A DNA stretch of 58,083 nucleotides from the IMG/VR virus record IMGVR_UViG_3300045988_084814, one strand, 5' to 3'. The position numbers were made by a program, and so were the translations under genes. Each line of letters starts with the position of its first letter. Within the stretch, counting starts at the first letter, position 1. Shown piece after piece: positions 1 to 58,083 of the stretch. The notes below the pieces were generated by a model. The model saw nothing but the letters and a program-made list of their open reading frames with translations. It made no database searches and was not told where the DNA came from. Origin of the DNA: a virus.

Positions 1-55
1 CTCTCACGGGAACAAATACAAAAATTAGACTTAGTAACTCAAACAATATTGTTTA
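1..55. repeat. Terminal direct repeat copy 1, identical to 58029-58083 (circular-assembly overlap)
   Basis: The first 55 nt (ctctcacggg...caatattgttta) recur exactly as the last 55 nt of the window. Confidence 0.95.
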
Positions 56-88
56 GCGTTATTGAGGATGTATTAGAGGAGAGAGAAC

Positions 89-613
89 ATGATAAACAAT
101 CCTTATCAACCACAGATGATGACTTATACGCCAGGTTATAACGCATATCCATATAACCCGATGCAAAGATTTCAGGAACAACAGTTACCGCAACAGCCAG
201 TTCAACAAGTACCACAACAGCAGAATTTACAGATACAAGCAGGGATAAATGGTAGAATGGTGGCAGCAGTTGAACAAATTGCGGCTAATGATGTACCTAT
301 GGATGGAAGTGTCGCATTTTTTCCTAAACAAGACTTGACGGAAATTTATGCAAAACAATGGGGTGCAGACGGCTCAATAAAAACAGTCGTGTATAAACCT
401 TATACAGAGCCTAAAAACAGTCAAGGCATAAATAATACAGAAAATATCGAAAACTTGAAAATTGACCTATCAGACGAAAGCACAGCGGTATTTATGCAGA
501 AGTTTGATGAGATTTTTAATAAATTTGACGAGTTAGAAAACAAAATGTGTAAAAGTGCTACTTCTCAAAGGAAAACTTCGACTTTAAAAAAGGAGGGCGG
601 TGTAAATGAATAA
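89..613 (+). CDS. Hypothetical protein with a P/Q/Y/N-rich low-complexity N-terminus
   Basis: 174-aa ORF with SD GAGGAG upstream of the ATG. The first ~50 aa are Pro/Gln/Tyr-rich, followed by a globular half. No motif recognised. Confidence 0.6.
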   Translation: MINNPYQPQMMTYTPGYNAYPYNPMQRFQEQQLPQQPVQQVPQQQNLQIQAGINGRMVAAVEQIAANDVPMDGSVAFFPKQDLTEIYAKQWGADGSIKTVVYKPYTEPKNSQGINNTENIENLKIDLSDESTAVFMQKFDEIFNKFDELENKMCKSATSQRKTSTLKKEGGVNE

Positions 614-836
614 TCAGATTATGCAGATGTTAAATCAGATTAAAAATATAAAAAATCCAAAAGAAGCCGCTATGAAAACATTAGAGCAAGCGGCAAATCA
701 AGGAAATCCCATGGCAAAAAATATGTTGCAAAAAATAAACAGTGGCGACATGAATGGAGCACAGCAAATTCTTGGTAATTTTATGAATGAGCAAGGATTA
801 AATATACAGGAAATTCAAAAACAAATTCAAAAATAG
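606..836 (+). CDS. Small helical N/Q/K-rich hypothetical protein
   Basis: 76-aa ORF with SD GGAGGG. It overlaps the upstream gene end by 8 nt, suggesting translational coupling. Confidence 0.55.
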   Translation: MNNQIMQMLNQIKNIKNPKEAAMKTLEQAANQGNPMAKNMLQKINSGDMNGAQQILGNFMNEQGLNIQEIQKQIQK

Positions 837-912
837 TACATATTAGGGTTTTGTCCGGACAATAAAAACCAGTTCCCTATTTTGTAAATAAATCAAATGG
901 AGGTAAACTAAT

Positions 913-1692
913 ATGTTTAACAACGGAGTTAGCCTTGCCGATATTGCGGCAGTAACAGGCAATAACAGAAACAATGATGGTATGTGGGGAGACGGTGCAT
1001 GGTGGATTGTCATTCTTCTTATTTTCGGCTGGGGTGGTTTTGGTAACAACGGCTGGGGTAACGGTAATGGAATGGGTTCTACTGCCGCCGCTTATACAGA
1101 CAGTGCTATTCAGCGTGGCTTTGATAATCAGACTGTTGTTTCAAAACTTGATGGCATTTCTAACGGACTTTGTGACGGTTTCTATGCTATGAACAACAGT
1201 ATGCTTACCGGCTTTAATGGTATTAACACAAATATCATGCAGACTGGCTATGGCATACAGCAGGCTATTAACGCTGATACAGTCGCTAATATGCAAAATA
1301 CCAATGCTTTACAGTCACAGATTGCTAACTGCTGCTGTGAGACGAGAGAAGCAATCCAAGGTGTAAACTACAACATGGCTACTAATACCTGTGCTTTACA
1401 GAACACCATGAACAATAATACAAGAGATATTATTGACAGCCAGCAGGCAGGAACAAGAGCAATTCTTGACTTCCTGACAAATGACAAGATTGCAACCTTA
1501 CAGGCAGAAAATAACGATTTGAGAAGAGCTGCTTCACAGGATAGACAGAATGCACTTCTGACTACTGCAATGACAGCACAGACACAGCAGATTGTCAACT
1601 CTGTAAATCCTACAGCTATTCCAGCCTATGTTGTGCCTAATCCTAATGCTTATGCTTATGGATGCGGATGTAATACGGGGTGTGGTTGCTGA
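913..1692 (+). CDS. Membrane-anchored Gly/Asn/Gln-rich protein with a CCCE motif and a GCGCNTGCGC C-terminus
   Basis: 259-aa ORF with SD GGAGGT. One TM-like helix (WWIVILLIFGWGGF) sits in a G/N/W-rich context. The body is N/Q-rich and coiled-coil-like, with a Cys-Gly tail. Confidence 0.6.
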   Translation: MFNNGVSLADIAAVTGNNRNNDGMWGDGAWWIVILLIFGWGGFGNNGWGNGNGMGSTAAAYTDSAIQRGFDNQTVVSKLDGISNGLCDGFYAMNNSMLTGFNGINTNIMQTGYGIQQAINADTVANMQNTNALQSQIANCCCETREAIQGVNYNMATNTCALQNTMNNNTRDIIDSQQAGTRAILDFLTNDKIATLQAENNDLRRAASQDRQNALLTTAMTAQTQQIVNSVNPTAIPAYVVPNPNAYAYGCGCNTGCGC

Positions 1693-1909
1693 TGGAAGAA
1701 GAGTGTGATGATTTTACTTTTCTTATACTGATGTTTTTTATTTTTGGCATTGGAGAGGAAAGCTTAACCGAAAAAATAAAAGCTTTCAAAAAGGCTTAAA
1801 ACAATAAAGTATCTTAATTAAGTTTAACTCGTTTTTAATTTGGCATTAACGAATTAAAACAAGATTTAAACGAGATTATGTCTGCTAAGCAGTATTACTT
1901 ACAAACACA

Positions 1910-1941
1910 AAGGGCAGGCTATAATGTTTGCCCTTATTTTT
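1910..1941 (+). terminator. Rho-independent terminator
   Basis: Stem AAGGGCA/TGCCCTT with a 12-nt loop, followed by ATTTTT. Confidence 0.6.
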
Positions 1942-1961
1942 ATGAAAGAGAGGTAAAAATA

Positions 1962-2381
1962 ATGGAAATTACAGGAATTGCGTTACAAACAGTTGCCGCC
2001 GGCGAAGATGTTGCGTTCACAGAAACACCGGTATGCGGTAGTAAGTGTATCGTACACAGACAGGGTAGCGGAATTATCAAGTTAAGAGGTATTACAAATC
2101 AGTGCAAGGCAAGATTCCTTGTATCGTATTCCGGCAACATTCAGATACCTACAGGAGGCACAGTTGGAGAGGTTTCACTTGCAATCGCGGTTGACGGAGA
2201 GCCTTTACAGTCTACAAGAATGGTCGTTACACCAGCCGCAGTTGAGAATTTATTTAACGTATCAGCACAGGCATACGTTGATGTGCCTTGTGGTTGTTGC
2301 AGTACAGTAGCGGTGCAAAATACATCTACACAGGCTATTGAAGTACAGAATAGTAACTTAATTGCTGTTCGTGAAGCGTAA
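1962..2381 (+). CDS. BclA C-terminal-domain-like (C1q/TNF-like jelly-roll) protein
   Basis: This is an internal ATG of the 1878 ORF, preceded by SD AGAGAGGT and lying just after the terminator. 139 aa. The beta-rich pattern ALQTVAAGEDVAF...FLVSYSGNIQIPTGG...LAIAVDGEPL...VAVQNTS...NSNLIAV resembles Firmicutes exosporium and fibre-tip domains. Family call is from recall only. Confidence 0.5.
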   Translation: MEITGIALQTVAAGEDVAFTETPVCGSKCIVHRQGSGIIKLRGITNQCKARFLVSYSGNIQIPTGGTVGEVSLAIAVDGEPLQSTRMVVTPAAVENLFNVSAQAYVDVPCGCCSTVAVQNTSTQAIEVQNSNLIAVREA

Positions 2382-2394
2382 AGGGGGTGTGAGT

Positions 2395-3075
2395 ATGCAC
2401 ATTGAAAGAATGCATAAAATGATTGAATGCTTAACAGAAAAAGCATTATGTGAATTTGACAAAGGTGTTGAAAATATTGATACTTGCGAGATGGGGCAAG
2501 TCGTAGATATGATAAAAGACTTAAACGAAGCAGAATACAAAGCTGTTATTGTTAAAAGCATGAAAGAAGCAGACGAGGAAGAAAAAGAGTATGACAAGGA
2601 ATTACTCAGAACCTTCAAGGCTGAATACGGCGAAGAGGGCGGAAGAAGATATTATGACGCTTACCGCTATGCAAACGGCAGATTCGCCCCAAAAGGTCGT
2701 GGAACACGCAGAGGATATGAAGAACCGCCATATTATCATATGTACCCTTATGACGATATGGAACACATGAGGGACATGGATAGGGATGATAGAGGAAAGA
2801 TGTATTACAGCGAACCTGCAGGCAATGTGAGTGGTAGCAATAATATGTCAAGAAACTACTCTGAAAGCAACTATGACAGAGCGAAACGCAACTATACAGA
2901 AACAAAAGAGTTACACAAAGGGAACACTCAGGAAGATAAAGAGCATAAGATGAAATCCCTTGACGGTTATATGAAAGAGTTGTCAACAGACATTAAACAC
3001 TTGCTTGGCGACATGACCGCAGAGGAGAAAAATCTTTTAAGAACACAACTTAGTACGCTTGTTTCTAAGATTTGA
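2395..3075 (+). CDS. Hypothetical highly charged protein with a Y/R/D/M-rich central segment
   Basis: ATG preceded by SD AAGGGGG. 226 aa. No motif recognised. Confidence 0.6.
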   Translation: MHIERMHKMIECLTEKALCEFDKGVENIDTCEMGQVVDMIKDLNEAEYKAVIVKSMKEADEEEKEYDKELLRTFKAEYGEEGGRRYYDAYRYANGRFAPKGRGTRRGYEEPPYYHMYPYDDMEHMRDMDRDDRGKMYYSEPAGNVSGSNNMSRNYSESNYDRAKRNYTETKELHKGNTQEDKEHKMKSLDGYMKELSTDIKHLLGDMTAEEKNLLRTQLSTLVSKI

Positions 3076-3099
3076 GAATAATATTTTCCGACAATCTAG

Positions 3100-3132
3100 G
3101 GCTATAGATAGCAATATCTGTAGCCTGTTTTT
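3100..3132 (+). terminator. Rho-independent terminator
   Basis: 11-bp stem GGCTATAGATA/TATCTGTAGCC (one G.U pair) with a GCAA loop, then TGTTTTT. Confidence 0.7.
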
Positions 3133-3165
3133 AAATAATAAAATCAATGTTTGTGAGGTGATTTT

Positions 3166-3486
3166 ATGTTTATAATAAATAATATAATGTGGCAAATTGC
3201 ATTTGTGCCAAGCGGCAGTAATAAACTTATGCGTTCTGACGGTTCTATTAGCCTTGCTGTGACCGATTTTAATGACAAGACGGTATATGTATCAGATAAT
3301 GTAAAAAACGGCTATTTACGCAAAGTAATGGCTCATGAATTATGCCATTGTTTTTGTTTCAGTTACAACATATATATGCCTATTCAGCAAGAGGAATATT
3401 TGGCTGACTGGATAAGCTTGTATGGTGCAAACTTGATATATTTGCTTGATGATTTGATGATAACTTTAACAAGGAGTATAGCATGA
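3166..3486 (+). CDS. Small HExxH protein (putative zinc metallopeptidase-like)
   Basis: SD GAGGTG. 106 aa with a single HExxH motif (MAHELCHC). Confidence 0.45.
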   Translation: MFIINNIMWQIAFVPSGSNKLMRSDGSISLAVTDFNDKTVYVSDNVKNGYLRKVMAHELCHCFCFSYNIYMPIQQEEYLADWISLYGANLIYLLDDLMITLTRSIA

Positions 3487-3641
3487 TAAAGGACTTATTA
3501 AGGCAGATACAAAAGACAAACCCTGACATGACAGTAGAAAAACTTATATCTGAGATACGATACAGTGACTATTTAACAACAGCATTGATGATAAGTAAAG
3601 GAATTGCCAGTAAAGAAGAAAACTGCTATAATAGCAAATAA
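3483..3641 (+). CDS. Small hypothetical protein (52 aa)
   Basis: Below the ORF-track size cutoff. Its start overlaps the upstream stop as ATGA. Confidence 0.35.
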   Translation: MIKDLLRQIQKTNPDMTVEKLISEIRYSDYLTTALMISKGIASKEENCYNSK

Positions 3642-3655
3642 AAAGGAGTTTTAGC

Positions 3656-3910
3656 ATGGCAATAACAGGAACAAAGGGTGTACAAATATCATATGAGTGT
3701 GACGACTTGATAGAAAGTCTTAAACTTGATATATCAGAGTATGGCAAGAGTTGCAGGGTTTACGCAATATCTGAAATGATGCAGGGAGTGGAAATCTATA
3801 CCGGTTATGAATACACAGACAGAATACAGTTAAAGCGCGGGCAAAAATATACGCTTATGTCAGCCGGTCAGCTTATGGATATTTTACAGAAACAAAATTC
3901 GATATTGTAA
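3656..3910 (+). CDS. Hypothetical protein
   Basis: 84-aa ORF with SD AAGGAG. Confidence 0.55.
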   Translation: MAITGTKGVQISYECDDLIESLKLDISEYGKSCRVYAISEMMQGVEIYTGYEYTDRIQLKRGQKYTLMSAGQLMDILQKQNSIL

Positions 3911-4039
3911 ATACTTGTTAAGTGTGGTATTATAGAATTACAAGATAAGTTTAAAATGCTTGTCTTGTAAGTTTTGCATAATATATAGATGACAGTATGT
4001 GCGTGTGAATGTGCAAACTGCCGAAAGTGAGGTGACAAC

Positions 4040-4705
4040 ATGAGCAGTCCCGAAAATGATTTTATCGTTGTGAACACAAAGGAAGATGTCTTAAAAGAAC
4101 GGTATATTGCTGGTGCTGATTTAGTCGGCAAATATGGATTTCCACAATTAAATCCAGTTTATGCATACTTGGAAGATATTGAGCCAGTACCGTTCAATCT
4201 TGCAAGTAAAGAAAAGCATCCAAAAAATTGCGTTTGCCATTTTTTTATAGATGATGTACGGTTTGAGCGACTTTGGAACAATCCAAGTAAATACATGGAT
4301 ATACTGAAAAACTTTAAGTATGTATGCGGTCCCGACTTTACTTTCTATGATGATATGCCACTTGCATTGAAAATATGGCAGATATACAGAAGTCGGGCAT
4401 TAAACTATTGCTTAAGTCGAGCCGGTTTAAAGATTATCCCAGCTGTAGGCTGGGGAAGTGAAGAAACATATAACTATTGTTTTGATGGTTTACCGACACA
4501 CTCCACGCTTGCGGTATCGACAAACGGATGCTTTTCAGCAGAGGGGAAAGAATGTTATAGAAAAGGATTTAAAGAAATGTGCAGGCGATTGGAGCCGAAA
4601 CAAGTTGTTGTCTTTGGCTCTCTAATTGATGTAGATGTTGATGTAGATATTATTTACAAGTCAAGCTACTGGCAACAAATGAGTGAGCGATTGAAAAAGA
4701 GGTGA
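4040..4705 (+). CDS. DUF4417-like protein
   Basis: SD GAGGTG. The pattern HFFIDDVRFERLW...PDFTFYDDMP...IPAVGWG...STLAVSTNG matches the DUF4417 family as I recall it. Confidence 0.55.
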   Translation: MSSPENDFIVVNTKEDVLKERYIAGADLVGKYGFPQLNPVYAYLEDIEPVPFNLASKEKHPKNCVCHFFIDDVRFERLWNNPSKYMDILKNFKYVCGPDFTFYDDMPLALKIWQIYRSRALNYCLSRAGLKIIPAVGWGSEETYNYCFDGLPTHSTLAVSTNGCFSAEGKECYRKGFKEMCRRLEPKQVVVFGSLIDVDVDVDIIYKSSYWQQMSERLKKR

Positions 4706-4709
4706 TTTG

Positions 4710-4856
4710 ATGGGTAGCAGGAGTGGAAACAAACGAACTGGATATATTTATACGCCCGGCTTAAAAAAGATAAGCTATACCGAGAAAAAAGGCGGCATCA
4801 CTATCGTAAAAACAAGATATAAATTCTTAAAGCAACGGCGGTCAAGGAGCAAATAA
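4710..4856 (+). CDS. Small basic hypothetical protein (48 aa)
   Basis: SD GAGGTG 5 nt upstream of the ATG. K/R-rich. Confidence 0.35.
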   Translation: MGSRSGNKRTGYIYTPGLKKISYTEKKGGITIVKTRYKFLKQRRSRSK

Positions 4857-4956
4857 CGGCTATATAATGCTTATTATGTGCAAGGATATAAAAAAACAAG
4901 GCTAAGAAGTAAAACGGCTATATGAGGCTGTAGCAAAGAGATGAACAGACACAAAA

Positions 4957-4987
4957 AAAGAGACTTTTTACAGTCTCTTTTCTTTTC
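4957..4987. terminator. Bidirectional terminator between convergent genes
   Basis: Stem AAAGAGACT/AGTCTCTTT, flanked by an A-run on one side and a T-run on the other. Confidence 0.7.
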
Positions 4988-5077
4988 CAAAATGTGGCTA
5001 TTAAATACAATTACTAAATATAAACTATTATTTACATCGTATTTATTTTATATTAGTTTTAACTTAATGTCAAGACC

Positions 5078-5779
5078 TTAAACGAAAAAAACTGGGTTAT
5101 CGTTATCAAAAAGGTTGCAAAAAATTTTAGTATCCTTATCAATATATCGGCATCTCACTTTATTAAACTTTCTAAATCCTTTTTTAGTATATTCATATTT
5201 TTTATTTATATTATATGATATGCTACACAAATCGTCAGGTACAAAAATCTCAGGAACATAAGCATCTTTTTTTAATATCCCTATTTCGTTCTTTTGTTGT
5301 AACTCAACAATTTCAACATCATCAACTCGTAACAAATCTTCATAACGCCCTAATGACAAAAATTTGCGTGGAAATTTCAAAGATGTATAGACCACTTCAA
5401 GGTCATCATCATCTACAGTTTGTATATAAATTTCAAGTTGTAAATTTGCTAAATAATAAAATGTTTTAGGCGATTGAACCCAGCCGGTATAACTGTTGAC
5501 GTTTTCATCTTCGACGATTACAGACCACCTTTTTTTGATTTCTTCTGTGATTGTCTTAAATTTCGCACCGCCTTGCCATTGCATTTTTAGCTCTTTATTT
5601 ATGTAACCTTTTCCCGATATAAAAAAATTCATATTGTGATATTCATGCCAGCCGCAGGCGTTATGTACCATACCTGACACTGTGGAAAATGGTGGCAAGG
5701 GCAAAATCTCAGGAGAGCAAGACAAACTTACAGGAAACCTTGCGGTTTCCATGTAAGCGTTTAATTTAACTGCTTTCAT
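5078..5779 (-). CDS. Solitary Cas5-like (RAMP) protein resembling subtype I-B Cas5
   Basis: Start is the MKAVKL ATG with SD AGAGGT. The N-terminus KAVKLNAYMETARFP...PLPPFSTVSGMVHNACG matches the Cas5 signature (PxPPxST-h-G-h). LSLGRYEDLLRVDDVEIVEL matches the Cas5 LGRxED strand. No other cas gene or CRISPR array is present in the genome. Confidence 0.55.
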   Translation of the reverse strand: MKAVKLNAYMETARFPVSLSCSPEILPLPPFSTVSGMVHNACGWHEYHNMNFFISGKGYINKELKMQWQGGAKFKTITEEIKKRWSVIVEDENVNSYTGWVQSPKTFYYLANLQLEIYIQTVDDDDLEVVYTSLKFPRKFLSLGRYEDLLRVDDVEIVELQQKNEIGILKKDAYVPEIFVPDDLCSISYNINKKYEYTKKGFRKFNKVRCRYIDKDTKIFCNLFDNDNPVFFV

Positions 5780-5789
5780 TGATTTACCT

Positions 5790-5981
5790 CTATTCTGCTT
5801 CACATTCAAAACCTAAAAGAATATCTTTATAAAGTTCTTCACTGATATTCTCTTCTAAAAGAGGTTTTCTATTCTCAAATCCAAGTTCCGCATCAAGTGA
5901 AGCGTCAATTCCCTCTAATGCTTTTTCTCTGCTAAATCCCAACTCCATAACCTCATTTAATAAATCAATAGTTTTTTTCAT
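5790..5981 (-). CDS. Small, very acidic hypothetical protein (63 aa)
   Basis: ATG with SD AAGGTG. It ends 11 nt before the Cas5-like start. D/E-rich throughout and ends in ECEAE. Confidence 0.5.
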   Translation of the reverse strand: MKKTIDLLNEVMELGFSREKALEGIDASLDAELGFENRKPLLEENISEELYKDILLGFECEAE

Positions 5982-6017
5982 AATAGTCACCTTTTAACCT
6001 TTCTTTTATTTTTTATA

Positions 6018-6046
6018 ATTATATCTTTTATAGTGATGTTTTTCAA
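6018..6046 (-). promoter_or_regulatory. Sigma-A-type promoter for the acidic protein and Cas5-like gene pair
   Basis: On the minus strand: TTGAAA, 17-nt spacer, TATAAT. Confidence 0.6.
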
Positions 6047-6217
6047 TTACCAAAAAATTATATTTCCTTTTTTGTCCACATTGTAATGCCACCATTTGCC
6101 CGACTGATACATGATACAAACATTACCGTTTTCGTCAATCCATGTTTTTTTAATTTTGCCGTGTTCCCAGTTTGATGTTTGGGAACGATGAAAATTGTAA
6201 AGTTCTTCTGCTGCCAT
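6047..6217 (-). CDS. Small hypothetical protein (56 aa)
   Basis: SD GGAGGG. Below the ORF-track cutoff. Sequence MAAEELYNF...KWWHYNVDKKGNIIFW. Confidence 0.45.
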   Translation of the reverse strand: MAAEELYNFHRSQTSNWEHGKIKKTWIDENGNVCIMYQSGKWWHYNVDKKGNIIFW

Positions 6218-6243
6218 CTTTTTGCCCTCCTAATTTTATTTTA

Positions 6244-6285
6244 GAGCAAGCCGGGGAATCGAACCCCGGAAGTGCCGACCTTGCT
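6244..6285 (-). ncRNA. tRNA-like acceptor/T-arm minihelix (no D or anticodon arm)
   Basis: Minus strand reads AGCAAGG-TCGGCACTTC-CGGGG-TTCGATT-CCCCG-GCTTGCT-C. That is 6 of 7 acceptor pairs, a 5-bp T stem and a consensus T loop. It starts 1 nt after the upstream stop codon. Confidence 0.5.
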
Positions 6286-6286
6286 A

Positions 6287-6727
6287 TTAAATTGCTTCTT
6301 TTTCTTTGCTAATTTCTGCCGCAATTATTCCCTGCTCGAGAAAGTAACGAAGTGCGCTATCGCCGAAACGCTGTATATAATATTCCGCAAGCTCCGAAGT
6401 GCTAAAAGCATCTAACGCTGTGCCGACATCGCTATATATTCCGCTATATGTTCTTCGTCTACTTGAAAGTGCCTTATCAACTGGATTTTTTAACTCTTCA
6501 TCTTTAACTCCTACAAGCCTATCAGCTCGCATTGTTCTAGTGTGTTCGTTTCCGCTCTCGTCGGAAATAATAACGCATTTAACGCTTTTTCCACTTTTTG
6601 TTAGCTCTACGCTTTTGACTGTGGAAGTGTAACCAAAATTCCAAACCGTAATCATTCCCGGCTTTAATTCTGCCGCCGGAATTGCTTTTTGCGGTGTGTG
6701 TATTCCTTGTAATTTAATTGTTCTCAT
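6287..6727 (-). CDS. Hypothetical protein
   Basis: Start placed at MRTIKL with SD GAAAGGA. The track ORF begins 12 nt upstream, inside the SD. Confidence 0.6.
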   Translation of the reverse strand: MRTIKLQGIHTPQKAIPAAELKPGMITVWNFGYTSTVKSVELTKSGKSVKCVIISDESGNEHTRTMRADRLVGVKDEELKNPVDKALSSRRRTYSGIYSDVGTALDAFSTSELAEYYIQRFGDSALRYFLEQGIIAAEISKEKEAI

Positions 6728-6750
6728 AGTATCAACCATCCTTTCATTGT

Positions 6751-6812
6751 GTGCCCTGTCTCGTCAGTGCAGGTGGGGCAATTCCTACAGACCGCCGCGT
6801 GGCGGTTTCGAC
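6751..6812 (-). ncRNA. Hammerhead ribozyme, type II topology
   Basis: Minus strand reads GUC-GAAA-CCGCC(ACGC)GGCGG-UC^UGUAGG(AAUUGCCCCA)CCUGCA-CUGACGA-GACAGGGCAC. All invariant core positions are present. Stems I and III are closed and stem II is open. Loop I UGCCC is complementary to GGGCA in the 3' tail. Confidence 0.75.
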
Positions 6813-7147
6813 TAAAAGTCAATGCTTGTATATACTTCTAATATCTCACGCCATTTGTTTTCCTTATCACAATCAAAATTAAGGTCTTTAATATGGAAAA
6901 TTGCATATTCTCCATAATTCTCTCTTAAATCTTGCAACTGATTGTACACTGTTTCAAATTCTTCTAAGTCATCAATATTGAGAATATAACGCTTGTGTTC
7001 CGGGTTGCGAATTATGTAATTTTCTTTCGCTTGAACATATGACGAAAATAATGCTTCAACTTTAACTTTGCTTTTTCTGTCATCCTGTGTTTTTCTATCA
7101 ATCATGTAAACAACTGCCCATTTCATAAAATCTGTATAACTCTTCAT
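6812..7147 (-). CDS. Hypothetical protein
   Basis: First gene of the minus-strand operon. Start placed at MKSYTD with a GGTGA SD; the track start is at 7159. Confidence 0.6.
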   Translation of the reverse strand: MKSYTDFMKWAVVYMIDRKTQDDRKSKVKVEALFSSYVQAKENYIIRNPEHKRYILNIDDLEEFETVYNQLQDLRENYGEYAIFHIKDLNFDCDKENKWREILEVYTSIDF

Positions 7148-7196
7148 ATCAATCACCATAACCTTTCTTGCTATTCGCTTTCCTTATGTTGTATAT

Positions 7197-7225
7197 ATAA
7201 TAACAAATGTCACGCACTTATGCAA
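7197..7225 (-). promoter_or_regulatory. Promoter of the minus-strand accessory operon, with the operator in its spacer
   Basis: On the minus strand: TTGCAT, 17-nt spacer, TATTAT. The spacer contains ATAAGTGCGTGA. Confidence 0.55.
7210..7221. repeat. Operator repeat TCACGCACTTAT, copy 1
   Basis: Exact 12-mer shared by four sites. Confidence 0.8.
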
Positions 7226-7244
7226 TAGTAATAATATACAAACA

Positions 7245-7256
7245 TCACGCACTTAT
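7245..7256. repeat. Operator repeat TCACGCACTTAT, copy 2
   Basis: Exact 12-mer. Confidence 0.8.
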
Positions 7257-7276
7257 TTTGTGCAATTTGTATATTG

Positions 7277-7305
7277 TTGACATTGTCACGCACTTATGAT
7301 ATTAT
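7277..7305 (+). promoter_or_regulatory. Promoter of the RHH gene, with the operator in its spacer
   Basis: TTGACA, 17-nt spacer, TATTAT. The spacer contains TCACGCACTTAT (copy 3, 7286-7297). Confidence 0.65.
7286..7297. repeat. Operator repeat TCACGCACTTAT, copy 3
   Basis: Exact 12-mer. Confidence 0.8.
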
Positions 7306-7338
7306 AATGAATAAATATAATATAAGGAGGTCTACAAA

Positions 7339-7536
7339 ATGGCAGAATTAAAAACAACTGACGCACACAGAAAAGCGGTCAGAAAGTACGAAAACAGTAA
7401 TTACAGATTGAATTTAACATTCCCGAAAGGGACAAAAGAAAGAATAGAATCATTACAGTTAAATAAAACAAATTCAGCTTTTATCAGAGATACAGTTTTG
7501 AGCAAACTTGATGAACTTGAAAAAATATTAAAATAA
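7339..7536 (+). CDS. Ribbon-helix-helix (Arc/CopG-like) DNA-binding protein
   Basis: SD AAGGAGG. 65 aa. Predicted beta strand (YRLNLTFPKG) followed by two helices (TKERIESL, NSAFIRDTVLSKLDE). Confidence 0.6.
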   Translation: MAELKTTDAHRKAVRKYENSNYRLNLTFPKGTKERIESLQLNKTNSAFIRDTVLSKLDELEKILK

Positions 7537-7550
7537 CGCACTGATTAGTA

Positions 7551-7579
7551 TTGACATTATCACGCACTTATAGTATAAT
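7551..7579 (+). promoter_or_regulatory. Consensus promoter with the operator in its spacer
   Basis: TTGACA, 17-nt spacer, TATAAT. The spacer contains TCACGCACTTAT (copy 4, 7560-7571). Confidence 0.7.
7560..7571. repeat. Operator repeat TCACGCACTTAT, copy 4
   Basis: Exact 12-mer. Confidence 0.8.
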
Positions 7580-7627
7580 GAATACATCAAATAAAGAAAG
7601 GCAGTCAATGGCTGAAAGGTGGATATT

Positions 7628-7948
7628 ATGAAAAGAGAGGACTTTAAAAAGATTATAAAGTTGCGCAGCGATTGGAAGATTGACAGACGCACAGGTGATT
7701 ATTTTTTGCCAAGCGGAGAAAAGTTGTCAGCATATATTTCTAATTTGGTTGAAAGTCAATTAGAGATTGACAATTTAGGCATTCGTGAAAATGGCGATAT
7801 ATGTTATATGAGCGGCGGCGATTGGAACACTGAAAGCAAAGAATTTGACAACTATACTCTTTTGCCAGAATTTGAAAGTAATGAGATATGCTCATACGAA
7901 GAAATGGAAAAAAGGATTAGTCGTTTGGTGCGTGAGATTGTACAGTAA
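7628..7948 (+). CDS. Hypothetical protein
   Basis: ATG with SD GAAAGGTGG. 106 aa. Confidence 0.6.
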   Translation: MKREDFKKIIKLRSDWKIDRRTGDYFLPSGEKLSAYISNLVESQLEIDNLGIRENGDICYMSGGDWNTESKEFDNYTLLPEFESNEICSYEEMEKRISRLVREIVQ

Positions 7949-7964
7949 ATAAATTAAATTTTTT

Positions 7965-7992
7965 AGCGGCTTGAAATATAGCCGCTTTTTTT
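7965..7992 (+). terminator. Rho-independent terminator
   Basis: Stem AGCGGCT/AGCCGCT followed by TTTTTT. Confidence 0.8.
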
Positions 7993-8613
7993 AATACAAT
8001 CATATTTTATAATAATACAGAAAATTGAGTTACGGATAGGGTATATGTCATTACTCAAAAATCTGTATAAATCTAGTCTAGTTTCTGTATAATTTTACAA
8101 ACACGAACTCGAATTTCTGTATATTTTTAAAAACAGCATTTTTGTATTGCATTTTTAACAAGTAAATAGTGGTCCATATTATTTTATTTTGTGCAGTTGT
8201 CACAAATATTATGCTATATTTATACATATTTTCGAGTTTTTCGATACACCATACAAGCATCTGTTTCTGTTTACTGTTATATCAAAGACTTTAACTCTTA
8301 GATAAAACTATAGTATTAGCCACTAAAGTATATTAAGCATAAATATATATATAAATACAGCCAGTACAGTATATTATAAATATATATACTACACTATACA
8401 CATATATAGCCAGTATGTAGATTATATATAAAGCAAAAAAACATATTTAGGGTATTGACAGTAGTTATATTTAGCTGTATAGTAGATGCATAAATTAAAT
8501 AACTTAGCTGTTTAGCACTTGTAAGAGATATATAAACACATGTATAGAGTATGTGTAGAATGTATATCTTTGCAGGTGCTTTTTATTTATATAACAATAC
8601 TGGAGGTGAGAAG
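7993..8613. repeat. AT-rich non-coding region with short iterated motifs (candidate pac site or origin)
   Basis: About 620 bp with no credible ORF. TCTGTATA occurs at 8062, 8084 and 8116, with an inverted copy at 8016. AGCCAGTA occurs at 8359 and 8408. There are many TATATA runs. Confidence 0.5.
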
Positions 8614-9267
8614 ATGGCAGATTATGAAGATGTTGAAGTATTCGACAACGCTATAGAGACATATATACAAGAATACTGTGACCAATGCCATCCGCCTATC
8701 GAGGATTTAAGTAAAGAACCACAGAACAAATGGAGCGCAGCGTTGATGTATGTTTATAACCATATGTTCAGAGGTACGGATAAATTAAAACTAGATAGAC
8801 CATACGAACAGTATAACAATCCTGAATTACCAAGATTTAATACTACTAACTGTAACGCTTATGATATAGACAAAATAAATGCTGTATGTGATATATATAT
8901 ATATTTATGTGGTATGTATGACAAAGAGGTTAGTATATCAGGATTTAGTAAATTAACTGGTATTGATTATAGCACTATATGTATATGGAATAGCAGAAAA
9001 GATAATGATGAACTAAGTTATCGGCGTTTCAAGGTTTATCAAAAATTGCATGACGAAAGAGAAGAGAGCTTGTGCAATAAGCTGATTACCGGTGGCAAGA
9101 ATCAGGTCGGTATTATTGCTATCTTGAATAGACATTACGGATATGCTTCACCATATACAGCAGACAGCAAGAAGCAAGTCGAACAAAAGACAGCAGCAGA
9201 GCTCCCAAGACTTGATACAGCACCACAACATGTAGCGGCTGTTGAGGATAAGAACAACAAGATATAG
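8614..9267 (+). CDS. Putative small terminase subunit / HTH DNA-binding protein
   Basis: SD GGAGGTGA. An HTH-like segment (SGFSKLTGIDYSTICIW) and GGKNQVGIIAILNRHYGY resemble TerS proteins. Not adjacent to TerL. Confidence 0.4.
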   Translation: MADYEDVEVFDNAIETYIQEYCDQCHPPIEDLSKEPQNKWSAALMYVYNHMFRGTDKLKLDRPYEQYNNPELPRFNTTNCNAYDIDKINAVCDIYIYLCGMYDKEVSISGFSKLTGIDYSTICIWNSRKDNDELSYRRFKVYQKLHDEREESLCNKLITGGKNQVGIIAILNRHYGYASPYTADSKKQVEQKTAAELPRLDTAPQHVAAVEDKNNKI

Positions 9268-9484
9268 CGGTTTAAGAACTCAACTCTTCGCTAAACTATA
9301 CTTTACCGAATAGTTGAATAAAAATGACAGATTTTTAGCATTCGCGAATATATGTTCACAACAGTAAATCTGACAATCATTGCGGCAGGGGGTGCCCCTC
9401 TGGTGAACTTGAAAAATTCGCCCCACTAAGTCCCTCAAACAACCTCAAAAACAAAAACCGGCTTTTCAGGAAAAGGAGTAGGCT

Positions 9485-9670
9485 ATGAGAAAATACACTG
9501 TAAAAGAATTGTTTTCATTGAGACATAATGACATTCCGGTAAGGTTTATTTTTAAAAGTTACCTACTGGTGCAAAACCATATAGTTGATTGGCATTTCCC
9601 GAAAGATGGCAGTAGCCCTCAAAAAGTGTATATTATTCTCAAAGGCAAGCATTTAGCAAGATTGGTATGA
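9485..9670 (+). CDS. Hypothetical protein
   Basis: SD AAAGGAG. 61 aa. Confidence 0.45.
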   Translation: MRKYTVKELFSLRHNDIPVRFIFKSYLLVQNHIVDWHFPKDGSSPQKVYIILKGKHLARLV

Positions 9671-9677
9671 GGTGTAT

Positions 9678-9833
9678 ATGATAGCAGAGATTTTAAAAAG
9701 GTTATTTTGTAAGCATGAATGGGAATTAAAGCATGTTATTGCGATACAAGGAGAAAATGATAAAATTCCAGTCGGATATAAAGATGTTTATGTTTGTAAA
9801 AAGTGCTTGAAAAAGCATATTATAAAATATTGA
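9678..9833 (+). CDS. Small Cys-containing hypothetical protein (51 aa)
   Basis: SD GAGGTG. Below the track cutoff. Contains CKH...CKKC. Confidence 0.4.
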   Translation: MIAEILKRLFCKHEWELKHVIAIQGENDKIPVGYKDVYVCKKCLKKHIIKY

Positions 9834-9849
9834 TAAGGCGGTGGATAGA

Positions 9850-10230
9850 ATGACAAACAAAGAAAAGTATGCGAAAGATTTATACAGTATCTTTTTAAGA
9901 AGTTTTGGAGTGGATGAAGAAAATAAGCCTTTTTGGTGCAGTGAAAAATCCTGTGGTAGACAATGCCAGTTTTATCATAGCAAAATAGATTGTAAAACAC
10001 TTGCAAAACAGTGGCTTGATGAAGAATATAAAACAGATTGGTCAAAAGTACCTGTCGATACTCCAATTCTTGTAAAAGACGAACTGGCACCAAAATGGAT
10101 ACATAGACATTTTGCAAAATATGAAAATGGAAAAGTTTTCGCATGGGCTAATGGCTCAACTTCATGGAGTGCGAGAGACTCTGTCTGTGTGGATTGGGAA
10201 TGTGCCCGACTATGTGAAGATAATAAATAG
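9850..10230 (+). CDS. Hypothetical protein
   Basis: ATG after AAGGCGGTGG. 126 aa. Confidence 0.55.
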   Translation: MTNKEKYAKDLYSIFLRSFGVDEENKPFWCSEKSCGRQCQFYHSKIDCKTLAKQWLDEEYKTDWSKVPVDTPILVKDELAPKWIHRHFAKYENGKVFAWANGSTSWSARDSVCVDWECARLCEDNK

Positions 10231-10385
10231 AACTGAGGTGATAAAGAATGGCAATAAGAGCACCAACAATTTAAAGTGAAACATTTTTTTGAAACTTGTT
10301 TAACAGTTATTTTTTTCATATCTTCGTATCTCTTAAAAAATATTACATATCACATCCGCGAGGCAATAACAGTCTTGCGAAATAA

Positions 10386-10457
10386 TGGGGTATCGCCAAG
10401 AGGTTAAGGCATAGCACTTTGACTGCTACATCATGGGTTCAAATCCCATTACCCCAG
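10386..10457 (+). tRNA. tRNA-Gln (anticodon UUG)
   Basis: Cloverleaf: acceptor TGGGGTA/TACCCCA, anticodon stem TAGCA/TGCTA with loop CTTTGAC, T arm ATGGG-TTCAAAT-CCCAT. No encoded CCA. Confidence 0.85.
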
Positions 10458-10711
10458 TTTTGCAAGATGCCATCTTTGTTTTTCTTCTTGCAAAATCGCG
10501 GAGAAAAACTCCTTTCCCACACTAGCGGAATGCTGTTAAGAGCCATCGCACGGCTCGGTGTGGTTGTTCGGGTGTCTATCCCACGATGCCCGAACTTACA
10601 TACTTTTTCCGTACTGGACTAATGTAGTTCCATTACAACTTTCACACCCACCCATAACACACAGGTGCTTGCATACCATCTTAAAAGCCTATACAGAGGT
10701 GTATGCAACTT
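10458..10711 (+). other. Highly structured 254-nt spacer between the two tRNAs (possible ncRNA)
   Basis: Perfect 10-bp hairpin TTTTGCAAGA/TCTTGCAAAA. Further stems: GAGCC/GGCTC, GTTCGGG/CCCGAAC and TTGCATA/TATGCAA. No credible ORF. Confidence 0.35.
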
Positions 10712-10783
10712 TGGCATATAGTTCAGTGGTAGAACGCCTGACTGTTAATCAGGATGTCGCAGGTTCGATACCTGCTATGCCAG
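10712..10783 (+). tRNA. tRNA-Asn (anticodon GUU)
   Basis: Acceptor TGGCATA/TATGCCA, D arm AGTTCAGTGGTAGAAC, anticodon stem CCTGA/TCAGG with loop CTGTTAA, T arm GCAGG-TTCGATA-CCTGC. Confidence 0.9.
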
Positions 10784-10891
10784 TTATGTCAACACTTGTG
10801 CAGAAACCAATGTCGGCAATGGAAGAACAGAAACTAGCTGTTGACATTATTAAAAAATGCCCACGCAAAAATACTAGTTACGACGCGGGTG

Positions 10892-11050
10892 GTAGATAGT
10901 GACGGAATAGGTAAACGCTTAAGCATAAGGCAACCACGCTTTGGTTAGAAGAAGGTTATCGAATTAAAAAGGCGATAAATGAACCTGAAACGGTGTTACC
11001 CGTTGTGAGAAGTCGTTGCTATGTGTGGTGCAAATCCACACCTATCTACT
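10892..11050 (+). ncRNA. tRNA-like element: an 8-bp acceptor-like stem and a 6-bp T arm enclosing a ~120-nt structured insert
   Basis: GTAGATAG pairs with CTATCTAC. T arm is GTGTGG-TGCAAAT-CCACAC. The interior has its own hairpins (AACCA/TGGTT, TTATCG/CGATAA, AACGG/CCGTT). No canonical D or anticodon arm could be drawn. Confidence 0.35.
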
Positions 11051-11117
11051 TATCCTCAAAACTATCGAGGATAGCTGATAAACAGGCTTTTTAAAGTTCC
11101 TCATGACAATATGAAGA

Positions 11118-11164
11118 AGAGTAGACAGATGGTGTTTTATTCGGTTCGATTCCGGACTACTCTT
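11118..11164 (+). ncRNA. Second tRNA-like acceptor/T-arm minihelix
   Basis: AGAGTAG-(15 nt)-TTCGG-TTCGATT-CCGGA-CTACTCT-T. Perfect 7-bp acceptor stem and a consensus T loop. Confidence 0.45.
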
Positions 11165-11203
11165 TACTAAATAAACTTTAAAATATTAGAAAAGGAGTAA
11201 ACA

Positions 11204-11722
11204 ATGGATAATTTACAGCAACACAAACAGCTTTTACAACAAATACATGATACATATGTCAAGAAAAATCATGATTATGGCGATAGCTTTAGTCGTTCAT
11301 TTAAGAAATATGGATTAGTAGCGGCTATGGTTCGCATGGAAGATAAATGGAACAGGCTTGATAATATGGCATTAGGAGCAGAACAGAAAGTTGCTGGCGA
11401 AACTATAAGAGATACACTGTTAGACCTTGCTGGATATTGCGTTATGACAACGATGGAACTGGACAGAGAGAAAGATAACGCAAATCAAAAGGCATTTGAA
11501 GAACAGGTTCGGGATGAATATACCGAAGTTTTTGGAGAAGATAACGAGAACGAAAATGAAGAAACAGATACCTCTAATAAAACATCAGCGGAAAAGAGTT
11601 CTATTGATGTAGGCAAGGTAATGGCTTTACATAATGCCAAATGGTCGCAAGCAAAGATTGCTGATGAAATGGGGTGCTCGCAGGGGCGGATTTCGCAGAT
11701 TATCAAAGAATACAAACAGTGA
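11204..11722 (+). CDS. DUF1599-like domain fused to a C-terminal HTH
   Basis: SD AAAGGAG. N-terminus has KKNHDYGDSF...MVRMEDKWNRL. C-terminus WSQAKIADEMGCSQGRISQIIK looks like a sigma region 4-type HTH. Confidence 0.55.
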   Translation: MDNLQQHKQLLQQIHDTYVKKNHDYGDSFSRSFKKYGLVAAMVRMEDKWNRLDNMALGAEQKVAGETIRDTLLDLAGYCVMTTMELDREKDNANQKAFEEQVRDEYTEVFGEDNENENEETDTSNKTSAEKSSIDVGKVMALHNAKWSQAKIADEMGCSQGRISQIIKEYKQ

Positions 11723-11741
11723 GGTAAATTTGAGGTGTAAT

Positions 11742-12068
11742 ATGAAAGATTGCTCAATTTGCAAATATTGTGATGAAGATTTTGATTTTGATGAAGAAAC
11801 AGGAGAAGAATATCCGGTTTTTGAATGCCAAAAAGGGAATGATACATCACTTGACTATGAGTGCAAGGATTTTGAGAAATACAAGCCGCAAAAATATAAA
11901 GAGAAAAATACCGAATGCGATATATGCGAATACAGAGAAAAATGTGCAAAATATAGTTCTGGGATAGACTGTACAACTTGCGGAGATACAAAAACACATA
12001 TTATCTATCCACAAGACAAATGTATTAAAAGGGCAAAAGAACTAGGGATTGAGGTGCAATATGTGTAA
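11742..12068 (+). CDS. Cys-rich hypothetical protein
   Basis: ATG with SD GAGGTG. Several CxxC pairs. Confidence 0.55.
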   Translation: MKDCSICKYCDEDFDFDEETGEEYPVFECQKGNDTSLDYECKDFEKYKPQKYKEKNTECDICEYREKCAKYSSGIDCTTCGDTKTHIIYPQDKCIKRAKELGIEVQYV

Positions 12069-12282
12069 GTTTTGTAATAATAAAGCTAAACCTATAATTT
12101 CAAATGTAGAACAAGACGGCATAATGGACGAGAAAGTACAAGTTTTTCAAGCTAAAATAAAAGGCAATGAATTGATGTTTGAAATAGTTTCTAATCACTT
12201 ATTAGATTACTTTAATCTTACAACATTAAAAAAACAAATATCTTATTGCCCTATTTGCGGTAGAAAGTTGGTGAAAGAATGA
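12061..12282 (+). CDS. Zinc-ribbon hypothetical protein
   Basis: ATG after GAGGTG. Contains CKFC...CPICG. Confidence 0.5.
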   Translation: MCKFCNNKAKPIISNVEQDGIMDEKVQVFQAKIKGNELMFEIVSNHLLDYFNLTTLKKQISYCPICGRKLVKE

Positions 12283-12692
12283 AGCCATTAGAAGAAATAT
12301 TTTTTAGAGCTTGCGTGAATGAACAGAAAAGAAAATTGCATTCGTGTGACCGAGAATTGAGCATAAGAACTATTGGAAATATTTTTGAAAGGCTTGGATT
12401 CTCATATAAGCAGTTAATGTATTATGTCAGAAAGTGGTGCGACAGGGAATTTTATGATTACGGAGTAACACTTGACTTGGGATGGTTTGAATTTGGCAAG
12501 CTGACCGGAGAATATAAACAGATTTATGATTCTATGACAGGTACGGACGGATGGAAAGATGGGGAGTTAGCAAGTTATATTGTTAGCAATTCTTTTAATC
12601 GAGAGCAGATAACTAATTTTGCGTTGAGAGAACATCTTGGAATCGGACAGGATAAAGAATTTTTTAATCCGCACAGAAAGGTGGAAAAATGA
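12279..12692 (+). CDS. Hypothetical protein
   Basis: 137-aa ORF whose start overlaps the upstream stop. Confidence 0.6.
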   Translation: MKPLEEIFFRACVNEQKRKLHSCDRELSIRTIGNIFERLGFSYKQLMYYVRKWCDREFYDYGVTLDLGWFEFGKLTGEYKQIYDSMTGTDGWKDGELASYIVSNSFNREQITNFALREHLGIGQDKEFFNPHRKVEK

Positions 12693-12943
12693 ATGAATTT
12701 TTAAAATTTTTTGATGATAAAGAAAAAGACTTCCCGATGCATCTTGAAATTACTTATAGCAAAATATGTGATTGGAGTATTTTGATTTATAAAAGAGGCT
12801 GTGCTGATGATTACCCTAAAGCTAGACGTAATGGCGAAGATGTAGTAATTGTCGATGAAAATGATTGCGACATGGAACTTTGCTTTGCTAAGGCACATGT
12901 AGAGCTAAAAGAATGGCTTTTGGAATTTAATGGCGGATATTAA
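12689..12943 (+). CDS. Hypothetical protein
   Basis: 84-aa ORF with a coupled start. Confidence 0.6.
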   Translation: MNEFLKFFDDKEKDFPMHLEITYSKICDWSILIYKRGCADDYPKARRNGEDVVIVDENDCDMELCFAKAHVELKEWLLEFNGGY

Positions 12944-12955
12944 GGCGGTAGAAGA

Positions 12956-13195
12956 ATGAAACATCAAAAAGAATGGCACACTTGCGACAGGTGCGGAAAA
13001 GAAATAATATTTTACAATAAGGAATACGCTTATTTCAAAACAGAAGAATTAGAACCTTTTCACGAGGAAGCTATATACACGGCAGAGGATTTAGCAAAAC
13101 AAACACTCCCAATGGCTATATGGAGAAACGAGCACCAATATGATTTATGCTCTAAGTGTAGGAAAGATTTTAAGAGGTTTATGAGGAATGAGTAA
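12956..13195 (+). CDS. Zinc-ribbon hypothetical protein
   Basis: Contains CDRCG...CSKC. 79 aa. Confidence 0.55.
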   Translation: MKHQKEWHTCDRCGKEIIFYNKEYAYFKTEELEPFHEEAIYTAEDLAKQTLPMAIWRNEHQYDLCSKCRKDFKRFMRNE

Positions 13196-13406
13196 AATAT
13201 TTAAAATGCCTGAAAATGTGATAATTCCAAAAGCTAGAGTTGAAAAAGCTGGGGAAGAAGTAATGTCAGTTGCGTTTGATTTAGGGTTGGAAGCAGGAGA
13301 CCGACCAATAGCAATGGTATTTGAGAACCATAACGGGAAAACCTATATCAGAAAACTTATTAAAGATGATGAAGCGTTAGAACTACATAAGTTGTTGACG
13401 GAATAG
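13188..13406 (+). CDS. Hypothetical protein
   Basis: 72-aa ORF with SD GAGGAATG-type overlap. Confidence 0.55.
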   Translation: MSKIFKMPENVIIPKARVEKAGEEVMSVAFDLGLEAGDRPIAMVFENHNGKTYIRKLIKDDEALELHKLLTE

Positions 13407-13417
13407 GAGCTTTGACA

Positions 13418-13597
13418 ATGAGCATGACAGAAGTAATTAAATCAATAGAGTGTGGAGCACTTAGAGAGATACAGCCACATAAAATAAGTGGTAGAAACGG
13501 TGAGCCTATAGATTGTTCTGCTTTAGAAGATGAACCTGTTATTGTGGCAGATAATGAAGCAGACAGGCAAGTGTTAAGAGATTGCTTTAAGGGGTGA
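13418..13597 (+). CDS. Hypothetical protein
   Basis: ATG 8 nt after AGGAG. 59 aa. Confidence 0.5.
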   Translation: MSMTEVIKSIECGALREIQPHKISGRNGEPIDCSALEDEPVIVADNEADRQVLRDCFKG

Positions 13598-13601
13598 GAT
13601 T

Positions 13602-13790
13602 ATGAAAATATCAGAAATGAATAACTGCATTGAGAAAATGCGGGAGTGTTACAAGTTTAATGATGATAAAACGGAAATACGGATTGGGGATATGATGAAT
13701 GGAAGTAACAGATATGTAACTGTCGGCACAAGGGACGAAAACGGAACACAGATTGAAATGACAAGATATGCGGATGAATTAAAACAATAA
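13602..13790 (+). CDS. Hypothetical protein
   Basis: 62-aa ORF with SD GGGGTGAG. Confidence 0.5.
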   Translation: MKISEMNNCIEKMRECYKFNDDKTEIRIGDMMNGSNRYVTVGTRDENGTQIEMTRYADELKQ

Positions 13791-13822
13791 TTGCTGATTG
13801 TCAGCGGAAAGGGGGACGTATC

Positions 13823-15031
13823 ATGGCTGATTTGAAAATATTTACAGAAAATATAGAACATGAAGCATTAAATCAGATATATACACTTGTAAAACAGCCA
13901 GCATTTTCGGATTGCAAGATAAGAATTATGCCAGATGTTCATGCAGGAGCAGGGTGTGTTATAGGGTTTACTGCTGATTTAGGAGAAAAAGTAATACCGA
14001 ACATTGTTGGAGTTGACATAGGCTGTGGGATGCTTACTACAAACCTGGGGAATATTGATATTGATTTTGAGAAGCTAGATAACATCATTAGAGAATATGT
14101 TCCAAGTGGTAGAAAAGTTCATGAAGAAGAAAACTCATCTGTCGCAAGCGATATTATTGAAAAATTGAATTGCAAGGAACAGTTGAAAAATATAAATTGG
14201 TTGAAAAGAAGTTGTGGCACGCTGGGAGGCGGCAATCATTTTATCGAAGTTGATAACGATAGCAATAATAATAAATATCTTATTATTCATTCGGGAAGCA
14301 GGAATGTCGGAAAGCAAGTTGCAGAAATATATCAGCAAATGGCGATTGACGATATTTCGGGAAAATCAAACTTTAAACAAGATAGTAAGAAATTGATTGC
14401 TGAATACAAAAAATGCAAAAGAGAAAGAGAAATTAGCAAGGCTATCAAAGAATTAAAGCAGTCCTACGAAGCAAATACAACTAAAATCCCTAGAGAGTTA
14501 TCATATCTTGTTGGAAAACATAGAGAAATGTATTTGCACGATATGAAATTATGTCAAGAGTTTGCGAAAATTAACAGAAGAGCCATTCAGAGCATTATTT
14601 GTTACTATATGGGCTGGAAAGTTACAAAAGAAACGGAACGATTTCAAACAATTCACAACTACATTGAACACGATACAAATATTGTTCGTAAAGGTGCTAT
14701 TTCTGCAAAAACAGGCGAAAAGGTACTAATACCAATAAACATGCGTGACGGTTGCATTTTGGGAATTGGCAAAGGAAATGAAGATTGGAATTATTCAGCA
14801 CCGCATGGAGCAGGGCGAACAATGAGCAGGTCAAAAGCAAAAGAAAGCATTTTGCTAGAAGAGTATCAAAAAGCAATGGATGGAATATTTACAACATCTG
14901 TAAATACATCCACGATTGATGAAAGTCCTATGGCATATAAAACAATGGATGAAATAATTGGAAATATAAAAGATACTGTTGAAATAGTTGACATTATAAA
15001 ACCGATTTACAATTTCAAAGCAAACGAATAA
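13823..15031 (+). CDS. rtcB: RtcB RNA ligase (3'-phosphate/5'-hydroxyl)
   Basis: Motifs present: MPDVHAGAGCVIG, GVDIGCGM, GGGNHFIE, HSGSRNVG, APHGAGR. 402 aa. Confidence 0.9.
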   Translation: MADLKIFTENIEHEALNQIYTLVKQPAFSDCKIRIMPDVHAGAGCVIGFTADLGEKVIPNIVGVDIGCGMLTTNLGNIDIDFEKLDNIIREYVPSGRKVHEEENSSVASDIIEKLNCKEQLKNINWLKRSCGTLGGGNHFIEVDNDSNNNKYLIIHSGSRNVGKQVAEIYQQMAIDDISGKSNFKQDSKKLIAEYKKCKREREISKAIKELKQSYEANTTKIPRELSYLVGKHREMYLHDMKLCQEFAKINRRAIQSIICYYMGWKVTKETERFQTIHNYIEHDTNIVRKGAISAKTGEKVLIPINMRDGCILGIGKGNEDWNYSAPHGAGRTMSRSKAKESILLEEYQKAMDGIFTTSVNTSTIDESPMAYKTMDEIIGNIKDTVEIVDIIKPIYNFKANE

Positions 15032-15097
15032 AAACAATTACCGGCTACAGATTGATTGTAGTCGCTACCCTAAAACAGTTATAGGCAGAGGTCTATA

Positions 15098-15134
15098 AGC
15101 ACCTTTGCTGGAGAAAGCGAGGTGCTTCTTTTTT
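15098..15134 (+). terminator. Terminator-like hairpin whose 3' arm contains the TerL SD
   Basis: Stem AGCACCT/AGGTGCT followed by TCTTTTTT. The TTG start of TerL lies at the end of the T-run. Confidence 0.5.
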
Positions 15135-16890
15135 GGCATCTAAATATCTTAAAGGAACAGTTCAAAGTTATGAAAATTACATAGAGAGAAACGACATTGA
15201 AGAACAGGTAATCGATGCTTACATACAAGCCGTAGCGGTTGCCTTAAGGACAGAACATGATATTGACTACGGATTGAAAATATCAGCAAGAACAAAACAA
15301 CTCATAGCTCAATTTGTTAAAGAACATACAGGCGGCAGAGTTGCAGACCTAGAAGTGTATGCCGGAGAACACGATACGACATACAAAGTGCTTCAACAAT
15401 TCTATGATGTTTTGATGTATGAATCAGCCTATCTTGTGGACAGCTTTTTTTATTACATTGAAATTGATGAAAAAGACCCATATAAAAGATTTTACTTCCC
15501 GAGATATAAAGTGTTACAACCTGTAGTCGGAGCATACCAGGAGATTTATGATGGAAAATTGGATTTTCTGTCGGTATCACAGCCAAAGAGAACAGGAAAA
15601 ACTACAGGCGGTCTGAAATTAGCACAGATGATGGGCGGACGCGACCCGGACGGAAGTATATTCGGTGTTGGAAAAGGCGAAGGACTTGTTAAGAGATTTT
15701 ATGGCGGTCTGTTGCAAGGATTTGAAACAGAAAGCACGTACAACAGATTCTTAAGTGTTTTTCCGGAAGCAACGAAGATAGGCGAAAAGGACTATAAAAG
15801 TGCTGAAAATCTATCAATCGACCTTAAAAGCAAAAATATCTTCCCAACATTTACCTGTAGACCTATTGATGGTGCAATCGTAGGATGTACTGAAGCAAAT
15901 GTGCTTGTTTATATTGATGACTGCGTTAAGAACCATGAAGAAGCACGAAACAGAGACCGCTTAGAGTTCTTATGCGAGAAAGTCACAGATGACGTTTTAG
16001 GACGTAGGCTAGAGGGCACGCCTATTATTATACAAGGAACAAAATACAGCCTATATGACCCTATTACAGCGTTACAGAACAAAGCTGATGAGTTAGGGTG
16101 GCGATGGAGAGAAGTTGCGGTTCCGGCACTTGACCCTATTACAGATGAAAGCAACTGGGAGATTTACCGCAAAGATAAAAAAGGCTTGCGAAAAATATTC
16201 ACAACTGATTATTACCGTAAGGAGCGTAAGCTTGTATCAGAAGAAACATGGGCGGCGGAGTTTCAGCAGGAGCCTTACGAAGCAAAAGGACGTATGTTTG
16301 CAGAAAGCGAGCTTAATTACTTTGAGGAACTTCCTGTTGACAGAGAGCCGGACGCTATTATGGCGGCTTGTGACAGCGCAGATAAAGGCGACGATAGCTG
16401 CTCAATGCCTGTTGGCTACGTTTACGGCAATGAAGTGTACATAGTTGATGTTGTGTTTGACAATGCCGGAACGCAGTTTACCAAGCCGGAATGTGCCAAT
16501 ATGCTTATTAAGCACAACGTAAAGACGGTTACATTCGAGAGTAACAGTGCCGGAGAATATTTTGGTCGAGATGTAATGGACATTGTAAAAGAGCAAGGTG
16601 GAAGGTGTAGCGCGCGGTTCAAATTTAATTGTTCAAACAAAATAACTCGAATGGAAAATGCGAGAGATAATATAATTCGTGATTATTATTTCCGCGATTT
16701 CAAGAAAATGAACAGACAGAGTCAATATTACAAGTTTATGAAAGAACTTACTACTATGACAAGAAGTGGAAAAGTAAAACATGATGATGCACCGGATTCG
16801 GTTGCTTTGTTTGAAAACGAGATGCGAAGCGGAACGCAAGCAAAGGTAGAAGCGACTGTAAATCCTTTTAGTAGCGGTAGGAGGTATTGA
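15133..16890 (+). CDS. terL: Terminase large subunit
   Basis: Walker A-like QPKRTGKT, Walker B-like LVYIDD, C-terminal nuclease motif HDDAPDSVA. TTG start 8 nt after GAGGTG. Confidence 0.85.
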   Translation: MASKYLKGTVQSYENYIERNDIEEQVIDAYIQAVAVALRTEHDIDYGLKISARTKQLIAQFVKEHTGGRVADLEVYAGEHDTTYKVLQQFYDVLMYESAYLVDSFFYYIEIDEKDPYKRFYFPRYKVLQPVVGAYQEIYDGKLDFLSVSQPKRTGKTTGGLKLAQMMGGRDPDGSIFGVGKGEGLVKRFYGGLLQGFETESTYNRFLSVFPEATKIGEKDYKSAENLSIDLKSKNIFPTFTCRPIDGAIVGCTEANVLVYIDDCVKNHEEARNRDRLEFLCEKVTDDVLGRRLEGTPIIIQGTKYSLYDPITALQNKADELGWRWREVAVPALDPITDESNWEIYRKDKKGLRKIFTTDYYRKERKLVSEETWAAEFQQEPYEAKGRMFAESELNYFEELPVDREPDAIMAACDSADKGDDSCSMPVGYVYGNEVYIVDVVFDNAGTQFTKPECANMLIKHNVKTVTFESNSAGEYFGRDVMDIVKEQGGRCSARFKFNCSNKITRMENARDNIIRDYYFRDFKKMNRQSQYYKFMKELTTMTRSGKVKHDDAPDSVALFENEMRSGTQAKVEATVNPFSSGRRY

Positions 16891-16893
16891 TAT

Positions 16894-17316
16894 ATGACAA
16901 CAAAAGACTATCTTAATCAAATCAACAGATTGAATATGCTGATAAATAATAAATTGCTGGAAATTTCACAGTTTAAAGAGCTATCTTGTAGCATTTCAGC
17001 AGTTAAAAACGATGAAAAAGTAATGACAACGCCTAATCAAGACCCAATCGGGACAAGCATAGCAAAATTGGACTATATGGAACGAAAACTTGATAATATG
17101 ATAGACGATTATGTTGACAAGAAAAACTATATTATATCTCAAATTCAAAATATAGAAAATGATGATTACTATGAGATTTTATTTGCAAGATACATTGAAA
17201 AACTGACTTTTGAAAAAATAGCAAATAAGACAGGATGGTGCTGGCGACAAGTTCACAGAATACATTCAAAAGCATTAAAAGAATTTGAAGAAAAATATGG
17301 AGATGAATATTTGTAA
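16894..17316 (+). CDS. Sigma-70 region 4-like HTH regulator (ArpU/DUF1492-like)
   Basis: The C-terminus YYEILFARYIEKLTFEKIANKTGWCWRQVHRIHSKALKEFE is typical of sigma region 4-type phage late regulators. Confidence 0.5.
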   Translation: MTTKDYLNQINRLNMLINNKLLEISQFKELSCSISAVKNDEKVMTTPNQDPIGTSIAKLDYMERKLDNMIDDYVDKKNYIISQIQNIENDDYYEILFARYIEKLTFEKIANKTGWCWRQVHRIHSKALKEFEEKYGDEYL

Positions 17317-17442
17317 GTTGTCATAGAATGTCACATAGCGGATGTGATATTATTATAATTGTAAAAATATTCATATAATATTTCTTTTCGGTGCGCATCA
17401 CTTTTTAACAGGTGGTACGCATTTTTTATGGAGAAAAACAGA

Positions 17443-17634
17443 ATGAAAAGTAAAATGATATATTGTCCTCAATGCAGGCGAAAAGTCGCTACATATGATG
17501 GGCGAGCAACGATAAATAAAATTGCAAAATGCAAAAAATGTAATTTACAAGTTATTTATGATGTTGCAAGGGATGAAACAACAGTTAAGCCGTTACCAAA
17601 AAGAGAAACATCTAGCGGTGCTGTTTTATATTAG
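17443..17634 (+). CDS. Zinc-ribbon hypothetical protein
   Basis: ATG 9 nt after GGAG. Contains CPQC...CKKC. Confidence 0.5.
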   Translation: MKSKMIYCPQCRRKVATYDGRATINKIAKCKKCNLQVIYDVARDETTVKPLPKRETSSGAVLY

Positions 17635-17642
17635 GAGGGAAT

Positions 17643-19106
17643 ATGCGAAATACAAGACCTCTGAGAGATATTATAAAAGGGAATTACGGCAGAAAAGTAT
17701 TATATACTACTGCGGAGACAATAACACAGGACAACATATTAAAGGTTGTCGGTGATGCTATCGGAAATTTCTATTATAACAAAACAATAATAGATTATTT
17801 GTGGCGATATTATAAAGGCGACCAACCGGTATTATACAGAACAAAAGTTGCAAATGATGATATTATAAACAAAATTGTAGAAAATCATGCATATGAGATA
17901 GTGCAATTCAAAGTCGGACAAACTTATGGTGAGCCGGTACAGTTTGTGAGTAGAAAAGATGATGATGCCGTAAATAATGCTGTTGATGAACTTAACGACT
18001 ATATGTCAGATGCAAATAAACAAGAAAAAGACATTAAGTCGGGTGAATGGCAATCGGCAACAGGAACATCATTTAAAGCATTACAGTTTTCAGATGGCGA
18101 CATACCATTCAGAATTGTGTGTCCTACACCCATGAATACTTTTGTTATTTACAATTTAAGTACAGAAGAACCTATGCTTGCGGTACAAGAATTAAAGGAC
18201 TTTGAGGGCAATTATTACAAGTTGTGCTACACAAATACAAACTCATGTATTATTAGAGACGGCGTTGTTTTTGAATGGAAGTTACATGGTTTTGGAAGTA
18301 TTCCTATCGTTGAGTTTCCAAACAATCACGAAAGATTGTCTGATATTGAAATTGTTATTGATATGTTAGATGCAATTAACAATATGCAGTCTAACAGAAT
18401 GGATGGAGTTGAACAGTTTGTTCAGTATTGGGTTAAGTTTATAAATTGCGAGATTGACGAAGAAATATTTGCAAAAATGAAAGAAAGCCATGCACTTGCG
18501 GTCAAGTCGGTCAATAAAGACAATAAATCAGATGTTGACATTATGACGCAAGAACTTAATCAAACACAATGTCAAGTTGCTAAAGATGACTTGTGGGACA
18601 ATACATTATCCATTTTGGCTATACCAAACAAAAATAACAATAACAGTGGCGGCGATACGCAAGGGGCTGTACAGCTAAGAAATGGATGGGACTTTTCTAA
18701 AACTAGAGCAAAGCTAAAAGACCCGATTGTTAAGTCGTCAGAAAAACGGCTTGCTAAAGTAGCTTTAAATATTATTCGTATTAAAGACCATGATTTAGGT
18801 ATAACATTAAGAGATTTTGATGTGCAGATAAATCACAGTCCACAGGATAATATGTACACTAAGGCTCAGACATTGTTACAGCTTTTACAGTGCGGCATAC
18901 ATCCGCTTATAGCTATTAAAACTGTAGGATTGTGGGGAGATGCAGAAAAGACATTCTTACTATCACAGCCGTACATAGATAATTTATGGAAAACTATTGA
19001 TGATATAGAAGCACAGGAACAGAAAGCACAAGAAATAATGCAGCAAAAGAACAGTAGCAATGAAGTAAATAATGATAATAACAAAAATGAAGCAGTTATC
19101 GAGTAA
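17643..19106 (+). CDS. Portal protein (SPP1 gp6-like)
   Basis: 487 aa with SD AGGAGGG. Contains YLWRYYKGDQPVLYR. Lies between TerL and the scaffold gene. Confidence 0.8.
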   Translation: MRNTRPLRDIIKGNYGRKVLYTTAETITQDNILKVVGDAIGNFYYNKTIIDYLWRYYKGDQPVLYRTKVANDDIINKIVENHAYEIVQFKVGQTYGEPVQFVSRKDDDAVNNAVDELNDYMSDANKQEKDIKSGEWQSATGTSFKALQFSDGDIPFRIVCPTPMNTFVIYNLSTEEPMLAVQELKDFEGNYYKLCYTNTNSCIIRDGVVFEWKLHGFGSIPIVEFPNNHERLSDIEIVIDMLDAINNMQSNRMDGVEQFVQYWVKFINCEIDEEIFAKMKESHALAVKSVNKDNKSDVDIMTQELNQTQCQVAKDDLWDNTLSILAIPNKNNNNSGGDTQGAVQLRNGWDFSKTRAKLKDPIVKSSEKRLAKVALNIIRIKDHDLGITLRDFDVQINHSPQDNMYTKAQTLLQLLQCGIHPLIAIKTVGLWGDAEKTFLLSQPYIDNLWKTIDDIEAQEQKAQEIMQQKNSSNEVNNDNNKNEAVIE

Positions 19107-19216
19107 TCGGTAGCTGTTTTTATTTTATAAATTTTGCAGTCATGCGGTAAATGACAGAAAAAACTCGGCAGGGGCAACCTGCGGTAACAAAAGCGTGAGT
19201 TTAACGGAGGTAATTT

Positions 19217-19792
19217 ATGACAAGAGAACAGGCAAAACAAAATCTTATTTCTATTGGAGTTGCAGAACCGACAGACGAACAGATAAGCAGTTATCTTAAT
19301 CAGGTTAATGGCGAAACCCAAAAAGAAAAAGACAAAGCAAATCAGTATAAAGCAAAGGCTGATAAGGCTGACGAGTTGCAAACACAGCTTGATGAAATTG
19401 AAGCAGGAAATCTTACAGAAGTTGAAAAGGTAAATAAAGATTTAGAAGCGGCTAATAATTTGATTGCAAAGTTGCAGAAAGATAATGCGGTCAGAGACCA
19501 AAGAGAAGCCGCCATGACTAATTTTAAGATTACTGCTGAACAGGCAAAGGCAGTTGTTAAAGACGATGGAAGTCTTGACTATACCGAACTTGGAAAGATT
19601 ATGTCCGAAAAAGAAACCGCTGCGGCACAGGCTAAGGAACAGGAGATTGCAAACAATACGACAAATCCGGGCGGTAGCAGTGTAGGCGGCGATAAAGGAA
19701 CTGAAAAACCGGCAGATGTTGAAAATGCCGAAAAGATAACTTTCGGAGAAGCATCAGCCAACAATGAAGCAAAAAATCAATATGTTTTGTAG
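19217..19792 (+). CDS. Scaffolding protein
   Basis: Helical, K/E/A-rich coiled coil of 191 aa, lying directly upstream of the capsid genes. Confidence 0.7.
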   Translation: MTREQAKQNLISIGVAEPTDEQISSYLNQVNGETQKEKDKANQYKAKADKADELQTQLDEIEAGNLTEVEKVNKDLEAANNLIAKLQKDNAVRDQREAAMTNFKITAEQAKAVVKDDGSLDYTELGKIMSEKETAAAQAKEQEIANNTTNPGGSSVGGDKGTEKPADVENAEKITFGEASANNEAKNQYVL

Positions 19793-19802
19793 GAGGTAAA
19801 AC

Positions 19803-20147
19803 ATGGGAAAACCTATTGAAAGAGATTTCACACAAAGTAAAGGAATTTTGAAATTTTTCCCTTATGAGGGAGCGGCTTGTGTTGTGCCACAGTCAATGGC
19901 ATCCGTAGCAGACGCAAACGGACAGAAAATCGTTAAAGCAGGAACACCATTTCCTAGCAATGATAAGGATTGCGTAGGTTATCTGCTTAAAGATGTAGAT
20001 GTAACGCAGGGTGACGCACCGGGAACATATGTATATCAGGGAACTATCGACTGGGAAAAAGTGACGGGACTTTCAATCGCAGATGCGGCTAGAAAGGCAA
20101 CGCCTAGAGTAACTTTTTACGGTGCAACAGCATTAGCAGGCGAATAA
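19803..20147 (+). CDS. Putative head decoration or minor head protein
   Basis: Call is positional (between scaffold and major capsid). SD AGGAGGT. Confidence 0.4.
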   Translation: MGKPIERDFTQSKGILKFFPYEGAACVVPQSMASVADANGQKIVKAGTPFPSNDKDCVGYLLKDVDVTQGDAPGTYVYQGTIDWEKVTGLSIADAARKATPRVTFYGATALAGE

Positions 20148-20165
20148 TAGGAGGTAAATAGAACT

Positions 20166-21260
20166 ATGGCAGCATTACCATTAGCAGAAGCATTTACGGC
20201 GAGAAGTCTTGGCGTAATGTGGAATAACTACGAAAAAACATTAGGTTCTGCCCCTTATCTTGGCAGACAGAAGTTTGGAACAAGAAAACAGGATTCACTT
20301 GACCTTAGATTTATCAAGGGTAAAAGTGGACTTCCAGTATCGTTAAAGGCATCTAACTTTGACGCACAGGCAGAGTTAAGAGATGTAGGTGGTTTCTCTG
20401 ATATTCAGAACGAAATGCCGTTTTATCGTGAATCGTACATGGTTACAGAAAAAGAGGAACAGGAGTACGCAAACTATCAAAATGCCGAAAACTCCAATCT
20501 TGCAAATCAGGTACTTAGAGAAATCAGCAAGAAACCTATGAATCTTATTGAGGGAGCGTTAGTAGTTCCTGAGCGTCAGATTTGGTCTTTGCTTGCCCCA
20601 TCAGATGGTATTCCGAAAATTGATGTACATATTGGCAAAACAAAGTACACAGTTGAATATACATCAGACAGCGGAGCGGCACATAAAAAAGACCATTTTA
20701 TCGAAATTCAGACGCCGGCTGATAAGTGGGACGCACCAACAACAGCAACACCACTGGACGACCTTATACAGGCAAGAAGAACATTTGCAAAGAAAACAGG
20801 TTATTCATTAACAAGATTTACTATGAATACAGAAACTTTCGAGAAACTTCTTGAAGCAGAGGACACAAAGAAGCAGGTGCTTGGCATTGCGGCATATCAG
20901 GGAGGCATCAGGGTACAGCAAGGACAGGTTGTTGATTATCTGAAAGGCTATGGCATTGAGATTGAAGTTTACGACAAACTTTACATCGACCCAGCGGACG
21001 GTCAGACAAAATATTTTGTACCAACTGGTGTTATTTGTGCTCAATCGGGCGGTGTGTACCTCGGAGACTATGTCTTTGGCAGAACTCCTGAGGAAAGAAG
21101 CGGAAGTCTTACAGACGGAAATCTTTCTATTGTGGAAACTGGTATCGCTGTTTACACATATGCTACAAATCATCCTATCAATACTCATTGTGTAGTATCT
21201 ATGATTGGACTGCCTACGTTTGAGGGCATGGACAGTGTTGTAGTAATGAAAGTAATGTAG
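20166..21260 (+). CDS. Major capsid protein (lambda gpE-like family)
   Basis: 364 aa with SD AGGAGGT. The N-terminal pattern and the position match the capsid E family. Confidence 0.75.
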   Translation: MAALPLAEAFTARSLGVMWNNYEKTLGSAPYLGRQKFGTRKQDSLDLRFIKGKSGLPVSLKASNFDAQAELRDVGGFSDIQNEMPFYRESYMVTEKEEQEYANYQNAENSNLANQVLREISKKPMNLIEGALVVPERQIWSLLAPSDGIPKIDVHIGKTKYTVEYTSDSGAAHKKDHFIEIQTPADKWDAPTTATPLDDLIQARRTFAKKTGYSLTRFTMNTETFEKLLEAEDTKKQVLGIAAYQGGIRVQQGQVVDYLKGYGIEIEVYDKLYIDPADGQTKYFVPTGVICAQSGGVYLGDYVFGRTPEERSGSLTDGNLSIVETGIAVYTYATNHPINTHCVVSMIGLPTFEGMDSVVVMKVM

Positions 21261-21270
21261 GAGGTGCTAC

Positions 21271-21495
21271 ATGAAAGTGACACACACTATTAAGTACAAC
21301 GGCAAATGGTATAACGTAGGTCAAGAAGTTCCCGAAGATAAACAGGGGACTTCTTTTGCTTATACCAAAACGGACATAAATCGTATGAGCACTGCCGACT
21401 TACAGGCACTTGCATCTAAAAACGGAATTGTAGATGCTGACAGTTTTAGCGGTGCTGATTTGAAAAGTATGTTGATTGAGAAATTCGATTTGTAG
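21271..21495 (+). CDS. Hypothetical head-module protein
   Basis: 74 aa with SD AGGAGGTG. Contains a SAP/HeH-like segment (STADLQALASKNG). Confidence 0.5.
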   Translation: MKVTHTIKYNGKWYNVGQEVPEDKQGTSFAYTKTDINRMSTADLQALASKNGIVDADSFSGADLKSMLIEKFDL

Positions 21496-21506
21496 GGGGT
21501 AACTGT

Positions 21507-21899
21507 ATGGAATTGAACAAAGTAGAATATACGATTTTAGCACAAGTAAAAATCCGACTTAAACAATTTCATATAGAGACTGTCACAAATGAAGATGATA
21601 CAACAAAGGATGTAGTCGTGTTTGATAACAAAGAAGATGATTTGCTCATTGAACAGCTTATTAAACAGGCTACAGAAGATGTTAAAAACAGGAGAAATTA
21701 CCCCAACAGCTACACAGAAGAAATGATAACAAAGGACTTAAAACAGTTTGAGGGAGTTATCGTCAATCTTGTTGTGTACGACCATTCACAGGCTGGTGAA
21801 GAATTTATGGCGAGTTTCGGTGAAAATGGTGTAAGTCGAACATGGAAAGACAGAGACAGCTTATTTGTCGGGGTATTTCCTTTTGTAAAAATGTTATAA
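21507..21899 (+). CDS. Head-tail connector (gp6-like)
   Basis: DDLLIEQLIKQATEDVKNRRNYP-type motif. The position also fits. Confidence 0.55.
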   Translation: MELNKVEYTILAQVKIRLKQFHIETVTNEDDTTKDVVVFDNKEDDLLIEQLIKQATEDVKNRRNYPNSYTEEMITKDLKQFEGVIVNLVVYDHSQAGEEFMASFGENGVSRTWKDRDSLFVGVFPFVKML

Positions 21900-22012
21900 A
21901 CATTAAAAAGAAGAATGTGCGTTACCATATTCGTGAGGTTACGAAAATGGTAGCAGGCGGCACACAGTAAGGGTGGTGGGCAGTGTGCCAAATTATAGAA
22001 AGGCGGTATAGG

Positions 22013-22318
22013 ATGCAAATAGAAGTTGCAATTCTTATAAGTGTCATATCCGTTACTTTTTCCGTCTATTTTGGATTAAAAAACAACAAACGGACAGATA
22101 CAAAAGAAATCGAAGAACGGGTCAAAGAAAACACCCGTATCAATATGAAGTTAGATAGTATCTTGGAACTAATTAACGAATTAAAAAGCGAGCGTTCAGA
22201 AATGCGAAAAGAATTAGCAGACCATGAAAGTAGAATTACAAAGGTTGAACAAAGTGCAAGTTCAGCACACCATAGGCTTGATGGTTTGGAAGTTCGTATA
22301 AACGATGAAAAGGAGTGA
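22013..22318 (+). CDS. N-terminally membrane-anchored coiled-coil protein (possible lysis accessory, XhlA-like role)
   Basis: TM helix VAILISVISVTFSVYFGL followed by a coiled coil. Lies directly upstream of the holin. Confidence 0.45.
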   Translation: MQIEVAILISVISVTFSVYFGLKNNKRTDTKEIEERVKENTRINMKLDSILELINELKSERSEMRKELADHESRITKVEQSASSAHHRLDGLEVRINDEKE

Positions 22319-22325
22319 TTATTTT

Positions 22326-22529
22326 ATGAGAGATTGGAAACAGTGGACTAAGGCGGCGGCAGTTAGAGCAATCAAAACAGTTGCACAAACAGCGGTCGGA
22401 GTTATCGGTGCAAGCACTGTTGTAAGTTCGGTTGACTGGAAAGTGGTTGTTTCGTCAGCGGTTCTTGCAGGAGTTGTAAGTATTTTAACATCTGTAGCAG
22501 GACTTCCTGAGGTAGAAACAAATGCTTGA
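22326..22529 (+). CDS. Holin (phi LC3 / LL-H-like)
   Basis: 67 aa with two hydrophobic helices and the C-terminal motif LTSVAGLPE. SD AAAGGAG. Confidence 0.6.
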   Translation: MRDWKQWTKAAAVRAIKTVAQTAVGVIGASTVVSSVDWKVVVSSAVLAGVVSILTSVAGLPEVETNA

Positions 22530-23001
22530 TATAAACAAGCAGTCAATGAAGTATTCACGACAAAATGGACGGCGTATCCTAATTTATGAAAAAGACGATG
22601 AGGGCAATATCGTTTATGCGGGTTATACCGACAGTGACGGAAATTTTGTTCCTTATCTTGATGACGAGGGCAATAAAATTCCCAAAATTATCGGTGAAAA
22701 AGCTGTTTTCTCAAAACCTATTGATTTTAGAGCAAACATAACGTTCAGTGGCGGCGAAGCTAAAACAGAAGAGTTCGGCTTTGATGCCGCCGACTATGAC
22801 GCAATAATGTTGACAGATAAAAATGAGTTACCTTTAAAAAAAGGCGACTTAATATGGCTTGATAGTGAAGTAACTTACATTGACGAAGATACAGAAACAG
22901 TTGACGAAATAGTTGACGAAACATCGGCAGATTTTACTATAGTTGGAGTTAAACCGGCTTTAAAGTCAACAAAATATGTGCTTAAAGCGGTCGTAAAGTA
23001 G
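22522..23001 (+). CDS. Putative head-tail joining protein
   Basis: Call is positional. SD GAGGTAG. Confidence 0.45.
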   Translation: MLDINKQSMKYSRQNGRRILIYEKDDEGNIVYAGYTDSDGNFVPYLDDEGNKIPKIIGEKAVFSKPIDFRANITFSGGEAKTEEFGFDAADYDAIMLTDKNELPLKKGDLIWLDSEVTYIDEDTETVDEIVDETSADFTIVGVKPALKSTKYVLKAVVK

Positions 23002-23008
23002 GTGTTTT

Positions 23009-23551
23009 ATGGCAAAGCAAACAATAACACTGGGTTTGTCTCAAAAGTCTGTAGAAAAGGCTTTAAAACAGCTTAGACAGTACAAACAATGGCTTAGAAG
23101 CAAAACTACAGAACTTGTAAAGGCACTTGCGGAAATTGGCATACCTGTTATAGAAACAAATGTCGCTGACGCAAGTTATACATTTGACAGCAAAGGGGTT
23201 AGAAGTGGTTCTAACACCGAACATTATACCTATGTAAAACTTAATAATTTTGGAAGTTATTCACAAGCAAATCTTGTTGTCGAGGGTGAAGAAATTCTTT
23301 TTATTGAGTTTGGGGCTGGTGTTTATTACAACGGCGAAGCAGGAACAAGTCCACATCCAAAAGGGCAGGAATTTGGCTTTTTAATTGGCTCATACGGTGT
23401 CGGTCATGGTGTTCAGAAAGTGTGGGGATATTATGACGAAACAGGAGCACTTGTAATGACGCATGGTGTTGAAGCAACAATGCCTGTTTTAAAGGCATAC
23501 CAAAAAATCATTACTGATTACATCTCAGTAGCAAAGAAGGTGTTCGGATGA
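23009..23551 (+). CDS. Putative neck or tail-completion protein
   Basis: Call is positional. 180 aa. Confidence 0.45.
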   Translation: MAKQTITLGLSQKSVEKALKQLRQYKQWLRSKTTELVKALAEIGIPVIETNVADASYTFDSKGVRSGSNTEHYTYVKLNNFGSYSQANLVVEGEEILFIEFGAGVYYNGEAGTSPHPKGQEFGFLIGSYGVGHGVQKVWGYYDETGALVMTHGVEATMPVLKAYQKIITDYISVAKKVFG

Positions 23552-23961
23552 AAGTAAGAACCGAATGGGCTTATAACTTAGAAAGAACTATTTTTTCTAT
23601 CGTTAAAGCAAGAGCTGAAAATAGCTTGAAAAATAAATATCCGAAAATTCGTTTTACAAATGAAGAAGAAGCTGACGGAAACGCAATTTTCCCAACTGTA
23701 TTGATACAATCTGTACAACCTTTAGAGAAAGTGGCAGATTTAGAAAAGATAAATATTGATACAGTGCTTTACACAACACAGGTTACAATCACAACAAACA
23801 AAAGTAGAAATGAGGCTTTGAATATTGCTTATGAGATAGCTGATAAATTTAAGCAGATGGCATTTACTTTAAATCCTATGCCTTTTGTTAGAAAAGAAAA
23901 TAAAGTTTACACAGCAACTTTTAGGGCATCACGAACTTTTGATTGGAATGATATTATATAG
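23548..23961 (+). CDS. Putative tail terminator or neck protein
   Basis: Call is positional. Coupled start. Confidence 0.45.
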   Translation: MKVRTEWAYNLERTIFSIVKARAENSLKNKYPKIRFTNEEEADGNAIFPTVLIQSVQPLEKVADLEKINIDTVLYTTQVTITTNKSRNEALNIAYEIADKFKQMAFTLNPMPFVRKENKVYTATFRASRTFDWNDII

Positions 23962-23985
23962 AGCTTTTATAGCTCTTATTTTTTT
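23960..23985 (+). terminator. Small terminator-like hairpin
   Basis: Stem AGAGCT/AGCTCT followed by TATTTTTTT. Confidence 0.45.
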
Positions 23986-24008
23986 ACGCAAAATTAGGAG
24001 GTAATACA

Positions 24009-24506
24009 ATGGCAACAGGTTTAAAATCAAGAATCGCTTACAAAGAACCAAGTTCAAGTGCGGCAGAGGGTGAATACTGGGCTGGTACTTATAAATTGCT
24101 TATGAGGGCAAAGTCTATCCCATCGCCATTCGGCTCACAAAATATGGTCGATACATCGACACTTGAAGATTTGGTGGAAACACAGGAAATGGGTAGACGT
24201 TCAGCAGGCTCAATGGAAGTACCGGGAGCGTTTGAAAAAACATATAAAGATGACATGGTTTCAAATGAGGGAAAAAAACTTGATTTCATTATTCTTTACG
24301 GAACTGACGGAAAAGGTTCAGAGGGCATTTGTGGATTCATAGGACAGGAATCATTTGCACCGGATGAAGCAACAGAAGACCATTTAACAGGTACGGCTAC
24401 GGTATCAGTTCAGACAGTACCTAAGTGGATTGAGGACAATTACACAGTAGCGGTAACAGAGGATGAAAATGGTTATCCAACGGCAATTACACTCACAAAA
24501 AAATAA
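24009..24506 (+). CDS. Major tail (tube) protein
   Basis: 165 aa with SD AGGAGGT. Lies directly upstream of the chaperone pair and the tape measure, and is followed by a strong terminator. Confidence 0.6.
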   Translation: MATGLKSRIAYKEPSSSAAEGEYWAGTYKLLMRAKSIPSPFGSQNMVDTSTLEDLVETQEMGRRSAGSMEVPGAFEKTYKDDMVSNEGKKLDFIILYGTDGKGSEGICGFIGQESFAPDEATEDHLTGTATVSVQTVPKWIEDNYTVAVTEDENGYPTAITLTKK

Positions 24507-24606
24507 ATCGCCAGTCGGCTAGAAGTGAAAAGGCTGTTACGGCTGGCGTTAGTGATGATACAGCCGCTTCTTACTCATACGATGAATAATTAAATTGATT
24601 AAAAGT

Positions 24607-24635
24607 GGGGCGGTCTTAGGACTGCCCCCTTTCTT
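24607..24635 (+). terminator. Rho-independent terminator
   Basis: 9-bp stem GGGGCGGTC/GACTGCCCC followed by CTTTCTT. Confidence 0.6.
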
Positions 24636-24661
24636 ACAAATGTAAGGGAAAGGGAAATAAT

Positions 24662-25114
24662 ATGTATAAAATTATAAATATCAATAAAAAGGACTATAAA
24701 CTTGAATACTCATTAGAAGCATCACTTTATCCTGAGAGCACAGAAAAGTTATTAGAACTTATATCATCAACAGATGCAGAAAACGAGAATGACAAGATTA
24801 AAAATATAATTAAAGGAATGTCAAATGTTCCACAAACAACATTACATATGTTCTATGCAGGCTTACTTGAGCATCATGGTACAGGCTCAGATAGTGACGG
24901 AACAGTAACATCAATAGAAGATGCAAAGGCATTGTTAAAACAGTATATAAGTGAAAATAAAACAAACTTCTATGCTGTTATGGAAATGATTATGGGACAG
25001 ATGGCAGAAGATGGTTTTTTAGACTTGATAGGTCTGAACGACATGATACAGACCGAGGAAGAAGAACCGAAGAAAACTCCGAAAATTCCACAAGACCATT
25101 TGAAGAAAAATTAA
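24662..25114 (+). CDS. Tail assembly chaperone (gpG-like, short form)
   Basis: 150 aa, acidic C-terminus, immediately upstream of the tape-measure region. Confidence 0.6.
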   Translation: MYKIININKKDYKLEYSLEASLYPESTEKLLELISSTDAENENDKIKNIIKGMSNVPQTTLHMFYAGLLEHHGTGSDSDGTVTSIEDAKALLKQYISENKTNFYAVMEMIMGQMAEDGFLDLIGLNDMIQTEEEEPKKTPKIPQDHLKKN

Positions 25115-25482
25115 GTTTCAAAGAAAATATTGAAAAAAATATCTTGCCAAGTGCGATAAAGGCAGGATTGACATATAAAGAAGCTATGCATATGACCCCA
25201 AAAGCCATTGAGATGCACATAGAAGCATATAGTGAGAAAGAACAGGAAAAAGTAAAAGTATCTGAATATCTTTCATGGCTCAACGGCTATTATGTTGTCG
25301 AAGCAATAGCTTGTACATTTGGTAAAGGAAAATATCCTAAAAATCCTTTACTTGAAGAAGAAAAAGAAGAAAAAATTAAAAATAATTCAAATAAAGAGGG
25401 GCAGGAAGAAATCGCTGTATTTGAAATGAAGCAAAGGATTAGATTACTAAGAGAAAGTGGACTTCCTGAAAGCCCTGACTAA
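24662..25482 (+). CDS. Tail assembly chaperone long form (gpGT-like) made by a -1 frameshift
   Basis: The downstream ORF (25144-25482) is in the -1 frame and has no SD or ATG. The -1 frame has no stop codon from about 24970 onward. Confidence 0.5.
25015..25021 (+). promoter_or_regulatory. Candidate -1 ribosomal frameshift heptamer T_TTT_TTA
   Basis: The zero-frame codons are GGT TTT TTA. The -1 frame stays open from here to 25482. Confidence 0.5.
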
Positions 25483-25517
25483 AGACGGTGTGATTGAGAC
25501 ATACCGTCTTATTTTTT
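25482..25517 (+). terminator. Rho-independent terminator
   Basis: Stem AAGACGGT/ACCGTCTT followed by ATTTTTT. Confidence 0.75.
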
Positions 25518-25530
25518 GAGGTGATAATCA

Positions 25531-26223
25531 ATGAAAATGACTACAAAATATGCAAAAAGCATTAGTTATGGAAATAAAAGACCGTTAAGTAATATCAAAT
25601 ACATTGTCATACATTACACAGGCAATAAAGGAGATACGGCACAGAACAACCTTGATTATTTTGCAAATGGCAATACAAGACAGGCAGGAGCGCATTTCTT
25701 TGTTGATAAAAAAGGAAAAGTCGGCAAGTCAATAGCAATGTGCCGTACAGCATGGGCGGTAGGCGGCAACCACAGAAGCGGAAGAAAAGGCGAGGCGGCT
25801 TATTTTGGCAAATGTACAAATACAAATTCAGTATCTATTGAATTGTGCGATATGTGCTTAAAAACAAACTGGGAACAGATGTATGCGACAAGAAAACTTG
25901 TTAAATACATTCAAAGTAAATGCCCTAATGCGAAAACAATTATCAGACATTGGGATGTAAACGGCAAAAATTGTCCAGCACCTTTTACAGGTAGTGGTAA
26001 TGAGAAATGGACTGAATTTAAGCGTTTTATAACAGCAGGATATAAATTTACTGCGGTTGTTACGAAAGATGCGGCATTAAGAAGTAAACCGAAGCTGGGG
26101 GCAGTAAATAAAAAAGGTACTGCAAAAAAAGGAACAAAAGTTAAGATTGTCAAACTCAATGGGAATTGGGGACTTACTGACAACGGATATTGGATAAGTC
26201 TTGAAAAAGTAAAAGAGATTTAA
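25531..26223 (+). CDS. Endolysin: N-acetylmuramoyl-L-alanine amidase (Amidase_2/PGRP) with a C-terminal SH3-like domain
   Basis: Motifs present: IKYIVIHYTGN, GAHFFVD, SVSIELC, IIRHWDVNGKNCPAPF. The C-terminus KVKIVKLNGNWGLTDNGYWISLEKV looks SH3b-like. Confidence 0.85.
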   Translation: MKMTTKYAKSISYGNKRPLSNIKYIVIHYTGNKGDTAQNNLDYFANGNTRQAGAHFFVDKKGKVGKSIAMCRTAWAVGGNHRSGRKGEAAYFGKCTNTNSVSIELCDMCLKTNWEQMYATRKLVKYIQSKCPNAKTIIRHWDVNGKNCPAPFTGSGNEKWTEFKRFITAGYKFTAVVTKDAALRSKPKLGAVNKKGTAKKGTKVKIVKLNGNWGLTDNGYWISLEKVKEI

Positions 26224-26241
26224 TCAGAATGAGGTGATTTG

Positions 26242-29200
26242 ATGGAATTAGATAGTTTAGAACTGAAAGTATCGGCAGAAGCACAGTCGGCAGAAAAAGC
26301 ACTTGACAGCCTTATAGGTAAATTACAGAGTTTTTCAAAAGCACTTGGCGGTATAAACACTACTTCCATCAGTAAAAACCTTGAAAATCTTGCTAAAGTC
26401 GGTGGATTGAAAACTGTCACTAAAGAGGTAGAGGACTTAGGGAAAACTGTAGACAATGTCGGTAAGAAGAAAACAAAGACTGAGGTTAAAGTCGATGTTA
26501 AGCAAGGTTTAGAAGCTATTGCCGAATTACAGAAACGATTTGAAAATGCGGACAAAGATATAAGATTTACTGGGTCAACAAAACAACTTGAAAAGCAATA
26601 CGACAGATTATCTAACAGTCTTTCAAAACTCTTTGCAAAAGAAAACGCAGCACTTGATTTAGGCAAAGCAAGTACAGGTGATGAAAAGTTTGTTAAATTA
26701 GAGCGTAACATACAGTCAACCATAAACCAACTTGACACACTTAAATCTAAAATCACAGAAGTTCAAAAAGCAGAACAGGCGAGCAAGGCACAATTTTTTG
26801 AAAGAGAAAATGCAAAGGCAAATCAAGAAAACAAAACTGCCATGATGATACCACCTGAGAGTGAAATGAAAAAGGCGGCTGAAACATATCAAAAAAATAT
26901 AGAAAAAATATCATCAGACACATTGCCTAAACACACAGGTTGGGATAGTCAAGCAGAACTTCTTAAAGCATTAAAACAGTCTCGAGAGGGAACAGCAGGA
27001 GCATTAGAGGGATATGACGAAAGAATAAAGAAAGCCACAGCCGACCTTAAAGCAGTCGAAAAAAGCGGCAAAGGCATGGGTACTGAGGAATGGGACAATG
27101 CTAGTATTGCATTACAAAAAGTTGTGGCAGAAGCTAAGTGGTATAAAAATACCTTAAAAGAAGCGGCTGCCGACCTTGGTTTGAATGTCAAATCCATTAA
27201 GGAACTTGAAGCAGAAGAAAGCAAATTAGTACAAAAATCAAATCAACTTGCTGGAAAAAAATTATACGGAAGTGCTGATTATAACGAGACTATTTATCAA
27301 CTTGGACGAGTTAGAGAAGAATTAGATAAGCAGAAAATAAAAATTACAGGTGCGAGCAGTGCTTTAAAAGGTTATGACGAGCGTATTGCACAAGCTAAAA
27401 TCAATCTTGCTAATATACAAGCCACAGGCAAGGGCATGGGAACATCTGAATGGGATAATGCTAAGATGGCTTTAATCAAGTTAGAAGATGAAGCAAAGCG
27501 GTATAAAGCGGCTTTAAATCAAAAAGCATTAGGTCTTGATACCGACATAAAATCAACGGATAACCTCGAAACAAAGATAAAGAAATTAAATCTTGCTATA
27601 GAGCAAATGAGAAATAGAGGTATTGGTTTCGGTGATACAAACTTTGATAAGCTGTATCAACAGCTTAATCAAGCTGAAAAAGAACTTGCAGAGTACAAAG
27701 CTAGATTGACAGAAAGTGAAAACTCAACAAGAAGTTTTGGCAGTACATTAAAGAGTGCGGCAACAGGTTTTTCTAATTTTATCAGTAAGATTAAAAATGC
27801 CGGTGCGGCAACACTGAATTTTGCTAAGAATGTCCGTAACATGAAATCGCCTTTAAAACTTGCACTCGGTCAAATTAGTAAATTAGGAAATTCGGTTGCA
27901 AGGCTGTATTTCAAGTACATGATGTTATCGAGGGTTGCTGGTGCACTTGGTAAAGTTCTTGGCATATCAAGTGATTATGTTGAGGAATACAACTATTTTC
28001 AAAAGGCAATAGACAAGATTGCACAGGAAAATAAAGGCAATTACAAAAAATACGGCTATGATGATGCTAAGAGTTATGCGGATAGCTTTGAGGATAGACT
28101 TACAACTCTTACAGGCAAAATGACAGGATATAAGCCCGATAAAAACGGAAATCTTATAGATACTGATGTGGCAAGTCTTGGGCTTGATATTACACAGGTT
28201 ACAAACTTTGAAGCACAGATTGCACAAATGACAAATTCTGTCGGCATGATGGGCGAAGCCTCTATTGCAACCTCAAAAGCACTTACAATGCTTGCTGGGG
28301 ATATGTCATCATTAACAAATATGCCGCTTGATACCGTTATGAAAAACTTTTCAAGTGGTCTTTCGGGTGCGGCAATGGCTGTCAAAAAATATGGTATGGA
28401 CATATCAGTTGCGGCATTACAGGAAACAGCACTTGGGCTAGGTGTTAAGAAAAATGTTTCTGATATGACACAGGCTGAGAAAGAGTATTTGCGTGTTATC
28501 ACTATGTTACAGCAGTCTAAAGTAGCATGGGGCGACTTAGCTAAGACTATCAATTCTCCCGCAAATCAATTTAGAATGTTAAAGTCAAATATCAAACAAT
28601 GCGGCTTGATGCTTTCAAGGCTGTTTATGCCTGTCATTCAAAAAGTATTACCTTGGCTCAACGCAATGGCAATGGCTGTTAAAGACTTAATGAAACATAT
28701 CGGTGACTTGTTCGGCTTAAAGTTTGATAACAGTCTTGGTTCAACAGACAGTGGCACATCAGATACCTATGACGATGTATCAGACAGTGCCGACAATGCG
28801 GCAGACAGTATAAATAATGCGGCAGATGCACAGAAGAAGTTTAACAAGCAGTTGCAAGGATTTGATAAATTAAATAACCTTACAACAAACGAGACTTCAA
28901 AGGGTGACAACGATAGTGACAAAGGTAATACTGGCGATACAAGCGGTGTTTTATCAGATGCACTTATAAACGCTGTTGAAGATTACGAGAAGCGTTGGAA
29001 CAAAGCATTTAAGAGTATGACAAGCGATGCTGACAATCTCAAAGAAAAGATTGAAAAACTGTTTACAACAGCATGGGACACAGGTGACGGAACAGAAATC
29101 GGTGAAGCACTTGCGACAACCTTAAATAAGGGCATTGACTGGGTGAACGAACATCAAAGTGAGTGGTCTAGTGGTCTTAATAAGATTACTTCAATTATGG

Positions 29201-31803
29201 GAACTACCCTTAACGGATTTATTGAGAAATTTGAATGGAAAGGTCTTGGACAAGCTATCGGCGGTTCTATAAAAACAGCACTTGAAGCAGAAACAAATTT
29301 CTTTGAAACTGTAAACTGGGTAAATCTTGGAAAAGGTTTGTCGAAAACTCTTAATTCAGCTATCAAAACAGGAGTTTTGCAGTCGTACTTTAAATCAATA
29401 GCAAGCAAGCTAAGGGCGGCTATTGAGACAGCGTTTGGGGCAATTACTACATTTAAGTTTGATAAATTAGGTGAAGCATTAGGGCAAGGAATAAATGACT
29501 TTTTTAAGACAATGAATAAGAAAAATAAGCAGACTGGTCTTAATGGTTGGCAAGAACTTGGCAAAAGTTTAAGTGATGGCATAAAAGGCATTGCAGATAG
29601 TATTACGACTGCACTTGATACTGTTGATTGGGAAGAAGTAGGACAAGCTATAGCAGATTTTATAGGTGCTATTGATTGGGGCGGAGTTGTTTGGTCATTG
29701 GGTAAGATGGCAAAGGCATTGATAAAAGCAATAGGAAAAACAATTGCTGCTCAAACAAAAGAAGACCCAGTTTCAGGTGTAATCACTATTGGAATTTTAG
29801 GATTTTTGCTTAGAAAAGGCTGGAAAAAACTACTTGCAATATTGCTTGGAAGTAAAATTGGAAAGTCTAAATTAAGTGTAGGACTTTCAAGAGTTTTTGC
29901 TGTTATAAAAGCATGGTCTATATCAAAAATAAGCAAGGCGGCTAAGGCTCTTGCAACAAAGATTAAATCAGGAATCGGCAAAATAGTTGTCACATTTAAA
30001 AATGTATATGCAAGTATTAAAAATTGGATAGCAAGCGGTGCAAAAATTAGTGATTTGATAAAAGCTGTAAAAACAGCATTAGGCATACAAAAGGGACTGA
30101 CATTGTCGAATATTGCTGTTAAGATTGCTACAAAGTTACCAACATTAGCAAATCCCGATATGGCGGCTGATGAACTAGCAAGAAATATTGATGAATGGTT
30201 TACAAACAAAATTTGGAAGCCGCTTTGCAAAAAGGTTTCTTGGCTTGATGAAAACTCACCTATGGGTGTTTTTCAAGTACCTGTAAAATTAGCTATAAAG
30301 ATAGGCACAACAATAAAAGACTTTTTCGGAGATACTTGGGATGATACGACAGCCATGACATCCGGAATTGATGTGGGAAACGATATGGCAAACGGAGTTT
30401 TAAAGGGGTTTGCTAATGCGTTGGTATATCCTGCAAATTTCCTTTACAATCTTATTGTAAAACCTGTCAAAGAAGCATTAGGAATACATTCTCCGTCAAC
30501 GGTATTTAAGGAGATTGCAGGATATTGCGTTGATGGTTTTATGAATAATTTTAATTTAAAGGACAAAATAAAAGAAAAACTTCAAAATTTAGGTAAAGCA
30601 ACTATTGAACTTGGATTAAAAATAAAAGGCAGTTTTGACGATAAAGCCAAAGAAATCAAGGAATGGTGGAACGGCAAAAAAGAAAAAGCGAAAACTTTAC
30701 TGGCTAAAGCAAAAGGAGAAATAACTAAAAAGTTTGAAGATGTAAAAGAAGCTTGGGGCAAGGTTAAAGAGGGAGTTAAAAATTTATGGGCTAAAGCAAA
30801 AGCTACAGTTGAGGGAGCATTTAATAAAGCTGTTGAAAGCTGGAATAATATCAAAGAGGGAGTTAAAAATTTATGGGCTAAAGCAAAAGGTAAGATTGAA
30901 GATACTTTTAATGAAGCACGACAGGCGTGGTCAGATTTTAAAGAGGGAACAAAAAATATTTTCGTCAGAGCCAAAGGAGTTGTTGAGGATGGCTTTGAGA
31001 AAGTTTCTGAAGCTTGGGGGAAAATCAAAGGCGGTACAAAAGAGTTTTGGGCTAAAGCAAAAGCTACAATATCGGATAAGTTTGACGAATTGTCCGAAAA
31101 GTGGGGCAAATTAAAGACTAAAGGTATAATCGTAACTGCAAAAGCTACAATTAAAGATGGCGTTGACAAAATCGGAAGTATATGGAAAAGCGTTAAAACA
31201 AAAACAGCTACCTTAACAGGAAAAGCAGAAGAAAAAACCAAAGATGTTTTTAAGTCAATAAAAGATAAATGGAAAGAATTAACGAGTAAAACAGCAGTTT
31301 TAACAGCTACTTTTAAAGATATGTTCACAGCACCGTTAAAAAAGGCTTGGAATGCTATTGCTAGTGCAATTAACAAAGGAATTAAAACTATCAATAAAAT
31401 ACCGGGAGTTAGCATTCCGTCAGTACCTAAGCTGGCAAAAGGAGGTATTTTTGAAAATGGTTCGTGGCACAACATAGCAAAATATGCAAGCGGCGGTATG
31501 CCGAATATGGGGCAGTTATTTGTAGCAAGAGAAAAAGGCCCTGAGCTTGTAAGTACATTAAAAGGTCATACTGCGGTTATGAATAACGACCAAATCGTTG
31601 CGTCAGTATCGCAAGGTGTGTCAGACGCAGTGTATAATGTTATGACACCTGTTTTGACAAATCTTGTATCAAGCATAAACCGTATGAACAGTAGCGGCAC
31701 ACCTCTCTATGTCGAGGGGGTTTCTGAGGGTGATATAGTTAAGATAACCCAAAGTGCAAACGCTGATTACAAGAAGCGGTACGGCAAACCTCTTTTCACT
31801 TAG
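26242..31803 (+). CDS. Tape measure protein
   Basis: 1853 aa, helical and repeat-rich, with a hydrophobic central segment. Position is canonical. ATG 6 nt after GAGGTG. Confidence 0.9.
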   Translation: MELDSLELKVSAEAQSAEKALDSLIGKLQSFSKALGGINTTSISKNLENLAKVGGLKTVTKEVEDLGKTVDNVGKKKTKTEVKVDVKQGLEAIAELQKRFENADKDIRFTGSTKQLEKQYDRLSNSLSKLFAKENAALDLGKASTGDEKFVKLERNIQSTINQLDTLKSKITEVQKAEQASKAQFFERENAKANQENKTAMMIPPESEMKKAAETYQKNIEKISSDTLPKHTGWDSQAELLKALKQSREGTAGALEGYDERIKKATADLKAVEKSGKGMGTEEWDNASIALQKVVAEAKWYKNTLKEAAADLGLNVKSIKELEAEESKLVQKSNQLAGKKLYGSADYNETIYQLGRVREELDKQKIKITGASSALKGYDERIAQAKINLANIQATGKGMGTSEWDNAKMALIKLEDEAKRYKAALNQKALGLDTDIKSTDNLETKIKKLNLAIEQMRNRGIGFGDTNFDKLYQQLNQAEKELAEYKARLTESENSTRSFGSTLKSAATGFSNFISKIKNAGAATLNFAKNVRNMKSPLKLALGQISKLGNSVARLYFKYMMLSRVAGALGKVLGISSDYVEEYNYFQKAIDKIAQENKGNYKKYGYDDAKSYADSFEDRLTTLTGKMTGYKPDKNGNLIDTDVASLGLDITQVTNFEAQIAQMTNSVGMMGEASIATSKALTMLAGDMSSLTNMPLDTVMKNFSSGLSGAAMAVKKYGMDISVAALQETALGLGVKKNVSDMTQAEKEYLRVITMLQQSKVAWGDLAKTINSPANQFRMLKSNIKQCGLMLSRLFMPVIQKVLPWLNAMAMAVKDLMKHIGDLFGLKFDNSLGSTDSGTSDTYDDVSDSADNAADSINNAADAQKKFNKQLQGFDKLNNLTTNETSKGDNDSDKGNTGDTSGVLSDALINAVEDYEKRWNKAFKSMTSDADNLKEKIEKLFTTAWDTGDGTEIGEALATTLNKGIDWVNEHQSEWSSGLNKITSIMGTTLNGFIEKFEWKGLGQAIGGSIKTALEAETNFFETVNWVNLGKGLSKTLNSAIKTGVLQSYFKSIASKLRAAIETAFGAITTFKFDKLGEALGQGINDFFKTMNKKNKQTGLNGWQELGKSLSDGIKGIADSITTALDTVDWEEVGQAIADFIGAIDWGGVVWSLGKMAKALIKAIGKTIAAQTKEDPVSGVITIGILGFLLRKGWKKLLAILLGSKIGKSKLSVGLSRVFAVIKAWSISKISKAAKALATKIKSGIGKIVVTFKNVYASIKNWIASGAKISDLIKAVKTALGIQKGLTLSNIAVKIATKLPTLANPDMAADELARNIDEWFTNKIWKPLCKKVSWLDENSPMGVFQVPVKLAIKIGTTIKDFFGDTWDDTTAMTSGIDVGNDMANGVLKGFANALVYPANFLYNLIVKPVKEALGIHSPSTVFKEIAGYCVDGFMNNFNLKDKIKEKLQNLGKATIELGLKIKGSFDDKAKEIKEWWNGKKEKAKTLLAKAKGEITKKFEDVKEAWGKVKEGVKNLWAKAKATVEGAFNKAVESWNNIKEGVKNLWAKAKGKIEDTFNEARQAWSDFKEGTKNIFVRAKGVVEDGFEKVSEAWGKIKGGTKEFWAKAKATISDKFDELSEKWGKLKTKGIIVTAKATIKDGVDKIGSIWKSVKTKTATLTGKAEEKTKDVFKSIKDKWKELTSKTAVLTATFKDMFTAPLKKAWNAIASAINKGIKTINKIPGVSIPSVPKLAKGGIFENGSWHNIAKYASGGMPNMGQLFVAREKGPELVSTLKGHTAVMNNDQIVASVSQGVSDAVYNVMTPVLTNLVSSINRMNSSGTPLYVEGVSEGDIVKITQSANADYKKRYGKPLFT

Positions 31804-31807
31804 AATA

Positions 31808-31836
31808 TTGCTATATTGTACCAAATGTGGTATGAT
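31808..31836 (+). promoter_or_regulatory. Promoter of the moron cassette
   Basis: TTGCTA, 17-nt spacer, TATGAT, with a TG extension. It is embedded in the 9-bp inverted repeat TTGCTATAT/ATATAGCAA (31808-31843). Confidence 0.6.
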
Positions 31837-31868
31837 ATAGCAAATATTTAAAAGGAGTGTGGACGGAT

Positions 31869-32687
31869 ATGAGAAAAAGTTTTTTTACAAAGATTGTAGC
31901 ATTTTTAGGGATAGCAACTCTTGTTATTTCCAGTACCTATACTACATCTTATGCAGTATGTAATCACAGATGGGTTTTAGATTCTAGTTTTAGTGAAAAA
32001 CCCACATGTTCTGAGGCGGGTTATAATTGGTATGATTGCTCTATTTGCGGCGATTCTAAGAAAGTGACTGTTCCAGCGACAAGAATACATAAATGGACGG
32101 AGTGGAAAGCTGATGGCTATTTATGTGAAGATGGGAAATGGGAAAGATACTGTACAGAGTGTTACAAAGAAGAAACAAAGGCAAGACAAGGTGATGGTTC
32201 GCATTTATGGTCTAATTGGGAAGTATGGACAGAAGCTGACTGTTTAAACAAAGGACAGGAAAGCAGATATTGTTATAATTGCTATCAAAGAGAATACAAG
32301 GATATTCCAGTTGATGACACAAAACATGACTGGAGTAGTTGGAGTACATTATGGGATGAAAGCATAGAACCTACAATTTTTAAAGGTGGAAAACAGACAA
32401 GACATTGTTATACTTGTTCAAAAGTAGAAATAAAGAAAATACCTAAATTAAAAGCAACAGTTTCAATATCATGCAAGAGCAAAACTTTAAAAGTAGGTGA
32501 AAAGCTGAAATTAAAAATAAAGAAAAGAACTTATCCCGATGTATTAAAAAATTGGACTACTGACAATAAAAAAGTTGCTACAGTCAATAAAAAAGGAAAA
32601 GTTTCGGCTGTTAAAAAAGGAAAAGCTACAATAACTTTAAAAATGAAAAGCGGTTGTACAGCAACTTGCAAAGTAACAGTTAAATAA
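31869..32687 (+). CDS. Secreted Cys-rich repeat protein with a C-terminal Big_2 (Ig-like) domain
   Basis: Signal-peptide-like N-terminus. Four repeats of the C..C...W..W type. The C-terminus VGEKLKLKI...WTTDNKKVATVNKKGKVSAVKKGKATITL looks like Big_2. Confidence 0.6.
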   Translation: MRKSFFTKIVAFLGIATLVISSTYTTSYAVCNHRWVLDSSFSEKPTCSEAGYNWYDCSICGDSKKVTVPATRIHKWTEWKADGYLCEDGKWERYCTECYKEETKARQGDGSHLWSNWEVWTEADCLNKGQESRYCYNCYQREYKDIPVDDTKHDWSSWSTLWDESIEPTIFKGGKQTRHCYTCSKVEIKKIPKLKATVSISCKSKTLKVGEKLKLKIKKRTYPDVLKNWTTDNKKVATVNKKGKVSAVKKGKATITLKMKSGCTATCKVTVK

Positions 32688-32698
32688 AGGAGAAAAAT

Positions 32699-33196
32699 AT
32701 GGCACTGATTAAATGTGAAGAATGTGGGAAAGAGTTTTCTGATAAAGCAGATATTTGCCCTAATTGCGGATGCCCCAATTCACAGAAAGCAAAAGTAAAT
32801 GTTGTAATTGAAAAAGAAAAGGGAACATGGAGCACTGGGAAACTTGTAATAGGGATAATATCAATGGTATTATTTGCAATAGTTTTCTTACAATCATGTG
32901 CTGTTGGTTTAGGAAATACTATAATAGATAGTGGAGAAACTAGCGGTACAGGTGGTGTTTTTTGTGCAGTAGCAATGTTAATAGCAGGAATTGTCACTGT
33001 AGTAACAAGAAATTCTGAAAAAAGTGGAGGTTCGATAGCAAGTATAATAATTTATTTTCTTGGTTATTTAATAGGATATAGCAACGCAGGCTCATATAAA
33101 GATTTAGAAGTTTGGAGTGCTATATGCTTTTGGTTTGCTATAGTACATATTGTAAGTATCGTAATTGCTAAGAGGAAAGCTAAAAATAACCAATAG
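32699..33196 (+). CDS. Zinc-ribbon membrane protein (4 predicted TM helices)
   Basis: N-terminal CEECG...CPNCGC followed by four hydrophobic helices. Confidence 0.6.
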   Translation: MALIKCEECGKEFSDKADICPNCGCPNSQKAKVNVVIEKEKGTWSTGKLVIGIISMVLFAIVFLQSCAVGLGNTIIDSGETSGTGGVFCAVAMLIAGIVTVVTRNSEKSGGSIASIIIYFLGYLIGYSNAGSYKDLEVWSAICFWFAIVHIVSIVIAKRKAKNNQ

Positions 33197-33220
33197 AAAA
33201 CATATACTTTCAAAACACAA

Positions 33221-33246
33221 GGCGGATTTAATATCCGTCTTTTTTG
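33221..33246 (+). terminator. Rho-independent terminator closing the moron cassette
   Basis: Stem GGCGGAT/ATCCGTC followed by TTTTTT. Confidence 0.65.
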
Positions 33247-33287
33247 ATGCAAAAAATCATTAACCTTAAAAAGTTAGAGGTAGAATT

Positions 33288-33740
33288 ATGGCAGGATTTG
33301 TAAAAGGTAAAGGTCTTGTTTCCATTGCTACAGGATATAGCGGTGGAAATTACGAATATACAAAAATAGACCAATTCATAGCGGCAGATAATTTGAGTAT
33401 CACCGCTGACAGGGCACAGGACTTGGATAGTTATGTCAATGCAAACGGTCATTTAAAAAGAAATGTTTTAAAGCATATGCGTGACGGCATATCTTTTTCA
33501 ACGGTCTATATGGAGTATGACAAAAAAGAAAAATTTATGTCAATTATTCGCAAAGGTATGAAACAGCATGGATGTATTGAACCGCCCGAAAAAAAAGTGC
33601 GTGTCAGATATTTTAACGAATGGACAAATGACTACGAAGCAGGTTTCTTTTACATTCCCGATGTTGAATGGAAGTACGGTGGAACATATAAGGGAACGCC
33701 TAACTATTTACCAACAACATTTGAATTTATCGAGTATTAG
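33288..33740 (+). CDS. Putative distal tail protein
   Basis: Call is positional (first tail-tip gene after the tape measure). 150 aa. Confidence 0.4.
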   Translation: MAGFVKGKGLVSIATGYSGGNYEYTKIDQFIAADNLSITADRAQDLDSYVNANGHLKRNVLKHMRDGISFSTVYMEYDKKEKFMSIIRKGMKQHGCIEPPEKKVRVRYFNEWTNDYEAGFFYIPDVEWKYGGTYKGTPNYLPTTFEFIEY

Positions 33741-33752
33741 CGAGGTGATAAA

Positions 33753-36335
33753 ATGCTTAATCTGACAGATAGTCAAAAAGAGAGTTTTTATAAAAGCGGT
33801 GCGTACTTTAATGACTATGAATTTAATTTTCCCGATTTGAATTTTACAATAACAAATGAGACATTACATCAAGAGTCAGTAACTATTAAAGAAAGCATAT
33901 GTGACAGTGAAGATTTACAGTTAGGCGGTTGTATTGCATCCTCATGTGAATTTGAGGTATCGGAACTTGAAAACAATCAGCTTGCAGGATTGGAGTTTAC
34001 AGCAAAATTACTTGTAAATGATGGCAAAGATGCAGTTGTACAAATGGGAAAATATCGTGTTGATAGTGCAAAGCGTGTGAATGATAAAGACTATAGAAAA
34101 ATTGTTGCTTATGATGCTTTATATGATGCACAAATAGATGTTTCCGACTGGTATAACAAAGTTTTCTATGTAGTATCTGAATATGAAGAAGTAGTTGCAG
34201 TTGGAGATATTGATGATTTATGGGAACACGGAGACTATTATATTGATAATTCGGGAAGTAAACCGCCTTGGATAGCGTTTTTTGCGAATGGTGCAGTGCC
34301 CGAAGAATGTCAAGATACAACATATCTTGATACATCAACAGGAAAATTATACGAAGCACAAAATACAAGTAAAGACGAAGATAACGAATTATATCGTTGG
34401 GTTGAAGTGTATCAATGTAAAAGGAAAACAACCACGAAGCGTATTTATGCAAAAACAACGTTAAAAAAACTAAGAGAAAGTCTTTTAAATCACTTGAACA
34501 TTTCTTTTATAGAACAGGATTTAATAAATGATGATGTAACTATCGAGAGGACATTTGACACTAGCGATACTGGTGAAATCATCGGCACAGATATACTAAA
34601 ATACATTTGTGAATTAAATGCTGGATTTGGAAAAATAAATCGTGATGGAAAATTTGAAGTAGTTCAATTGACAAGTGCGGGGTTATATCCCGAAGAAACA
34701 TTGTACCCATCTGAGGATTTATACCCCGAAGAAAGCAATTATGAGCTTTTAAGTGCAGAAGAAAACGAAGCTAATTATATTTCTGTAGCTTATGAAGAAT
34801 ATGAAACAGAAGCTATTATGGGCGTTATAGTAAAAAGCAATAGTGATAATGTTGGTCAAGTTGTAGGAACAAAAGATAATGCTTATATGCTTACTGGAAA
34901 TCCTTTGATATACAATAAGACCTCAGAAGATTTAACAAAAATCGGACAAAATATATTTGCAAAAATAAAAGAAATTACATACAGACCAAACACAACAACT
35001 TTAGAGGGGTTGCCGTACTTAGAAACAGGCGATTATTATATTCTGACAAAAAACAATGACGATGTAGTTTCACCTATATTTACAAGGACATTGGCAGGAG
35101 TACAAGCGTTAAAAGATACTTTTGAAAGCAAAGGAAATAAGCTCAGAATAAACGAAGATACGCAAACCTCAGAAATTATGAGTTTGCAATCAAAAACAAT
35201 GAAAATTCAAAAAGGTGTTGACGGACTGTTGATAGAGGTTACAGACCTTGACGAAAATACAAGTTCAAGATTTGAACAGACAGCAAGCAAAATTGAAGCT
35301 GAGGTAAAAAGAGCAAGCAACGCTGAGGGAGAACTTTCGGGCAGGATAACTGTTACTGCCGACCAAATAACGCAGGAAGTAACAAGAGCAAAAGCCGAAG
35401 AAGCAACTTTAAGTGGCAGAATTACCGTTACTGCTGGTGAAATAACACAGGAAGTATCAAGAGCGACAAGCGAAGAAAACACATTGCGTGCTTCAATTTC
35501 CTTAAAAATAGATAAAGACGATGACGGTCAAATTATATCTATGATAAACGAAAGTGCAGACGTAATCACTTTAAACTCTAATAGATTGATAGTAAATAGC
35601 ACCAATTTTACTTTAGATAGAAATGGTGCAGGTTCAATAGGTGGATGGCAGTTTACAAACGACTGTATATATTCAAAAACAAATGCCACATTTGCTAGTT
35701 CGGGTACAAATTATTTTCTTGGAGGATGGCCTTATAAGATAGCCATGTGGCAAGGGAAACTTATTTGTGGAATACAAGTAGGGAGTGAATTTACCTCGGG
35801 ACCACCGGTTACTAATAGTGGATATTGTGATTTATCTGTTGCTGGATTTTATTCTAAAGACCATAAACAATCTAACGGATATTTATTTGCGGTAGATGTT
35901 TTAAACAGTTCAGTAACAACGAACACAGGAGCATTTACAGCCTCAGACAGACGATTAAAAACAAACATCAATGAAATAGATGAACAGTACGCAAACGACC
36001 TTATAGACGGCTTAAAACCGTCAACATATAGAATGATAGACGGCAAACGAACTCATAGCGGATTTATAGCGGATGAAGTTAAACGGACGGCTGAAAAAGT
36101 CTTAGGAACAGCCGAAAATTTTGCCGCATATGCAACAGTAAAGATAGATGAAGATAAACAGGAATATGCCGCTTTGAGATATGAGGAATTTATAGCACCT
36201 CTTACAAAATATTGTCAGTGTTTAAAGCGAGATTTGAAACAGGAAATAGAAAGAAATCAGCAGTTACAATTTCAACTTTTAAATTTACAAGGTGAATTTA
36301 TGATATTAAAACAACAGATTTTAGGAGGAAAATAA
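33753..36335 (+). CDS. Tail-associated/fibre protein with a C-terminal intramolecular chaperone (peptidase S74) domain
   Basis: 860 aa. The SDRRLKTNI motif followed by GLKPSTYRM...SGFIADEV is typical of S74 auto-cleaving chaperone domains. Internal SGRITVTA..EITQEV repeats. Confidence 0.7.
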   Translation: MLNLTDSQKESFYKSGAYFNDYEFNFPDLNFTITNETLHQESVTIKESICDSEDLQLGGCIASSCEFEVSELENNQLAGLEFTAKLLVNDGKDAVVQMGKYRVDSAKRVNDKDYRKIVAYDALYDAQIDVSDWYNKVFYVVSEYEEVVAVGDIDDLWEHGDYYIDNSGSKPPWIAFFANGAVPEECQDTTYLDTSTGKLYEAQNTSKDEDNELYRWVEVYQCKRKTTTKRIYAKTTLKKLRESLLNHLNISFIEQDLINDDVTIERTFDTSDTGEIIGTDILKYICELNAGFGKINRDGKFEVVQLTSAGLYPEETLYPSEDLYPEESNYELLSAEENEANYISVAYEEYETEAIMGVIVKSNSDNVGQVVGTKDNAYMLTGNPLIYNKTSEDLTKIGQNIFAKIKEITYRPNTTTLEGLPYLETGDYYILTKNNDDVVSPIFTRTLAGVQALKDTFESKGNKLRINEDTQTSEIMSLQSKTMKIQKGVDGLLIEVTDLDENTSSRFEQTASKIEAEVKRASNAEGELSGRITVTADQITQEVTRAKAEEATLSGRITVTAGEITQEVSRATSEENTLRASISLKIDKDDDGQIISMINESADVITLNSNRLIVNSTNFTLDRNGAGSIGGWQFTNDCIYSKTNATFASSGTNYFLGGWPYKIAMWQGKLICGIQVGSEFTSGPPVTNSGYCDLSVAGFYSKDHKQSNGYLFAVDVLNSSVTTNTGAFTASDRRLKTNINEIDEQYANDLIDGLKPSTYRMIDGKRTHSGFIADEVKRTAEKVLGTAENFAAYATVKIDEDKQEYAALRYEEFIAPLTKYCQCLKRDLKQEIERNQQLQFQLLNLQGEFMILKQQILGGK

Positions 36336-36336
36336 A

Positions 36337-36582
36337 ATGGTAAGATTAAACAAACAAACTACAGTAACAGGGGCATGTGTATTAACAGTTGACGGTAAAG
36401 AAGAACAGGTGGCGTACATGAACGCTTCAATTCCAGTCGGCGGTGCACCTAATATCAGTCGTGCTATTCAGAATGTAGAGTTATTCAACGCAAACAAAGA
36501 GGAAGTATTGAAAGACTTTGCGGCATTCGACAATTATGCATATAGCCTTATGGAAACAGAGGAAACAAAAACAGCAGAATAA
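36337..36582 (+). CDS. Hypothetical tail-module protein
   Basis: 81 aa with SD AGGAGG. Confidence 0.5.
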   Translation: MVRLNKQTTVTGACVLTVDGKEEQVAYMNASIPVGGAPNISRAIQNVELFNANKEEVLKDFAAFDNYAYSLMETEETKTAE

Positions 36583-36595
36583 GAGGTGACGCACG

Positions 36596-37474
36596 ATGGC
36601 AGTAATAAAGGTTTACAGTCGAATAAATTGGCTTAATAAGCCGGAAAGTCTGACAACACCGCTTGGTAAAACAAACTTAAATAAGATGGATAAAGCAATC
36701 AATCTTATTGACGATGAAGTAGTATCAATGTCAGCTAAAATTGATGAAATCGACACTACAAAAGTAAGTGCAGACCAGCTTAATAACATGGTAACTGATG
36801 TATCTTTTAATGATAAAAATGGTGTTATCAGTATAACGAAGCATAATGGTACAGTATTGAACATTGATACCGCAATGGAAAAGATAGCCGTAAACTTTGA
36901 GTATAACGCACAGACACAACAACTTATACTTACACTTGAAAACGGTGAAAAGCAATACATTGATATGTCGGCTTTGATTACTCAGTATGAGTTTAAAGGC
37001 ACTGATACGATAGCTTTTAGCGTTAATAGCGATGGAAAAGTGAGTGCGTCTATTAAAAGCGGCAGTATTACAAAAGCTATGCTGTCAAGTGAAGTTATGG
37101 CATCTATAACACTGTCAGAGAACAATGCGGCGGCATCAGCACAGGCGGCGGCTCAGTCGGCTACAAATGCTGAGTTAGACGCTAAGTTATCTCAGTCTTA
37201 CAGCGTTGGTAAAAGTGGCATCCGTGATGGGGAAGATACTGACAATGCAAAGTATTATTCAGAAAAAGCAGAAACAGTAGGTGCAAATGTGCCATCATAT
37301 TTAAAACAAATTGAAGATGCCGGAAACAGTCAAATAGACAAGATAAATGATGCATTTGGTAAAACAGAAGCCGCTTTTAAAGTAAACTTTGAAACAGGGC
37401 ATCTTGAATACACAGGAGCAAGATTTACTTTTCAAGTGGCAGATAACGGACATTTAAACTGGGAGGTAAATTAA
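36596..37474 (+). CDS. Tail fibre protein
   Basis: 292 aa. Fibre-like N-terminus (LNKMDKAINLIDDEV) and an Ala-rich coiled segment (AAASAQAAAQSATNAE). Confidence 0.55.
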   Translation: MAVIKVYSRINWLNKPESLTTPLGKTNLNKMDKAINLIDDEVVSMSAKIDEIDTTKVSADQLNNMVTDVSFNDKNGVISITKHNGTVLNIDTAMEKIAVNFEYNAQTQQLILTLENGEKQYIDMSALITQYEFKGTDTIAFSVNSDGKVSASIKSGSITKAMLSSEVMASITLSENNAAASAQAAAQSATNAELDAKLSQSYSVGKSGIRDGEDTDNAKYYSEKAETVGANVPSYLKQIEDAGNSQIDKINDAFGKTEAAFKVNFETGHLEYTGARFTFQVADNGHLNWEVN

Positions 37475-37476
37475 AT

Positions 37477-38592
37477 ATGGCAGACGCAGGAAGAATAGTA
37501 ATAATACCTAAGGGTGAGTATAAAAGTAATATAACATACGAAAGGTTAGATGCAGTTGAATACAATAACAACGGCTACATAGCTTTAAAAACAGTAACAG
37601 GCATAACGCCTACAAACGATGGGACGAACTGGGCTTTGTATGTTAAAGGAACGCAAGTTGACACTTCATTGTCGGCTACATCGTCTAATCCTGTTGCAAA
37701 CAAAGTGGTAGCAAAAGCTGTAAATGATATAGAAAAAGAAATTGGTATATTATCTCAAACCGTCACCCATAATATGCCCCGAATAGTTCCAAAAGACATT
37801 ACATTATATATCACAGACGGAACATTCTATCAAAGATTAAACGGTACAGACGGTTTTGATTTATTTGAGGACATTTATGCAGGCGATTATATAAAAATGT
37901 CAAGACCTATCACATGCCCGAATCAAGACAGCTCGACGGCTACGACAGGGTCGCAATATGTAACAATCATCGGTTTAGATGCCTTACAAGGCAATGGAGA
38001 TAACATAGATATGAATTATCACCATGCAGTTATGACAGCAGGGCAGGGATTTAGTGGTGTACAGCATTTTGGTAAACATAGAATGAACAGTACAAATACA
38101 ACGGTAGGTGGATATGTAGGCTCTAAGATGAATACAAGTATATTAGGAGCAGTTACTTCGAGCGGTTCTACTGCTAGTGATGCTACTATAAATCAACAAT
38201 TGTACGCCGAATTTGGTTCACACTTAAAAACCACGAGAGAATTATGTAGCAATGGCGTAAATGAAAGCGGTTATAATAGATTTGGTAGCAACACTGGTTG
38301 TTCTAACAGCTGGGCTTGGGGCAATTTTCAAGCTATTTTAATGAGCGAAATTGAAGTCTACGGGTCTACAGTTTGGAGTTCTAGTGGATATGATACAGGA
38401 AACGCAAAAATGCATATGCCGTTGTTTACTCACAACAGACAAGCTATGAACAATAGAAGTAGCTGGTACTGGCTAAAGGATATGGCCACGGGTGTTTATG
38501 TTTGCAATTGTGACAATACTGGCCGTGCGGACTACAGCGGTGCGAGCAATGTTCGGGGCTCTGTGCGTCCTCGCTTTGTAATCGGAGCGTAG
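37477..38592 (+). CDS. Putative receptor-binding tail protein
   Basis: Call is positional. 371 aa with SD GGGAGGT. Confidence 0.45.
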   Translation: MADAGRIVIIPKGEYKSNITYERLDAVEYNNNGYIALKTVTGITPTNDGTNWALYVKGTQVDTSLSATSSNPVANKVVAKAVNDIEKEIGILSQTVTHNMPRIVPKDITLYITDGTFYQRLNGTDGFDLFEDIYAGDYIKMSRPITCPNQDSSTATTGSQYVTIIGLDALQGNGDNIDMNYHHAVMTAGQGFSGVQHFGKHRMNSTNTTVGGYVGSKMNTSILGAVTSSGSTASDATINQQLYAEFGSHLKTTRELCSNGVNESGYNRFGSNTGCSNSWAWGNFQAILMSEIEVYGSTVWSSSGYDTGNAKMHMPLFTHNRQAMNNRSSWYWLKDMATGVYVCNCDNTGRADYSGASNVRGSVRPRFVIGA

Positions 38593-38602
38593 CGAATCCG
38601 AA

Positions 38603-38627
38603 ATCCCCGCCCCTTGTGGGCGGGGAT
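38603..38627 (+). terminator. GC-rich 10-bp hairpin after the last tail gene
   Basis: Stem ATCCCCGCCC/GGGCGGGGAT with loop CTTGT. No clean T-run follows. Confidence 0.4.
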
Positions 38628-38700
38628 GTAGGTACAAAATTTTACGAAAGAGAGAAAAAAATATGGCAGTATTGAAGAACTTTAAAACGGAGGTAAGATA

Positions 38701-39066
38701 ATGGACTATACAACAATAAACACTTCGGAAAATGGCATGGACGAAGAAACCGAAATGCAGTACCGTGAAATGATGAGAAAGCAAGAAAAACAAAATAAGT
38801 TGGAAAGTGAACTCAGATGTTTACACTCTGATTTACAGCAGAACACCTCAGAGTGTGGTGACTGGCGTATGGCGAAAGCTATAGAGAAGTTGCTTATTGC
38901 ATTACAGGACTGCGAAACCGAAGAAATCGGTGTTTGTATCAAGAACTGGGCAACGGAAACATATATGAATATCGGAAGTCAAATTAACGATAGGATATAC
39001 AAGAGGGACAGGGTAAATGAGATTGAAGAAGAACTAAAGGTTTTGTCGAATAATAGCATATTTTAG
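38701..39066 (+). CDS. Hypothetical protein
   Basis: 121 aa with SD ACGGAGGT. Confidence 0.5.
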   Translation: MDYTTINTSENGMDEETEMQYREMMRKQEKQNKLESELRCLHSDLQQNTSECGDWRMAKAIEKLLIALQDCETEEIGVCIKNWATETYMNIGSQINDRIYKRDRVNEIEEELKVLSNNSIF

Positions 39067-39161
39067 CACATTAAAGTGTCTGACAACTATTTAAAATGCA
39101 ATCAAAAAGTCTTATAATAAGAATGTCGATAAACACATCGGCATATCAAGTTTCGGCTTAT

Positions 39162-39198
39162 GGGCGGTGTAATTGGCGTTGCACTGCCCTGTTTTTTT
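39162..39198 (+). terminator. Rho-independent terminator at the end of the late operon
   Basis: Stem GGGCGGTG/CACTGCCC followed by TGTTTTTTT. Confidence 0.7.
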
Positions 39199-39205
39199 GA
39201 GGGGA

Positions 39206-39234
39206 TTGACATAGTAGAACAGTTGTTCTATAAT
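39206..39234 (+). promoter_or_regulatory. Consensus promoter overlapped by a LexA (Cheo) box
   Basis: TTGACA, 17-nt spacer, TATAAT. The spacer carries GAACAGTTGTTC (39217-39228), which fits GAAC-N4-GTTC. Confidence 0.65.
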
Positions 39235-39255
39235 GTGTCACATAGGAGGGTTAAA

Positions 39256-39381
39256 TTGAGTAAAGAAGAACTAAAACGAGAAATTGTGGAACTTGTAGAC
39301 CAAATTGACAACGAAAAGATTTTAAAACTTATAGCAGGCTTTGTAAAAAGTGGCTATAAAGAGGAACAGGCAGGGAAATAA
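39256..39381 (+). CDS. Small protein (41 aa) expressed from the LexA-box promoter; candidate SOS-controlled antirepressor
   Basis: TTG start 5 nt after GGAGGG. Helical sequence SKEELKREIVELVDQIDNEKILKLIAGFVKSGYKEEQAGK. Confidence 0.35.
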   Translation: MSKEELKREIVELVDQIDNEKILKLIAGFVKSGYKEEQAGK

Positions 39382-39397
39382 AACCCTGCCCTTTTTT
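39369..39397 (+). terminator. Terminator between convergent genes
   Basis: Stem GGCAGGG/CCCTGCC followed by CTTTTTT. Confidence 0.65.
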
Positions 39398-39411
39398 GTT
39401 TGACAAACTTT

Positions 39412-39786
39412 TTAATCAATAAACTTTTCAAAAAAATCACATAACACTTCTTTTTTATCTGTTGGCAACTTATCATACTTTATAATGAATTTCTTAAATC
39501 TTTCATCATGCAATCCTATTTTCATCACAATATCTGAATATTCATCGTCGGTATCTTCAAATTGCTTTTCTTCTATCAAGTCGGTCATTCCTATATTGAA
39601 GTAATCAGCAATCTTTCTAAGTTTTCCAGTACTAGGAAGTGAATTGCCTTTACACCACATATTTAATGTTGTGGGCTTTTCATTCAAGTCTTTTGCAACA
39701 TCTATCTGTTGTTTCTGATTTAAAGCTATATATTTGTTTAAGTTTTTGGCAAATATACGCTTTGTTTCTTCCCTATCATCTGTCAT
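39412..39786 (-). CDS. CI-like repressor (XRE-family HTH, no peptidase S24 domain)
   Basis: HTH segment QKQQIDVAKDLNEKPTTLNMWCKGNSLPSTGKLRKIADYFN. 124 aa. Divergent from the Cro-like gene. Confidence 0.75.
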   Translation of the reverse strand: MTDDREETKRIFAKNLNKYIALNQKQQIDVAKDLNEKPTTLNMWCKGNSLPSTGKLRKIADYFNIGMTDLIEEKQFEDTDDEYSDIVMKIGLHDERFKKFIIKYDKLPTDKKEVLCDFFEKFID

Positions 39787-39808
39787 AGCTATCCTCCTTT
39801 CATTTTGT

Positions 39809-39837
39809 ATTATATATCAAAATTAAAAAAAATTCAA
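39809..39837 (-). promoter_or_regulatory. Promoter of the CI-like gene
   Basis: On the minus strand: TTGAAT, 17-nt spacer, TATAAT. Confidence 0.55.
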
Positions 39838-39843
39838 TATAAA

Positions 39844-39860
39844 ATCCAATTATTTTGAAT
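39844..39860. promoter_or_regulatory. Operator O2 (7-3-7 palindrome, 2 mismatches)
   Basis: ATCCAAT-tat-TTTGAAT. Confidence 0.45.
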
Positions 39861-39867
39861 TTTAGTC

Positions 39868-39896
39868 TTGACAATTCAATGCGATTGAATTATAGT
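39868..39896 (+). promoter_or_regulatory. Early rightward promoter with operator O1 in its spacer
   Basis: TTGACA, 17-nt spacer, TATAGT. The spacer is the perfect palindrome ATTCAAT-gcg-ATTGAAT (39874-39890). Confidence 0.7.
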
Positions 39897-39927
39897 TGTA
39901 TTATCAAATCAAGAAAGGAGTGGTTAG

Positions 39928-40131
39928 ATGCCGAAGATTTCTCTTGAAGCAGTAAGAGTAAATGCAAAAATGACACAGAAAAACTGGGCTAAATTGCTTG
40001 GTGTTTCGGTAGCAACAGTGATTAACTGGGAAAAAGGGAATACTGAGCCGAGCTTATCTCATTTGAAAGAAATGAGCCGTTTATCAGGCATTCCGATGGA
40101 TTTTATTTTTGTACCCGATAAATCCAATTAA
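39928..40131 (+). CDS. Cro-like XRE-family HTH regulator
   Basis: HTH segment MTQKNWAKLLGVSVATVINWEKGNTEP. 67 aa with SD AAAGGAG. Confidence 0.75.
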   Translation: MPKISLEAVRVNAKMTQKNWAKLLGVSVATVINWEKGNTEPSLSHLKEMSRLSGIPMDFIFVPDKSN

Positions 40132-40162
40132 ATTGAATTTTAAAGGTCGGAAAGGAGATAAA

Positions 40163-40906
40163 ATGAACGATTTAAAAATTTTCAATAATGAAGAGTTTGG
40201 AGAAATCCGAACAGTAGTAGTAAATGAAGAACCAATGTTTTGTTTGACTGATATTTGCAAAGCGTTGGAAATGAGCAACCCGACAATGGTTGCACAGAGA
40301 TTGGATGATGATGAACGCACTAAGTTAGACTTAGGGCGTCAGGGAGAAACAAATTTCATAACAGAAAGCGGTTTATATGCAGTCATATTGAGAAGCGATA
40401 AACCGAATGCAAAGAAGTTTCGTAAGTGGGTAACATCAGAGGTACTTCCATCAATCAGAAAAAACGGCGGTTACATAGCAGGACAGGAAAACATGACGGA
40501 TGACGAACTCATGGCAAAAGCACTTATGGTGGCACAGAATAAGATTGCTGAGAGAGACAAACAGATTGAACGCATGAAACCGAAAGAAATATTTGCTGAC
40601 GCAGTATCGGCTAGTGAAACATCAATCCTTGTCGGAGATTTAGCAAAGCTGATTTCTCAGAACGGTTACAAAATCGGACAAAAGAGGTTGTTTGAATGGT
40701 TAAGAACGAATAACTTCCTTATTAAATGCGGTTCATCAAGAAATATGCCACAGCAGAGATTTGTTGAACAGGGATTGTTTGAAGTCAAAGAAAGCAACAT
40801 TCAGAACCCCGATGGCAGTGTGAGAATAACACGCACAACTAAGGTCACAGGCAAAGGGCAGATTTACTTTGTTAATAAGTTTATGAAAAGTGAGGTAACA
40901 GCATGA
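40163..40906 (+). CDS. Antirepressor (Bro-N domain plus KilAC/ANT C-terminal domain)
   Basis: Motifs present: FGEIRTVVVNEEPMFCLTDICKAL, KFRKWVTSEVLPSIRKNGGY. SD AAAGGAG. Confidence 0.8.
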   Translation: MNDLKIFNNEEFGEIRTVVVNEEPMFCLTDICKALEMSNPTMVAQRLDDDERTKLDLGRQGETNFITESGLYAVILRSDKPNAKKFRKWVTSEVLPSIRKNGGYIAGQENMTDDELMAKALMVAQNKIAERDKQIERMKPKEIFADAVSASETSILVGDLAKLISQNGYKIGQKRLFEWLRTNNFLIKCGSSRNMPQQRFVEQGLFEVKESNIQNPDGSVRITRTTKVTGKGQIYFVNKFMKSEVTA

Positions 40907-41058
40907 CAAGAGAACAGAGAATATCAGAAATCATGGACGAACTTTCATGTTGTCGTGATGTGGCAGAGCAGATGTTCTTAGACGAGATTTGCGACAAATA
41001 TGGAACTGATGATGTGGATGTGGCATTACAGATGTTTTTGGATGACGAGGAAACATAA
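40903..41058 (+). CDS. Small acidic hypothetical protein (51 aa)
   Basis: ATGA start/stop overlap with the upstream gene. SD GAGGTAA. Confidence 0.4.
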   Translation: MTREQRISEIMDELSCCRDVAEQMFLDEICDKYGTDDVDVALQMFLDDEET

Positions 41059-41074
41059 AGAAAGGAGAATAAAA

Positions 41075-41302
41075 ATGGACGATTTTATCGAAAATGCTTT
41101 AAAAAACGAAATGTTGAAAACAACAGATGGAACTATATTTTTTGCAACGTTTTGCCAAAACAGACGAGCCATAGATTGTTTGGCTAATTCTATAAAAGAA
41201 TTGATTGCACAATATGGCTTATCTGCTTCGGAAACTAAAGGGTTTTTAGATTATATGAAGATTGTTATTGATGCTTCTTCATATCTTTCTCCAAAGAAAT
41301 AA
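41075..41302 (+). CDS. Hypothetical protein
   Basis: ATG after AAAGGAG. 75 aa. Confidence 0.5.
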   Translation: MDDFIENALKNEMLKTTDGTIFFATFCQNRRAIDCLANSIKELIAQYGLSASETKGFLDYMKIVIDASSYLSPKK

Positions 41303-41498
41303 CGCGAATGCCACATTCGTCAAAATTAAACATGTCCGATTCGGGTATTTCTTTAGCAGTCTTGAGTATAGATAACACTTTGGCAGAGTGAGGATATTCA
41401 AGACCACAGTTAGGACAAACAATTTTGTTAGTGGATATATCTTCATTTACAGTATATTCACTATGGCAAGTACAAAATATTTGAAACTTTAAAAACAC
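41265..41498 (-). CDS. Zinc-ribbon hypothetical protein
   Basis: GTG start after AGGAGGTG. Contains CTCH...CPNCG. It is the only minus-strand gene in this block. Confidence 0.4.
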   Translation of the reverse strand: MFLKFQIFCTCHSEYTVNEDISTNKIVCPNCGLEYPHSAKVLSILKTAKEIPESDMFNFDECGIRVISLEKDMKKHQ

Positions 41499-41568
41499 AA
41501 CTTCACCTCCTTATTGAATGATAAGGAGATTATACCACAGGGGCAAAAGAATAGAAAGCGAGGTAAAT

Positions 41569-41664
41569 ATGTTCGTAAACCCATTTGTTTTAGGAATTTT
41601 GGCAACTTTATTTGTAGAAATGGCATTACTTATTGTATTGTCATGGTTTTCAAGTAAGAAATAG
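41569..41664 (+). CDS. 31-aa hydrophobic peptide
   Basis: SD GAGGTAA. A single TM-like helix. Confidence 0.25.
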   Translation: MFVNPFVLGILATLFVEMALLIVLSWFSSKK

Positions 41665-41673
41665 GAGTAGACA

Positions 41674-41805
41674 ATGAATAACAAAATAATAAGAGATATA
41701 AAGGAGTTGTCAGTTTTTGAGATAGAGAAATTGGCAAAGGTGCTGAGAATTGAGTTTATTATCAACAATGGCAACGAGATAAAGATTATAAGAAAGGAGA
41801 AATAA
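41674..41805 (+). CDS. 43-aa hypothetical protein
   Basis: SD TAGGAG. Confidence 0.3.
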   Translation: MNNKIIRDIKELSVFEIEKLAKVLRIEFIINNGNEIKIIRKEK

Positions 41806-41808
41806 TAG

Positions 41809-42207
41809 ATGATAGACGCAAGTAGAAGTGTGGAGAAACCGACAGAAAATGTTCCAGTGCCGTTTGATGAATACAATAAACTTTCAAGTATATCGACAAA
41901 AGTTGATATTATAGTTGACTTGATGTGTCATGGAACGCTGATGGCAGAAGATGTTTTGAGGATATTGAAAGTTGACACATCTTTCCCAAAAGGAAAAACA
42001 TTTGAAAGAGATACAGTGGTTTCGGTGTGTATTTATAATAATCTTTTAGATTTAAAAGTGCGTGTAGATGTGCTGTTAGATATGTTAGAAAAGAAAGACT
42101 ATGTATCAACAGACAAGATTTTACGAACACTTGGCACAGAGTTGGCTATCGAGGAAGCAGACAGACAGGAAAAGGAGCTAAATGAAAGATTTAATAATAA
42201 GCAATAA
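41809..42207 (+). CDS. Hypothetical protein
   Basis: 132-aa ORF with SD AAAGGAG. Confidence 0.5.
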   Translation: MIDASRSVEKPTENVPVPFDEYNKLSSISTKVDIIVDLMCHGTLMAEDVLRILKVDTSFPKGKTFERDTVVSVCIYNNLLDLKVRVDVLLDMLEKKDYVSTDKILRTLGTELAIEEADRQEKELNERFNNKQ

Positions 42208-42988
42208 AGAGTATCGGGCAAGAGAGGGAGTAAGCAGTACCGATTTAAAGAAGATTGCAAAGTCCCCAGCCCACTTCCGTTACTGGAAAGATAACCCCGA
42301 AGAAAGTACACCAGCGTTGCTTTTCGGCAGAGCAGTACATAAATATGTATTGGAAAAAGACAAGTTCAATGAGGAATTTGCCGTTGCACCCGAAGTAAAT
42401 AAACGAACAAAAGAGGACAAGGCTCAGTGGTTGTTATTTCAAGACCAAAACGAGGACAAAGACATTATCTCTCTTGAAGATTTTGAAAAGATAAAAGCCA
42501 TGAGAGAAACATTGTATCAGACACCTTTTGTAAGTCAGCTGTTAAAAGGCAAAAAAGAAGTATCTTACTTCACGAAAGATGATGAAACAGGATTGACAAT
42601 AAAGTGCCGTCCCGACTGTCAGACACAGGTCGGAGATACACATATTCTAATTGATTACAAATCTTGTTCAGATGCCAGCGGTGATAAATTCATGCGTGAC
42701 GCAATCAACTTAATGTATGATTTGCAGATGGCATTTTATAAAGACATTATGGATAAAGTGACAGAGCACGAACACTCAGTCATTTTCATAGCACAGGAAA
42801 AAACACCACCGTATGCAGTAAACATTTTAGAAGCAAATGAGTATTTTCTAAGAAGTGGCAGAGATATGTATAGAACCTATCTCAATGTCTACAAAGAGTG
42901 TTTAGAGAGTGGTAACTGGTATGGTTACACAAATGGTGAGGTAAACACGCTTGGTTTGCCAAACTGGTTACAGAAACAATATGAATAG
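42182..42988 (+). CDS. PD-(D/E)XK exonuclease (RecE/exonuclease VIII-like)
   Basis: Motifs GRAVHKYVLE...RPDCQ...ILIDYKS. Paired with an annealing-protein gene. Confidence 0.6.
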   Translation: MKDLIISNKEYRAREGVSSTDLKKIAKSPAHFRYWKDNPEESTPALLFGRAVHKYVLEKDKFNEEFAVAPEVNKRTKEDKAQWLLFQDQNEDKDIISLEDFEKIKAMRETLYQTPFVSQLLKGKKEVSYFTKDDETGLTIKCRPDCQTQVGDTHILIDYKSCSDASGDKFMRDAINLMYDLQMAFYKDIMDKVTEHEHSVIFIAQEKTPPYAVNILEANEYFLRSGRDMYRTYLNVYKECLESGNWYGYTNGEVNTLGLPNWLQKQYE

Positions 42989-43003
42989 AAAAGGGGAAAC
43001 AAT

Positions 43004-43318
43004 ATGAAGCTTTATTTTTACAGGGTGAATACAAATGAAAGATATGGGAAATTAGGAATTACAGTTCAGGCACGTGAAGCCGCGGAAAAAACTAAAACAT
43101 ATTGGCCTGTTGGCGATGCTTTTCCAGGGGTTACCAGCAGAGTAAGAAAGGATAGCATCGGGGAGATTAACGACAGATGGCTAGTTCTTACAGAACCTAA
43201 TTTTGAATATGTAAAGAAAAAGTTTACAGAATTGTTAAAATCAAAAGTTGCGTTGCTTAAAGAGAGTCTTGAAAGAGAAGAGAGAGTATTAAAGTTAATC
43301 GAAGAAAGTGAGGAATAG
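43004..43318 (+). CDS. Hypothetical protein
   Basis: 104-aa ORF. Confidence 0.5.
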   Translation: MKLYFYRVNTNERYGKLGITVQAREAAEKTKTYWPVGDAFPGVTSRVRKDSIGEINDRWLVLTEPNFEYVKKKFTELLKSKVALLKESLEREERVLKLIEESEE

Positions 43319-43321
43319 AAC

Positions 43322-44170
43322 ATGAATGAAGTGAGCGTTAATAGTAACAATCATGTACCTTTTAACAACATAAATCAAGGTACGGTAGCAGTCGAAAGTA
43401 GTCGTGCAATTACAGAAGCACAGGGGAAATTGTTACTTGCAAAGCAGTTTCCGAGAAATTATACAAATTGCTATGCAACAGCTATTGAAGCGTGTCAGCG
43501 TAAAGGCTTTGCGGATAAAGCATTTTTTGCATATCCACGAGGGGGACAGACGGTAACAGGAGTAACGATAAGATTTGCCGAGGAATTAGCAAGATGCTAC
43601 GGCAACCTTGATTATGGCATAAAAGAGTTGTCACACGAAGATGGCAAATCCGAAATGCAGGCATATGCATGGGATTTAGAGACAAATACAGTGTCAAGTC
43701 AGAACTTTACAGTTGAGCATATCATGGAAACACGAAACGGCAGCAGAAAGTTGACAAGCCAGCGTGATATTTACGAGAGAACAGCTAATGACGGTGCAAG
43801 AAGATTAAGAAGCCGTATTTTGGCGATATTGCCGCCCGATTTGGTTGAGGACTGCATAAAAGAGTGTAAAAAGACACTTGCAGGGCAGAACGGCATTCCT
43901 TTTAAAGACAAAGTTAAAAATATGGTTGTAGCTTTTGCTAAATACGGTGTTACAAAGGAAATGCTTGAAAAGAGATTAGACCACACTGTCGAGAGTATCA
44001 GTGAAGATGAACTGACAGAGTATATAGGTATTTTCAACGGTTTGGCACAGAAAGAAACAACGGTTTCAGATTGGTTTGAACAGCCAAAGACAGCAAGTCA
44101 GATGACTGCATTGCTTGAAGAGGCTGAGAAAGAAGAAAAAGAGAAAGCACAGAAAGAGGAAAAGAAATAA
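43322..44170 (+). CDS. Single-strand annealing recombinase (RecT/Red-beta-like)
   Basis: 282 aa. Contains GVTIRFAEELARCYGNLDYG. Lies next to the exonuclease gene. The exact family is uncertain. Confidence 0.55.
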   Translation: MNEVSVNSNNHVPFNNINQGTVAVESSRAITEAQGKLLLAKQFPRNYTNCYATAIEACQRKGFADKAFFAYPRGGQTVTGVTIRFAEELARCYGNLDYGIKELSHEDGKSEMQAYAWDLETNTVSSQNFTVEHIMETRNGSRKLTSQRDIYERTANDGARRLRSRILAILPPDLVEDCIKECKKTLAGQNGIPFKDKVKNMVVAFAKYGVTKEMLEKRLDHTVESISEDELTEYIGIFNGLAQKETTVSDWFEQPKTASQMTALLEEAEKEEKEKAQKEEKK

Positions 44171-44586
44171 TGACATACAAAGTGATGATTGATAAGAAAA
44201 ATAATACATTTCCCTTAAAAGGGTTGAATGAACTGTTAAGCAGTAGATTATACAACCCACGCACGAAAAGATATACAAATTCTGTCAAGACTTCAAATGA
44301 CAGAACTTGCTTAAAAGCAATAAAAAAGTGCTTACCATCGGTGCATATTGATAAGCCTGTTAGATGTACTTATCACATCTATACAGCAGACAAAAGGCAC
44401 GACAGAAGCAATCTGTACAGTGCGATTGAAAAGTCATTTTTAGACGCTTTACAGATAGCAAAAGTCATTAGAAATGATGGCTGGGATGATGTTCTTGACA
44501 GTGTTTTTCACACAGAGGTTGACAAGGAAAATCCGAGAGTTGTAGTGGAAATTGAGGTTTTGGGAAAGGAGCAAGATAGAAATTGA
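44170..44586 (+). CDS. RusA-like Holliday junction resolvase
   Basis: DRSNLYSAIEKSFLDALQIAKVIRNDGWDDV resembles the RusA catalytic core. Confidence 0.5.
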   Translation: MTYKVMIDKKNNTFPLKGLNELLSSRLYNPRTKRYTNSVKTSNDRTCLKAIKKCLPSVHIDKPVRCTYHIYTADKRHDRSNLYSAIEKSFLDALQIAKVIRNDGWDDVLDSVFHTEVDKENPRVVVEIEVLGKEQDRN

Positions 44587-44858
44587 CACAAGAAAATTTA
44601 GTTGAAAAGTTAAGTAAAGTAGGGATAAAAGGTGAATGGATAAATTGTGACGAAAATGGATTTAGTAGAATTTTTGAATTTAAATTAGGTAATCAAACTA
44701 TCCAAATTGAATGGTATTGTAATTATTCTACTATCATGATTGGCAATGCATATTTTTGGTTTGATAGTATATTGCTACATAGTGGTTATCCAAGACAAGG
44801 AAAATGGATTGAATTTTCTTTCAGAAATGAACATCCGTTACATTTAAAAGTTAGTTAG
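44583..44858 (+). CDS. Hypothetical protein
   Basis: TTG start. 91 aa. The start site is uncertain. Confidence 0.4.
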   Translation: MTQENLVEKLSKVGIKGEWINCDENGFSRIFEFKLGNQTIQIEWYCNYSTIMIGNAYFWFDSILLHSGYPRQGKWIEFSFRNEHPLHLKVS

Positions 44859-44873
44859 AAAGGGAGTAAGAAT

Positions 44874-45263
44874 ATGAAATCAGCAAATTTAGAACAGATG
44901 ATGGCTGATATGAATAATGGCACCTATGACTTGACTTGCAACGGAGAGTGTACTCAATGCGGTAATTGTTGCAGTAACTTACTTCCTATGACAGAAGATG
45001 AAATTGTAACAATCCACAGGTACATCAAAAAACATCATATTAAGGAACACAGGCATAATTATCCGATGGTTACACCAACAATGGATATGACTTGTCCGTT
45101 CCTTAATGATGATAAGTCAAAAGAAAAATGCGAGATTTATTCAGTCAGACCTAGGATTTGCAGAGAGTTTATCTGCTGTCCGAGTAAAAGACCGCCGATT
45201 GATGATTGGGGTTATAAATTAAAGTGCAAGGCAGTTGATGTCAGAAAGGAGTTTTTCAAATGA
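44874..45263 (+). CDS. YkgJ-family Cys-cluster (zinc/iron-chelating) protein
   Basis: Contains CTQCGNCC...CPFL...C..Y..RP..CR.F. Confidence 0.6.
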   Translation: MKSANLEQMMADMNNGTYDLTCNGECTQCGNCCSNLLPMTEDEIVTIHRYIKKHHIKEHRHNYPMVTPTMDMTCPFLNDDKSKEKCEIYSVRPRICREFICCPSKRPPIDDWGYKLKCKAVDVRKEFFK

Positions 45264-45532
45264 GAGTTATATCACAGAATGGAAAATTTGATTATCCATA
45301 CGAACAGAGTATTATTTTTATCGACCCAAGAGGAACACACACTGTTTTAATACAGCCAGCCGGAGAACACAAGGGCTTTGCGTTAGGTATATATTCCACC
45401 AAAGAAAAGGCAATTAAGGCTATGGAAATGCTTAGAGAAGCATGGATAAAGGAAACTGTAGAATTTGAGGATGGAATTTACCATAGAAATATTATCTTTC
45501 AGTTTCCACAGGATAGCGAAATCGAGGTGTAA
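45260..45532 (+). CDS. Hypothetical protein
   Basis: 90-aa ORF with a coupled start. Confidence 0.5.
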   Translation: MRVISQNGKFDYPYEQSIIFIDPRGTHTVLIQPAGEHKGFALGIYSTKEKAIKAMEMLREAWIKETVEFEDGIYHRNIIFQFPQDSEIEV

Positions 45533-45533
45533 T

Positions 45534-45791
45534 ATGAAACAAAATCCAGCAAACGCAATTAAAACTACCATGTGGAAATTTCTCATGGATAAAGGTCAGA
45601 AAGAAAATATACCAGCTTTGAAAGAGTATGTTTATGACCTTATTAAAATGACAACGCAGAAGACTGCAGGTCAGAGAAAAGAAACAAAGAATGATATAAG
45701 TTGGGATGAACTTGATATGACGCTTATGTCAATAGTGATAGAAGCTACTGCATTAGTGTTGTCAGGAAGATTAGACGAGTTAAAAAATTAA
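45534..45791 (+). CDS. Hypothetical protein
   Basis: ATG after GAGGTG. 85 aa. Confidence 0.5.
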   Translation: MKQNPANAIKTTMWKFLMDKGQKENIPALKEYVYDLIKMTTQKTAGQRKETKNDISWDELDMTLMSIVIEATALVLSGRLDELKN

Positions 45792-45806
45792 GGAGTTGAA
45801 CTACAA

Positions 45807-46373
45807 ATGAGTGCAAGGCGTGCGGCTATAAGGCGTGAGAGATTGCAGAGGAACAAAATCGAGAAGAAAAAAGGTAAGATTGGTAGCTTAGAAAGAGCAA
45901 AAGAGCAAGGTGTTATTGACGGTAGGGCGATAGGTGTTAGTGCGTGCCTTGAAGTGTTGCATAGTAAATACAAGTTTAGTAATAACAAAGCACAACAGTT
46001 ACTCAATGTTATGGGTAAGGAGAGTGCAAGACTTGATGATGCAGGAGTCAGATTTGTTGCAAATTACTACGCTGAAAAGTTTGAAAAAAAACTAGATGCA
46101 CTGGGGATGTATCAAGATGCAGCTGGCATTCCTACAAAGATTTATTGTGCAGCAAAGCATGAGTTGTTTGTAACATCGGTCGCAATAGTCTTGATGGTGT
46201 TAAATGAGTTATGGAATTTTAGCAGTAACGATAAAAACACAGGTCGGCTTGATTATATCATGGAATATTGCACTAATCGTTATTTGGAAGTGCAGTTGGA
46301 TTGTGAACACAATACAGCACAGTATTATTTTGAACGGATGCTTAGAAAGACAGGCTATCAGTTGAACTGGTAG
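45807..46373 (+). CDS. Hypothetical protein
   Basis: 188-aa ORF. Confidence 0.55.
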   Translation: MSARRAAIRRERLQRNKIEKKKGKIGSLERAKEQGVIDGRAIGVSACLEVLHSKYKFSNNKAQQLLNVMGKESARLDDAGVRFVANYYAEKFEKKLDALGMYQDAAGIPTKIYCAAKHELFVTSVAIVLMVLNELWNFSSNDKNTGRLDYIMEYCTNRYLEVQLDCEHNTAQYYFERMLRKTGYQLNW

Positions 46374-46554
46374 AGGTGATTATATGATTGAAGCAAAAGA
46401 ACAGGCAAAAAGAAAGGAATAACGAATACCTGGTAAACCAGGTTGATGCTGAGGGTGTTTAACAGCTTGCATAAAAATGTTCATTAGTAGCGTGTAAAAA
46501 GCAAGGGAAGCCATTGAACATTTATCCATGTTACTGTATTTGTAGCGTGGTGTT

Positions 46555-47304
46555 ATGACTAAAAAGCTAAATGTATGTTGGATAAGTGCAGGAATATCTA
46601 GTTTTATGGCAGGATATTTAGCAGGAGATATAGATGAATGGATTTACATTGATATATCAGACCAACATAGTGACAGCATTAGATTTATTAAAGATTGTGA
46701 GAAAGCAATCGGAAAAGAAATACATGTTTTGAGCAGTAAGGAATATAGGAGCGTTGAAGATTGTGTACGAGTGTTCGGCGGTTTTAGGAATCCAGCTAAC
46801 GGATTCGCACCTTGCACAAATTGGTTAAAAAAGAGAGTTCGTAAAGAGTGGGAAGAACAGCACAAAGAGTGTGATTTAAGTTATGTGTGGGGATTTGATT
46901 TGAAAGAGAAAAATCGAGCAGAGAGAACAATCGAAGCTAATCCGCAAGCAAAACATGAATTTCCCCTTATTGACCGAGAGCTTTCTAAAGAGGAAGTTCA
47001 TGGACTATTTGAACGGACTTTTGATTTTGACCGACCGAAAATGTACGAATTAGGTTACCCGAATAATAACTGCATTGGATGTGTAAAAGGCGGCATGGGT
47101 TACTGGAATAATATCCGTAAGGATTTCCCTAATGTATTTGAAAGCAGAGCCAAATTGGAAAGAGAAGTTGGCTACTCGATACTGAAAGACAGTGATGGCA
47201 AACCTATATTTCTTGATGAATTAGACCCGAACAGGGGAAATATGAACACTGAAATTTTTCCCGACTGCGGCATAATGTGTTATTTGAGTTTAGATGCGAG
47301 GTGA
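46555..47304 (+). CDS. PAPS reductase-like PP-loop ATPase family protein
   Basis: N-terminal VCWISAGISS looks like a variant of the SGGxDS PP-loop. Size and C-terminal CIGC motif fit phage PAPS-reductase-like proteins. Confidence 0.55.
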   Translation: MTKKLNVCWISAGISSFMAGYLAGDIDEWIYIDISDQHSDSIRFIKDCEKAIGKEIHVLSSKEYRSVEDCVRVFGGFRNPANGFAPCTNWLKKRVRKEWEEQHKECDLSYVWGFDLKEKNRAERTIEANPQAKHEFPLIDRELSKEEVHGLFERTFDFDRPKMYELGYPNNNCIGCVKGGMGYWNNIRKDFPNVFESRAKLEREVGYSILKDSDGKPIFLDELDPNRGNMNTEIFPDCGIMCYLSLDAR

Positions 47305-47308
47305 GAAC

Positions 47309-47512
47309 ATGAATGTATATTTAGTGAGCAGAACAGAAAAAATCAGTTGGTGTGAGGATATTGAAATGATTGTAATTGCAGAGGATGATTTGCACGCTGA
47401 GCGAAGAGCAAGATGGAGTTCTCGAGACTTTAAAAAAGCTAAAAATTTATCTATTAAAAAGATTGATATTAGCAAGGAACAGGCTGTCTTGATTTCAAAT
47501 ATGGGAGCATAA
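47309..47512 (+). CDS. Hypothetical protein
   Basis: ATG after GAGGTGAG. 67 aa. Confidence 0.45.
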   Translation: MNVYLVSRTEKISWCEDIEMIVIAEDDLHAERRARWSSRDFKKAKNLSIKKIDISKEQAVLISNMGA

Positions 47513-47523
47513 GGAGATTAGAT

Positions 47524-47706
47524 ATGACAGTAGACGAATTTAAGCTACTTGCGGTAGATACTAAGATTTCAGTGCGTGATATACGAACTGGGGAGTATCT
47601 TAAAGACAAGAAAGAATACGGCAGGCGAAAGGTACAAAGTTTGTATGCAAGAACACACAGGTATCAAGGCGATTGTGAAGCTAACATTGTGTTAATGGTG
47701 AGGTGA
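47524..47706 (+). CDS. Hypothetical protein
   Basis: 60-aa ORF with SD AAGGAG. Confidence 0.45.
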   Translation: MTVDEFKLLAVDTKISVRDIRTGEYLKDKKEYGRRKVQSLYARTHRYQGDCEANIVLMVR

Positions 47707-47710
47707 TTTG

Positions 47711-48109
47711 ATGGAAGATAGATATTTATTCAAGGCAAAGAGAGTTGACGATGGAGAATGGGTTATTGGCTATATTGCGAGATATGGACATACAGGGAAA
47801 GAAAAATACTATATAATTCCAAGCTATGCATCTGATTTATATTCTTTTTTAATAGACAAAAATACAATCTGCCAATGCACCGGCTTGAAAGATAAGAACG
47901 GCAAGCTGATTTGGGAGAATGATATTGTAAGAGTAAAGTATTCAGATGGCTTTGAAGAAATTACAGAAGTTGCATACTCAAAAAATGGATATTCTCCTTA
48001 TCTTAATGAGTATGAATGTGAGGATTGCTGTTCTTATTGCGAGGTTACAGAAATAGAAATAATCGGCAACATTTTTGACAATCCTGAGTTATTAGAAAGC
48101 GAGGAATAA
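47711..48109 (+). CDS. YopX-family protein
   Basis: Contains CTGLKDKNGKLIWENDIV and the C-terminal IGNIFDNPELL. Confidence 0.7.
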   Translation: MEDRYLFKAKRVDDGEWVIGYIARYGHTGKEKYYIIPSYASDLYSFLIDKNTICQCTGLKDKNGKLIWENDIVRVKYSDGFEEITEVAYSKNGYSPYLNEYECEDCCSYCEVTEIEIIGNIFDNPELLESEE

Positions 48110-48110
48110 C

Positions 48111-48377
48111 ATGACAGAGCAGGAAGCAATAATGATTATAGAAAATGAACGCCCGAGTTGCGGAAAGAAAATTGAATTTACGGAAGAAGAAAAATACGAA
48201 GCATATAGCATGGCAATACAGGCACTTGAAAAGCAGATACCGAAGAAACCAGATTTTACAGAAGATAAAGAATTTGCTTTATGTCCTTGTTGCAATGGTA
48301 AGAGTTTACGTGACAAACAGAAATATTGTGAGAATTGCGGTCAGAAGTTGGATTGGTCAGAAGAAAGTGAGGGATAA
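48111..48377 (+). CDS. Zinc-ribbon hypothetical protein (paralog of 54391-54756)
   Basis: Shared motifs: AIQALE, PKKP, C..CG and YCENCGQKLDWSEE. Confidence 0.5.
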   Translation: MTEQEAIMIIENERPSCGKKIEFTEEEKYEAYSMAIQALEKQIPKKPDFTEDKEFALCPCCNGKSLRDKQKYCENCGQKLDWSEESEG

Positions 48378-48379
48378 AC

Positions 48380-48853
48380 ATGGCAAGGATATTTAGATTT
48401 AGTGGCTATTTTGTAGATAATGACAAGTACCCGTATGAAGATTGGGAATTTGAAGATGCCCTTCTTGATGAAATAACAACAATGGTTGAAAGTTATGCTG
48501 TTCATCAGCTCCACATTGAACAGGGTGAGGATTTTGTAATTGATGGAGAACTGGAAGAAAATTGTGACCTTGCATTACTCACAAGGCATTTTAAGAAAGA
48601 TGTTGATTACAATTTTGACCGACCTATTCCACAGACAGGTGAAAAATATAGACATTTTAAGCAGGGCAAAATAGTTAATATCATTGGGATTTGCAGACAC
48701 ACAGAAACCGCAGAAATTTCAGTGGTGTACGGTTGTGAAGGGCAAGTTTGGAACAGACCTCTTGAAATGTTTATGAGCGAAGTTGACAAAAAGAAATATC
48801 CTGATGCGAAGCAGAGATATAGATTTGAAAGGCTTAGTGATGTTTTGGTGTGA
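48380..48853 (+). CDS. DUF1653-domain protein
   Basis: Contains YRHFKQGKIVNIIGICRHTETAEISVVY...WNRPLEMF. Confidence 0.6.
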   Translation: MARIFRFSGYFVDNDKYPYEDWEFEDALLDEITTMVESYAVHQLHIEQGEDFVIDGELEENCDLALLTRHFKKDVDYNFDRPIPQTGEKYRHFKQGKIVNIIGICRHTETAEISVVYGCEGQVWNRPLEMFMSEVDKKKYPDAKQRYRFERLSDVLV

Positions 48854-49082
48854 GAAAGAAAATAGGTGGTGTTCGGTTTGGAGTTGTGACAGAGAGGAAT
48901 GTGAATTTGTGGTAAGAGCAAGTGACAAAGAAAGATTTTATCAATGTTTGACTTGTCTACACCTTGAAAACTGCAATTTAGACGAAAAGTCAGAAGATGA
49001 AAGAGGGTTGTGCAAAGAATATAGAATTGACAAGGGCTATATAAAGCGTTTAAAAAAACAGATAGTTTCAAAAATGAGGTGA
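48840..49082 (+). CDS. Cys-rich hypothetical protein
   Basis: ATG after GAAAGG. 80 aa. Confidence 0.4.
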   Translation: MFWCEKENRWCSVWSCDREECEFVVRASDKERFYQCLTCLHLENCNLDEKSEDERGLCKEYRIDKGYIKRLKKQIVSKMR

Positions 49083-49086
49083 TAAT

Positions 49087-49290
49087 ATGATAATGGAATT
49101 GATTGAAAAGAAAAACAAGCCTTTAAAGACAAAGTTTCAATTTACAAAAAAAGAATTTGAGAAACTTGACATATTTACTCAGTCGATATTTAAAAATTCA
49201 GCAGAAACAGTAGGGGAAACAGCAAGAAATATTTATTTTATTGTAGCTGGAGATTGGCTTAATATGAGGGAAATAGAGGTGATTAAGTGA
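49087..49290 (+). CDS. Hypothetical protein
   Basis: SD GAGGTG. 67 aa. Confidence 0.45.
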   Translation: MIMELIEKKNKPLKTKFQFTKKEFEKLDIFTQSIFKNSAETVGETARNIYFIVAGDWLNMREIEVIK

Positions 49291-49433
49291 TACCCGAATG
49301 TGTAAACTGTAAAAATCTCTTTACTTGCACAATAAAAGACAAACCGAAAAATGAAGCGTGCGTAATGTTTGAGGAAAGAGACAAGGATAAATCAGAAGCA
49401 GTAAAAAAGGCGGTGAGTAAAAATGAGCAGTAA
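49287..49433 (+). CDS. Small hypothetical protein (48 aa)
   Basis: GTGA start/stop overlap with the upstream gene. SD GAGGTG. Confidence 0.35.
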   Translation: MIPECVNCKNLFTCTIKDKPKNEACVMFEERDKDKSEAVKKAVSKNEQ

Positions 49434-49481
49434 GTTACACGAAATGCTTGTAAGTGATTGTTTGAAAGTAGGTGATTTAGA

Positions 49482-49787
49482 GTGAGTGGTGGAAGTTGGA
49501 GCTATTTATATTCAAAAGAGATTGACGAACTTATGCAGTACAGCAACATTGAATTATTGGAAGAAATGGTTGATTATCTCAATCAAAACGGATATGAAGA
49601 TGTGGCAAAAGATACAAGGCGGTTAGTTGAATATATCAAATCAGCTAAAATAAGAGTGGAAACGCTCTTTGAAATGTTAAGCCCTGTTTTCAAAGCTGTT
49701 GAATGGTATTATAGTGCGGATTGGGGCAAAGATAGAGTTGACAAGGCAATAGAAGAATACAGGAATGGAAAGGGTGGTTCAGAATGA
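49482..49787 (+). CDS. Hypothetical protein
   Basis: GTG start after AGGTG. 101 aa. Confidence 0.45.
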   Translation: MSGGSWSYLYSKEIDELMQYSNIELLEEMVDYLNQNGYEDVAKDTRRLVEYIKSAKIRVETLFEMLSPVFKAVEWYYSADWGKDRVDKAIEEYRNGKGGSE

Positions 49788-49999
49788 AAAGAAAAGACTG
49801 CATAGAGGTATTAGACCACTTAAAAGAAAAGCTGAAAGAAAAAGATATAATTGCCGTACAGGATAGTGAAGATGATTATAAATGCCCTGTGTGCGGTCAG
49901 ATTTTTACAGGTGAAGATATTATTAAATACTCTTACAAGTGGTGCTATAACTGCGGTCAGAGAGTAGATTTTACTCTTCCGAGAAACAGATTTAACTAA
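49784..49999 (+). CDS. Zinc-ribbon hypothetical protein
   Basis: Contains CPVCGQ...CYNCGQ. Confidence 0.5.
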   Translation: MKRKDCIEVLDHLKEKLKEKDIIAVQDSEDDYKCPVCGQIFTGEDIIKYSYKWCYNCGQRVDFTLPRNRFN

Positions 50000-50066
50000 C
50001 TAAAAATCAAAGAAAGGAATAGGTTGTCGCGACATAAAACTGAGGTTTCCTTTTGGTAGAAAAAGT

Positions 50067-50474
50067 ATGAATTTTGACAATTATTCTTGTAGCGGACAGA
50101 TGGATATATTCGACTTCTTAGAAGATAAGAACAAAGTGAAAGAGTTTAATCCTTTGAAAGCACTTGCTTTATGCGGTACAAGGGTTCGAGGTGGGACGAA
50201 AAGGATAAAAGAGTATTTTCTTGAAAATCATAATTTGAGAGAAAAAGTTGCGTTTTTGAAAAACGAATACGGAACAGGCGGTTTTGGTTCACCAGTTAAA
50301 AAGCCTTGCTATATACATGGAATGTGTACGGCTACTTCACAGAAGTTGATTGAATATGAGTATTACGATGAAGACATGCAGGACATAAAGAAGTATTGCA
50401 GTTGGGTTGACTTGGCGAATGTTATTACAGAAATGATTGAGCATAATGAATATATTTATAGAGAGGGTGATTGA
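50067..50474 (+). CDS. Hypothetical protein
   Basis: 135-aa ORF. Confidence 0.5.
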   Translation: MNFDNYSCSGQMDIFDFLEDKNKVKEFNPLKALALCGTRVRGGTKRIKEYFLENHNLREKVAFLKNEYGTGGFGSPVKKPCYIHGMCTATSQKLIEYEYYDEDMQDIKKYCSWVDLANVITEMIEHNEYIYREGD

Positions 50475-50618
50475 ATGAAATGGAGATTTCCTGAAACACT
50501 TATTAAAAGCGAATATAACAGGATGCCTACTAATGTAGATTTGGCGAAATATACATCTCCGAAAAAGTATGGCATTTATTTACAAGAGAAGAAACATAAG
50601 AAAAAAAGGAAGTGGTGA
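50475..50618 (+). CDS. Small basic hypothetical protein (47 aa)
   Basis: SD GAGGGTG. Confidence 0.3.
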   Translation: MKWRFPETLIKSEYNRMPTNVDLAKYTSPKKYGIYLQEKKHKKKRKW

Positions 50619-50620
50619 TT

Positions 50621-51397
50621 ATGGCGATTTACAGAAATGTAAGGCTTTCGTTTTGGAGTGATAATAAGGTAATAGACGAGTTCACCCCCGAAGATAAGTA
50701 TTTTTACTTGTATCTGCTGACGAATCCGCAGACAAACTTATGTGGTTGCTATGAAATAAGTTACAAGAGTATGAGTGAAGATACAGGATATAACAAAGAT
50801 ACTTGTTTGAGATTATTAAAAAGATTTGATGAAGTACATAATGTTATCAAATTTAATGAAAGTACAAAAGAGATATTGATATTAAACTGGTATAAATATA
50901 ATTGGAGCAGTTCGACAAAGACTATCACGGGAGTTATGTCAGCGGCGAAGTACATAAAATGTGAAAAATTTAGAAATTATGTTTTAAGTGTTGCAGAAAG
51001 TGTGAAGAATGGTAATAAAGAGCCAGTCAGATACCCCATAGAAGCATCTGTATCTGATACTGTTACTGATTCTGTTTCTGAAACTGATACTGTAAAAGAA
51101 AGCAAGTCAGAAGATATAAAAAGGATTGTTGACTATCTGAATGAAAAATGCGGAACACATTATAGATACAATACGGCAAATACAAGAAAACATATCATAG
51201 CAAGATTTAACGACGGATATGCAGTTGATGATTTTGTGCAGGTGATTGACAAAAAGACAGGTGAGTGGATGGGAACGAAATTTCAGCAGTATTTACGCCC
51301 CGACACTTTGTTTGGTAGTAAATTTGAAAGTTATGTAAATCAACAGGTTGTAACAGATGGGACTGCTAAACTTGTAAACGATTGGAGAGGAAGTTGA
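50621..51397 (+). CDS. Replisome organizer (DnaD-like N-terminus plus conserved phage C-terminal domain)
   Basis: N-terminus YRNVRLSFWSD...YLYLLTNPQTNLCG. C-terminus NEKCGTHYR...ARFNDGY..DDFVQVID...YLRPDTLFGSKFESY. Confidence 0.7.
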   Translation: MAIYRNVRLSFWSDNKVIDEFTPEDKYFYLYLLTNPQTNLCGCYEISYKSMSEDTGYNKDTCLRLLKRFDEVHNVIKFNESTKEILILNWYKYNWSSSTKTITGVMSAAKYIKCEKFRNYVLSVAESVKNGNKEPVRYPIEASVSDTVTDSVSETDTVKESKSEDIKRIVDYLNEKCGTHYRYNTANTRKHIIARFNDGYAVDDFVQVIDKKTGEWMGTKFQQYLRPDTLFGSKFESYVNQQVVTDGTAKLVNDWRGS

Positions 51398-51398
51398 T

Positions 51399-52052
51399 AT
51401 GACAAGAGAAGATATACAAGATTTGTTAATGATGGTGCAGGCGGTATATCCGAACTACAACCCACCGTCTAAAACAGCGGCGGTCAATGCGTGGTTAATG
51501 TGTTTAGGCGAGTATGACAACAAAGTTGTGCAGTTAGCTTTTAAAACATACATGGCTACTAACACAAGTGGTTTTGCACCTGCACCGGGGCAACTTATAG
51601 AAATATTGCAGGCTTTGACACAACCATCTGAGTTGAACGAGCTAGAAGCGTGGTCGATAGTCAGAAAAGCGTTAAGAAATTGTGGCTACAATTCTGAACA
51701 GGAGTTTGCAAAGTTGCCGACAGTAGTGCAAAAAACCGTCGGAACACCACAGCAGTTAAAGATTTGGGCTTGCGATAGTGAATTTAATGAAAATGTTGTG
51801 AGTAGTAATTTTATAAAGACATATAGAACAGAGGTCAAGCGAGCAACAGAATTAAATAAAATGCCTGAGAATGTAAGGAAACTTATAGAAATGGTAAACA
51901 CAAATTCTGTATCGGCTCAAATAGCAAGTGAAAATAAAAGAACTATATCTTTATCACTTGAAGATAAAGAAGCCGAGGAAACAGGCAAAATGGAAGTTAG
52001 AAACAGTGTTCATATGCCTGAGAAATATAAAAAAGAATTTGGAATTGAATAA
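51399..52052 (+). CDS. G39P-like helicase loader/inhibitor family protein
   Basis: The N-terminus MVQAVYPNYNPPSKTAAVNAWLMCLGEYDNKVVQLAFKTYMATNTSGFAPAPGQLI fits that family. It follows the replisome organizer. Confidence 0.55.
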   Translation: MTREDIQDLLMMVQAVYPNYNPPSKTAAVNAWLMCLGEYDNKVVQLAFKTYMATNTSGFAPAPGQLIEILQALTQPSELNELEAWSIVRKALRNCGYNSEQEFAKLPTVVQKTVGTPQQLKIWACDSEFNENVVSSNFIKTYRTEVKRATELNKMPENVRKLIEMVNTNSVSAQIASENKRTISLSLEDKEAEETGKMEVRNSVHMPEKYKKEFGIE

Positions 52053-52083
52053 TGAGTTTAAGGAAAGGAGATGAACCGCCATT

Positions 52084-52299
52084 TTGAGAATTGAAAAGCT
52101 GATTAAATTTTTGAAAGAAAGATTTGAAAGCGGAATACAGATGTTTGATACACCGTCTCTTGTAAATGACTACAGAATACCTATTTATGTTGAAGATGAC
52201 ATAACCGTACTATATGCGCCAAGTTGGGATTACATAGAGATATATGGTATTTCTGACGAAGAGTTTGAAAGAGTTATGAAAGAAGCCAAAGGGCGGTAA
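52084..52299 (+). CDS. Hypothetical protein
   Basis: TTG start. The start site is uncertain. Confidence 0.4.
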   Translation: MRIEKLIKFLKERFESGIQMFDTPSLVNDYRIPIYVEDDITVLYAPSWDYIEIYGISDEEFERVMKEAKGR

Positions 52300-52328
52300 A
52301 AGAATGTCCGTTTTAGAAAGGAGCAGTA

Positions 52329-52853
52329 ATGAACATTGATGAATTTATAGAACATACAAAAGAAAAAGCAGAAGAATATAAATATCGTGCGAGCTTTTTT
52401 GAGAGTGATAATCCTATGAATAAAGCTTGCATTAAAGTCGCAAAAGACCATGAGCAGTTAGCTGAGTGGTTTGAAAAATCCAAAGAGTATCAGCAGTTAG
52501 AAGAACAGGACAGACTTATCAAGTTGCCTTGCAAAGTAGGAGATACTGTTTATGTAGATAACACAATACTCCCAATAGAGGATATGGAGTGCTATGAGGA
52601 CATTGATAATAAGATTCCATTATATTTTCCAGCACGAGTTATTTCATTCCGCTTTGCAAAAAGAAACTGGATGAAGATTGCTGTTAAGACAAAATGGTTA
52701 CATGAATGGATTGACGATGAGACCGGACCAGAAAGCAATTACATAGAGTGTGAGAAAAATTTTACTATCTTATTGTCAATGATTGGTAAAACAGTATTCC
52801 TTACAAGAGCCGAAGCAGAAGCAAAACTGAAAGAATTGAGAGATGAAGAATGA
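52329..52853 (+). CDS. Hypothetical protein
   Basis: 174 aa with SD AAAGGAG. Confidence 0.55.
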   Translation: MNIDEFIEHTKEKAEEYKYRASFFESDNPMNKACIKVAKDHEQLAEWFEKSKEYQQLEEQDRLIKLPCKVGDTVYVDNTILPIEDMECYEDIDNKIPLYFPARVISFRFAKRNWMKIAVKTKWLHEWIDDETGPESNYIECEKNFTILLSMIGKTVFLTRAEAEAKLKELRDEE

Positions 52854-53122
52854 CAATTAGTGAGTTTTTCAAAGAGAAATATTCAGCAAGAAAAGATAAA
52901 GACAATATCTATGGTGTTGGAATGAGCGATACAGAGTTTCGTCATTTCATTATTCAATACTTGCTACCGGAAAATTGGTATGTTGTTGACCCAATAGGGC
53001 AGACGCAAGTCAACGAAATAGCTATCTACGAAATTCTGACTAGGCATTCCAAGAAGTTCAGAAAAGAACGCAAGAAATATTTAAAAGAATTGAGAGGTGG
53101 AGAAAATGGCTCAATGGAATAA
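52850..53122 (+). CDS. Hypothetical protein
   Basis: 90 aa with a coupled start. Confidence 0.5.
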   Translation: MTISEFFKEKYSARKDKDNIYGVGMSDTEFRHFIIQYLLPENWYVVDPIGQTQVNEIAIYEILTRHSKKFRKERKKYLKELRGGENGSME

Positions 53123-53486
53123 AAATACAGTGCCAAAATGCGATGTTGGAAAATGCTCGGATGAAGTTTTGGCAACAGTAGAGCGTATAGGATATGGTGG
53201 AAAACTTTACAGAAGAGTGATTAAGGCGGTGTACTTCCCATATCATCACTGTACTATTGATGATATGGCTTGGAATATGGACGATGGTATTCCTAACGAT
53301 TGGGAATATTCAGAAGAGGATGATTCATATTGGATTCCGCGAGGCTGGTATGAAGTGTGTGATTACTTTGAGGACTATTCCTATTCGCAAATTACAGATT
53401 ACGTAAATGCATGGATGAAGTTACCTAAACCATATGAACCAAAAGTTAAAGAGTTTGGAGGTGGAGAAAATGAAAGTAGTAATTGA
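53106..53486 (+). CDS. Hypothetical protein
   Basis: ATG after GAGGTGGAG. Confidence 0.5.
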   Translation: MAQWNKNTVPKCDVGKCSDEVLATVERIGYGGKLYRRVIKAVYFPYHHCTIDDMAWNMDDGIPNDWEYSEEDDSYWIPRGWYEVCDYFEDYSYSQITDYVNAWMKLPKPYEPKVKEFGGGENESSN

Positions 53487-54084
53487 CATACCTAAAGGTT
53501 TCGAAGGGGATTATATTGTTGACAAATTCAAAGATTTCTTTTCGAGGGTTATTGTAGATATTGATTGCAAAGGTATGTGTGGTAGATACGAGAAAGAAAT
53601 TGCTGAAATGTTTTTAAAGTCATTTGACGATAGCGAAGAAAAGATTTCTTGCAACTGTCAGCACAACAGCAATCCAAGAGATAATGAGCCTTGTTGCAGA
53701 TGCGATAGCAAAGTTTCAGAAAATGATGATACAAAAAACAAAGTTACATCTCTGGAAATTATCGTAAGGATGATAGACAACAAGCCATATTACGAAATCA
53801 AGTACAAAAAAGTCGGCGAAGATTATTACCATGTAGGCTACAGTTCGTACAATCTTGATAATGTATTGGAATGGTATAGCGAATGCTTTGAACTTATTGA
53901 TGTGAAAATGACTAACGCCGACAGAATAAGGAATATGTCGGATGAGGAGTTAGCGGAGTTTTTAGATATTGTCGGAGAAGATGGTATTTCCTCACAGTAT
54001 GCGGACATTCCGTGCGATTGTTGCTGTGAAAAAACAGAATGTTCTAAATGTTGGAAAGATTGGCTTCAATCAGAAGCGGAATAG
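53470..54084 (+). CDS. Cys-rich hypothetical protein
   Basis: ATG after GGAGGTGGAG. 204 aa. Confidence 0.5.
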   Translation: MKVVIDIPKGFEGDYIVDKFKDFFSRVIVDIDCKGMCGRYEKEIAEMFLKSFDDSEEKISCNCQHNSNPRDNEPCCRCDSKVSENDDTKNKVTSLEIIVRMIDNKPYYEIKYKKVGEDYYHVGYSSYNLDNVLEWYSECFELIDVKMTNADRIRNMSDEELAEFLDIVGEDGISSQYADIPCDCCCEKTECSKCWKDWLQSEAE

Positions 54085-54092
54085 GAGAGAAT

Positions 54093-54377
54093 ATGAAGTA
54101 TATAAGCAATGCAAAATATGGAGAGCCGGTTGAAACTGGAACTATCTACATAGGTGACAACAAAAGATTAAGTATATGTGTTCACACACTATGGGGTTGT
54201 GGAGAAACACTATATATGAATTGTAAAGCACTAGATATTATGGATAGAAAATTAAACAGCACATCTGCAATAAGTGCGATAAATGAAGCTCAATTATTAG
54301 TAAAACAGGAACTTGATTTACTTAGCAAGGAACTTAATTCGATATTGAATAGCAAGATAGAAATATCAAGGTATTAG
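54093..54377 (+). CDS. Hypothetical protein
   Basis: ATG after TAGGAGAG. Confidence 0.5.
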   Translation: MKYISNAKYGEPVETGTIYIGDNKRLSICVHTLWGCGETLYMNCKALDIMDRKLNSTSAISAINEAQLLVKQELDLLSKELNSILNSKIEISRY

Positions 54378-54390
54378 AATAGGAGGAAAT

Positions 54391-54756
54391 ATGAAAGAGA
54401 GTGAAGCAATAGAAAAACTGAAAAATATACGATTGTTTATGCAGATTATTGACAAGAATAGCAAACATAAATTTACGGAAGATGATTACAAGACTAACGA
54501 AATAGCGATACAGGCACTTGAAGAAGTACAACAGTACCGTGCAATCGGCACACCGGAAGAGTGCCGGACGGCGAGAGAAAAACAGATGCCGAAGAAACCT
54601 ATAAGACATACTGCATGGGAAGACTTTAAATGTCCTGCTTGCGGTTCGACAGAAATAAGACCATACGATACAGAATATAGTGAGTATGACAAAGATTGCA
54701 AGTTTGAATATTGTAGCGATTGCGGTCAAAAATTAGATTGGAGCGATGAAGAATGA
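54391..54756 (+). CDS. Zinc-ribbon hypothetical protein (paralog of 48111-48377)
   Basis: Shared motifs: AIQALE, PKKP, CPACG and YCSDCGQKLDWSDEE. Confidence 0.5.
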   Translation: MKESEAIEKLKNIRLFMQIIDKNSKHKFTEDDYKTNEIAIQALEEVQQYRAIGTPEECRTAREKQMPKKPIRHTAWEDFKCPACGSTEIRPYDTEYSEYDKDCKFEYCSDCGQKLDWSDEE

Positions 54757-55034
54757 GATTGATTGATGCGGATAAGTTGATATTACACTTAAATGACTAT
54801 GCATTGCAGGAAGCACCATTCAAAGGAGAAAGCGCAGATACATATAATGCAATAAAACAATGCATAGAAGCAGTGGAAGAACAGCCGACAGCCTATGATG
54901 TAGATAAGGTTGTAGAGCAGTTAAAGGATGTATCATATGAACGATTTGGATATGCTGGAATGGGCGGGGAGAATGTCGTTAATTTAGATGATGCAATCGA
55001 GATAGTAAAGGCAGGTGGTGAGAATGACGAATGA
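54753..55034 (+). CDS. Hypothetical protein
   Basis: 93 aa with a coupled start. Confidence 0.5.
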   Translation: MRLIDADKLILHLNDYALQEAPFKGESADTYNAIKQCIEAVEEQPTAYDVDKVVEQLKDVSYERFGYAGMGGENVVNLDDAIEIVKAGGENDE

Positions 55035-55167
55035 TTGCAAAGGATGTAAATATGAGAACATCACAGATATAGAGGTACTTTTAGAATTTTGTACAAATTG
55101 TAAAAGAGCCTATTCTAATGAAGAAGATAGAGAATTTCACGAAGATAAGTATGAGATTGTAGACTAA
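55024..55167 (+). CDS. Small zinc-ribbon hypothetical protein (47 aa)
   Basis: Contains CKGC...CTNC. Overlaps the upstream gene end. Confidence 0.35.
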   Translation: MTNDCKGCKYENITDIEVLLEFCTNCKRAYSNEEDREFHEDKYEIVD

Positions 55168-55224
55168 CTAAGAAAGGAGTAAGAGTTTTGTGCACAGTAA
55201 AAACCGGTTTTACTCCACGAAATT

Positions 55225-55881
55225 ATGTATAGCGAAAACAAAAAGAAATGGTATAAAGAGCGTTATCGTCAAAGAAAAGAACATGGCTTATGTACTAATT
55301 GTGGTAAGCCTGCAATGCCAAACAAAACTCTATGTAAGGAATGTGCCGAAAAAAGGAAGAATAAATATCGAGAAGATAGAGCGTTTTTCAAAACGCTGGG
55401 ACTATGCCCGAAATGTGGCAAAAACAAATTGTTTGGCAGTGAAAAAACTTGCCTTGAGTGTTTAGCGTATGCTGAAAGAATAAATGCTAAATGCGCAATA
55501 AAAACAGCTGGTAGCAAAGAAGCGTATAATAAACAAGTTTATCAAAAAGCAAGACAACGTTGTGATGAACAAAATCTTTGCATTATGTGTAAGATAAGAC
55601 AGCGTGCAGAGGGACATATACATTGTGAAGAATGTCTTGAGAAAAGACGCATAAAAGGCAGAGAAATACGAAAACAGCAAGAAAAAGTAGGTATAACAAG
55701 AAGTGAAAGACCAGCTTACGGACTTTGCTATCGCTGTGGAAACCCCCTTGATAGAGACGGGAAGTTGTGCGTAAAGTGTGCAACAAAAGCTGTAAGCTGT
55801 TTACCTAAATTTAGAAATACAGATGTATGGAAAAGGAATAACAATCTATTATTTGGAGGTAAGCAAGATGATAAAATTTGA
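55225..55881 (+). CDS. Protein with four tandem CxxC...CxxC zinc-ribbon repeats
   Basis: LCTNCG..LCKEC, LCPKCG..CLEC, LCIMC..HCEEC, LCYRCG..LCVKC. No obvious SD. Confidence 0.55.
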   Translation: MYSENKKKWYKERYRQRKEHGLCTNCGKPAMPNKTLCKECAEKRKNKYREDRAFFKTLGLCPKCGKNKLFGSEKTCLECLAYAERINAKCAIKTAGSKEAYNKQVYQKARQRCDEQNLCIMCKIRQRAEGHIHCEECLEKRRIKGREIRKQQEKVGITRSERPAYGLCYRCGNPLDRDGKLCVKCATKAVSCLPKFRNTDVWKRNNNLLFGGKQDDKI

Positions 55882-56062
55882 AAGTGAATGCGTTGACTGC
55901 CCCAACGAAATAGGTTGCCTTGGGGATAGTTGCCCGAAACATAATATACCTCAACTTATATGCGATTGTTGTGGTGAAGATGTAGAAGAATTGTACGGAT
56001 ATGACGGAGAGCAGCTGTGTAAAGACTGTTTGCTTGATGCAGTACCCAAAATAGAGATATAG
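55868..56062 (+). CDS. Cys-rich hypothetical protein
   Basis: ATG after GGAGGT. 64 aa. Confidence 0.5.
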   Translation: MIKFESECVDCPNEIGCLGDSCPKHNIPQLICDCCGEDVEELYGYDGEQLCKDCLLDAVPKIEI

Positions 56063-56073
56063 GAGATTGGCTT

Positions 56074-56298
56074 ATGAAGTTTTCAGAACTGACTAAGCCG
56101 GAACTTGATTTTATTTTAAAATACGCCAACTTCACACAGGAAGAAGAAGATATATTCAAATTACTTTCAAGAGGAAAAAGCATAATTGAAATTGCAGAAC
56201 ATATAATGATATGTGAGCGTACTGTTAATAGAAAAGTAATAAAAATCAAAAGCAAGATTGGCAAATTGGAGGGTTTAAATGGTAAAGATAACTGTTGA
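56074..56298 (+). CDS. Small sigma region 4 / LuxR-type HTH regulator
   Basis: Contains FKLLSRGKSIIEIAEHIMICERTVNRKVIKIKSKI. Confidence 0.5.
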   Translation: MKFSELTKPELDFILKYANFTQEEEDIFKLLSRGKSIIEIAEHIMICERTVNRKVIKIKSKIGKLEGLNGKDNC

Positions 56299-56374
56299 TG
56301 GTAAAGAAGTAAAAGCAGAAGATATAAAACTTTCTGCTGATGTTGTGAAAGTCATATCATCATGCCTTGATTGA
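56279..56374 (+). CDS. 31-aa hypothetical protein
   Basis: SD GGAGGG. Confidence 0.3.
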   Translation: MVKITVDGKEVKAEDIKLSADVVKVISSCLD

Positions 56375-56399
56375 CATTATAGCAAAAAGAGGTTAGAAT
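56371..56399 (+). promoter_or_regulatory. Promoter of the recombinase gene, just outside the left inverted repeat
   Basis: TTGACA, 17-nt spacer, TAGAAT. Confidence 0.6.
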
Positions 56400-56407
56400 G
56401 TGTCGTA

Positions 56408-56426
56408 AAGTACGATAAATGCGGCA
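56408..56426. repeat. Left inverted repeat flanking the recombinase gene
   Basis: AAGTACGATAAATGCGGCA. Its reverse complement matches 57864-57882 at 18 of 19 positions. Confidence 0.85.
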
Positions 56427-56456
56427 CATTCTTTTTATATAAAGGGGGATTTAGTG

Positions 56457-57821
56457 ATGGAATGTGTTGCGTATATGAGAGTATCAACAGAAAAACAAGC
56501 AGAAGAGGGCAATGGTCTTGAAAGTCAAAAAAGAGACATTGAGAATTACTGTAAGAAAAATGAGTATATAATTACGGATTATTATATTGATGATGGCTAC
56601 ACAGGAGCAAACATGGATAGACCGGAGTTACAGCGACTTATTAGCGATTGCGTTGCAAAAAGAATAAAATGTGTAGTTGCTTTTAAATTAGATAGGTTGT
56701 CACGAAGTATGGTCGATGGCATTTATCTGATTGAAAGAGTATTTCAGCCGAATAGCATCCTATTTAAGTGTGTGCATGACAGTATAAGCTATGACAGTCC
56801 GATGGAGCAAGCCTATACTCAAATGATGGCTGTATTTGCACAGCTTGATAAGAATACCATGTTATTAAGAATGCGTGGCGGCATGCTGGAAAGAGTAAAA
56901 CAAGGTTATTGGATGGGTGGAGCAAACACACCTTATTGCTATTTTTACAGTAAAGAAACAGGAACGCTTGTACCTATACCCGAACGAAAAAAGCAAGCAA
57001 ACGAAGCAATTGACTTGTTTTTACAAGGCTATTCAGATGCCAAAATTTGTAATATGTTAGGCTTCAAAAGTGAATTTGTTGTAAGGCGTTTACTTACAAG
57101 CAAGGTCAATATAGGATATATACCCTACAAAGGTAAAATCTATAAAGGCAGGCATGAACCAATTTTTGACCTTGATAAATTTAATTTAGCACAGGAAGTT
57201 AGGAAAAATCGAAGAACAAAGAAAACGACTTGTATAAACAAAGAGCCAAATCTACTTACCGGATTATGCTATTGTGGTGTATGTGGGTGTGCTATGCGTT
57301 ACCAAAAATGGACACATGGAAAGCATAAGATATATTGCATGTCTCGAAACAAGTCTATGAGTTATCTGCCTAACTACAACTCTAATTGTAATAATTCACT
57401 TGAATGGGCTGTCGATATTGAAAAACAAGTTGAAGAAGAAATAATGAAAATATCATTGAATTTGTCATCAGAAAAACCGGTTGCAAAACAAAGCAAAATT
57501 GAAATTTTACAATCGCAGATTAAAAAAGAAGAAAATCGTAGAAAAAGATTTTTTGACTTGTATGCTGATGGGAACGATGATGTATTGCTGAGTATAAAAG
57601 AAACTAACAATACAATTAAGGATTTGAAAGAACAGCTTGAAAACGAAATATCAAATGTCAATATAAATAAGAAGAAAAGCATTGCCTACAAAAATATAAA
57701 AAAAATTGCCGATGTTTGGGACAGCATCGACAAAAGAGATAAAAACACTATACTTAAGAGTATAATTGATAAGATTGTTATAGTCAATGGAAACATAGAA
57801 ATACAATTAAAGAATTTTTAG
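56457..57821 (+). CDS. Large serine recombinase (integrase)
   Basis: Catalytic N-terminus AYMRVSTEKQ...DRLSRS, recombinase domain, zinc ribbon CYCGVCGCAM...YCMSR, C-terminal coiled coil. 454 aa. Confidence 0.9.
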   Translation: MECVAYMRVSTEKQAEEGNGLESQKRDIENYCKKNEYIITDYYIDDGYTGANMDRPELQRLISDCVAKRIKCVVAFKLDRLSRSMVDGIYLIERVFQPNSILFKCVHDSISYDSPMEQAYTQMMAVFAQLDKNTMLLRMRGGMLERVKQGYWMGGANTPYCYFYSKETGTLVPIPERKKQANEAIDLFLQGYSDAKICNMLGFKSEFVVRRLLTSKVNIGYIPYKGKIYKGRHEPIFDLDKFNLAQEVRKNRRTKKTTCINKEPNLLTGLCYCGVCGCAMRYQKWTHGKHKIYCMSRNKSMSYLPNYNSNCNNSLEWAVDIEKQVEEEIMKISLNLSSEKPVAKQSKIEILQSQIKKEENRRKRFFDLYADGNDDVLLSIKETNNTIKDLKEQLENEISNVNINKKKSIAYKNIKKIADVWDSIDKRDKNTILKSIIDKIVIVNGNIEIQLKNF

Positions 57822-57863
57822 CACATACTATACGCTGTGCCTACGGCGGTATGCTAGTGCTAA

Positions 57864-57882
57864 TGCCGTATTTATCGTACTT
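57864..57882. repeat. Right inverted repeat flanking the recombinase gene
   Basis: TGCCGTATTTATCGTACTT. Confidence 0.85.
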
Positions 57883-57901
57883 TTTACAATTAAATAAAAT
57901 C

Positions 57902-57943
57902 AAACTGTCGTTTTTGTGTCGTTAAACTGTCGTTTTTCTGTCG
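57902..57943. repeat. Phased TGTCG array, including two 14-bp direct repeats AAACTGTCGTTTTT
   Basis: TGTCG occurs at 57906, 57917, 57928 and 57939, exactly 11 bp apart. The 14-mers lie at 57902-57915 and 57924-57937. Confidence 0.8.
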
Positions 57944-57961
57944 CTTTAAGCGGCTTTTTTT
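57940..57961 (+). terminator. Rho-independent terminator
   Basis: Stem GTCGC/GCGGC with loop TTTAA, then TTTTTTT. Confidence 0.55.
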
Positions 57962-57998
57962 ATGTGAAAATAAAATTACAAAAAGGAGAGTGATTGAA

Positions 57999-58083
57999 GT
58001 GTACGACGAAGATTTAAGAGAGCGATTACTCTCACGGGAACAAATACAAAAATTAGACTTAGTAACTCAAACAATATTGTTTA
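57999..58083 (+). CDS. 5' part of a small ORF that crosses the circular junction (continues in frame to 141)
   Basis: GTG start after AAAGGAGAG. The frame runs through the 55-bp repeat and ends with TAA at 139-141, overlapping the start of the 89-613 gene. Confidence 0.3.
   Translation, partial: MYDEDLRERLLSREQIQKLDLVTQTILF
58029..58083. repeat. Terminal direct repeat copy 2
   Basis: Identical to 1-55. Confidence 0.95.

What the first reader, a model, noticed from the sequence alone, without database searches (positions are those of the whole stretch)
5078..5981. Solitary Cas5-like gene paired with a very acidic 63-aa protein behind its own consensus promoter
The 233-aa product has what I recognise as the Cas5 (subtype I-B-like) signature:
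- An N-terminal strand, KAVKLNAYMETARFP.
- PLPPFSTVSGMVHNACG, which fits the PxPPxST-h-G-h motif.
- A later LSLGRYEDLLRVDDVEIVEL segment, which fits the LGRxED motif.

No other cas gene and no CRISPR array occurs anywhere in this circular genome, so it cannot act as part of a phage-borne Cascade. Immediately upstream, and translationally close (11-nt gap), is a 63-aa protein rich in D/E. A TTGAAA-17-TATAAT promoter at 6018-6046 serves just this pair.

One plausible role is a dominant-negative Cas5 decoy that poisons host Cascade assembly or crRNA 5'-handle binding, together with an acidic Acr-like partner. That role is inference only.
Basis: partly seen in the sequence, partly recalled or inferred. 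Interest (0 to 1): 0.8.

Follow-up and report, generated by a model that had tools for sequence, protein, structure and literature searches.

The report
Phage Cas5 mimic plus guide-RNA mimic
A temperate gut phage carries a lone copy of a CRISPR subunit (Cas5) followed directly by a small fake guide-RNA gene copied from its host's CRISPR self-regulator, a pairing kept in about 80 related phages that is most likely a two-part weapon against the host's type I-B CRISPR system.

Summary
Window 5078-5779(-) encodes a genuine but divergent Cas5b homologue: profile E=1.7e-19, and a confident model whose significant PDB matches are nearly all Cas5 subunits of CRISPR effector complexes. It follows a 63-aa acidic protein (5790-5981) and a near-consensus promoter, and no other type I-B cas gene is present.

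The decoy idea is already published. Listeria AcrIB3 is a Cas5b homologue that poisons Cascade, and a 96%-identical relative of this gene is listed among Katz et al.'s orphan viral cas5 genes.

- a second promoter (5073-5045)
- the 8-nt crRNA 5' handle ATGTAAAT
- a 22-nt pseudo-spacer
- a degenerate repeat
- a terminator (4984-4953)

This unit copies the host's own cas-regulating RNA (CreR). In a close relative its pseudo-spacer matches the Butyribacter intestini cas6 promoter 21/22 next to a CCA PAM. That strain's I-B array holds two perfect spacers against this window.

78 of 80 viral Cas5-like loci carry such an RNA within 400 nt. The link persists across four protein clades, in three arrangements, on phages and conjugative elements. 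Each part is a known kind (AcrIB3-like, Cracr-like). Their near-obligate pairing appears undescribed. The function is inferred, not tested.

The parts
5078..5779 (-). Cas5b-like protein gene (233 aa). Member of a Cas5 clade found only on mobile elements of gut Lachnospiraceae (clade A).
   Evidence: - Profile matches.
- AF2 model and Foldseek matches to Cas5 chains.
- 34% identity to AcrIB3, E=3e-37.
- NJ tree: mobile-element clades A-D are monophyletic at 100% bootstrap.
- dN/dS 0.08-0.12.
5790..5981 (-). 63-aa acidic three-helix protein. The N-terminal helices are UBA-like (LGF loop). Function unknown.
   Evidence: - pI 4.28.
- AF2 pLDDT 94.6. No PDB fold match with E<1.
- 572 homologous clusters at 68-94% identity.
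- The family profile also hits a synthetic tandem-UBA construct, and one homologue is fused to an XRE-type HTH domain.
- dN/dS 0.11-0.26.
6018..6046 (-). Promoter-like site TTGAAA-17-TATAAT upstream of the 63-aa gene
   Evidence: Matches 11 of 12 consensus positions. It starts right after the stop codon of the upstream 56-aa ORF. This is a consensus match only.
5045..5073 (-). Second promoter-like site TTGACA-17-TAAAAT, 4 nt after the Cas5-like stop codon. It places the predicted transcription start at or next to the crRNA 5' handle.
   Evidence: Matches 11 of 12 consensus positions. It is conserved in relatives L019, L005-8 and L012, and analogous promoters occur in clades B, C and D.
5030..5037 (-). 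ATGTAAAT, identical to the last 8 nt of the host type I-B repeat. This is the crRNA 5' handle and the remnant of pseudo-repeat 1.
   Evidence: Host repeat is GATTTAATAGGAACATAATGGGATGTAAAT. Flank alignment.
5008..5029 (-). 22-nt pseudo-spacer psiS1, AATAGTTTATATTTAGTAATTG
   Evidence: - It is the same psiS1 as in L019 and L005-8.
- It matches the B. intestini cas6-promoter site 18/22.
- No exact target was found.
4987..5007 (-). Pseudo-repeat 2, TATTTAATAGCCACATTTTGG (the 5' part of a repeat, without the handle)
   Evidence: - 16/21 to the host CRISPR repeat.
- The full unit in relatives (TATTTAATAGCCACATTTTGGGATGTAAAC) is 27/30 to the host CreR pseudo-repeats and 23/30 to the CRISPR repeat.
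- BLAST of window 4984-5038 against the host creR locus L062:108-168 gives 79% identity over 61 nt, E=5.5e-6.
4953..4984 (-). Intrinsic terminator that closes both the protein operon and the small-RNA gene
   Evidence: 13-pair stem followed by a T-run. Fold z-score -3.76.
5812..5850 (+). Protospacer (5815-5850) with CCT PAM (5812-5814), matched 36/36 by spacer 3 of the B. intestini TF01-11 type I-B array
   Evidence: The PAM was read from the sequence.
4987..5023 (+). Protospacer (4990-5023) with CCA PAM (4987-4989), matched 34/34 by spacer 12 of the same array. It overlaps the crRNA-like gene.
   Evidence: The PAM was read from the sequence.
6047..7159 (-). Three co-oriented small ORFs of unknown function (56, 150 and 115 aa) that may belong to the same leftward unit. 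Membership is uncertain.
   Evidence: No Pfam or PHROG hits. A divergent putative regulator gene (65 aa, my reading of the sequence as RHH-like; only PHROG hit is an unknown-function family) lies at 7339-7536.

Best explanation
The locus is an anti-CRISPR module aimed at the type I-B system of the phage's Lachnospiraceae host (Butyribacter intestini or a close relative). It has two CRISPR-derived arms.

**Arm 1: the Cas5 mimic.**
- It is a diverged Cas5b subunit that keeps the Cas5 fold and the conserved N-terminal and LGRxED motifs.
- It is inferred to take the Cas5 position, the cap on the crRNA 5' handle, in host Cascade.
- That would yield complexes that no longer give interference, as shown experimentally for the analogous Listeria AcrIB3.

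**Arm 2: the guide-RNA mimic.**
- A promoter-driven crRNA-like RNA lies directly downstream: 5' handle, 22-nt pseudo-spacer, partial repeat, terminator.
- It copies the host's own cas-regulating RNA (CreR), which makes it a Cracr-type RNA.
- It is inferred to load into Cascade, compete with immune crRNAs, and steer the complex to the cas6 promoter. That would keep the cas operon repressed, in particular blocking the compensatory de-repression that follows Cascade inhibition.

The two arms are functionally coupled.

**Sub-alternatives**
- The protein poisons immune complexes while the shorter RNA-loaded complexes are spared, as with AcrIF24 and CracrIF (about 0.4).
- The viral Cas5 is the dedicated cap for the viral RNA (about 0.35).

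The 63-aa acidic protein is an accessory of unknown role, possibly a further Acr-type domain.

**Shown:** the homologies, the architecture, the linkage, the host spacers and the promoter target in a relative.
**Inferred:** expression, Cascade incorporation, repression and any inhibition.
For: **The protein**
- Cas5b homology and fold.
- It forms a clade found only on phages and conjugative elements, 28-36% identical to operon-encoded Cas5b. That clade is monophyletic at 100% bootstrap.
- Strong purifying selection, dN/dS 0.08-0.12.
- Precedent: AcrIB3 is a Cas5b homologue that co-purifies with Cas6/Cascade and blocks DNA binding, whereas overexpressed genuine Cas5 does not.

**The RNA**
- Promoter, handle, pseudo-spacer, pseudo-repeat and terminator are laid out.
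- The same layout occurs in clades B, C and D.

**The linkage**
- 78 of 80 viral loci anchored on the Cas5-like gene have the element within 400 nt on the same strand.
- All 80 pattern hits in 527 kb are those next to the gene.
- The only hit in the whole 58-kb window is at 5037(-).
- The module is also carried as a unit on conjugative elements.

**The host**
- The B. intestini TF01-11 type I-B locus has a 48-repeat array with spacers 36/36 and 34/34 to the window, next to CCT and CCA PAMs. Further spacers match relatives.
- That locus has its own crRNA-like gene upstream of cas6. Its target carries a CCA PAM and overlaps the -35 box of the cas6 promoter.
- The second pseudo-spacer of the 96%-identical relative L019 matches that target 21/22.
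- The clade D pseudo-spacer equals the first 17 nt of the Lachnospira eligens CreR pseudo-spacer.

**Literature and lifestyle**
- CreR autorepression.
- Viral I-B mini-arrays that mimic the host mini-array upstream of cas6.
- Cracr RNAs and their synergy with co-encoded Acr proteins.
- The phage is of temperate type, with a serine recombinase. That fits a repression strategy.
Against: - Nothing here shows expression, RNA processing, Cascade binding or inhibition.
- The window itself retains only psiS1.
  - It matches the B. intestini promoter site 18/22, with mismatches at seed positions 5 and 6.
  - No exact target was found in 80 host loci or in the metagenome scan.
- AcrIB3 abolishes DNA binding by Cascade. 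If this protein did the same to all complexes, it would defeat a Cascade-dependent repressor RNA. The two arms need a discrimination mechanism that is only hypothesised.
- The protein is not in the AcrIB3 clade: 34% identity, and a joint clade has 9% bootstrap.
- Whole-repeat similarity of the window's element to the host CRISPR repeat is at chance level on its own, 20/30. Significance comes from relatives and context.
- Promoters are consensus matches only.
Confidence: 0.62

Rival explanations
1. One reading: a stand-alone dominant-negative Cas5 decoy working with the acidic 63-aa protein as a second Acr. The downstream crRNA-like element would be irrelevant, or an unrelated neighbour in an anti-defence island.
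For: - AcrIB3 works alone as a protein in Listeria.
- No repeat-like element was seen beside the Listeria plasmid-borne cas5 genes L016 and L017.
- The small protein is acidic, tiny and co-oriented. One homologue is fused to an HTH domain, as many Acr-Aca proteins are.
Against: - The RNA element accompanies the Cas5-like gene in 78 of 80 loci through three different arrangements, and occurs nowhere else in those loci. That is far tighter than ordinary anti-CRISPR island mosaicism.
- The small gene is often 3-4.6 kb away from the Cas5-like gene, and its family is much broader.
- The small protein has no similarity to AcrIB4 or any PADLOC or Pfam family.
Confidence: 0.12
2. The viral Cas5 and viral guide form a hybrid Cascade used for something other than cas repression. 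Examples are silencing a CRISPR-linked toxin (CreT-type), another host defence promoter or a competing mobile element, or superinfection exclusion as with viral mini-arrays.
For: - The window's psiS1 has no identified cas-promoter target.
- Cracr RNAs that silence creT rather than cas are described.
- Viral mini-arrays that target other viruses are known.
- Relatives carry two different pseudo-spacers.
Against: - The pseudo-spacers of different elements are variants of one theme and are homologous to host CreR pseudo-spacers, unlike spacers acquired from competitors.
- psiS2 of L019 and the clade D pseudo-spacers match CreR or the cas6-promoter site of known hosts.
- At 22-27 nt they are too short for canonical interference.
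Confidence: 0.12
3. [quoted passage not shown]
For: Only one cas gene and a degenerate repeat unit remain. The window has lost one pseudo-repeat/pseudo-spacer unit relative to L019.
Against: - The ORF is intact in well over 100 viral contigs sampled here, out of 221 viral matches.
- dN/dS is 0.08-0.12.
- The element has its own near-consensus promoter and a terminator, conserved across clades that are 31-47% identical.
- The pseudo-repeats resemble host creR, not the array repeats.
- The module moves between phages and conjugative elements.
Confidence: 0.03
4. A RAMP-fold RNA-binding protein recruited for a phage function unrelated to CRISPR, such as RNA processing. The Cas5 similarity would reflect only shared ancestry.
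For: The score is below the curated Cas5b cut-off. The protein has clade-specific insertions, WxGG...KRW. The phage also encodes RtcB and tRNAs.
Against: - The alignment to Cas5b is full length, with the family's invariant motifs retained.
- The adjacent RNA carries the exact I-B 5' handle.
- The host's I-B system targets this phage.
Confidence: 0.05

Closest known systems
AcrIB3 of Listeria seeligeri (Katz et al., 'Diverse viral cas genes antagonize CRISPR immunity', bioRxiv 10.1101/2023.06.24.545427)
   Same: - A full-length Cas5b homologue encoded alone on a mobile element.
- About one third identical to genuine Cas5b.
- Forms its own clade.
- Relatives of this very phage (IMGVR_UViG_3300045988_105414 and _093898) are in that paper's table of 358 orphan viral cas genes.
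   Different: - Only 34% identical to AcrIB3, and not its sister in the tree (9% bootstrap).
- Different host group (gut Lachnospiraceae).
- Carries clade-specific insertions.
- Almost always linked to a crRNA-like RNA gene, which that paper does not describe. None was seen beside the Listeria plasmid copies.
- Activity is untested.
[quoted passage not shown]
   Same: - Degenerate repeats flank a shortened spacer on a phage or plasmid.
- The unit is homologous to a host mini-array upstream of cas6 whose target, with a type I-B PAM, lies in the cas6 promoter.
- Multi-unit 'Cracr arrays' exist (L019 has two units).
- They are tightly linked to a protein Acr.
   Different: - Here the linked protein is a Cas subunit homologue, the one that binds the RNA's own 5' handle, rather than an unrelated Acr such as AcrIF24.
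- Neither paper's text mentions Cas5.
- In clades A and D the promoter is placed so that transcription should start at the handle, making Cas6 5' processing unnecessary.
- The window's own pseudo-spacer lacks a verified target.
Host CreR, the cas-regulating crRNA-like RNA (Liu et al., bioRxiv 10.1101/2023.03.10.532045)
   Same: The pseudo-repeat / pseudo-spacer / pseudo-repeat structure is the same. The viral pseudo-repeats are 27/30 to the host CreR pseudo-repeats, and the pseudo-spacer family is shared.
   Different: It is encoded on the phage next to a Cas5-like gene, not upstream of cas6. Its presumed purpose is the opposite: enforcing repression for the invader's benefit.
Racr, RNA anti-CRISPRs made of solitary repeat units (Camara-Wilpert et al., PMC10651486)
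   Same: A phage-encoded CRISPR repeat mimic with its own promoter, sometimes co-encoded with an Acr protein (RacrIC1 with AcrIC5).
   Different: RacrIF1 lacks a usable 5' handle and so excludes Cas5f and Cas8f from the aberrant complex. The element here keeps the handle and has a spacer-like segment, so it is of the CreR/Cracr type.

Membership tests
Cas5 (RAMP) family / type I-B Cas5b (TIGR01895) | Profile match at or above the curated family cut-off | tested here: not met
   TIGR01895: 70.3 bits against a cut-off of 96.7, though E=1.7e-19 and full length. Pfam Cas_Cas5d: 20.7 against 23.
Cas5 (RAMP) family / type I-B Cas5b (TIGR01895) | Cas5 fold | tested here: met
   AF2 pLDDT 87.9. The significant PDB Foldseek matches are nearly all Cas5 chains of I-A, I-B, I-C and I-E effector complexes, with TM about 0.5.
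Cas5 (RAMP) family / type I-B Cas5b (TIGR01895) | Conserved N-terminal PLPPxST-GM-H motif and LSLGRxED motif | tested here: met
   These columns are invariant across the mobile-element copies and operon-encoded or source-annotated Cas5b.
Cas5 (RAMP) family / type I-B Cas5b (TIGR01895) | Encoded in a cas operon beside cas7 and cas8b, next to a CRISPR array | tested here: not met
   No other type I-B cas homologue in the window and no array. Relatives are also solitary.
Cas5 (RAMP) family / type I-B Cas5b (TIGR01895) | Falls within the chromosomal Cas5b radiation | tested here: not met
   It forms a separate clade with mobile-element clades B-D, 100% NJ bootstrap and 29-34% identity to 80 chromosomal Cas5b. 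NJ only, so long-branch effects are possible.
AcrIB3 (Cas5b-derived anti-CRISPR) | Orphan full-length Cas5b homologue on a mobile element | tested here: met
AcrIB3 (Cas5b-derived anti-CRISPR) | Member of the AcrIB3 sequence clade | tested here: not met
   34% identity. A joint clade has 9% bootstrap.
AcrIB3 (Cas5b-derived anti-CRISPR) | Inhibits type I-B interference and co-purifies with Cascade | not testable with these tools
   Needs plasmid- or phage-targeting assays and pull-downs.
Cracr / viral CreR mimic (for the RNA at 5037-4987) | Degenerate repeats flanking a short spacer-like segment, on a mobile element and outside a CRISPR-cas locus | tested here: met
   Pseudo-spacer of 22 nt against host spacers of 34-38 nt.
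Cracr / viral CreR mimic (for the RNA at 5037-4987) | Homology to a host CreR/CreA gene | tested here: met
   BLAST of window 4984-5038 against host creR in L062: E=5.5e-6. Pseudo-repeats are 27/30 to host CreR pseudo-repeats.
Cracr / viral CreR mimic (for the RNA at 5037-4987) | At least 9 PAM-proximal bases shared with the host CreR spacer or its promoter target (criterion of Liu et al.) | tested here: inconclusive
   - Window psiS1: 18/22 overall, but only 4 contiguous PAM-proximal matches to the B. intestini site.
- The criterion is met by psiS2 of the 96% relative L019 (21/22, CCA PAM) and by clade D against L. eligens CreR (17/17).
Cracr / viral CreR mimic (for the RNA at 5037-4987) | Transcribed, loaded into the effector, and represses the cas or creT promoter | not testable with these tools
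   Only a consensus promoter and a terminator are seen.
Racr (solitary repeat unit) | A lone repeat mimic that acts by sequestration, without a spacer or functional 5' handle | tested here: not met
   The element has an exact 8-nt handle and a pseudo-spacer. Contrast RacrIF1.
Known anti-CRISPR proteins (for the 63-aa protein) | Sequence or fold similarity to a described Acr (for example AcrIB4, the Cas8b C-terminal mimic) | tested here: not met
   - No BLAST alignment to AcrIB4.
- No Pfam, NCBIfam, PADLOC or PHROG family.
- No PDB fold match.
- Not compared with a dedicated Acr database.

The most novel reading that the evidence does not exclude
The viral Cas5 is not simply a poison subunit. 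It would be the dedicated cap for the phage's own guide-like RNA. That RNA is transcribed to begin at the 5' handle, so it needs no Cas6 processing and carries a 5' triphosphate.

Together the two would nucleate a shortened hybrid Cascade from host Cas7 and Cas8b. This complex would bind the cas6 promoter without recruiting Cas3, turning the host's effector into a repressor of its own operon.

This would be the first case of a mobile element supplying both a Cas subunit and a guide to reprogram a host class 1 effector.
Probability: 0.33. Interest if true: 0.85.

Novelty: new variant of a known kind. Interest (0 to 1): 0.66.

Why it matters
Both ingredients are recent discoveries made separately: anti-CRISPRs derived from Cas subunits, and viral mimics of cas-regulating RNAs.

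This locus indicates that in gut Lachnospiraceae phages and conjugative elements they form one conserved module. The protein is a homologue of the very subunit that binds the RNA's 5' handle.

That raises a concrete and testable question: do mobile elements build hybrid effector complexes from their own Cas5 and guide plus host subunits?

It also:
- gives a defined host-phage pair with matching spacers (Butyribacter intestini TF01-11 and this phage family);
- offers a simple search signature, Cas5-like gene plus ATGTAAA-handle mini-unit, for finding more type I-B anti-CRISPR loci in the human gut virome.

Tried and rejected
- **Whole-locus similarity to phage records.** Megablast of 4000-9000 against GenBank phages: no match.
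- **63-aa protein as an AcrIB4 / Cas8b C-terminal mimic.** No alignment. phmmer with host Cas8b found nothing in the window.
- **63-aa protein fold.** The model is confident, but no PDB match has E<1. The profile search of 1.8 billion representatives found only small stand-alone relatives, a few fusions, and UBA-like similarity.
- **Solitary full repeat of the host in the window.** The best matches have 9-10 mismatches in 30, the same as in shuffled sequence. The element was recognised only through relatives' flanks.
- **Target of the window's own psiS1.**
  - None in 80 host loci or in the window itself.
  - The metagenome scan for CCA+psiS1 gave 40 hits, none extending to the full psiS1. The best were 23/25, on contigs whose names suggest marine or other environmental sources.
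- **Prophage copies in isolate genomes.** The GTDB representative scan returned only Cas5b matches of 38% identity or less; the few loci examined sit in cas operons with arrays. None belongs to the mobile-element clade.
- **Fusobacterium phage cas5 generalisation.** The single-protein scan found nothing, so this was not pursued.
- **Repeat-like element beside the Listeria plasmid cas5 genes.** None was seen. L018, labelled 'Listeria phage', is probably host DNA with a true type I-B locus.
- **Neighbouring ORFs 6047-7159.** No family hits.
- **Supplementary tables of the Cracr preprint.** Not held, so I could not check whether these loci are among its 219 candidates.
Full report
**1. What is in the sequence**

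The window is a complete circular contig. Bases 1-55 repeat at 58029-58083, and G+C is 36%. It is a tailed phage with portal, major capsid and terminase genes and a large serine recombinase, so it is probably temperate.

On the minus strand, a 63-aa ORF (5790-5981) is followed after 10 nt by a 233-aa ORF (5078-5779). The small protein is acidic: pI 4.28, with 17 D/E against 7 K/R. A TTGAAA-17-TATAAT site lies at 6046-6018, and a strong intrinsic terminator at 4984-4953.

**2. The 233-aa protein is a real Cas5b homologue, but a divergent one**

Profile and fold evidence:
- NCBIfam Cas5b: E=1.7e-19 over the full length, but 70.3 bits against a curated cut-off of 96.7.
- PADLOC Cas5b models: 4e-20.
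- Pfam Cas_Cas5d: sub-threshold.
- AlphaFold2 model built on 20 homologues: pLDDT 87.9, pTM 0.80.
- The significant PDB Foldseek matches are nearly all Cas5 chains of I-A, I-B, I-C and I-E effector complexes.

phmmer with every Cas protein of two type I-B loci hits nothing else in the window. There is no CRISPR array.

**3. It belongs to a clade found only on mobile elements**

The database search gives a tight group at 57-95% identity. Identity then drops to 28-36% for the remaining hits. The one checked, P0013, sits in a full cas3-cas6-cas8b-cas7-cas5-cas4-cas1-cas2 operon.

The close group lies on two kinds of element:
- phage-like contigs with the same small gene upstream;
- conjugative elements with a relaxase and a coupling protein, at 86-88% identity.

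More distant viral relatives were found through the small gene and through a profile scan. I call them clades B, C and D; they are 31-47% identical to each other.

In an NJ tree of 100 sequences:
- clades A-D are monophyletic at 100% bootstrap;
- they are separate from 80 chromosomal Cas5b;
- they are separate from the Listeria AcrIB3 group (joint clade 9%).

The gene is under strong purifying selection, with dN/dS 0.08-0.12.

**4.

Katz et al. showed that Listeria AcrIB3 is a Cas5b homologue, 38% identical to Cas5. It inhibits type I-B immunity, blocks DNA binding by Cascade and co-purifies with Cas6. Overexpressed genuine Cas5 does none of this. They also listed 358 orphan viral cas genes.

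Their supplementary sequences let me compare directly:
- the window protein is 34% identical to AcrIB3, E=3e-37;
- the 63-aa protein has no similarity to AcrIB4.

Their Table S3 already contains IMGVR_UViG_3300045988_105414, whose Cas5-like gene is 96% identical to the window's. It also contains two other members of this family, with Lachnospiraceae as the predicted host.

**5. The host and its CRISPR system**

I compared the window with 80 chromosomal type I-B loci fetched from species-representative genomes. Two perfect short matches appeared in Butyribacter intestini TF01-11.

They lie in a 48-repeat type I-B array with the repeat GATTTAATAGGAACATAATGGGATGTAAAT:
- Spacer 3 equals window 5815-5850 (36/36, PAM CCT), inside the 63-aa gene.
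- Spacer 12 equals window 4990-5023 (34/34, PAM CCA), just downstream of the Cas5-like gene.
- At least five further spacers match relatives of the phage.

The host's own Cas5b is only about 31% identical to the phage protein.

**6.

Aligning the 3' flanks of the Cas5-like gene in relatives showed a conserved unit. In the window, on the minus strand, it reads:

| Element | Sequence | Coordinates |
|---|---|---|
| Promoter | TTGACA-17-TAAAAT | 5073-5045 |
| Spacer to handle | 7 nt | 5044-5038 |
| crRNA 5' handle | ATGTAAAT (exact last 8 nt of the host repeat) | 5037-5030 |
| Pseudo-spacer psiS1 | AATAGTTTATATTTAGTAATTG | 5029-5008 |
| Partial repeat | TATTTAATAGCCACATTTTGG | 5007-4987 |
| Terminator | | 4984-4953 |

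The promoter matches 11 of 12 consensus positions.

The 96% relative (L019), L012 and the conjugative elements carry a longer version. It adds a complete pseudo-repeat (TATTTAATAGCCACATTTTGGGATGTAAAC) and a second pseudo-spacer. The window has lost one unit, apparently by recombination between repeats.

On its own, the window's element is no closer to the host repeat than chance, at 20/30. Its significance rests on the relatives and on what follows.

**7. The unit copies the host's cas-regulating RNA**

The second pseudo-spacer of L019 matches the B. intestini locus at two places.

- One place is the host's own pseudo-repeat / pseudo-spacer / pseudo-repeat gene, divergent from cas6.
- The other is 21/22 identical and preceded by CCA. 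It overlaps the -35 box (TTGACT) of the promoter about 100 nt upstream of the cas6 start codon.

The same arrangement is present in Lachnospira eligens and Eubacterium sp. MSJ-13: a host crRNA-like gene plus a CCA-flanked target upstream of cas6. This is the published CreR autorepression layout.

Two results tie the viral unit to host creR rather than to the CRISPR array:
- The viral pseudo-repeats are closer to the host CreR pseudo-repeats (27/30) than to the array repeat (23/30).
- BLAST had independently flagged window 4984-5038 against the MSJ-13 creR locus, E=5.5e-6.

Viral copies of such RNAs are described in two papers: Shmakov et al., for Clostridium perfringens phages (type I-B, phage spacer shortened), and Liu et al., who call them Cracr RNAs.

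The window's own psiS1 matches the B. intestini site only 18/22, with mismatches at positions 5 and 6. I found no better target.

**8. The new point: the Cas5-like gene and the crRNA-like gene travel together**

The position of the RNA gene differs by clade:

| Clade | Position of the crRNA-like gene |
|---|---|
| A | Directly downstream of the Cas5-like gene |
| B | Directly downstream of the Cas5-like gene |
| C | Divergent, upstream of the small gene |
| D | Directly upstream of the Cas5-like gene, probably in one transcript through a leaky terminator |

The clade D pseudo-spacer is identical over its first 17 nt to the L. eligens CreR pseudo-spacer.

I then anchored on the Cas5-like gene in 80 IMG/VR loci and applied a strict pattern (ATGTAAAN, 18-38 nt, [TA]AATAG-N2-4-CA[TC]):
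- 78 loci have the element within 400 nt on the same strand.
- All 80 pattern hits in 527 kb are those gene-adjacent ones.
- In the 58-kb window the only hit on either strand is at 5037.

A closely related pattern applied to about 1.1 Mb of host loci gave three hits outside the CRISPR arrays, all of them the host creR genes.

In clades A and D the -10 box sits 7-8 nt before the handle. Transcription should therefore begin at the handle without Cas6 cleavage. In clade B a GC hairpin precedes the handle, like a minimal Cas6 site.

Neither the Cracr preprint nor Shmakov et al. mention Cas5 in their text. The Racr paper describes RNAs that lack the handle and exclude Cas5f. A later preprint from the AcrIB3 laboratory treats Cracrs and AcrIB3 as separate things. 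I could not read the Cracr supplementary table.

**9. The 63-aa protein**

- It folds confidently into three helices (pLDDT 94.6) with no structural match.
- Its family is large (572 clusters) and strongly conserved at 68-94% identity, even where the accompanying Cas5-like proteins are only 31-41% identical.
- Of 88 loci anchored on it, 63 have a Cas5-like gene within 5 kb.
  - In some the gene is adjacent, as in the window.
  - In clade C it is separated by an HTH gene.
  - In clade D it lies 3-4.6 kb away.
- The family profile weakly recognises UBA domains. One homologue is fused to an XRE-type HTH domain.

Its role is unknown. It could be an extra Acr-type domain or a regulatory partner, but an obligate 'pair' with Cas5 is not shown.

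**10. Most likely mechanism (inference)**

The locus is a two-armed anti-type I-B module.
- The Cas5 mimic enters Cascade at the 5'-handle position and disables immune complexes, as AcrIB3 does.
- The CreR mimic loads into Cascade, competes with crRNAs, and keeps the cas6 promoter shut. This blocks the burst of Cas synthesis that CreR-regulated systems produce when Cascade is inhibited (logic).

Because AcrIB3-type poisoning abolishes DNA binding, the two arms need a way to coexist. Two options are open:
- The short 22-27-nt pseudo-spacer gives smaller complexes that escape the protein, as shown for AcrIF24 and CracrIF.
- The viral Cas5 is itself the dedicated cap of the viral RNA, forming a hybrid, cleavage-incompetent Cascade.

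The data here cannot separate these options.

**11. Verdict**

The genuinely interesting feature lies just outside the reported coordinates: a conserved coupling of a viral Cas5 with a viral crRNA-like regulator, aimed at an identifiable host system.

Noticed in passing
window 5814-5838 (within the 63-aa gene) against L055 8189-8214 and L057 8189-8238: The 3' part of the 63-aa gene is 25/26 nt identical, with one gap, to the coding DNA of the host's own cas5b. It is 80% identical over 50 nt to another Lachnospiraceae cas5b. The orientation is the same but the reading frame differs after the gap. It overlaps the protospacer of host spacer 3. With E about 0.01-0.1, it may be chance or a recombination scar.
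   Followed up: partly
window 13823-15031; tRNAs at 10386-10457 and 10712-10783: The phage encodes an RtcB RNA ligase (Pfam 6.7e-58) and two tRNAs. This may be a repair kit against tRNA-cleaving host defences.
   Followed up: no
window 4990-5023 against L055 4440-4483: Host spacer 12 was acquired from the phage's crRNA-like gene, which is homologous to the host's own creR locus (also CCA-flanked). The spacer differs from the host copy at seed positions. This illustrates the autoimmunity risk discussed for shared mini-arrays.
   Followed up: partly
L018 (GenBank OR846720, 'Listeria phage LM 4-11-1', UNVERIFIED_ORG), 4001-4729 and 7800-8700: This 'phage' record carries a Cas5b-like ORF and a CRISPR array of at least 14 repeats (GTTTTAACTACTTATTATGAAATGTAAAT). 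This stretch is probably host chromosome or a mis-binned contig.
   Followed up: partly
L017 (pLM33) 3998-5452; L016 5001-5714: Listeria plasmids carry the solitary cas5. In pLM33 it is followed directly by an AP2-domain gene, the domain type of the recently described CasPR cas-gene repressors. No crRNA-like unit was seen next to these genes.
   Followed up: partly
L159, L167 (clade B flanks, about 60-200 nt after the Cas5-like stop): Clade B pseudo-repeats carry an inserted GC-rich hairpin immediately before the AATGTAAA handle. Their 30-34-nt pseudo-spacers contain an internal hairpin that seems to keep pairing through changes on both sides (TTAGC/GCTAA against GTTAG/CTAAC). I did not test the covariation formally.
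   Followed up: no
window 3166-3641 and L135 652-1166: A pair of ORFs, one weakly M78-peptidase-like (sub-threshold Pfam hit) and one of about 50 aa, is conserved. In clade D phages the crRNA-like and Cas5-like module sits right after this pair. In the window the module has moved to the opposite strand, about 1.5 kb away, beside a DUF4417 gene (4040-4705; one PHROG family it matches is annotated as a nuclease).
   Followed up: no
P0181 (150 aa) and L107 5001-6313: The small acidic protein occurs fused to an XRE-type HTH domain. In Blautia prophages an HTH gene sits between it and the Cas5-like gene. This hints at a regulatory (Aca-like) connection.
   Followed up: partly
window 30764-30948: An 87-bp tandem repeat (2.1 copies) lies inside the 1854-aa ORF 26239-31803, which is presumably the tape measure protein.
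   Followed up: no

Follow-up and report, generated by a model that had tools for sequence, protein, structure and literature searches.

A conserved tRNA-like minihelix at gene junctions of a phage accessory operon and its possible role as an RNA-processing mark

The accessory operon and its hammerhead

The window, meaning the whole 58,083-nt stretch of viral DNA that was analysed, comes from a temperate gut phage with a large serine integrase at 56454-57821. The phage also encodes RtcB plus its own tRNAs. An operon on the minus strand begins with a 115-aa ORF without family match (6812..7159, minus) and continues with an upstream cassette gene of 150 aa, also without family match (6287..6739, minus), a downstream cassette gene of 56 aa (6047..6217, minus; ATG 6217-6215), and a small ORF of 66 aa (5790..5990, minus). 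The last gene of the operon is Cas5b-like (5078..5809, minus), and the operon ends with a terminator-like hairpin and T run (4953..4984, minus). The Cas5b-like protein was matched over its full length by TIGR01895 (E 1.9e-19, 70 bits, under the curated cut-off) and also by PF09704 (E 5e-4). It is a solitary Cas5b-like protein and a candidate anti-CRISPR factor, and because this gene marks it so, we regard the operon as accessory and anti-defence.

The intercistronic junction between the first two genes was found to hold a probable type II hammerhead (RF02276) at 6750..6813 on the minus strand, with 33.2 bits and an E value of 2e-4. The match falls short of the gathering score of 37, spans the whole model, and preserves the core. 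The hammerhead starts inside the TAG stop codon of ORF 6812-7159, sharing its final two bases, and the predicted cleavage site falls after GUC, near 6789. The first-pass annotation had reported a hammerhead about 470 nt upstream of the element described below; it was recovered as a sub-gathering Rfam Hammerhead_II match at a distance of 465 nt. The hammerhead is conserved in more than 40 loci. Homologues were found by BLAST 183-549 nt upstream, at a distance of one cassette, in 46 of the 137 class-1 copies of the element, and were undetected upstream of the other 91. A hammerhead at every junction was rejected on this count and because none of five relatives was positive by Rfam.

Anatomy of the minihelix

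At the next junction, at 6244..6285 on the minus strand, lies a class-1 tRNA-like minihelix, which was assigned from the sequence as read, from the covariance model R1, and from conservation in IMG/VR. The element is 42 nt long and reads, from 6285 to 6244, AGCAAGG-TCGGCACTTC-CGGGG-TTCGATT-CCCCG-GCTTGCT-C. These parts correspond to the 5' acceptor strand (6285-6279), a 10-nt linker (6278-6269), the 5' strand of the T stem (6268-6264), the T loop (6263-6257), the 3' strand of the T stem (6256-6252), the 3' acceptor strand (6251-6245), and a discriminator C (6244), all on the minus strand. Six of the seven acceptor positions are Watson-Crick pairs (A-U, G-C, C-G, A-U, A-U, G-C), while position 7:66 is a G.G mismatch; most class-1 copies are mismatched at this position. 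The T stem has five pairs, one C-G and four G-C, and the loop GGTTCGATTCC agrees with the tRNA T-arm consensus GGTTCRANYCC. Together with the 5-bp T stem and the 6/7 acceptor stem, this loop gives an architecture of the t-element type, which is conserved across classes.

The TAA stop codon of ORF 6287-6739 occupies 6289-6287, and a single nucleotide (6286) separates it from the start of the minihelix at 6285. On the other side, C73 is followed by UAA, with no CCA at positions 74-76. The AGGAGGG ribosome-binding site of ORF 6047-6217 begins 13 nt past the minihelix (6231-6225). A minimal RNase P substrate is a coaxial acceptor/T-stem stack of about 12 bp with a T loop and a single-stranded 5' leader; the window copy has a stack of 7+5 positions, interrupted by the mismatch at 7:66 and by a 10-nt bulge where the two stems meet. 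Model R1 scored it at 68.8 bits (E 1.6e-19) and found no other copy in the window. The sequence, the pair counts, the canonical T loop, the discriminator base, and the 1-nt spacing from the stop codon all agree with what had been claimed on first reading. The claimed absence of a D arm and an anticodon arm was likewise borne out by ARAGORN and Rfam, with only 10 nt between the 5' acceptor strand and the T stem.

Chance and known RNA families

We applied a strict scan that required 5/5 Watson-Crick pairs in the T stem, at least 6/7 in the acceptor stem, a linker of 3-26 nt, and the motif GTTCRANNC. One match was found in the window versus one in 1000 shuffled windows, and the minihelix is a non-chance element. 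Its folding energy (-16.5 kcal/mol, z = -1.4) was without significance. Folding z-scores ranged from -0.3 to -1.6 and are uninformative because the stems are short and GC-rich; it is conservation, not folding energy, that provides the real evidence against chance.

Rfam at gathering thresholds returned no match at 6244-6285, and its tRNA model returned none there even at E values up to 10. ARAGORN detected only the window tRNAs at 10386-10457 and 10711-10784 (tRNA-Gln and tRNA-Asn), so that a tRNA gene (RF00005) was rejected; both checks had been suggested on first reading. In E-value mode, only two Rfam families were matched at the element, both below threshold. The mascRNA-menRNA match (RF01684; 17.8 bits, E 2.5, gathering score 42.5) was judged a likeness of shape alone, and that of tmRNA (RF00023) was an 18-nt T-arm fragment with 15.4 bits against a gathering score of 47, with no tmRNA found by ARAGORN. 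An intrinsic terminator was also rejected, as no terminator-like site was present at 6244-6285, where the downstream sequence is CUAAAAUAAAA; the nearest such sites on the same strand are at 4984-4953 and 7264-7248. A consensus promoter site was absent at the element.

Conservation, distribution, and covariation

The 24-nt 3' half of the element was found exactly in at least 120 IMG/VR contigs. Among 185,579 species genomes it was present in four, where each copy was the minihelix itself in a phage context. It had been held on first reading that an exact match of the 3' half to a host tRNA gene would point to a plain attP core; no tRNA gene in the 185,579 species genomes carried it. Neither a relative of the 2.3-kb region nor the element itself was present in the deposited phage genomes of INPHARED. 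In bacterial contigs of 70, 91, and 177 kb, the element was intact with phage sequence on both sides.

Copies were aligned by building a model from the 42-nt copies and then performing a model-guided alignment. The 5' acceptor strand was no part of the search pattern. Within groups sharing an upstream gene, nucleotide diversity (pi) was 0.00-0.06 for the 5' strand, 0.22-0.28 for the adjacent linker, and 0.04-0.14 for the adjacent coding sequence, which supports the earlier claim of selection on the 5' acceptor strand. When loci were sampled by their upstream protein, 37 of 40 contained the element, 27 of them with the exact 24-mer, and over the T arm and 3' strand together pi came to 0.031. 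The linker varies from 9 to 19 nt across copies. Selection thus appears to act on the stems and loop while the linker drifts. Variants of the T loop lie mostly at positions tolerated in tRNAs, 57 (G to A) and 60, and the G.U alternations (A1/G1 opposite U72, U3.G70, G4.U69) are sensible solely on the RNA strand of the element.

In the class-1 alignment, 92% of cells pair and two changes are double-sided; covariation within the class is almost nil because the class is nearly invariant. Pattern scans that forced a one-sided T-stem change were used to seek compensation. They recovered one clean case, a G-C to C-G exchange in locus L171, and a compensated distant relative, L168. Uncompensated changes were G.G (L169), G.A (L174), A.C (L128), and an A.A lineage present in four contigs. 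The search for compensatory substitutions proposed in the first-pass annotation therefore gave a weak and mixed outcome, with two to three compensated against four independent uncompensated changes.

Placement at gene junctions

Placement was counted over 107 distinct contexts. In 86 of these, the end of the upstream stop codon falls no more than 2 nt to either side of nucleotide 1 (-2 to +2), and the distance never exceeds 12 nt; in 32 the stop codon overlaps the stem by 1-2 nt. The discriminator base is U in 92 contexts, C in 10, and A in 5, and position 74 is U in 102 and A in 5. CCA at 74-76 was found in none of the 107, and these contexts, like the window, therefore have the CCA-less form of an RNase Z precursor substrate. 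In 91/107 contexts, the start codon of the following gene is 20-59 nt away.

It was also noted that a hairpin begins 0-4 nt past N73 in 77 of 94 unique downstream contexts and is followed by a ribosome-binding site. The hairpins mostly have tetraloops on varied stems, such as CCUC/GAGG, CCCGG/CUGGG, and GUCCU/AGGGA. This covariation of the adjacent hairpin indicates RNA-level selection on the intergenic module. The window copy is without the small hairpin that is common in its relatives.

In all seven mapped sources, namely the window and six loci, the element shares its strand with the coding sequence of the flanking ORFs. It connects at least 25 protein clusters on its upstream side with at least 45 on its downstream side. 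One upstream gene is paired with five different downstream modules, and the reverse is also seen, with the breaks at the element. An ArdA cassette precedes it in one locus, L069.

A wider family of minihelices

The window contains a second tRNA-like minihelix with unrelated stems at 11118..11164 on the plus strand, reading AGAGTAG-15 nt-TTCGG-TTCGATT-CCGGA-CTACTCT-T. It is located after tRNA-Gln and tRNA-Asn and 40 nt ahead of ORF 11204. A pattern scan found it conserved in three other contigs, where the linker differs and the stems are unchanged; BLAST for this minihelix in the fetched loci returned no copies.

Among unique T-arm motifs outside tRNA genes, 140 of 194 had a complementary 5' strand nearby, compared with a mean of 40 and a maximum of 54 in controls with shuffled 3' strands. 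In 18 class representatives, 94% of cells pair versus 59% in shuffles, and the TTCGATT loop is present in 17 of the 18 versus approximately 30% of the phages' real tRNAs. The acceptor sequences of the classes are unrelated, and their common features are the generic ones of a 12-bp stack and a T loop. In relatives, several classes with different stems punctuate one operon; the order in locus L036 is gene, minihelix, gene, minihelix, gene, terminator, minihelix, terminator. The 7-mer GCTTGCT forms the 3' strand in class 1 and the 5' strand in class 2, and these two classes flank a cassette block. No account of tRNA-like minihelices at phage gene junctions turned up in full-text literature searches.

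A proposed processing mark

The comparative data support the minihelix as a selected tRNA top-half structure in the same operon as a hammerhead. We propose, at about an even chance of being right, that it acts as an RNase P/RNase Z processing mark punctuating the polycistronic accessory (anti-defence) operon and belongs to an undescribed family of phage minihelices. From the structure-compatible sequence, the conservation pattern, the placement, and the surrounding family observed above, we infer a series of cleavage steps and an effect on mRNA stability. The transcript would fold into a coaxial acceptor/T-stem stack of 7+5 bp capped by a canonical T loop. Host RNase P would cut where the stack begins on its 5' side, predicted in the window to be between 6286 and 6285, 1 nt past the upstream TAA. 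Host RNase Z would cut past the discriminator base, between 6244 and 6243 in the window; U at position 74 and the consistent lack of an encoded CCA would permit this cut. A CCA sequence blocks RNase Z, and CCA-less precursors can be cleaved by RNase P, which acts first on long leaders (PMC1874595).

The products would be separate mRNAs and a free tRNA-like RNA of approximately 42 nt. In most relatives, the downstream mRNA would start with 0-4 unpaired nucleotides and then the small hairpin, a 5' structure of a kind known to protect RNA 5' ends. In the window, it would begin 13 nt ahead of a strong Shine-Dalgarno sequence without a hairpin. One cassette upstream, the hammerhead would achieve the same separation by cleaving itself. 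Since the element is near-identical between phages whose flanks differ, it may also provide a homology patch for cassette exchange.

The processing-punctuation reading that had been put forward on first inspection is thus the best fit to the comparative anatomy, considering the stop-codon abutment, the lack of CCA, U74, the downstream hairpin, the further classes, and the hammerhead at the neighbouring junction, with cleavage as the predicted step. Bacterial RNase P was reportedly found to cleave acceptor/T-arm minihelices by McClain, Guerrier-Takada and Altman in 1987. Several observations count against a processing mark. Classical minihelix substrates are without the 9-19 nt bulge between the stems, and the near-invariance of the 24 nt and of TTCGATT across classes exceeds the recognition needs of RNase P and RNase Z. 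Further points against it are the weak within-class covariation, the non-significant folding z-score, the absence of the hairpin in the window copy, the uncompensated T-stem mismatches, the common 7:66 mismatch, and the hammerhead undetected in 91/137 copies.

Alternative explanations

The near-invariance just mentioned would fit a reading in which the released minihelix RNA, perhaps CCA-tailed, is itself the product and serves as a decoy or sponge for a host factor binding the acceptor/T-arm domain. Its target could be EF-Tu, the CCA-adding enzyme, or a defence nuclease or toxin directed at tRNA. Along with the exact 24-mer in at least 120 contigs and the preference for TTCGATT over the loops of real phage tRNAs, this is favoured by the anti-defence genes in the operon (the Cas5b-like gene, and ArdA in L069) and by the RtcB gene and phage tRNAs, which hint at a conflict over tRNA. 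We nonetheless consider a decoy, which the first-pass annotation had raised as an alternative, unlikely, given that the discriminator may be U, C, or A and that the classes share generic features only. The unrelated acceptor sequences imply that no sequence-specific target is mimicked, the missing anticodon arm rules out anticodon nucleases as the target, and the stop-codon abutment and downstream hairpin/RBS module are left unexplained.

The many protein clusters joined by the same element, the breaks located at it, and the GCTTGCT shared by the two classes that flank a cassette block would also be expected if selection were mainly at the DNA level, with the element being a recombination linker or site for swapping cassettes and its tRNA shape a leftover. 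The T-arm geometry of 5-bp inverted repeats and a 7-bp spacer, which we take to resemble the core site of a tyrosine recombinase, favours this as well. However, a tyrosine recombinase using the T arm as a core site was rejected: none was found among 20 of the larger ORFs, and the only recombinase seen is the large serine integrase. Identity would be enough for homologous exchange, with no need for complementarity; the 5' strand nevertheless keeps both its sequence and its pairing potential as the linker between the conserved blocks drifts, and both the T-loop consensus and the G.U alternations would be meaningless in duplex DNA. The covarying adjacent hairpin shows RNA-level selection, and cassette exchange is an expected side effect of any conserved junction. 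This explanation was ranked as slightly less probable than a decoy.

A lower probability still was assigned to a non-excised cis-regulatory structure, either a tRNA-like 3' cap left by a single RNase Z cut or a translation-coupled switch in which the 3' strand alternately pairs with the ribosome-binding site of the next gene. In the MFE fold of the 84-nt context in the window, UUGCUCU, drawn from the 3' strand and N73-75, pairs with AGGGCAA, a stretch overlapping the Shine-Dalgarno sequence of ORF 6047-6217. In locus L093, the only other context with this cassette, the pairing is retained through a C-to-U change. A ribosome halted at the abutting stop codon would also have to unwind the 5' strand. 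Against this reading, the alternative pairing occurs in only these two contexts with a z-score of -0.3, in most contexts an independent hairpin separates the element from the ribosome-binding site, and a stack of this kind should be cut by RNase P.

An attP core, or the decaying remnant of a tRNA gene without present function, is largely refuted and very improbable. In its favour, the phage is temperate with a serine integrase (6.5 kb from the element, counted across contig ends), the longer tRNA-like relative L168 has the same acceptor and suggests descent from a tRNA-like gene, and some copies have T-stem mismatches. Against it, the exact 3' half shows no host tRNA identity, conservation is far above that of the neutral linker, and the sole recombinase found is of the serine type. 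In the three bacterial contigs, all longer than the 57-kb phage, the element remains whole between an upstream hammerhead and a downstream phage cassette, which indicates that it is not split by integration.

Comparison with known systems

If the element is a processing mark, it has counterparts in animal mitochondrial tRNA punctuation and in MALAT1 mascRNA and MEN-beta, where an abutting tRNA or tRNA-like fold sets an RNA end through RNase P and RNase Z. The mitochondrial cut can fall within or right past a stop codon, and the 1-2 nt overlap of phage stop codons with the stem in 32/107 contexts is similar. Unlike mascRNA and mitochondrial tRNAs, the phage minihelices have no membership in those sequence families, occur in a bacterial/viral setting, and have an incomplete cloverleaf. 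The tRNA-like domain of tmRNA and the modules of bacterial Y-RNA (YrlA) also combine an acceptor stem and T arm with no anticodon arm. The minihelix differs from tmRNA in having no mRNA-like domain, tag, or G3:U70, from Y-RNA in having no Ro-binding stem, and from both in being embedded in an mRNA instead of forming a stand-alone gene. In T4-type phages, PeSL elements are short conserved non-coding modules that flank exchangeable accessory genes at recombination breakpoints; PeSL-type modules are promoters or terminators, whereas the minihelix is a tRNA-like fold with a T loop.

On the processing reading, the element is like the plant mitochondrial t-elements, which were found through the GGTTCRANYCC motif and whose termini match mRNA 3' and 5' ends attributed to RNase P and RNase Z (Forner et al. 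2007, PMC1920247). An excised t-element can persist and gain a non-encoded C or CCA (PMC1920247). Both kinds are non-canonical tRNA-like structures with the conserved T arm and an acceptor-like stem, located inside mRNAs beside coding regions. In contrast to t-elements, which are organellar and number few per genome, the phage family has more than 100 members in temperate phages of Lachnospiraceae-type hosts; a prophage of Clostridium sp. CAG:510 is one example of this phage type. Its members consist of acceptor and T arm only with a 9-19 nt bulge, abut stop codons, and are coupled to a hairpin/RBS module at mosaic cassette junctions. The ends of t-elements were mapped on mRNAs, whereas cleavage at the phage element is predicted.

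Hammerheads in prophages lie beside variable genes, ardA among them, and a role in dividing long phage transcripts into gene-length mRNAs has been proposed for them (Perreault et al. 2011, PMC3088659). They resemble the minihelix as cleavage-type small RNAs at intercistronic junctions of prophage operons with variable content, and one such hammerhead is present in the window operon itself. Unlike hammerheads, the minihelix has no catalytic core and would recruit host enzymes, leaving 5'-P and 3'-OH ends where a hammerhead leaves 5'-OH and 2',3'-cyclic phosphate.

Implications for phage accessory genes

A broader idea, which we offer tentatively and think rather unlikely to hold in full, is that phage anti-defence genes are mounted in a standardised 'plug-and-play' cassette system made up of minihelices, hammerheads, small 5' hairpins, and ribosome-binding sites, with the junction serving both RNase P/Z separation and crossover. 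Every gene would carry RNA-insulating punctuation of its own, and co-infecting phages would shuffle cassettes by crossing over at the near-identical junction. Engineered multigene arrays flanked by tRNAs or ribozymes would then have a counterpart in nature. As a further possibility, the excised, CCA-tailed minihelix may also act as a decoy against tRNA-directed host defence.

To our knowledge, tRNA punctuation has until now been known from mitochondria and a few eukaryotic non-coding RNAs. If the proposed cuts are confirmed, it would be extended to bacteriophages, which would use host tRNA-maturation enzymes and self-cleaving ribozymes interchangeably in insulating fast-evolving accessory genes. 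The family would then be a candidate for a new Rfam entry, and the combination of a T-arm motif, a nearby complementary strand, and no CCA would provide a handle for finding anti-defence cassette arrays in metagenomic phages. The minihelices would also offer compact natural parts of approximately 42 nt for multigene expression in Firmicutes.

A tRNA-like minihelix at a gene junction

We located the class-1 minihelix at 6285-6244 on the minus strand, where the sequence reads GCA ATT TAA T AGCAAGG TCGGCACTTC CGGGG TTCGATT CCCCG GCTTGCT C TAAAATAAAATTAGGAGGGCAAAAAG ATG. The TAA (6289-6287, minus strand) closes ORF 6287-6739 and the ATG (6217-6215, minus strand) opens ORF 6047-6217. As the first-pass annotation had described, six of the seven acceptor positions form Watson-Crick pairs, the T stem has five pairs and the loop is canonical. 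The remaining acceptor position, 7:66 (tRNA numbering), is a G.G mismatch, the T stem is made up of one C-G and four G-C pairs, and the canonical T-arm motif is GGTTCGATTCC. Only 10 nt take the place of the D arm, anticodon arm and variable region.

Neither ARAGORN nor Rfam run at gathering thresholds called the element, and their tRNA calls, tRNA-Gln (10386-10457) and tRNA-Asn (10711-10784), lay elsewhere. In the E-value mode of Rfam, the best matches were to the tRNA-like mascRNA model at 17.8 bits (gathering score 42.5) and to the tmRNA T arm at 15.4 bits. A strict minihelix scan returned one match in the window, the element itself, compared to one in 1000 shuffled windows; the folding energy of the window element is not significant by itself. 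The minihelix is real, and it lies outside every curated RNA family.

Two further features of the local sequence were noted. UUGCUCU, comprising the 3' acceptor strand and N73-75 (6251-6242), can pair on the minus strand with AGGGCAA (6228-6222), which overlaps the Shine-Dalgarno sequence of ORF 6047-6217. This pairing is retained in a related phage locus, L093, through a C-to-U change, and is statistically not significant. In addition, an AGCAAG-, AGCAAT- or AGCGAT-like hexamer ends several different upstream genes 10-13 nt before the true 5' acceptor strand (6296-6291, minus strand, in the window and equivalent positions in relatives). It could be an alternative partner for the minihelix 3' strand or a shared C-terminal ...LA... 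motif.

Conservation of the class-1 element

The 24-nt 3' half of the element (T arm and acceptor 3' strand) was found exactly in at least 120 IMG/VR contigs, most of them about 57 kb and similar in size to the window. Neither the region nor the element was found in deposited phage genomes. Among an independent sample of 40 loci anchored on relatives of the upstream protein, the element was present in 37 and the 24-mer was exact in 27, with a pi of 0.031 across the 24 nt. The 5' acceptor strand, which had been left out of the search pattern, was also near-invariant, (A/G)GCAAG. Within groups of loci having the same upstream gene, pi was 0.00-0.06 for this strand, compared to 0.22-0.28 for the adjacent 10-nt linker and 0.04-0.14 for the adjacent coding sequence. 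From this pattern, both acceptor strands, the T stem and the T loop are under purifying selection while the intervening segment drifts, as is predicted for a functional top-half minihelix; the selection on structure that had been proposed from a single sequence is upheld in this comparison. The class-1 linker ranges from 9 to 19 nt, and long linkers contain a small hairpin of their own (TGCA/TGCA, GGCA/UGCC or GGUA/UGCC).

Covariation was scarce within class 1 because the class hardly varies. Pair-preserving changes were G6-C67 to U.G (L009), a G-C pair at 1:72 (L159), U49.G65 (L145) and G50-C64 to C-G (L171), together with A51-U63 in a longer relative (L168). Uncompensated changes were recorded in L169, L174, L128 and an A.A lineage. 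One lineage still carrying the element (L128-L130, L172, L173 and L175) is mismatched in the T stem (A.C or A.A, with a C.A added in one case), and these copies are either tolerated variants or decaying. Therefore, we judge the fold well supported by its architecture and conservation pattern, but only weakly by classical covariation.

We searched 185,579 species, each represented by one genome, and found the 24-mer four times: in two uncultured Lachnospiraceae assemblies (one labelled MAG), Clostridium sp. CAG:510 and a Treponema MAG. All four copies are the same minihelix in a phage context. None of these species genomes carries the 24-mer inside a tRNA gene, so the exact host tRNA match that the first-pass annotation had held against its own reading was not seen. 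Three of the four contigs measure 70-177 kb, exceeding the phage length, and in these an intact element is flanked by the hammerhead on its upstream side and by a phage cassette on its downstream side; it is therefore not split by integration. The phage is temperate, having a large serine integrase/recombinase with Resolvase, Recombinase and Zn_ribbon_recom domains (56454-57821, plus strand) and a Bro-N/KilAC antirepressor (40109-40906, plus strand), which is consistent with the copies in the 70-177 kb Lachnospiraceae contigs. The serine integrase was the sole recombinase found, and no tyrosine recombinase was seen among 20 of the larger ORFs.

A larger family of minihelices

The class-1 element is a member of a larger minihelix family. 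A second minihelix in the window, AGAGTAG-15 nt-TTCGG-TTCGATT-CCGGA-CTACTCT-T (11118-11164, plus strand), has stems unrelated to class 1 and lies past both tRNA genes, with tRNA-Asn 330 nt upstream of it and a weakly sigma-70-like ORF (11204-11722) starting 40 nt downstream. Three other contigs (L165-L167) carry it with the stems unchanged but another linker. It was noted that a stretch of about 650 nt surrounding the two tRNA genes and extending beyond them (10458-11117, plus strand) holds no convincing ORF; Rfam found only the tRNAs there, and the region could hold further structured RNAs. Directly beside the tRNA genes of relatives, Rfam gave above-threshold matches to int-alpA RNA (RF02996; L046 2957-3023, L013 13574-13639, L036 2322-2389 and 1981-2048), with none in window 10200-11300.

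Further classes occupy the same accessory operon in relatives, including class 2, GCTTGCT...GCTGG/CCAGC...CGCAAGC (33 copies), GCGTGCT...TCCGG/CCGGG...AGCGCGG (15 copies), TCCGTTC...CAGGG/CCCTG...CGACGGA and AGTGACG...GGCGG/CCGTC...CGTCACT. Such minihelices lie at L036 7135-7176 and 7546-7585, L009 310-356 and 681-731, L028 5790-5833 and L033 5750-5790. The class-2 acceptor (GCTTGCT/CGCAAGC) is a strand-swapped class-1 acceptor, and class 2 sits at the operon end with a terminator-like hairpin on either side. This is the case in L036, where three genes are separated by class 1 and then class 4, and the third gene is followed by a terminator-like hairpin, class 2 and another terminator-like hairpin. 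A tRNA-sized relative (L168 7582-7655, minus strand) has acceptor AGCAAGT/GCTTGCT, T stem TGAGG/CCTCG and a 42-nt body; accepted as a tRNA by neither ARAGORN nor Rfam, it may resemble the class-1 ancestor.

A complementary 5' strand within 3-26 nt was found for 140 of 194 unique T-arm motifs outside ARAGORN tRNAs, compared to 40 on average and 54 at most when the 3' strand was shuffled. With class 1 excluded, the count was 42 of 95 against 19 in the control. Across 18 class representatives, which were recognised by pairing, 94% of stem cells are paired (59% in shuffles), and 7:66 is mismatched in eight (G.G, U.C, C.C or U.U).

Junction placement and the accessory operon

Placement was assessed in 107 distinct sequence contexts. 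The upstream stop codon ends -2 to +2 nt from nucleotide 1 in 86 (maximum distance 12 nt) and overlaps the stem by 1-2 nt in 32, and 91 have their next start codon 20-59 nt downstream. Most contexts have a U discriminator (92, with C in 10 and A in 5), and U also predominates at position 74 (102, the other 5 having A); in none is the discriminator followed by CCA. A hairpin of 3-8 bp, usually with a tetraloop, begins 0-4 nt past the discriminator in 77 of 94 unique downstream sequences; its stems vary and keep their complementarity (CCUC/GAGG, CCGG/CCGG, CCCGG/CUGGG, GUCCU/AGGGA and GCCA/UGGC). An A-rich spacer and a GGAGG ribosome-binding site come next, and this module likewise follows the internal minihelices of L036. 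The window copy is among the minority lacking the hairpin, with AGGAGGG beginning 13 nt past the element. Where mapped (the window and six loci), the element lies on its neighbours' coding strand.

The element sits in a minus-strand accessory block (7159-5078) between replication/nuclease and packaging genes, ending at a terminator-like site (4984-4953, minus strand). The last gene (5078-5809, minus strand) encodes a solitary Cas5b homologue, matching the type I-B Cas5b family TIGR01895 over its full length below the curated cut-off (E 1.9e-19). No other cas genes were seen alongside it, and as an anti-CRISPR candidate it may mimic a Cascade subunit. Between ORF 6047-6217 and ORF 5790-5990, inside the operon, is a strong match to sigma-70-like promoters (TTGAAA, 17 nt, TATAAT; 6046-6018, minus strand), so the genes downstream may also have their own promoter.

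Across relatives, the small-protein clusters joined by the element number at least 25 on the upstream side and at least 45 on the downstream side, with an ArdA gene immediately upstream in L069. One upstream gene is paired with five different downstream modules and the converse is also seen, the breaks falling at the element. The hammerhead mentioned in the first-pass annotation is probably genuine (6750-6813, minus strand; Hammerhead_II in Rfam E-value mode, 33.2 bits, E 2e-4, just under the gathering score of 37), with an intact core. It begins with the final two bases of the TAG stop of ORF 6812-7159 and stops 10 nt short of the ATG at 6739. Its 3' tail GGGCA may form a pseudoknot with the stem I loop UGCCC. 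In 46 of 137 element copies a homologue is found one cassette upstream, at a distance of 183-549 nt, and homologues occur in more than 40 related loci.

Alternative explanations and proposed processing

Processing punctuation, as proposed in the first-pass annotation, is the best available reading and is strengthened by the comparative data, short of proof. An uncleaved regulatory structure is suggested by a single alternative pairing that involves the window's Shine-Dalgarno region, but such pairing is limited to two contexts. A decoy RNA is disfavoured by the variable discriminator and by acceptor sequences unrelated between classes; the idea stays alive because the near-invariance of the 24 nt, and of the TTCGATT loop (17 of 18 class representatives compared to about 30% of the phages' real tRNAs), exceeds what processing enzymes should require. 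A purely DNA-level recombination site accounts for the mosaicism, but leaves unexplained why two conserved blocks are complementary when the linker between them drifts, and so too the G.U alternations, the T-loop consensus and the covarying adjoining hairpin; we favour the view that exchange there is a consequence, itself possibly useful. An attachment site and a tRNA remnant were both rejected, given the absence of the 24-mer from tRNA genes in the 185,579 species genomes searched and, for the former, an element that integration leaves intact.

RNase P identifies its substrates by the acceptor/T-stem stack and T loop, cleaving at the 5' end, and RNase Z cuts past the discriminator except where CCA follows. 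Under processing punctuation, RNase P cleavage would fall between 6286 and 6285 and give an upstream mRNA that ends ...UAAU-3'OH; RNase Z would cut between 6244 and 6243, so that 13 nt would precede the Shine-Dalgarno sequence in the downstream mRNA. For most relatives, this 5' end would consist of 0-4 unpaired nt and then the hairpin, and such ends protect bacterial mRNAs from 5'-end-dependent decay. Hammerhead self-cleavage would give the same outcome without other factors: stem III would be kept at the 3' end of the upstream RNA, and the downstream RNA would begin with a 5'-OH and stem I. The phage also encodes an RtcB RNA ligase (13823-15031, plus strand; PF01139, E 6.7e-58) directly upstream of the large terminase (15133-16890). 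RtcB joins 2',3'-cyclic phosphate and 5'-OH ends, exactly those that hammerheads make, and it may equally serve tRNA repair.

For precursors with long leaders, RNase P acts first, and CCA-less precursors are also cut by it (PMC1874595). Prophage hammerheads flank variable genes including ardA, and Perreault et al. suggested that long phage transcripts are thereby divided into gene-length mRNAs (PMC3088659); here, minihelices hold the equivalent junctions. Plant mitochondrial t-elements, found by a screen for the same T-arm motif, GGTTCRANYCC, mark mRNA ends through RNase P and RNase Z cuts (PMC1920247). We infer all RNase P, RNase Z and hammerhead cuts in the phage. The minihelix would work most like a t-element, and it is placed as the prophage hammerheads are.

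Follow-up and report, generated by a model that had tools for sequence, protein, structure and literature searches.

Type II hammerheads are natural ribozymes in which loop I and the 3′ tail form a pseudoknot in most members and stem II may be as short as 1-2 bp (PMC3088659). In prophages, they occur as clusters around single genes and the flanked genes 'are not constant'; polycistronic constructs of ∼2 kb from Clostridium scindens and others cleave in vitro, and the idea put forward by Perreault et al. (2011) is that long phage transcripts are processed to gene-length mRNAs (PMC3088659). In Desulfovibrio vulgaris, type II hammerheads located by phage-like genes are active in vivo according to cyPhyRNA-seq (Olzog et al. 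2021, PMC8782182), and for the HHphage hammerhead of HF1 and HF2 a mapped 5′ end supports in vivo cleavage (PMC3088659; PMC7230728). The searched literature contains nothing specific on hammerheads of gut phages.

The element described here occupies positions 6751-6812, on the minus strand, of a 58,083-nucleotide stretch of viral DNA (IMG/VR record IMGVR_UViG_3300045988_084814), the whole of which is called the window. It fits the description of Perreault et al. (2011) in all tested respects, save a sub-threshold Rfam score. The likeness concerns the RNA itself (core, permutation, short open stem II and a pseudoknot of at least 4 bp) as well as the prophage setting, in which small, variable and mostly hypothetical genes form polycistronic units, often with 2-3 hammerheads per operon (PMC3088659). 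The differences are that the window copy belongs to a sequence type, called type A below, with a score 3.8 bits under the gathering score of RF02276, that this subtype mostly carries C in place of the core nucleotide U4 (U4C), and that the present operons also hold tRNA-like minihelices, undescribed in PMC3088659. With the hammerheads of D. vulgaris (PMC8782182), the element shares the proximity of hypothetical and phage-derived genes; the host phylum is another one, and cyclic-phosphate and 5′-OH products have been detected there, whereas the present element is known from sequence. HHphage (PMC3088659; PMC7230728) is likewise a viral hammerhead that lies, within an early polycistronic transcript, a few nucleotides before a start codon, but it belongs to an archaeal virus, stands upstream of an early helicase gene and has a variant core and architecture, whereas the core is canonical here.

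The best explanation, to which a probability of about 0.8 can be given, is a functional hammerhead that self-cleaves co-transcriptionally and parts two cistrons within the variable accessory operon of a temperate siphophage, probably one of Lachnospiraceae. This explanation is carried by the motif, its conservation and covariation, its strand and its intercistronic placement. Such an arrangement of type II hammerheads is already documented in prophages, and the find is sound and fairly ordinary. The operon comprises the following features.

6812..7159, minus strand: upstream cistron, 115 aa (111 aa from ATG 7147), from the ORF list; its TAG at 6814-6812 overlaps stem II
6751..6812, minus strand: type II hammerhead ribozyme with its pseudoknot tail at the 3′ end, from the sequence, an RF02276 match, a descriptor and a purpose-built covariance model
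6287..6739, minus strand: downstream cistron, 150 aa (146 aa from ATG 6727), from the ORF list; SD GAAAGGA at 6739-6745
6245..6285, minus strand: tRNA-like minihelix, acceptor AGCAAG/CUUGCU and T arm CCGGGG-UUCGAUU-CCCCGG, from the sequence
4953..4984, minus strand: intrinsic-terminator-like hairpin and T run, at which the minus-strand transcription unit likely ends

The hammerhead is part of an inverted block of 2.3 kb running from 7159 to 5078, nearly all other genes being on the plus strand. The divergent promoter region at ∼7200-7340 carries three ATAAGTGCGTGA repeats; the promoter/terminator scan of the operon region located no minus-strand operon promoter with confidence, which counts against the best explanation. 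Between this region and 4984, the minus strand is devoid of terminator-like sites and, since none separates the two cistrons, their co-transcription is likely. Homologues of the upstream cistron are found in 44 viral contigs and those of the downstream cistron in 40, and neither gene has a match in Pfam, PHROG or NCBIfam. The intercistronic spacer that holds the hammerhead measures 72-84 nt, the element ending 11 nt from ATG 6739 and 23 nt from ATG 6727. An earlier reading of the same letters, referred to as the first-pass annotation, had placed the element between two genes of a minus-strand operon and had let it begin inside the upstream stop codon. The ORF list confirms this position, the elements of relatives lie strictly on the operon strand, and the G of the TAG at 6814-6812 is indeed the first stem II nucleotide. 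The 15 nt that had been claimed between the end of the element and the SD have to be corrected, as the element actually ends ∼5 nt before GAAAGGA (6745-6739).

The minus strand from 6812 to 6751 reads 5′-GUC GAAA CCGCC ACGC GGCGG UC UGUAGG AAUUGCCCCA CCUGCA CUGACGA GAC A GGGCA C-3′, or GUCGAAACCGCCACGCGGCGGUCUGUAGGAAUUGCCCCACCUGCACUGACGAGACAGGGCAC when the element is written in full, and is identical to the letters given in the first-pass annotation. Its parts are as follows.

6812-6810, minus strand: stem II 5′ strand, G11.3 U11.2 C11.1
6807..6809, minus strand: core strand G12 A13 A14
6806 and 6791, minus strand: A15.1 / U16.1 pair
6791..6806, minus strand: stem III hairpin, A15.1-CCGCC / ACGC loop (6800-6797) / GGCGG-U16.1, 6 bp including 15.1:16.1
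6790, minus strand: C17
6789, minus strand: U1.1
6768..6789, minus strand: stem I hairpin, UGUAGG / 10-nt loop / CCUGCA, strands 6789-6784 and 6773-6768
6783-6774, minus strand: loop I
6761..6767, minus strand: core strand C3-A9 (CUGACGA)
6760-6758, minus strand: stem II 3′ strand, G10.1 A10.2 C10.3
6752..6756 with 6776-6780, minus strand: pseudoknot of the 3′ tail GGGCA with loop I UGCCC, 5 bp

The hammerhead core is complete, with CUGACGA, GAA, the pair A6806:U6791, C6790 as H17 (not G) and the pair G6760:C6810. All invariant positions are present and the junctions contain no spare nucleotides, as had been noticed at first reading, and the Rfam alignment matches every core column. Along the RNA, the stem II 5′ strand, GAAA, the stem III hairpin, UC, the stem I hairpin, CUGACGA and the stem II 3′ strand follow one another, so that loops cap both stem I and stem III and stem II is open at the 5′ and 3′ ends of the element. 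Together with the descriptor presented below, this order bears out the type II topology with an open GUC/GAC stem II assigned in the first-pass annotation. The coordinates of stem III with its ACGC loop and of the 6-bp stem I with its 10-nt loop agree as well, stem III counting 6 bp once 15.1:16.1 is included and stem I containing one U.G pair. Stem II is only 3 bp long in the window copy, which counts against the best explanation. Loop I pairs with nucleotides located 3′ of stem II over more than the 4 bp looked for in a type II pseudoknot. This pairing had been proposed beforehand and covaries in relatives, but the tail does not start directly 3′ of stem II, since A6757 lies in between. The predicted scissile bond is C6790|U6789 (C17/U1.1), and its earlier placement at 6790|6789 agrees with standard hammerhead numbering.

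A sensitive Rfam scan of 251 nt gives a full-length match to RF02276 Hammerhead_II (1-66/66) with 33.2 bits and E=2.7e-5. The E-value is 2.7e-4 when 2.5 kb are searched and, as it rises linearly with the searched length, would extrapolate to ∼6e-3 for the whole window. With 33.2 bits, the window copy stays below the gathering score of 37 bits, and two tRNAs are all that the default (gathering-threshold) Rfam scan reports for the whole window, the element being absent. The shortfall reflects subtype divergence in stem II and in the tail sequence, no defining structural feature being missing. The first-pass annotation had proposed this comparison and had agreed to be contradicted by the lack of a significant covariance-model hit. 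The outcome is half of that, in a narrow sense only: the E-value is significant and the score lies 3.8 bits under the gathering score. Every structural claim of its hammerhead interpretation holds, and the interpretation is supported.

Independent searches single out the same site. A descriptor written for this purpose (GAAA, a stem III with 4 bp or more, UH, a stem I with 4 bp or more, CUGANGA and a stem II with 2 bp or more) finds a single site in the window, with stems of 6/6/3 bp, against 0.02 per shuffled window. A covariance model based on 14 diverse copies scores 74 bits at 6751-6812, its sole match, and its filter-free run over the whole window reveals no second hammerhead; a permissive Rfam scan of 4900-7400 finds no further ribozyme in the operon. 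The 62-nt element has a G+C content of 64.5%, compared with 36.3% for the genome. Folded alone, it holds all three helices in its minimum-energy fold (-19.6 kcal/mol), the pure hammerhead secondary structure amounting to -17.6 kcal/mol and the duplex between loop I and the tail to about -7.5 kcal/mol. When flanks are added to give 76 nt, the fold is unremarkable (z=-0.96) and its minimum-energy form favours the pseudoknot helix over stem I, an unremarkable z being what one would expect for a small pseudoknotted ribozyme.

Homologous elements exist in more than 100 related phage contigs, all on the operon strand. A first set of 84 loci was assembled from IMG/VR viral contigs, mostly phage contigs of 50-60 kb, by means of the two flanking proteins. 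It contains 90 hammerheads, all full-length and all on the strand of the flanking genes, with two or three in many loci. At least three sequence types can be distinguished, and different types are found at one gene junction with an identical 3′ flank.

Type A (window-like): stem II GUC/GAC with a U-A pair, A9 not followed by an extra U, loop UGCCC and tail GGGCA
Type B: stem II GCC/GGC, extra U after A9, loop GGUCU and tail AGACC
Type C: extended stem I, loop UGC or GGC and tail GCA or GCC

With Rfam Hammerhead_II, type B homologues at the gene junction of the window reach 52-68 bits. Since they lie well above the gathering score, at which types A and C go unreported, the window copy is a divergent subtype of a recognised family. 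The exact type A pattern occurs in at least 120 viral contigs of IMG/VR.

Covariation is extensive among the 68 distinct copies. Standard pairs occupy 99.1% of helix cells, a share that falls to 25-50% if the 3′ partners are shifted by 1-3 columns, and compensatory changes affect 11 of the 15 pairs; none of 500 shuffles reaches any of the five measures. Stem III shows compensatory changes in 4/6 pairs, with 99.8% of cells paired, and stem I in 6/6 pairs, with 98.8%, these stem counts leaning towards the nested structure of the model to which the alignment was fitted. The pseudoknot lies outside this model. Its helix shows 84.5% pairing over four added pairs, with compensatory switches at three of them: G-C (33), C-G (23) and A-U (1) at one, U-A (31) and C-G (23) at another, and one C-G among 54 G-C at the third. 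The unpaired cells belong to type C, in which the tail is 1 nt shorter and the register shifted, and to a few copies without a tail. In the core, G5, A6, A9, A13, A15.1, U16.1, C17 and G10.1 are identical in 68/68 copies, and C3, G8, G12, A14 and C11.1 in 67/68; only U4 varies otherwise. An invariant core amid covarying stems is the signature of a ribozyme rather than of a generic hairpin, and is hard to explain except by catalysis.

A second set of loci was anchored on the phage gene for the RNA ligase RtcB, which is unrelated to the hammerhead flanks, taking 10 kb on each side in the 80 best-matching among at least 201 contigs. It contains 58 hammerheads, all on the strand opposite to RtcB and 4.3-9.8 kb upstream, as in the window. 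Hammerheads occur in 33 of the 49 loci whose upstream sequence extends over 9 kb or more (one in 18, two in 9 and three in 6). Of the two genes that flank the hammerhead of the window, one has homologues in only 4 of the 80 loci and the other in none. Given these proportions, the ribozymes are more persistent than the genes between which they stand, in agreement with the inconstant flanked genes noted by Perreault et al. (PMC3088659). Of the 148 matches of both sets (90 + 58), 129 have a stop codon of the upstream ORF that overlaps stem II or lies directly against it, UAG supplying the first stem II nucleotide in 104 and UAA-G abutting in 25, and the next ORF mostly starts within 20 nt past the 3′ end of the element. 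The arrangement is of the Perreault type, with 148/148 elements on the operon strand, 129/148 joined to a stop codon in this way and flanking genes that are not conserved.

The events that we infer for the window copy are the following. During minus-strand transcription, stem III would fold first, then stem I, and stem II last. The pseudoknot between loop I and the 3′ tail would keep stems I and II parallel, and the core would catalyse the attack of the C17 2′-OH on the phosphate between 6790 and 6789. Hammerhead cleavage 3′ of C17 generates a 2′,3′-cyclic phosphate and a 5′-OH. The polycistronic mRNA would be cut into two pieces, the upstream one terminated by the G+C-rich stem III hairpin and UC, with C17 bearing the 2′,3′-cyclic phosphate, and the downstream one starting with a 5′-OH on the paired U1.1, at the foot of the stem I hairpin and ∼45 nt before the SD. 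Such products would be poor substrates for 3′ exonucleases and for 5′-end-dependent RNases (RNase J, RNase Y in Firmicutes). Because both new ends would be hairpin-capped and chemically atypical, they would tend to be protected, and the decay and expression of the two cistrons would be uncoupled.

The opposite outcome is conceivable by analogy with the glmS ribozyme of B. subtilis. RNase J1 reportedly degrades the 5′-OH product of glmS, and for this reason cleavage might here destabilise the downstream cistron via RNase J1. In both cases, self-cleavage leaving a 5′-OH would set the fate of a downstream coding RNA in a Firmicute. The glmS ribozyme is metabolite-dependent and located in a 5′ UTR, whereas the present hammerhead has no known ligand, stands between cistrons and would carry its 5′-OH on a nucleotide that is paired at the base of a hairpin.

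Another RNA module follows in the same operon. The minihelix at 6285-6245, located in the next intercistronic gap, has neither a D nor an anticodon arm and gives weak matches to mascRNA and to the T arm of tmRNA. It is kept after the same stop codon in relatives, and minihelices with several different stem sequences recur directly after stop codons in related operons, where the minihelix descriptor has a strand bias of 66:2, against 1:1 in shuffled sequences. The minihelix is possibly a processing site for RNase P and RNase Z and would then be a second kind of cistron separator. In the searched literature, such minihelices are undescribed as cistron separators or near hammerheads.

The alternatives to simple cistron separation differ in what becomes of the cleaved RNA or in whether cleavage matters at all. 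The first concerns an enzyme encoded elsewhere in the window.

13823..15031, plus strand: RtcB RNA ligase gene (Pfam PF01139, E=6.7e-58; tblastn to phage rtcB genes)

The conventional role of phage RtcB is the repair of tRNAs after cuts by host anticodon nucleases. RtcB relatives are found in at least 201 viral contigs, with 93-99% identity in the best 80 of these, and the gene is part of the conserved core of this phage group. The hammerhead might work with RtcB, either by religation of its products, which would make cleavage reversible or regulated, or, in relatives whose single genes lie between two or three hammerheads, by circularisation of the excised cistron. This enzyme class joins 2′,3′-cyclic-phosphate and 5′-OH ends, that is, ends of the hammerhead type, and 15 of the 49 RtcB-anchored loci contain 2-3 hammerheads in the divergent operon. 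HF1-group haloviruses likewise combine a hammerhead, RtcB and tRNA-like sequences (PMC7230728), and circularisation of ribozyme-made ends by RtcB-type ligation is established for animal retrozymes (PMC7229834). However, Perreault et al. looked for splicing or circularisation among the products of clustered prophage hammerheads, without finding either (PMC3088659). With its single hammerhead, the window cannot yield a fragment with both ends made by ribozymes, and no hammerhead stands within 10 kb in 16 of the 49 loci that have 9 kb or more upstream, so that RtcB does not depend on hammerheads. The simpler account is tRNA repair, the phage having two tRNA genes. Because RtcB is present in relatives without hammerheads, the window has one hammerhead only and tRNA repair is the conventional role, a functional link between hammerhead and RtcB is kept as a low-probability possibility.

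A broader version of this idea combines all these modules into an RNA-processing kit, in which the hypervariable operons of these Lachnospiraceae phages would be punctuated by type II hammerheads, many of them tuned by U4C, and by minihelices cut by the RNase P and RNase Z of the host, with RtcB resealing the transcript or, in relatives, circularising single-gene RNAs released by paired hammerheads. It is a speculative proposal that we consider improbable. If true, it would mean cistron-by-cistron punctuation by two interchangeable cleavage modules, with RtcB acting on the hammerhead-made ends.

A further alternative comes from the core itself. U4 is replaced by C (CCGAUGA for CUGAUGA) in 20 of the 68 distinct relatives and in 87 of the 119 type A copies among the IMG/VR matches listed, the window copy being in the canonical minority. 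U4C is a natural variant with lower activity in vitro, yet sufficiently active in vivo for viroid infectivity (PMC3088659). Since the majority form has reduced activity in vitro, fast cleavage is evidently not needed by the window-like lineage, and some copies may have another role; U4C as the majority form argues for tuned, not maximal, cleavage. Taken further, the element might be mainly a structural or genomic module, that is, a decayed or slow hammerhead, a pair of hairpins or a boundary for cassette recombination in a hypervariable operon. Besides the U4C majority, this would account for other core lesions in a few relatives (G12A, G8A, C3U), for the occurrence of truncated copies without the CUGANGA half, for the sharing of one junction by types A, B and C with identical 3′ flanks, and for the retention of hammerheads in loci where homologues of the flanking genes of the window are rare or absent. 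Against it, the core of the window copy is fully canonical, and at least 11 catalytic positions are near-invariant across types with wholly changed stems, none of which a hairpin or a recombination site needs. The activity of U4C hammerheads in vivo points in the same direction, and this explanation must be judged decidedly unlikely. The U4C copies appear to be under structural selection, because they keep compensatory stem III variants (CCGCC/GGCGG, GGCGG/CCGCC and GGUGG/CCACC).

A chance motif, or else a plain terminator or attenuator hairpin, could be suggested by the G+C-rich stem III, the fold z-score of the 76 nt and the absence of the element from Rfam reports at the gathering threshold. 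This reading is effectively refuted by the rarity of the descriptor, by homologues on the operon strand in more than 100 contigs and by covariation of stems and pseudoknot; moreover, the hairpin has no T run behind it and is not called by the terminator scan.

The element adds to the type II hammerheads a well-supported and very abundant gut-phage lineage, of which the window-like subtype alone occurs in at least 120 IMG/VR contigs. Because the default Rfam threshold misses this lineage, censuses of phage ribozymes undercount it. It sharpens the question, raised since 2011, of the use of intercistronic ribozymes to phages, as these ribozymes outlast the genes that they separate, join stop codons and stand right before ribosome-binding sites. 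The minihelices and the phage RtcB provide testable hypotheses on how RNA is processed at the level of cistrons in temperate Clostridia phages. The parts that merit further study are the minihelices, the U4C majority and the co-occurrence with RtcB.

The phage itself is temperate and siphovirus-like, with an SPP1-type portal, a capsid protein E, a large serine recombinase and an 1854-aa ORF at the position of the tape measure. Megablast of 5000-9000 against 50,697 GenBank phage records finds no relatives, and a search of GTDB species genomes with the 150-aa flanking protein finds none either. Seven GTDB genome contigs, among them some that measure 91 and 141 kb, contain the exact type A pattern, and their labels are mostly Lachnospiraceae, Roseburia, Jutongia or Eubacteriales. 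Given these labels, the host probably belongs to the Lachnospiraceae, an assignment that is moderately secure as it comes from MAG bins. Clostridium scindens is a species of the same family. The phage also encodes an orphan Cas5b-like protein.

In type A, the window-like hammerhead subtype, the majority core is CCGAUGA, a U4C substitution in the C3-A9 strand that is carried by 87 of the 119 copies among the IMG/VR matches listed; this observation includes the type A hammerhead loci L245-L363. The same substitution occurs in 20/68 distinct hammerhead copies of the first set of relatives. The U4C loci, all on related IMG/VR viral contigs, include the following.

L001, L006, L011, L015, L023, L034, L038, L041, L045, L048-L051 and L054

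The helices of the U4C copies are intact and their stem III changes are compensatory, a pattern which suggests that these ribozymes have been selected for slow or tuned cleavage. The hammerhead of the window itself (6751-6812, minus strand) keeps the canonical U4, and its C7 is unusual.

Truncated or decayed hammerheads are also found in related loci, for example at these positions.

L222, 3248-3319
L202, 539-615
L194, 1323-1395

In truncated copies, the 5′ half of the ribozyme (stem II strand, GAAA, stem III and stem I) is followed by unrelated sequence that replaces CUGANGA. At one junction, identical flanks are occupied by different hammerhead types. Both findings suggest that cassette shuffling involves recombination within or at the hammerheads.

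The hammerhead-bearing operons also contain a second type of RNA element, a tRNA-like minihelix, which lies directly 3′ of stop codons in intercistronic gaps other than those of the ribozymes. Two copies lie in the window, the second of them 3′ of two phage tRNA genes, and many others were found in related loci, of which three are listed.

6245-6285, minus strand, tRNA-like minihelix in an intercistronic gap of the hammerhead-bearing operon
11116-11165, plus strand, tRNA-like minihelix 3′ of the tRNA genes
L001 3443-3483, L019 4094-4132 and L056 3785-3832, tRNA-like minihelices in related loci

Minihelices are built from an acceptor stem, a short linker containing GG and a T arm whose loop reads UUCGAUU; D and anticodon arms are absent, and the stems exist in several sequence variants. 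Their strand bias is 66:2 in operon loci versus 1:1 in the shuffle. They are not called by ARAGORN or Rfam, and no description of them was found in the literature searched. They may serve as sites of RNase P/RNase Z processing.

The tRNA genes themselves are located a few kb upstream of a gene for an RNA ligase.

10386-10457, plus strand, tRNA Gln-UUG
10711-10784, plus strand, tRNA Asn-GUU
13823-15031, plus strand, RtcB RNA ligase (Pfam PF01139, E=6.7e-58)

Matches to RtcB were found in at least 201 viral contigs, and identity in the best 80 of these is 93-99%. Its substrates are 2′,3′-cyclic-phosphate and 5′-OH ends, i.e. the products of hammerhead cleavage. A link between RtcB and the hammerhead is nevertheless no more than a possibility, because 16 of the 49 RtcB-anchored relatives (contigs sampled 10 kb to each side of rtcB, with at least 9 kb of upstream sequence) have no hammerhead within 10 kb.

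Putative transcription signals lie at the head of the minus-strand block (7159 to 5078) and inside it; the last gene of the block is listed with them.

7215-7300, divergent promoter region, three direct repeats ATAAGTGCGTGA(C/T)
6018-6046, minus strand, strong sigma-70-like promoter (TTGAAA-17-TATAAT, 11/12)
5078-5809, minus strand, orphan Cas5-like protein gene, last of the block

The repeats, which are probably operator sites, separate the minus-strand operon from a plus-strand 65-aa gene (7339-7536) assigned to phrog_31631, a family with no annotated function; judged by sequence alone, its product looks like a ribbon-helix-helix-type regulator. The internal promoter precedes the 66-aa gene and the Cas5-like gene, and the block may thus comprise two transcription units.

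The Cas5-like protein matches NCBIfam TIGR01895 (type I-B Cas5b) over nearly its full length (E=1.9e-19), with 70 bits against a cut-off of 96.7, and Pfam Cas_Cas5d weakly. A sequence search of the PDB gave no match, and no further cas gene was noticed among the neighbouring ORFs examined. The protein could be an anti-CRISPR decoy. Homologues with ∼39% identity occur in 19 related loci, in most of them on the opposite strand.
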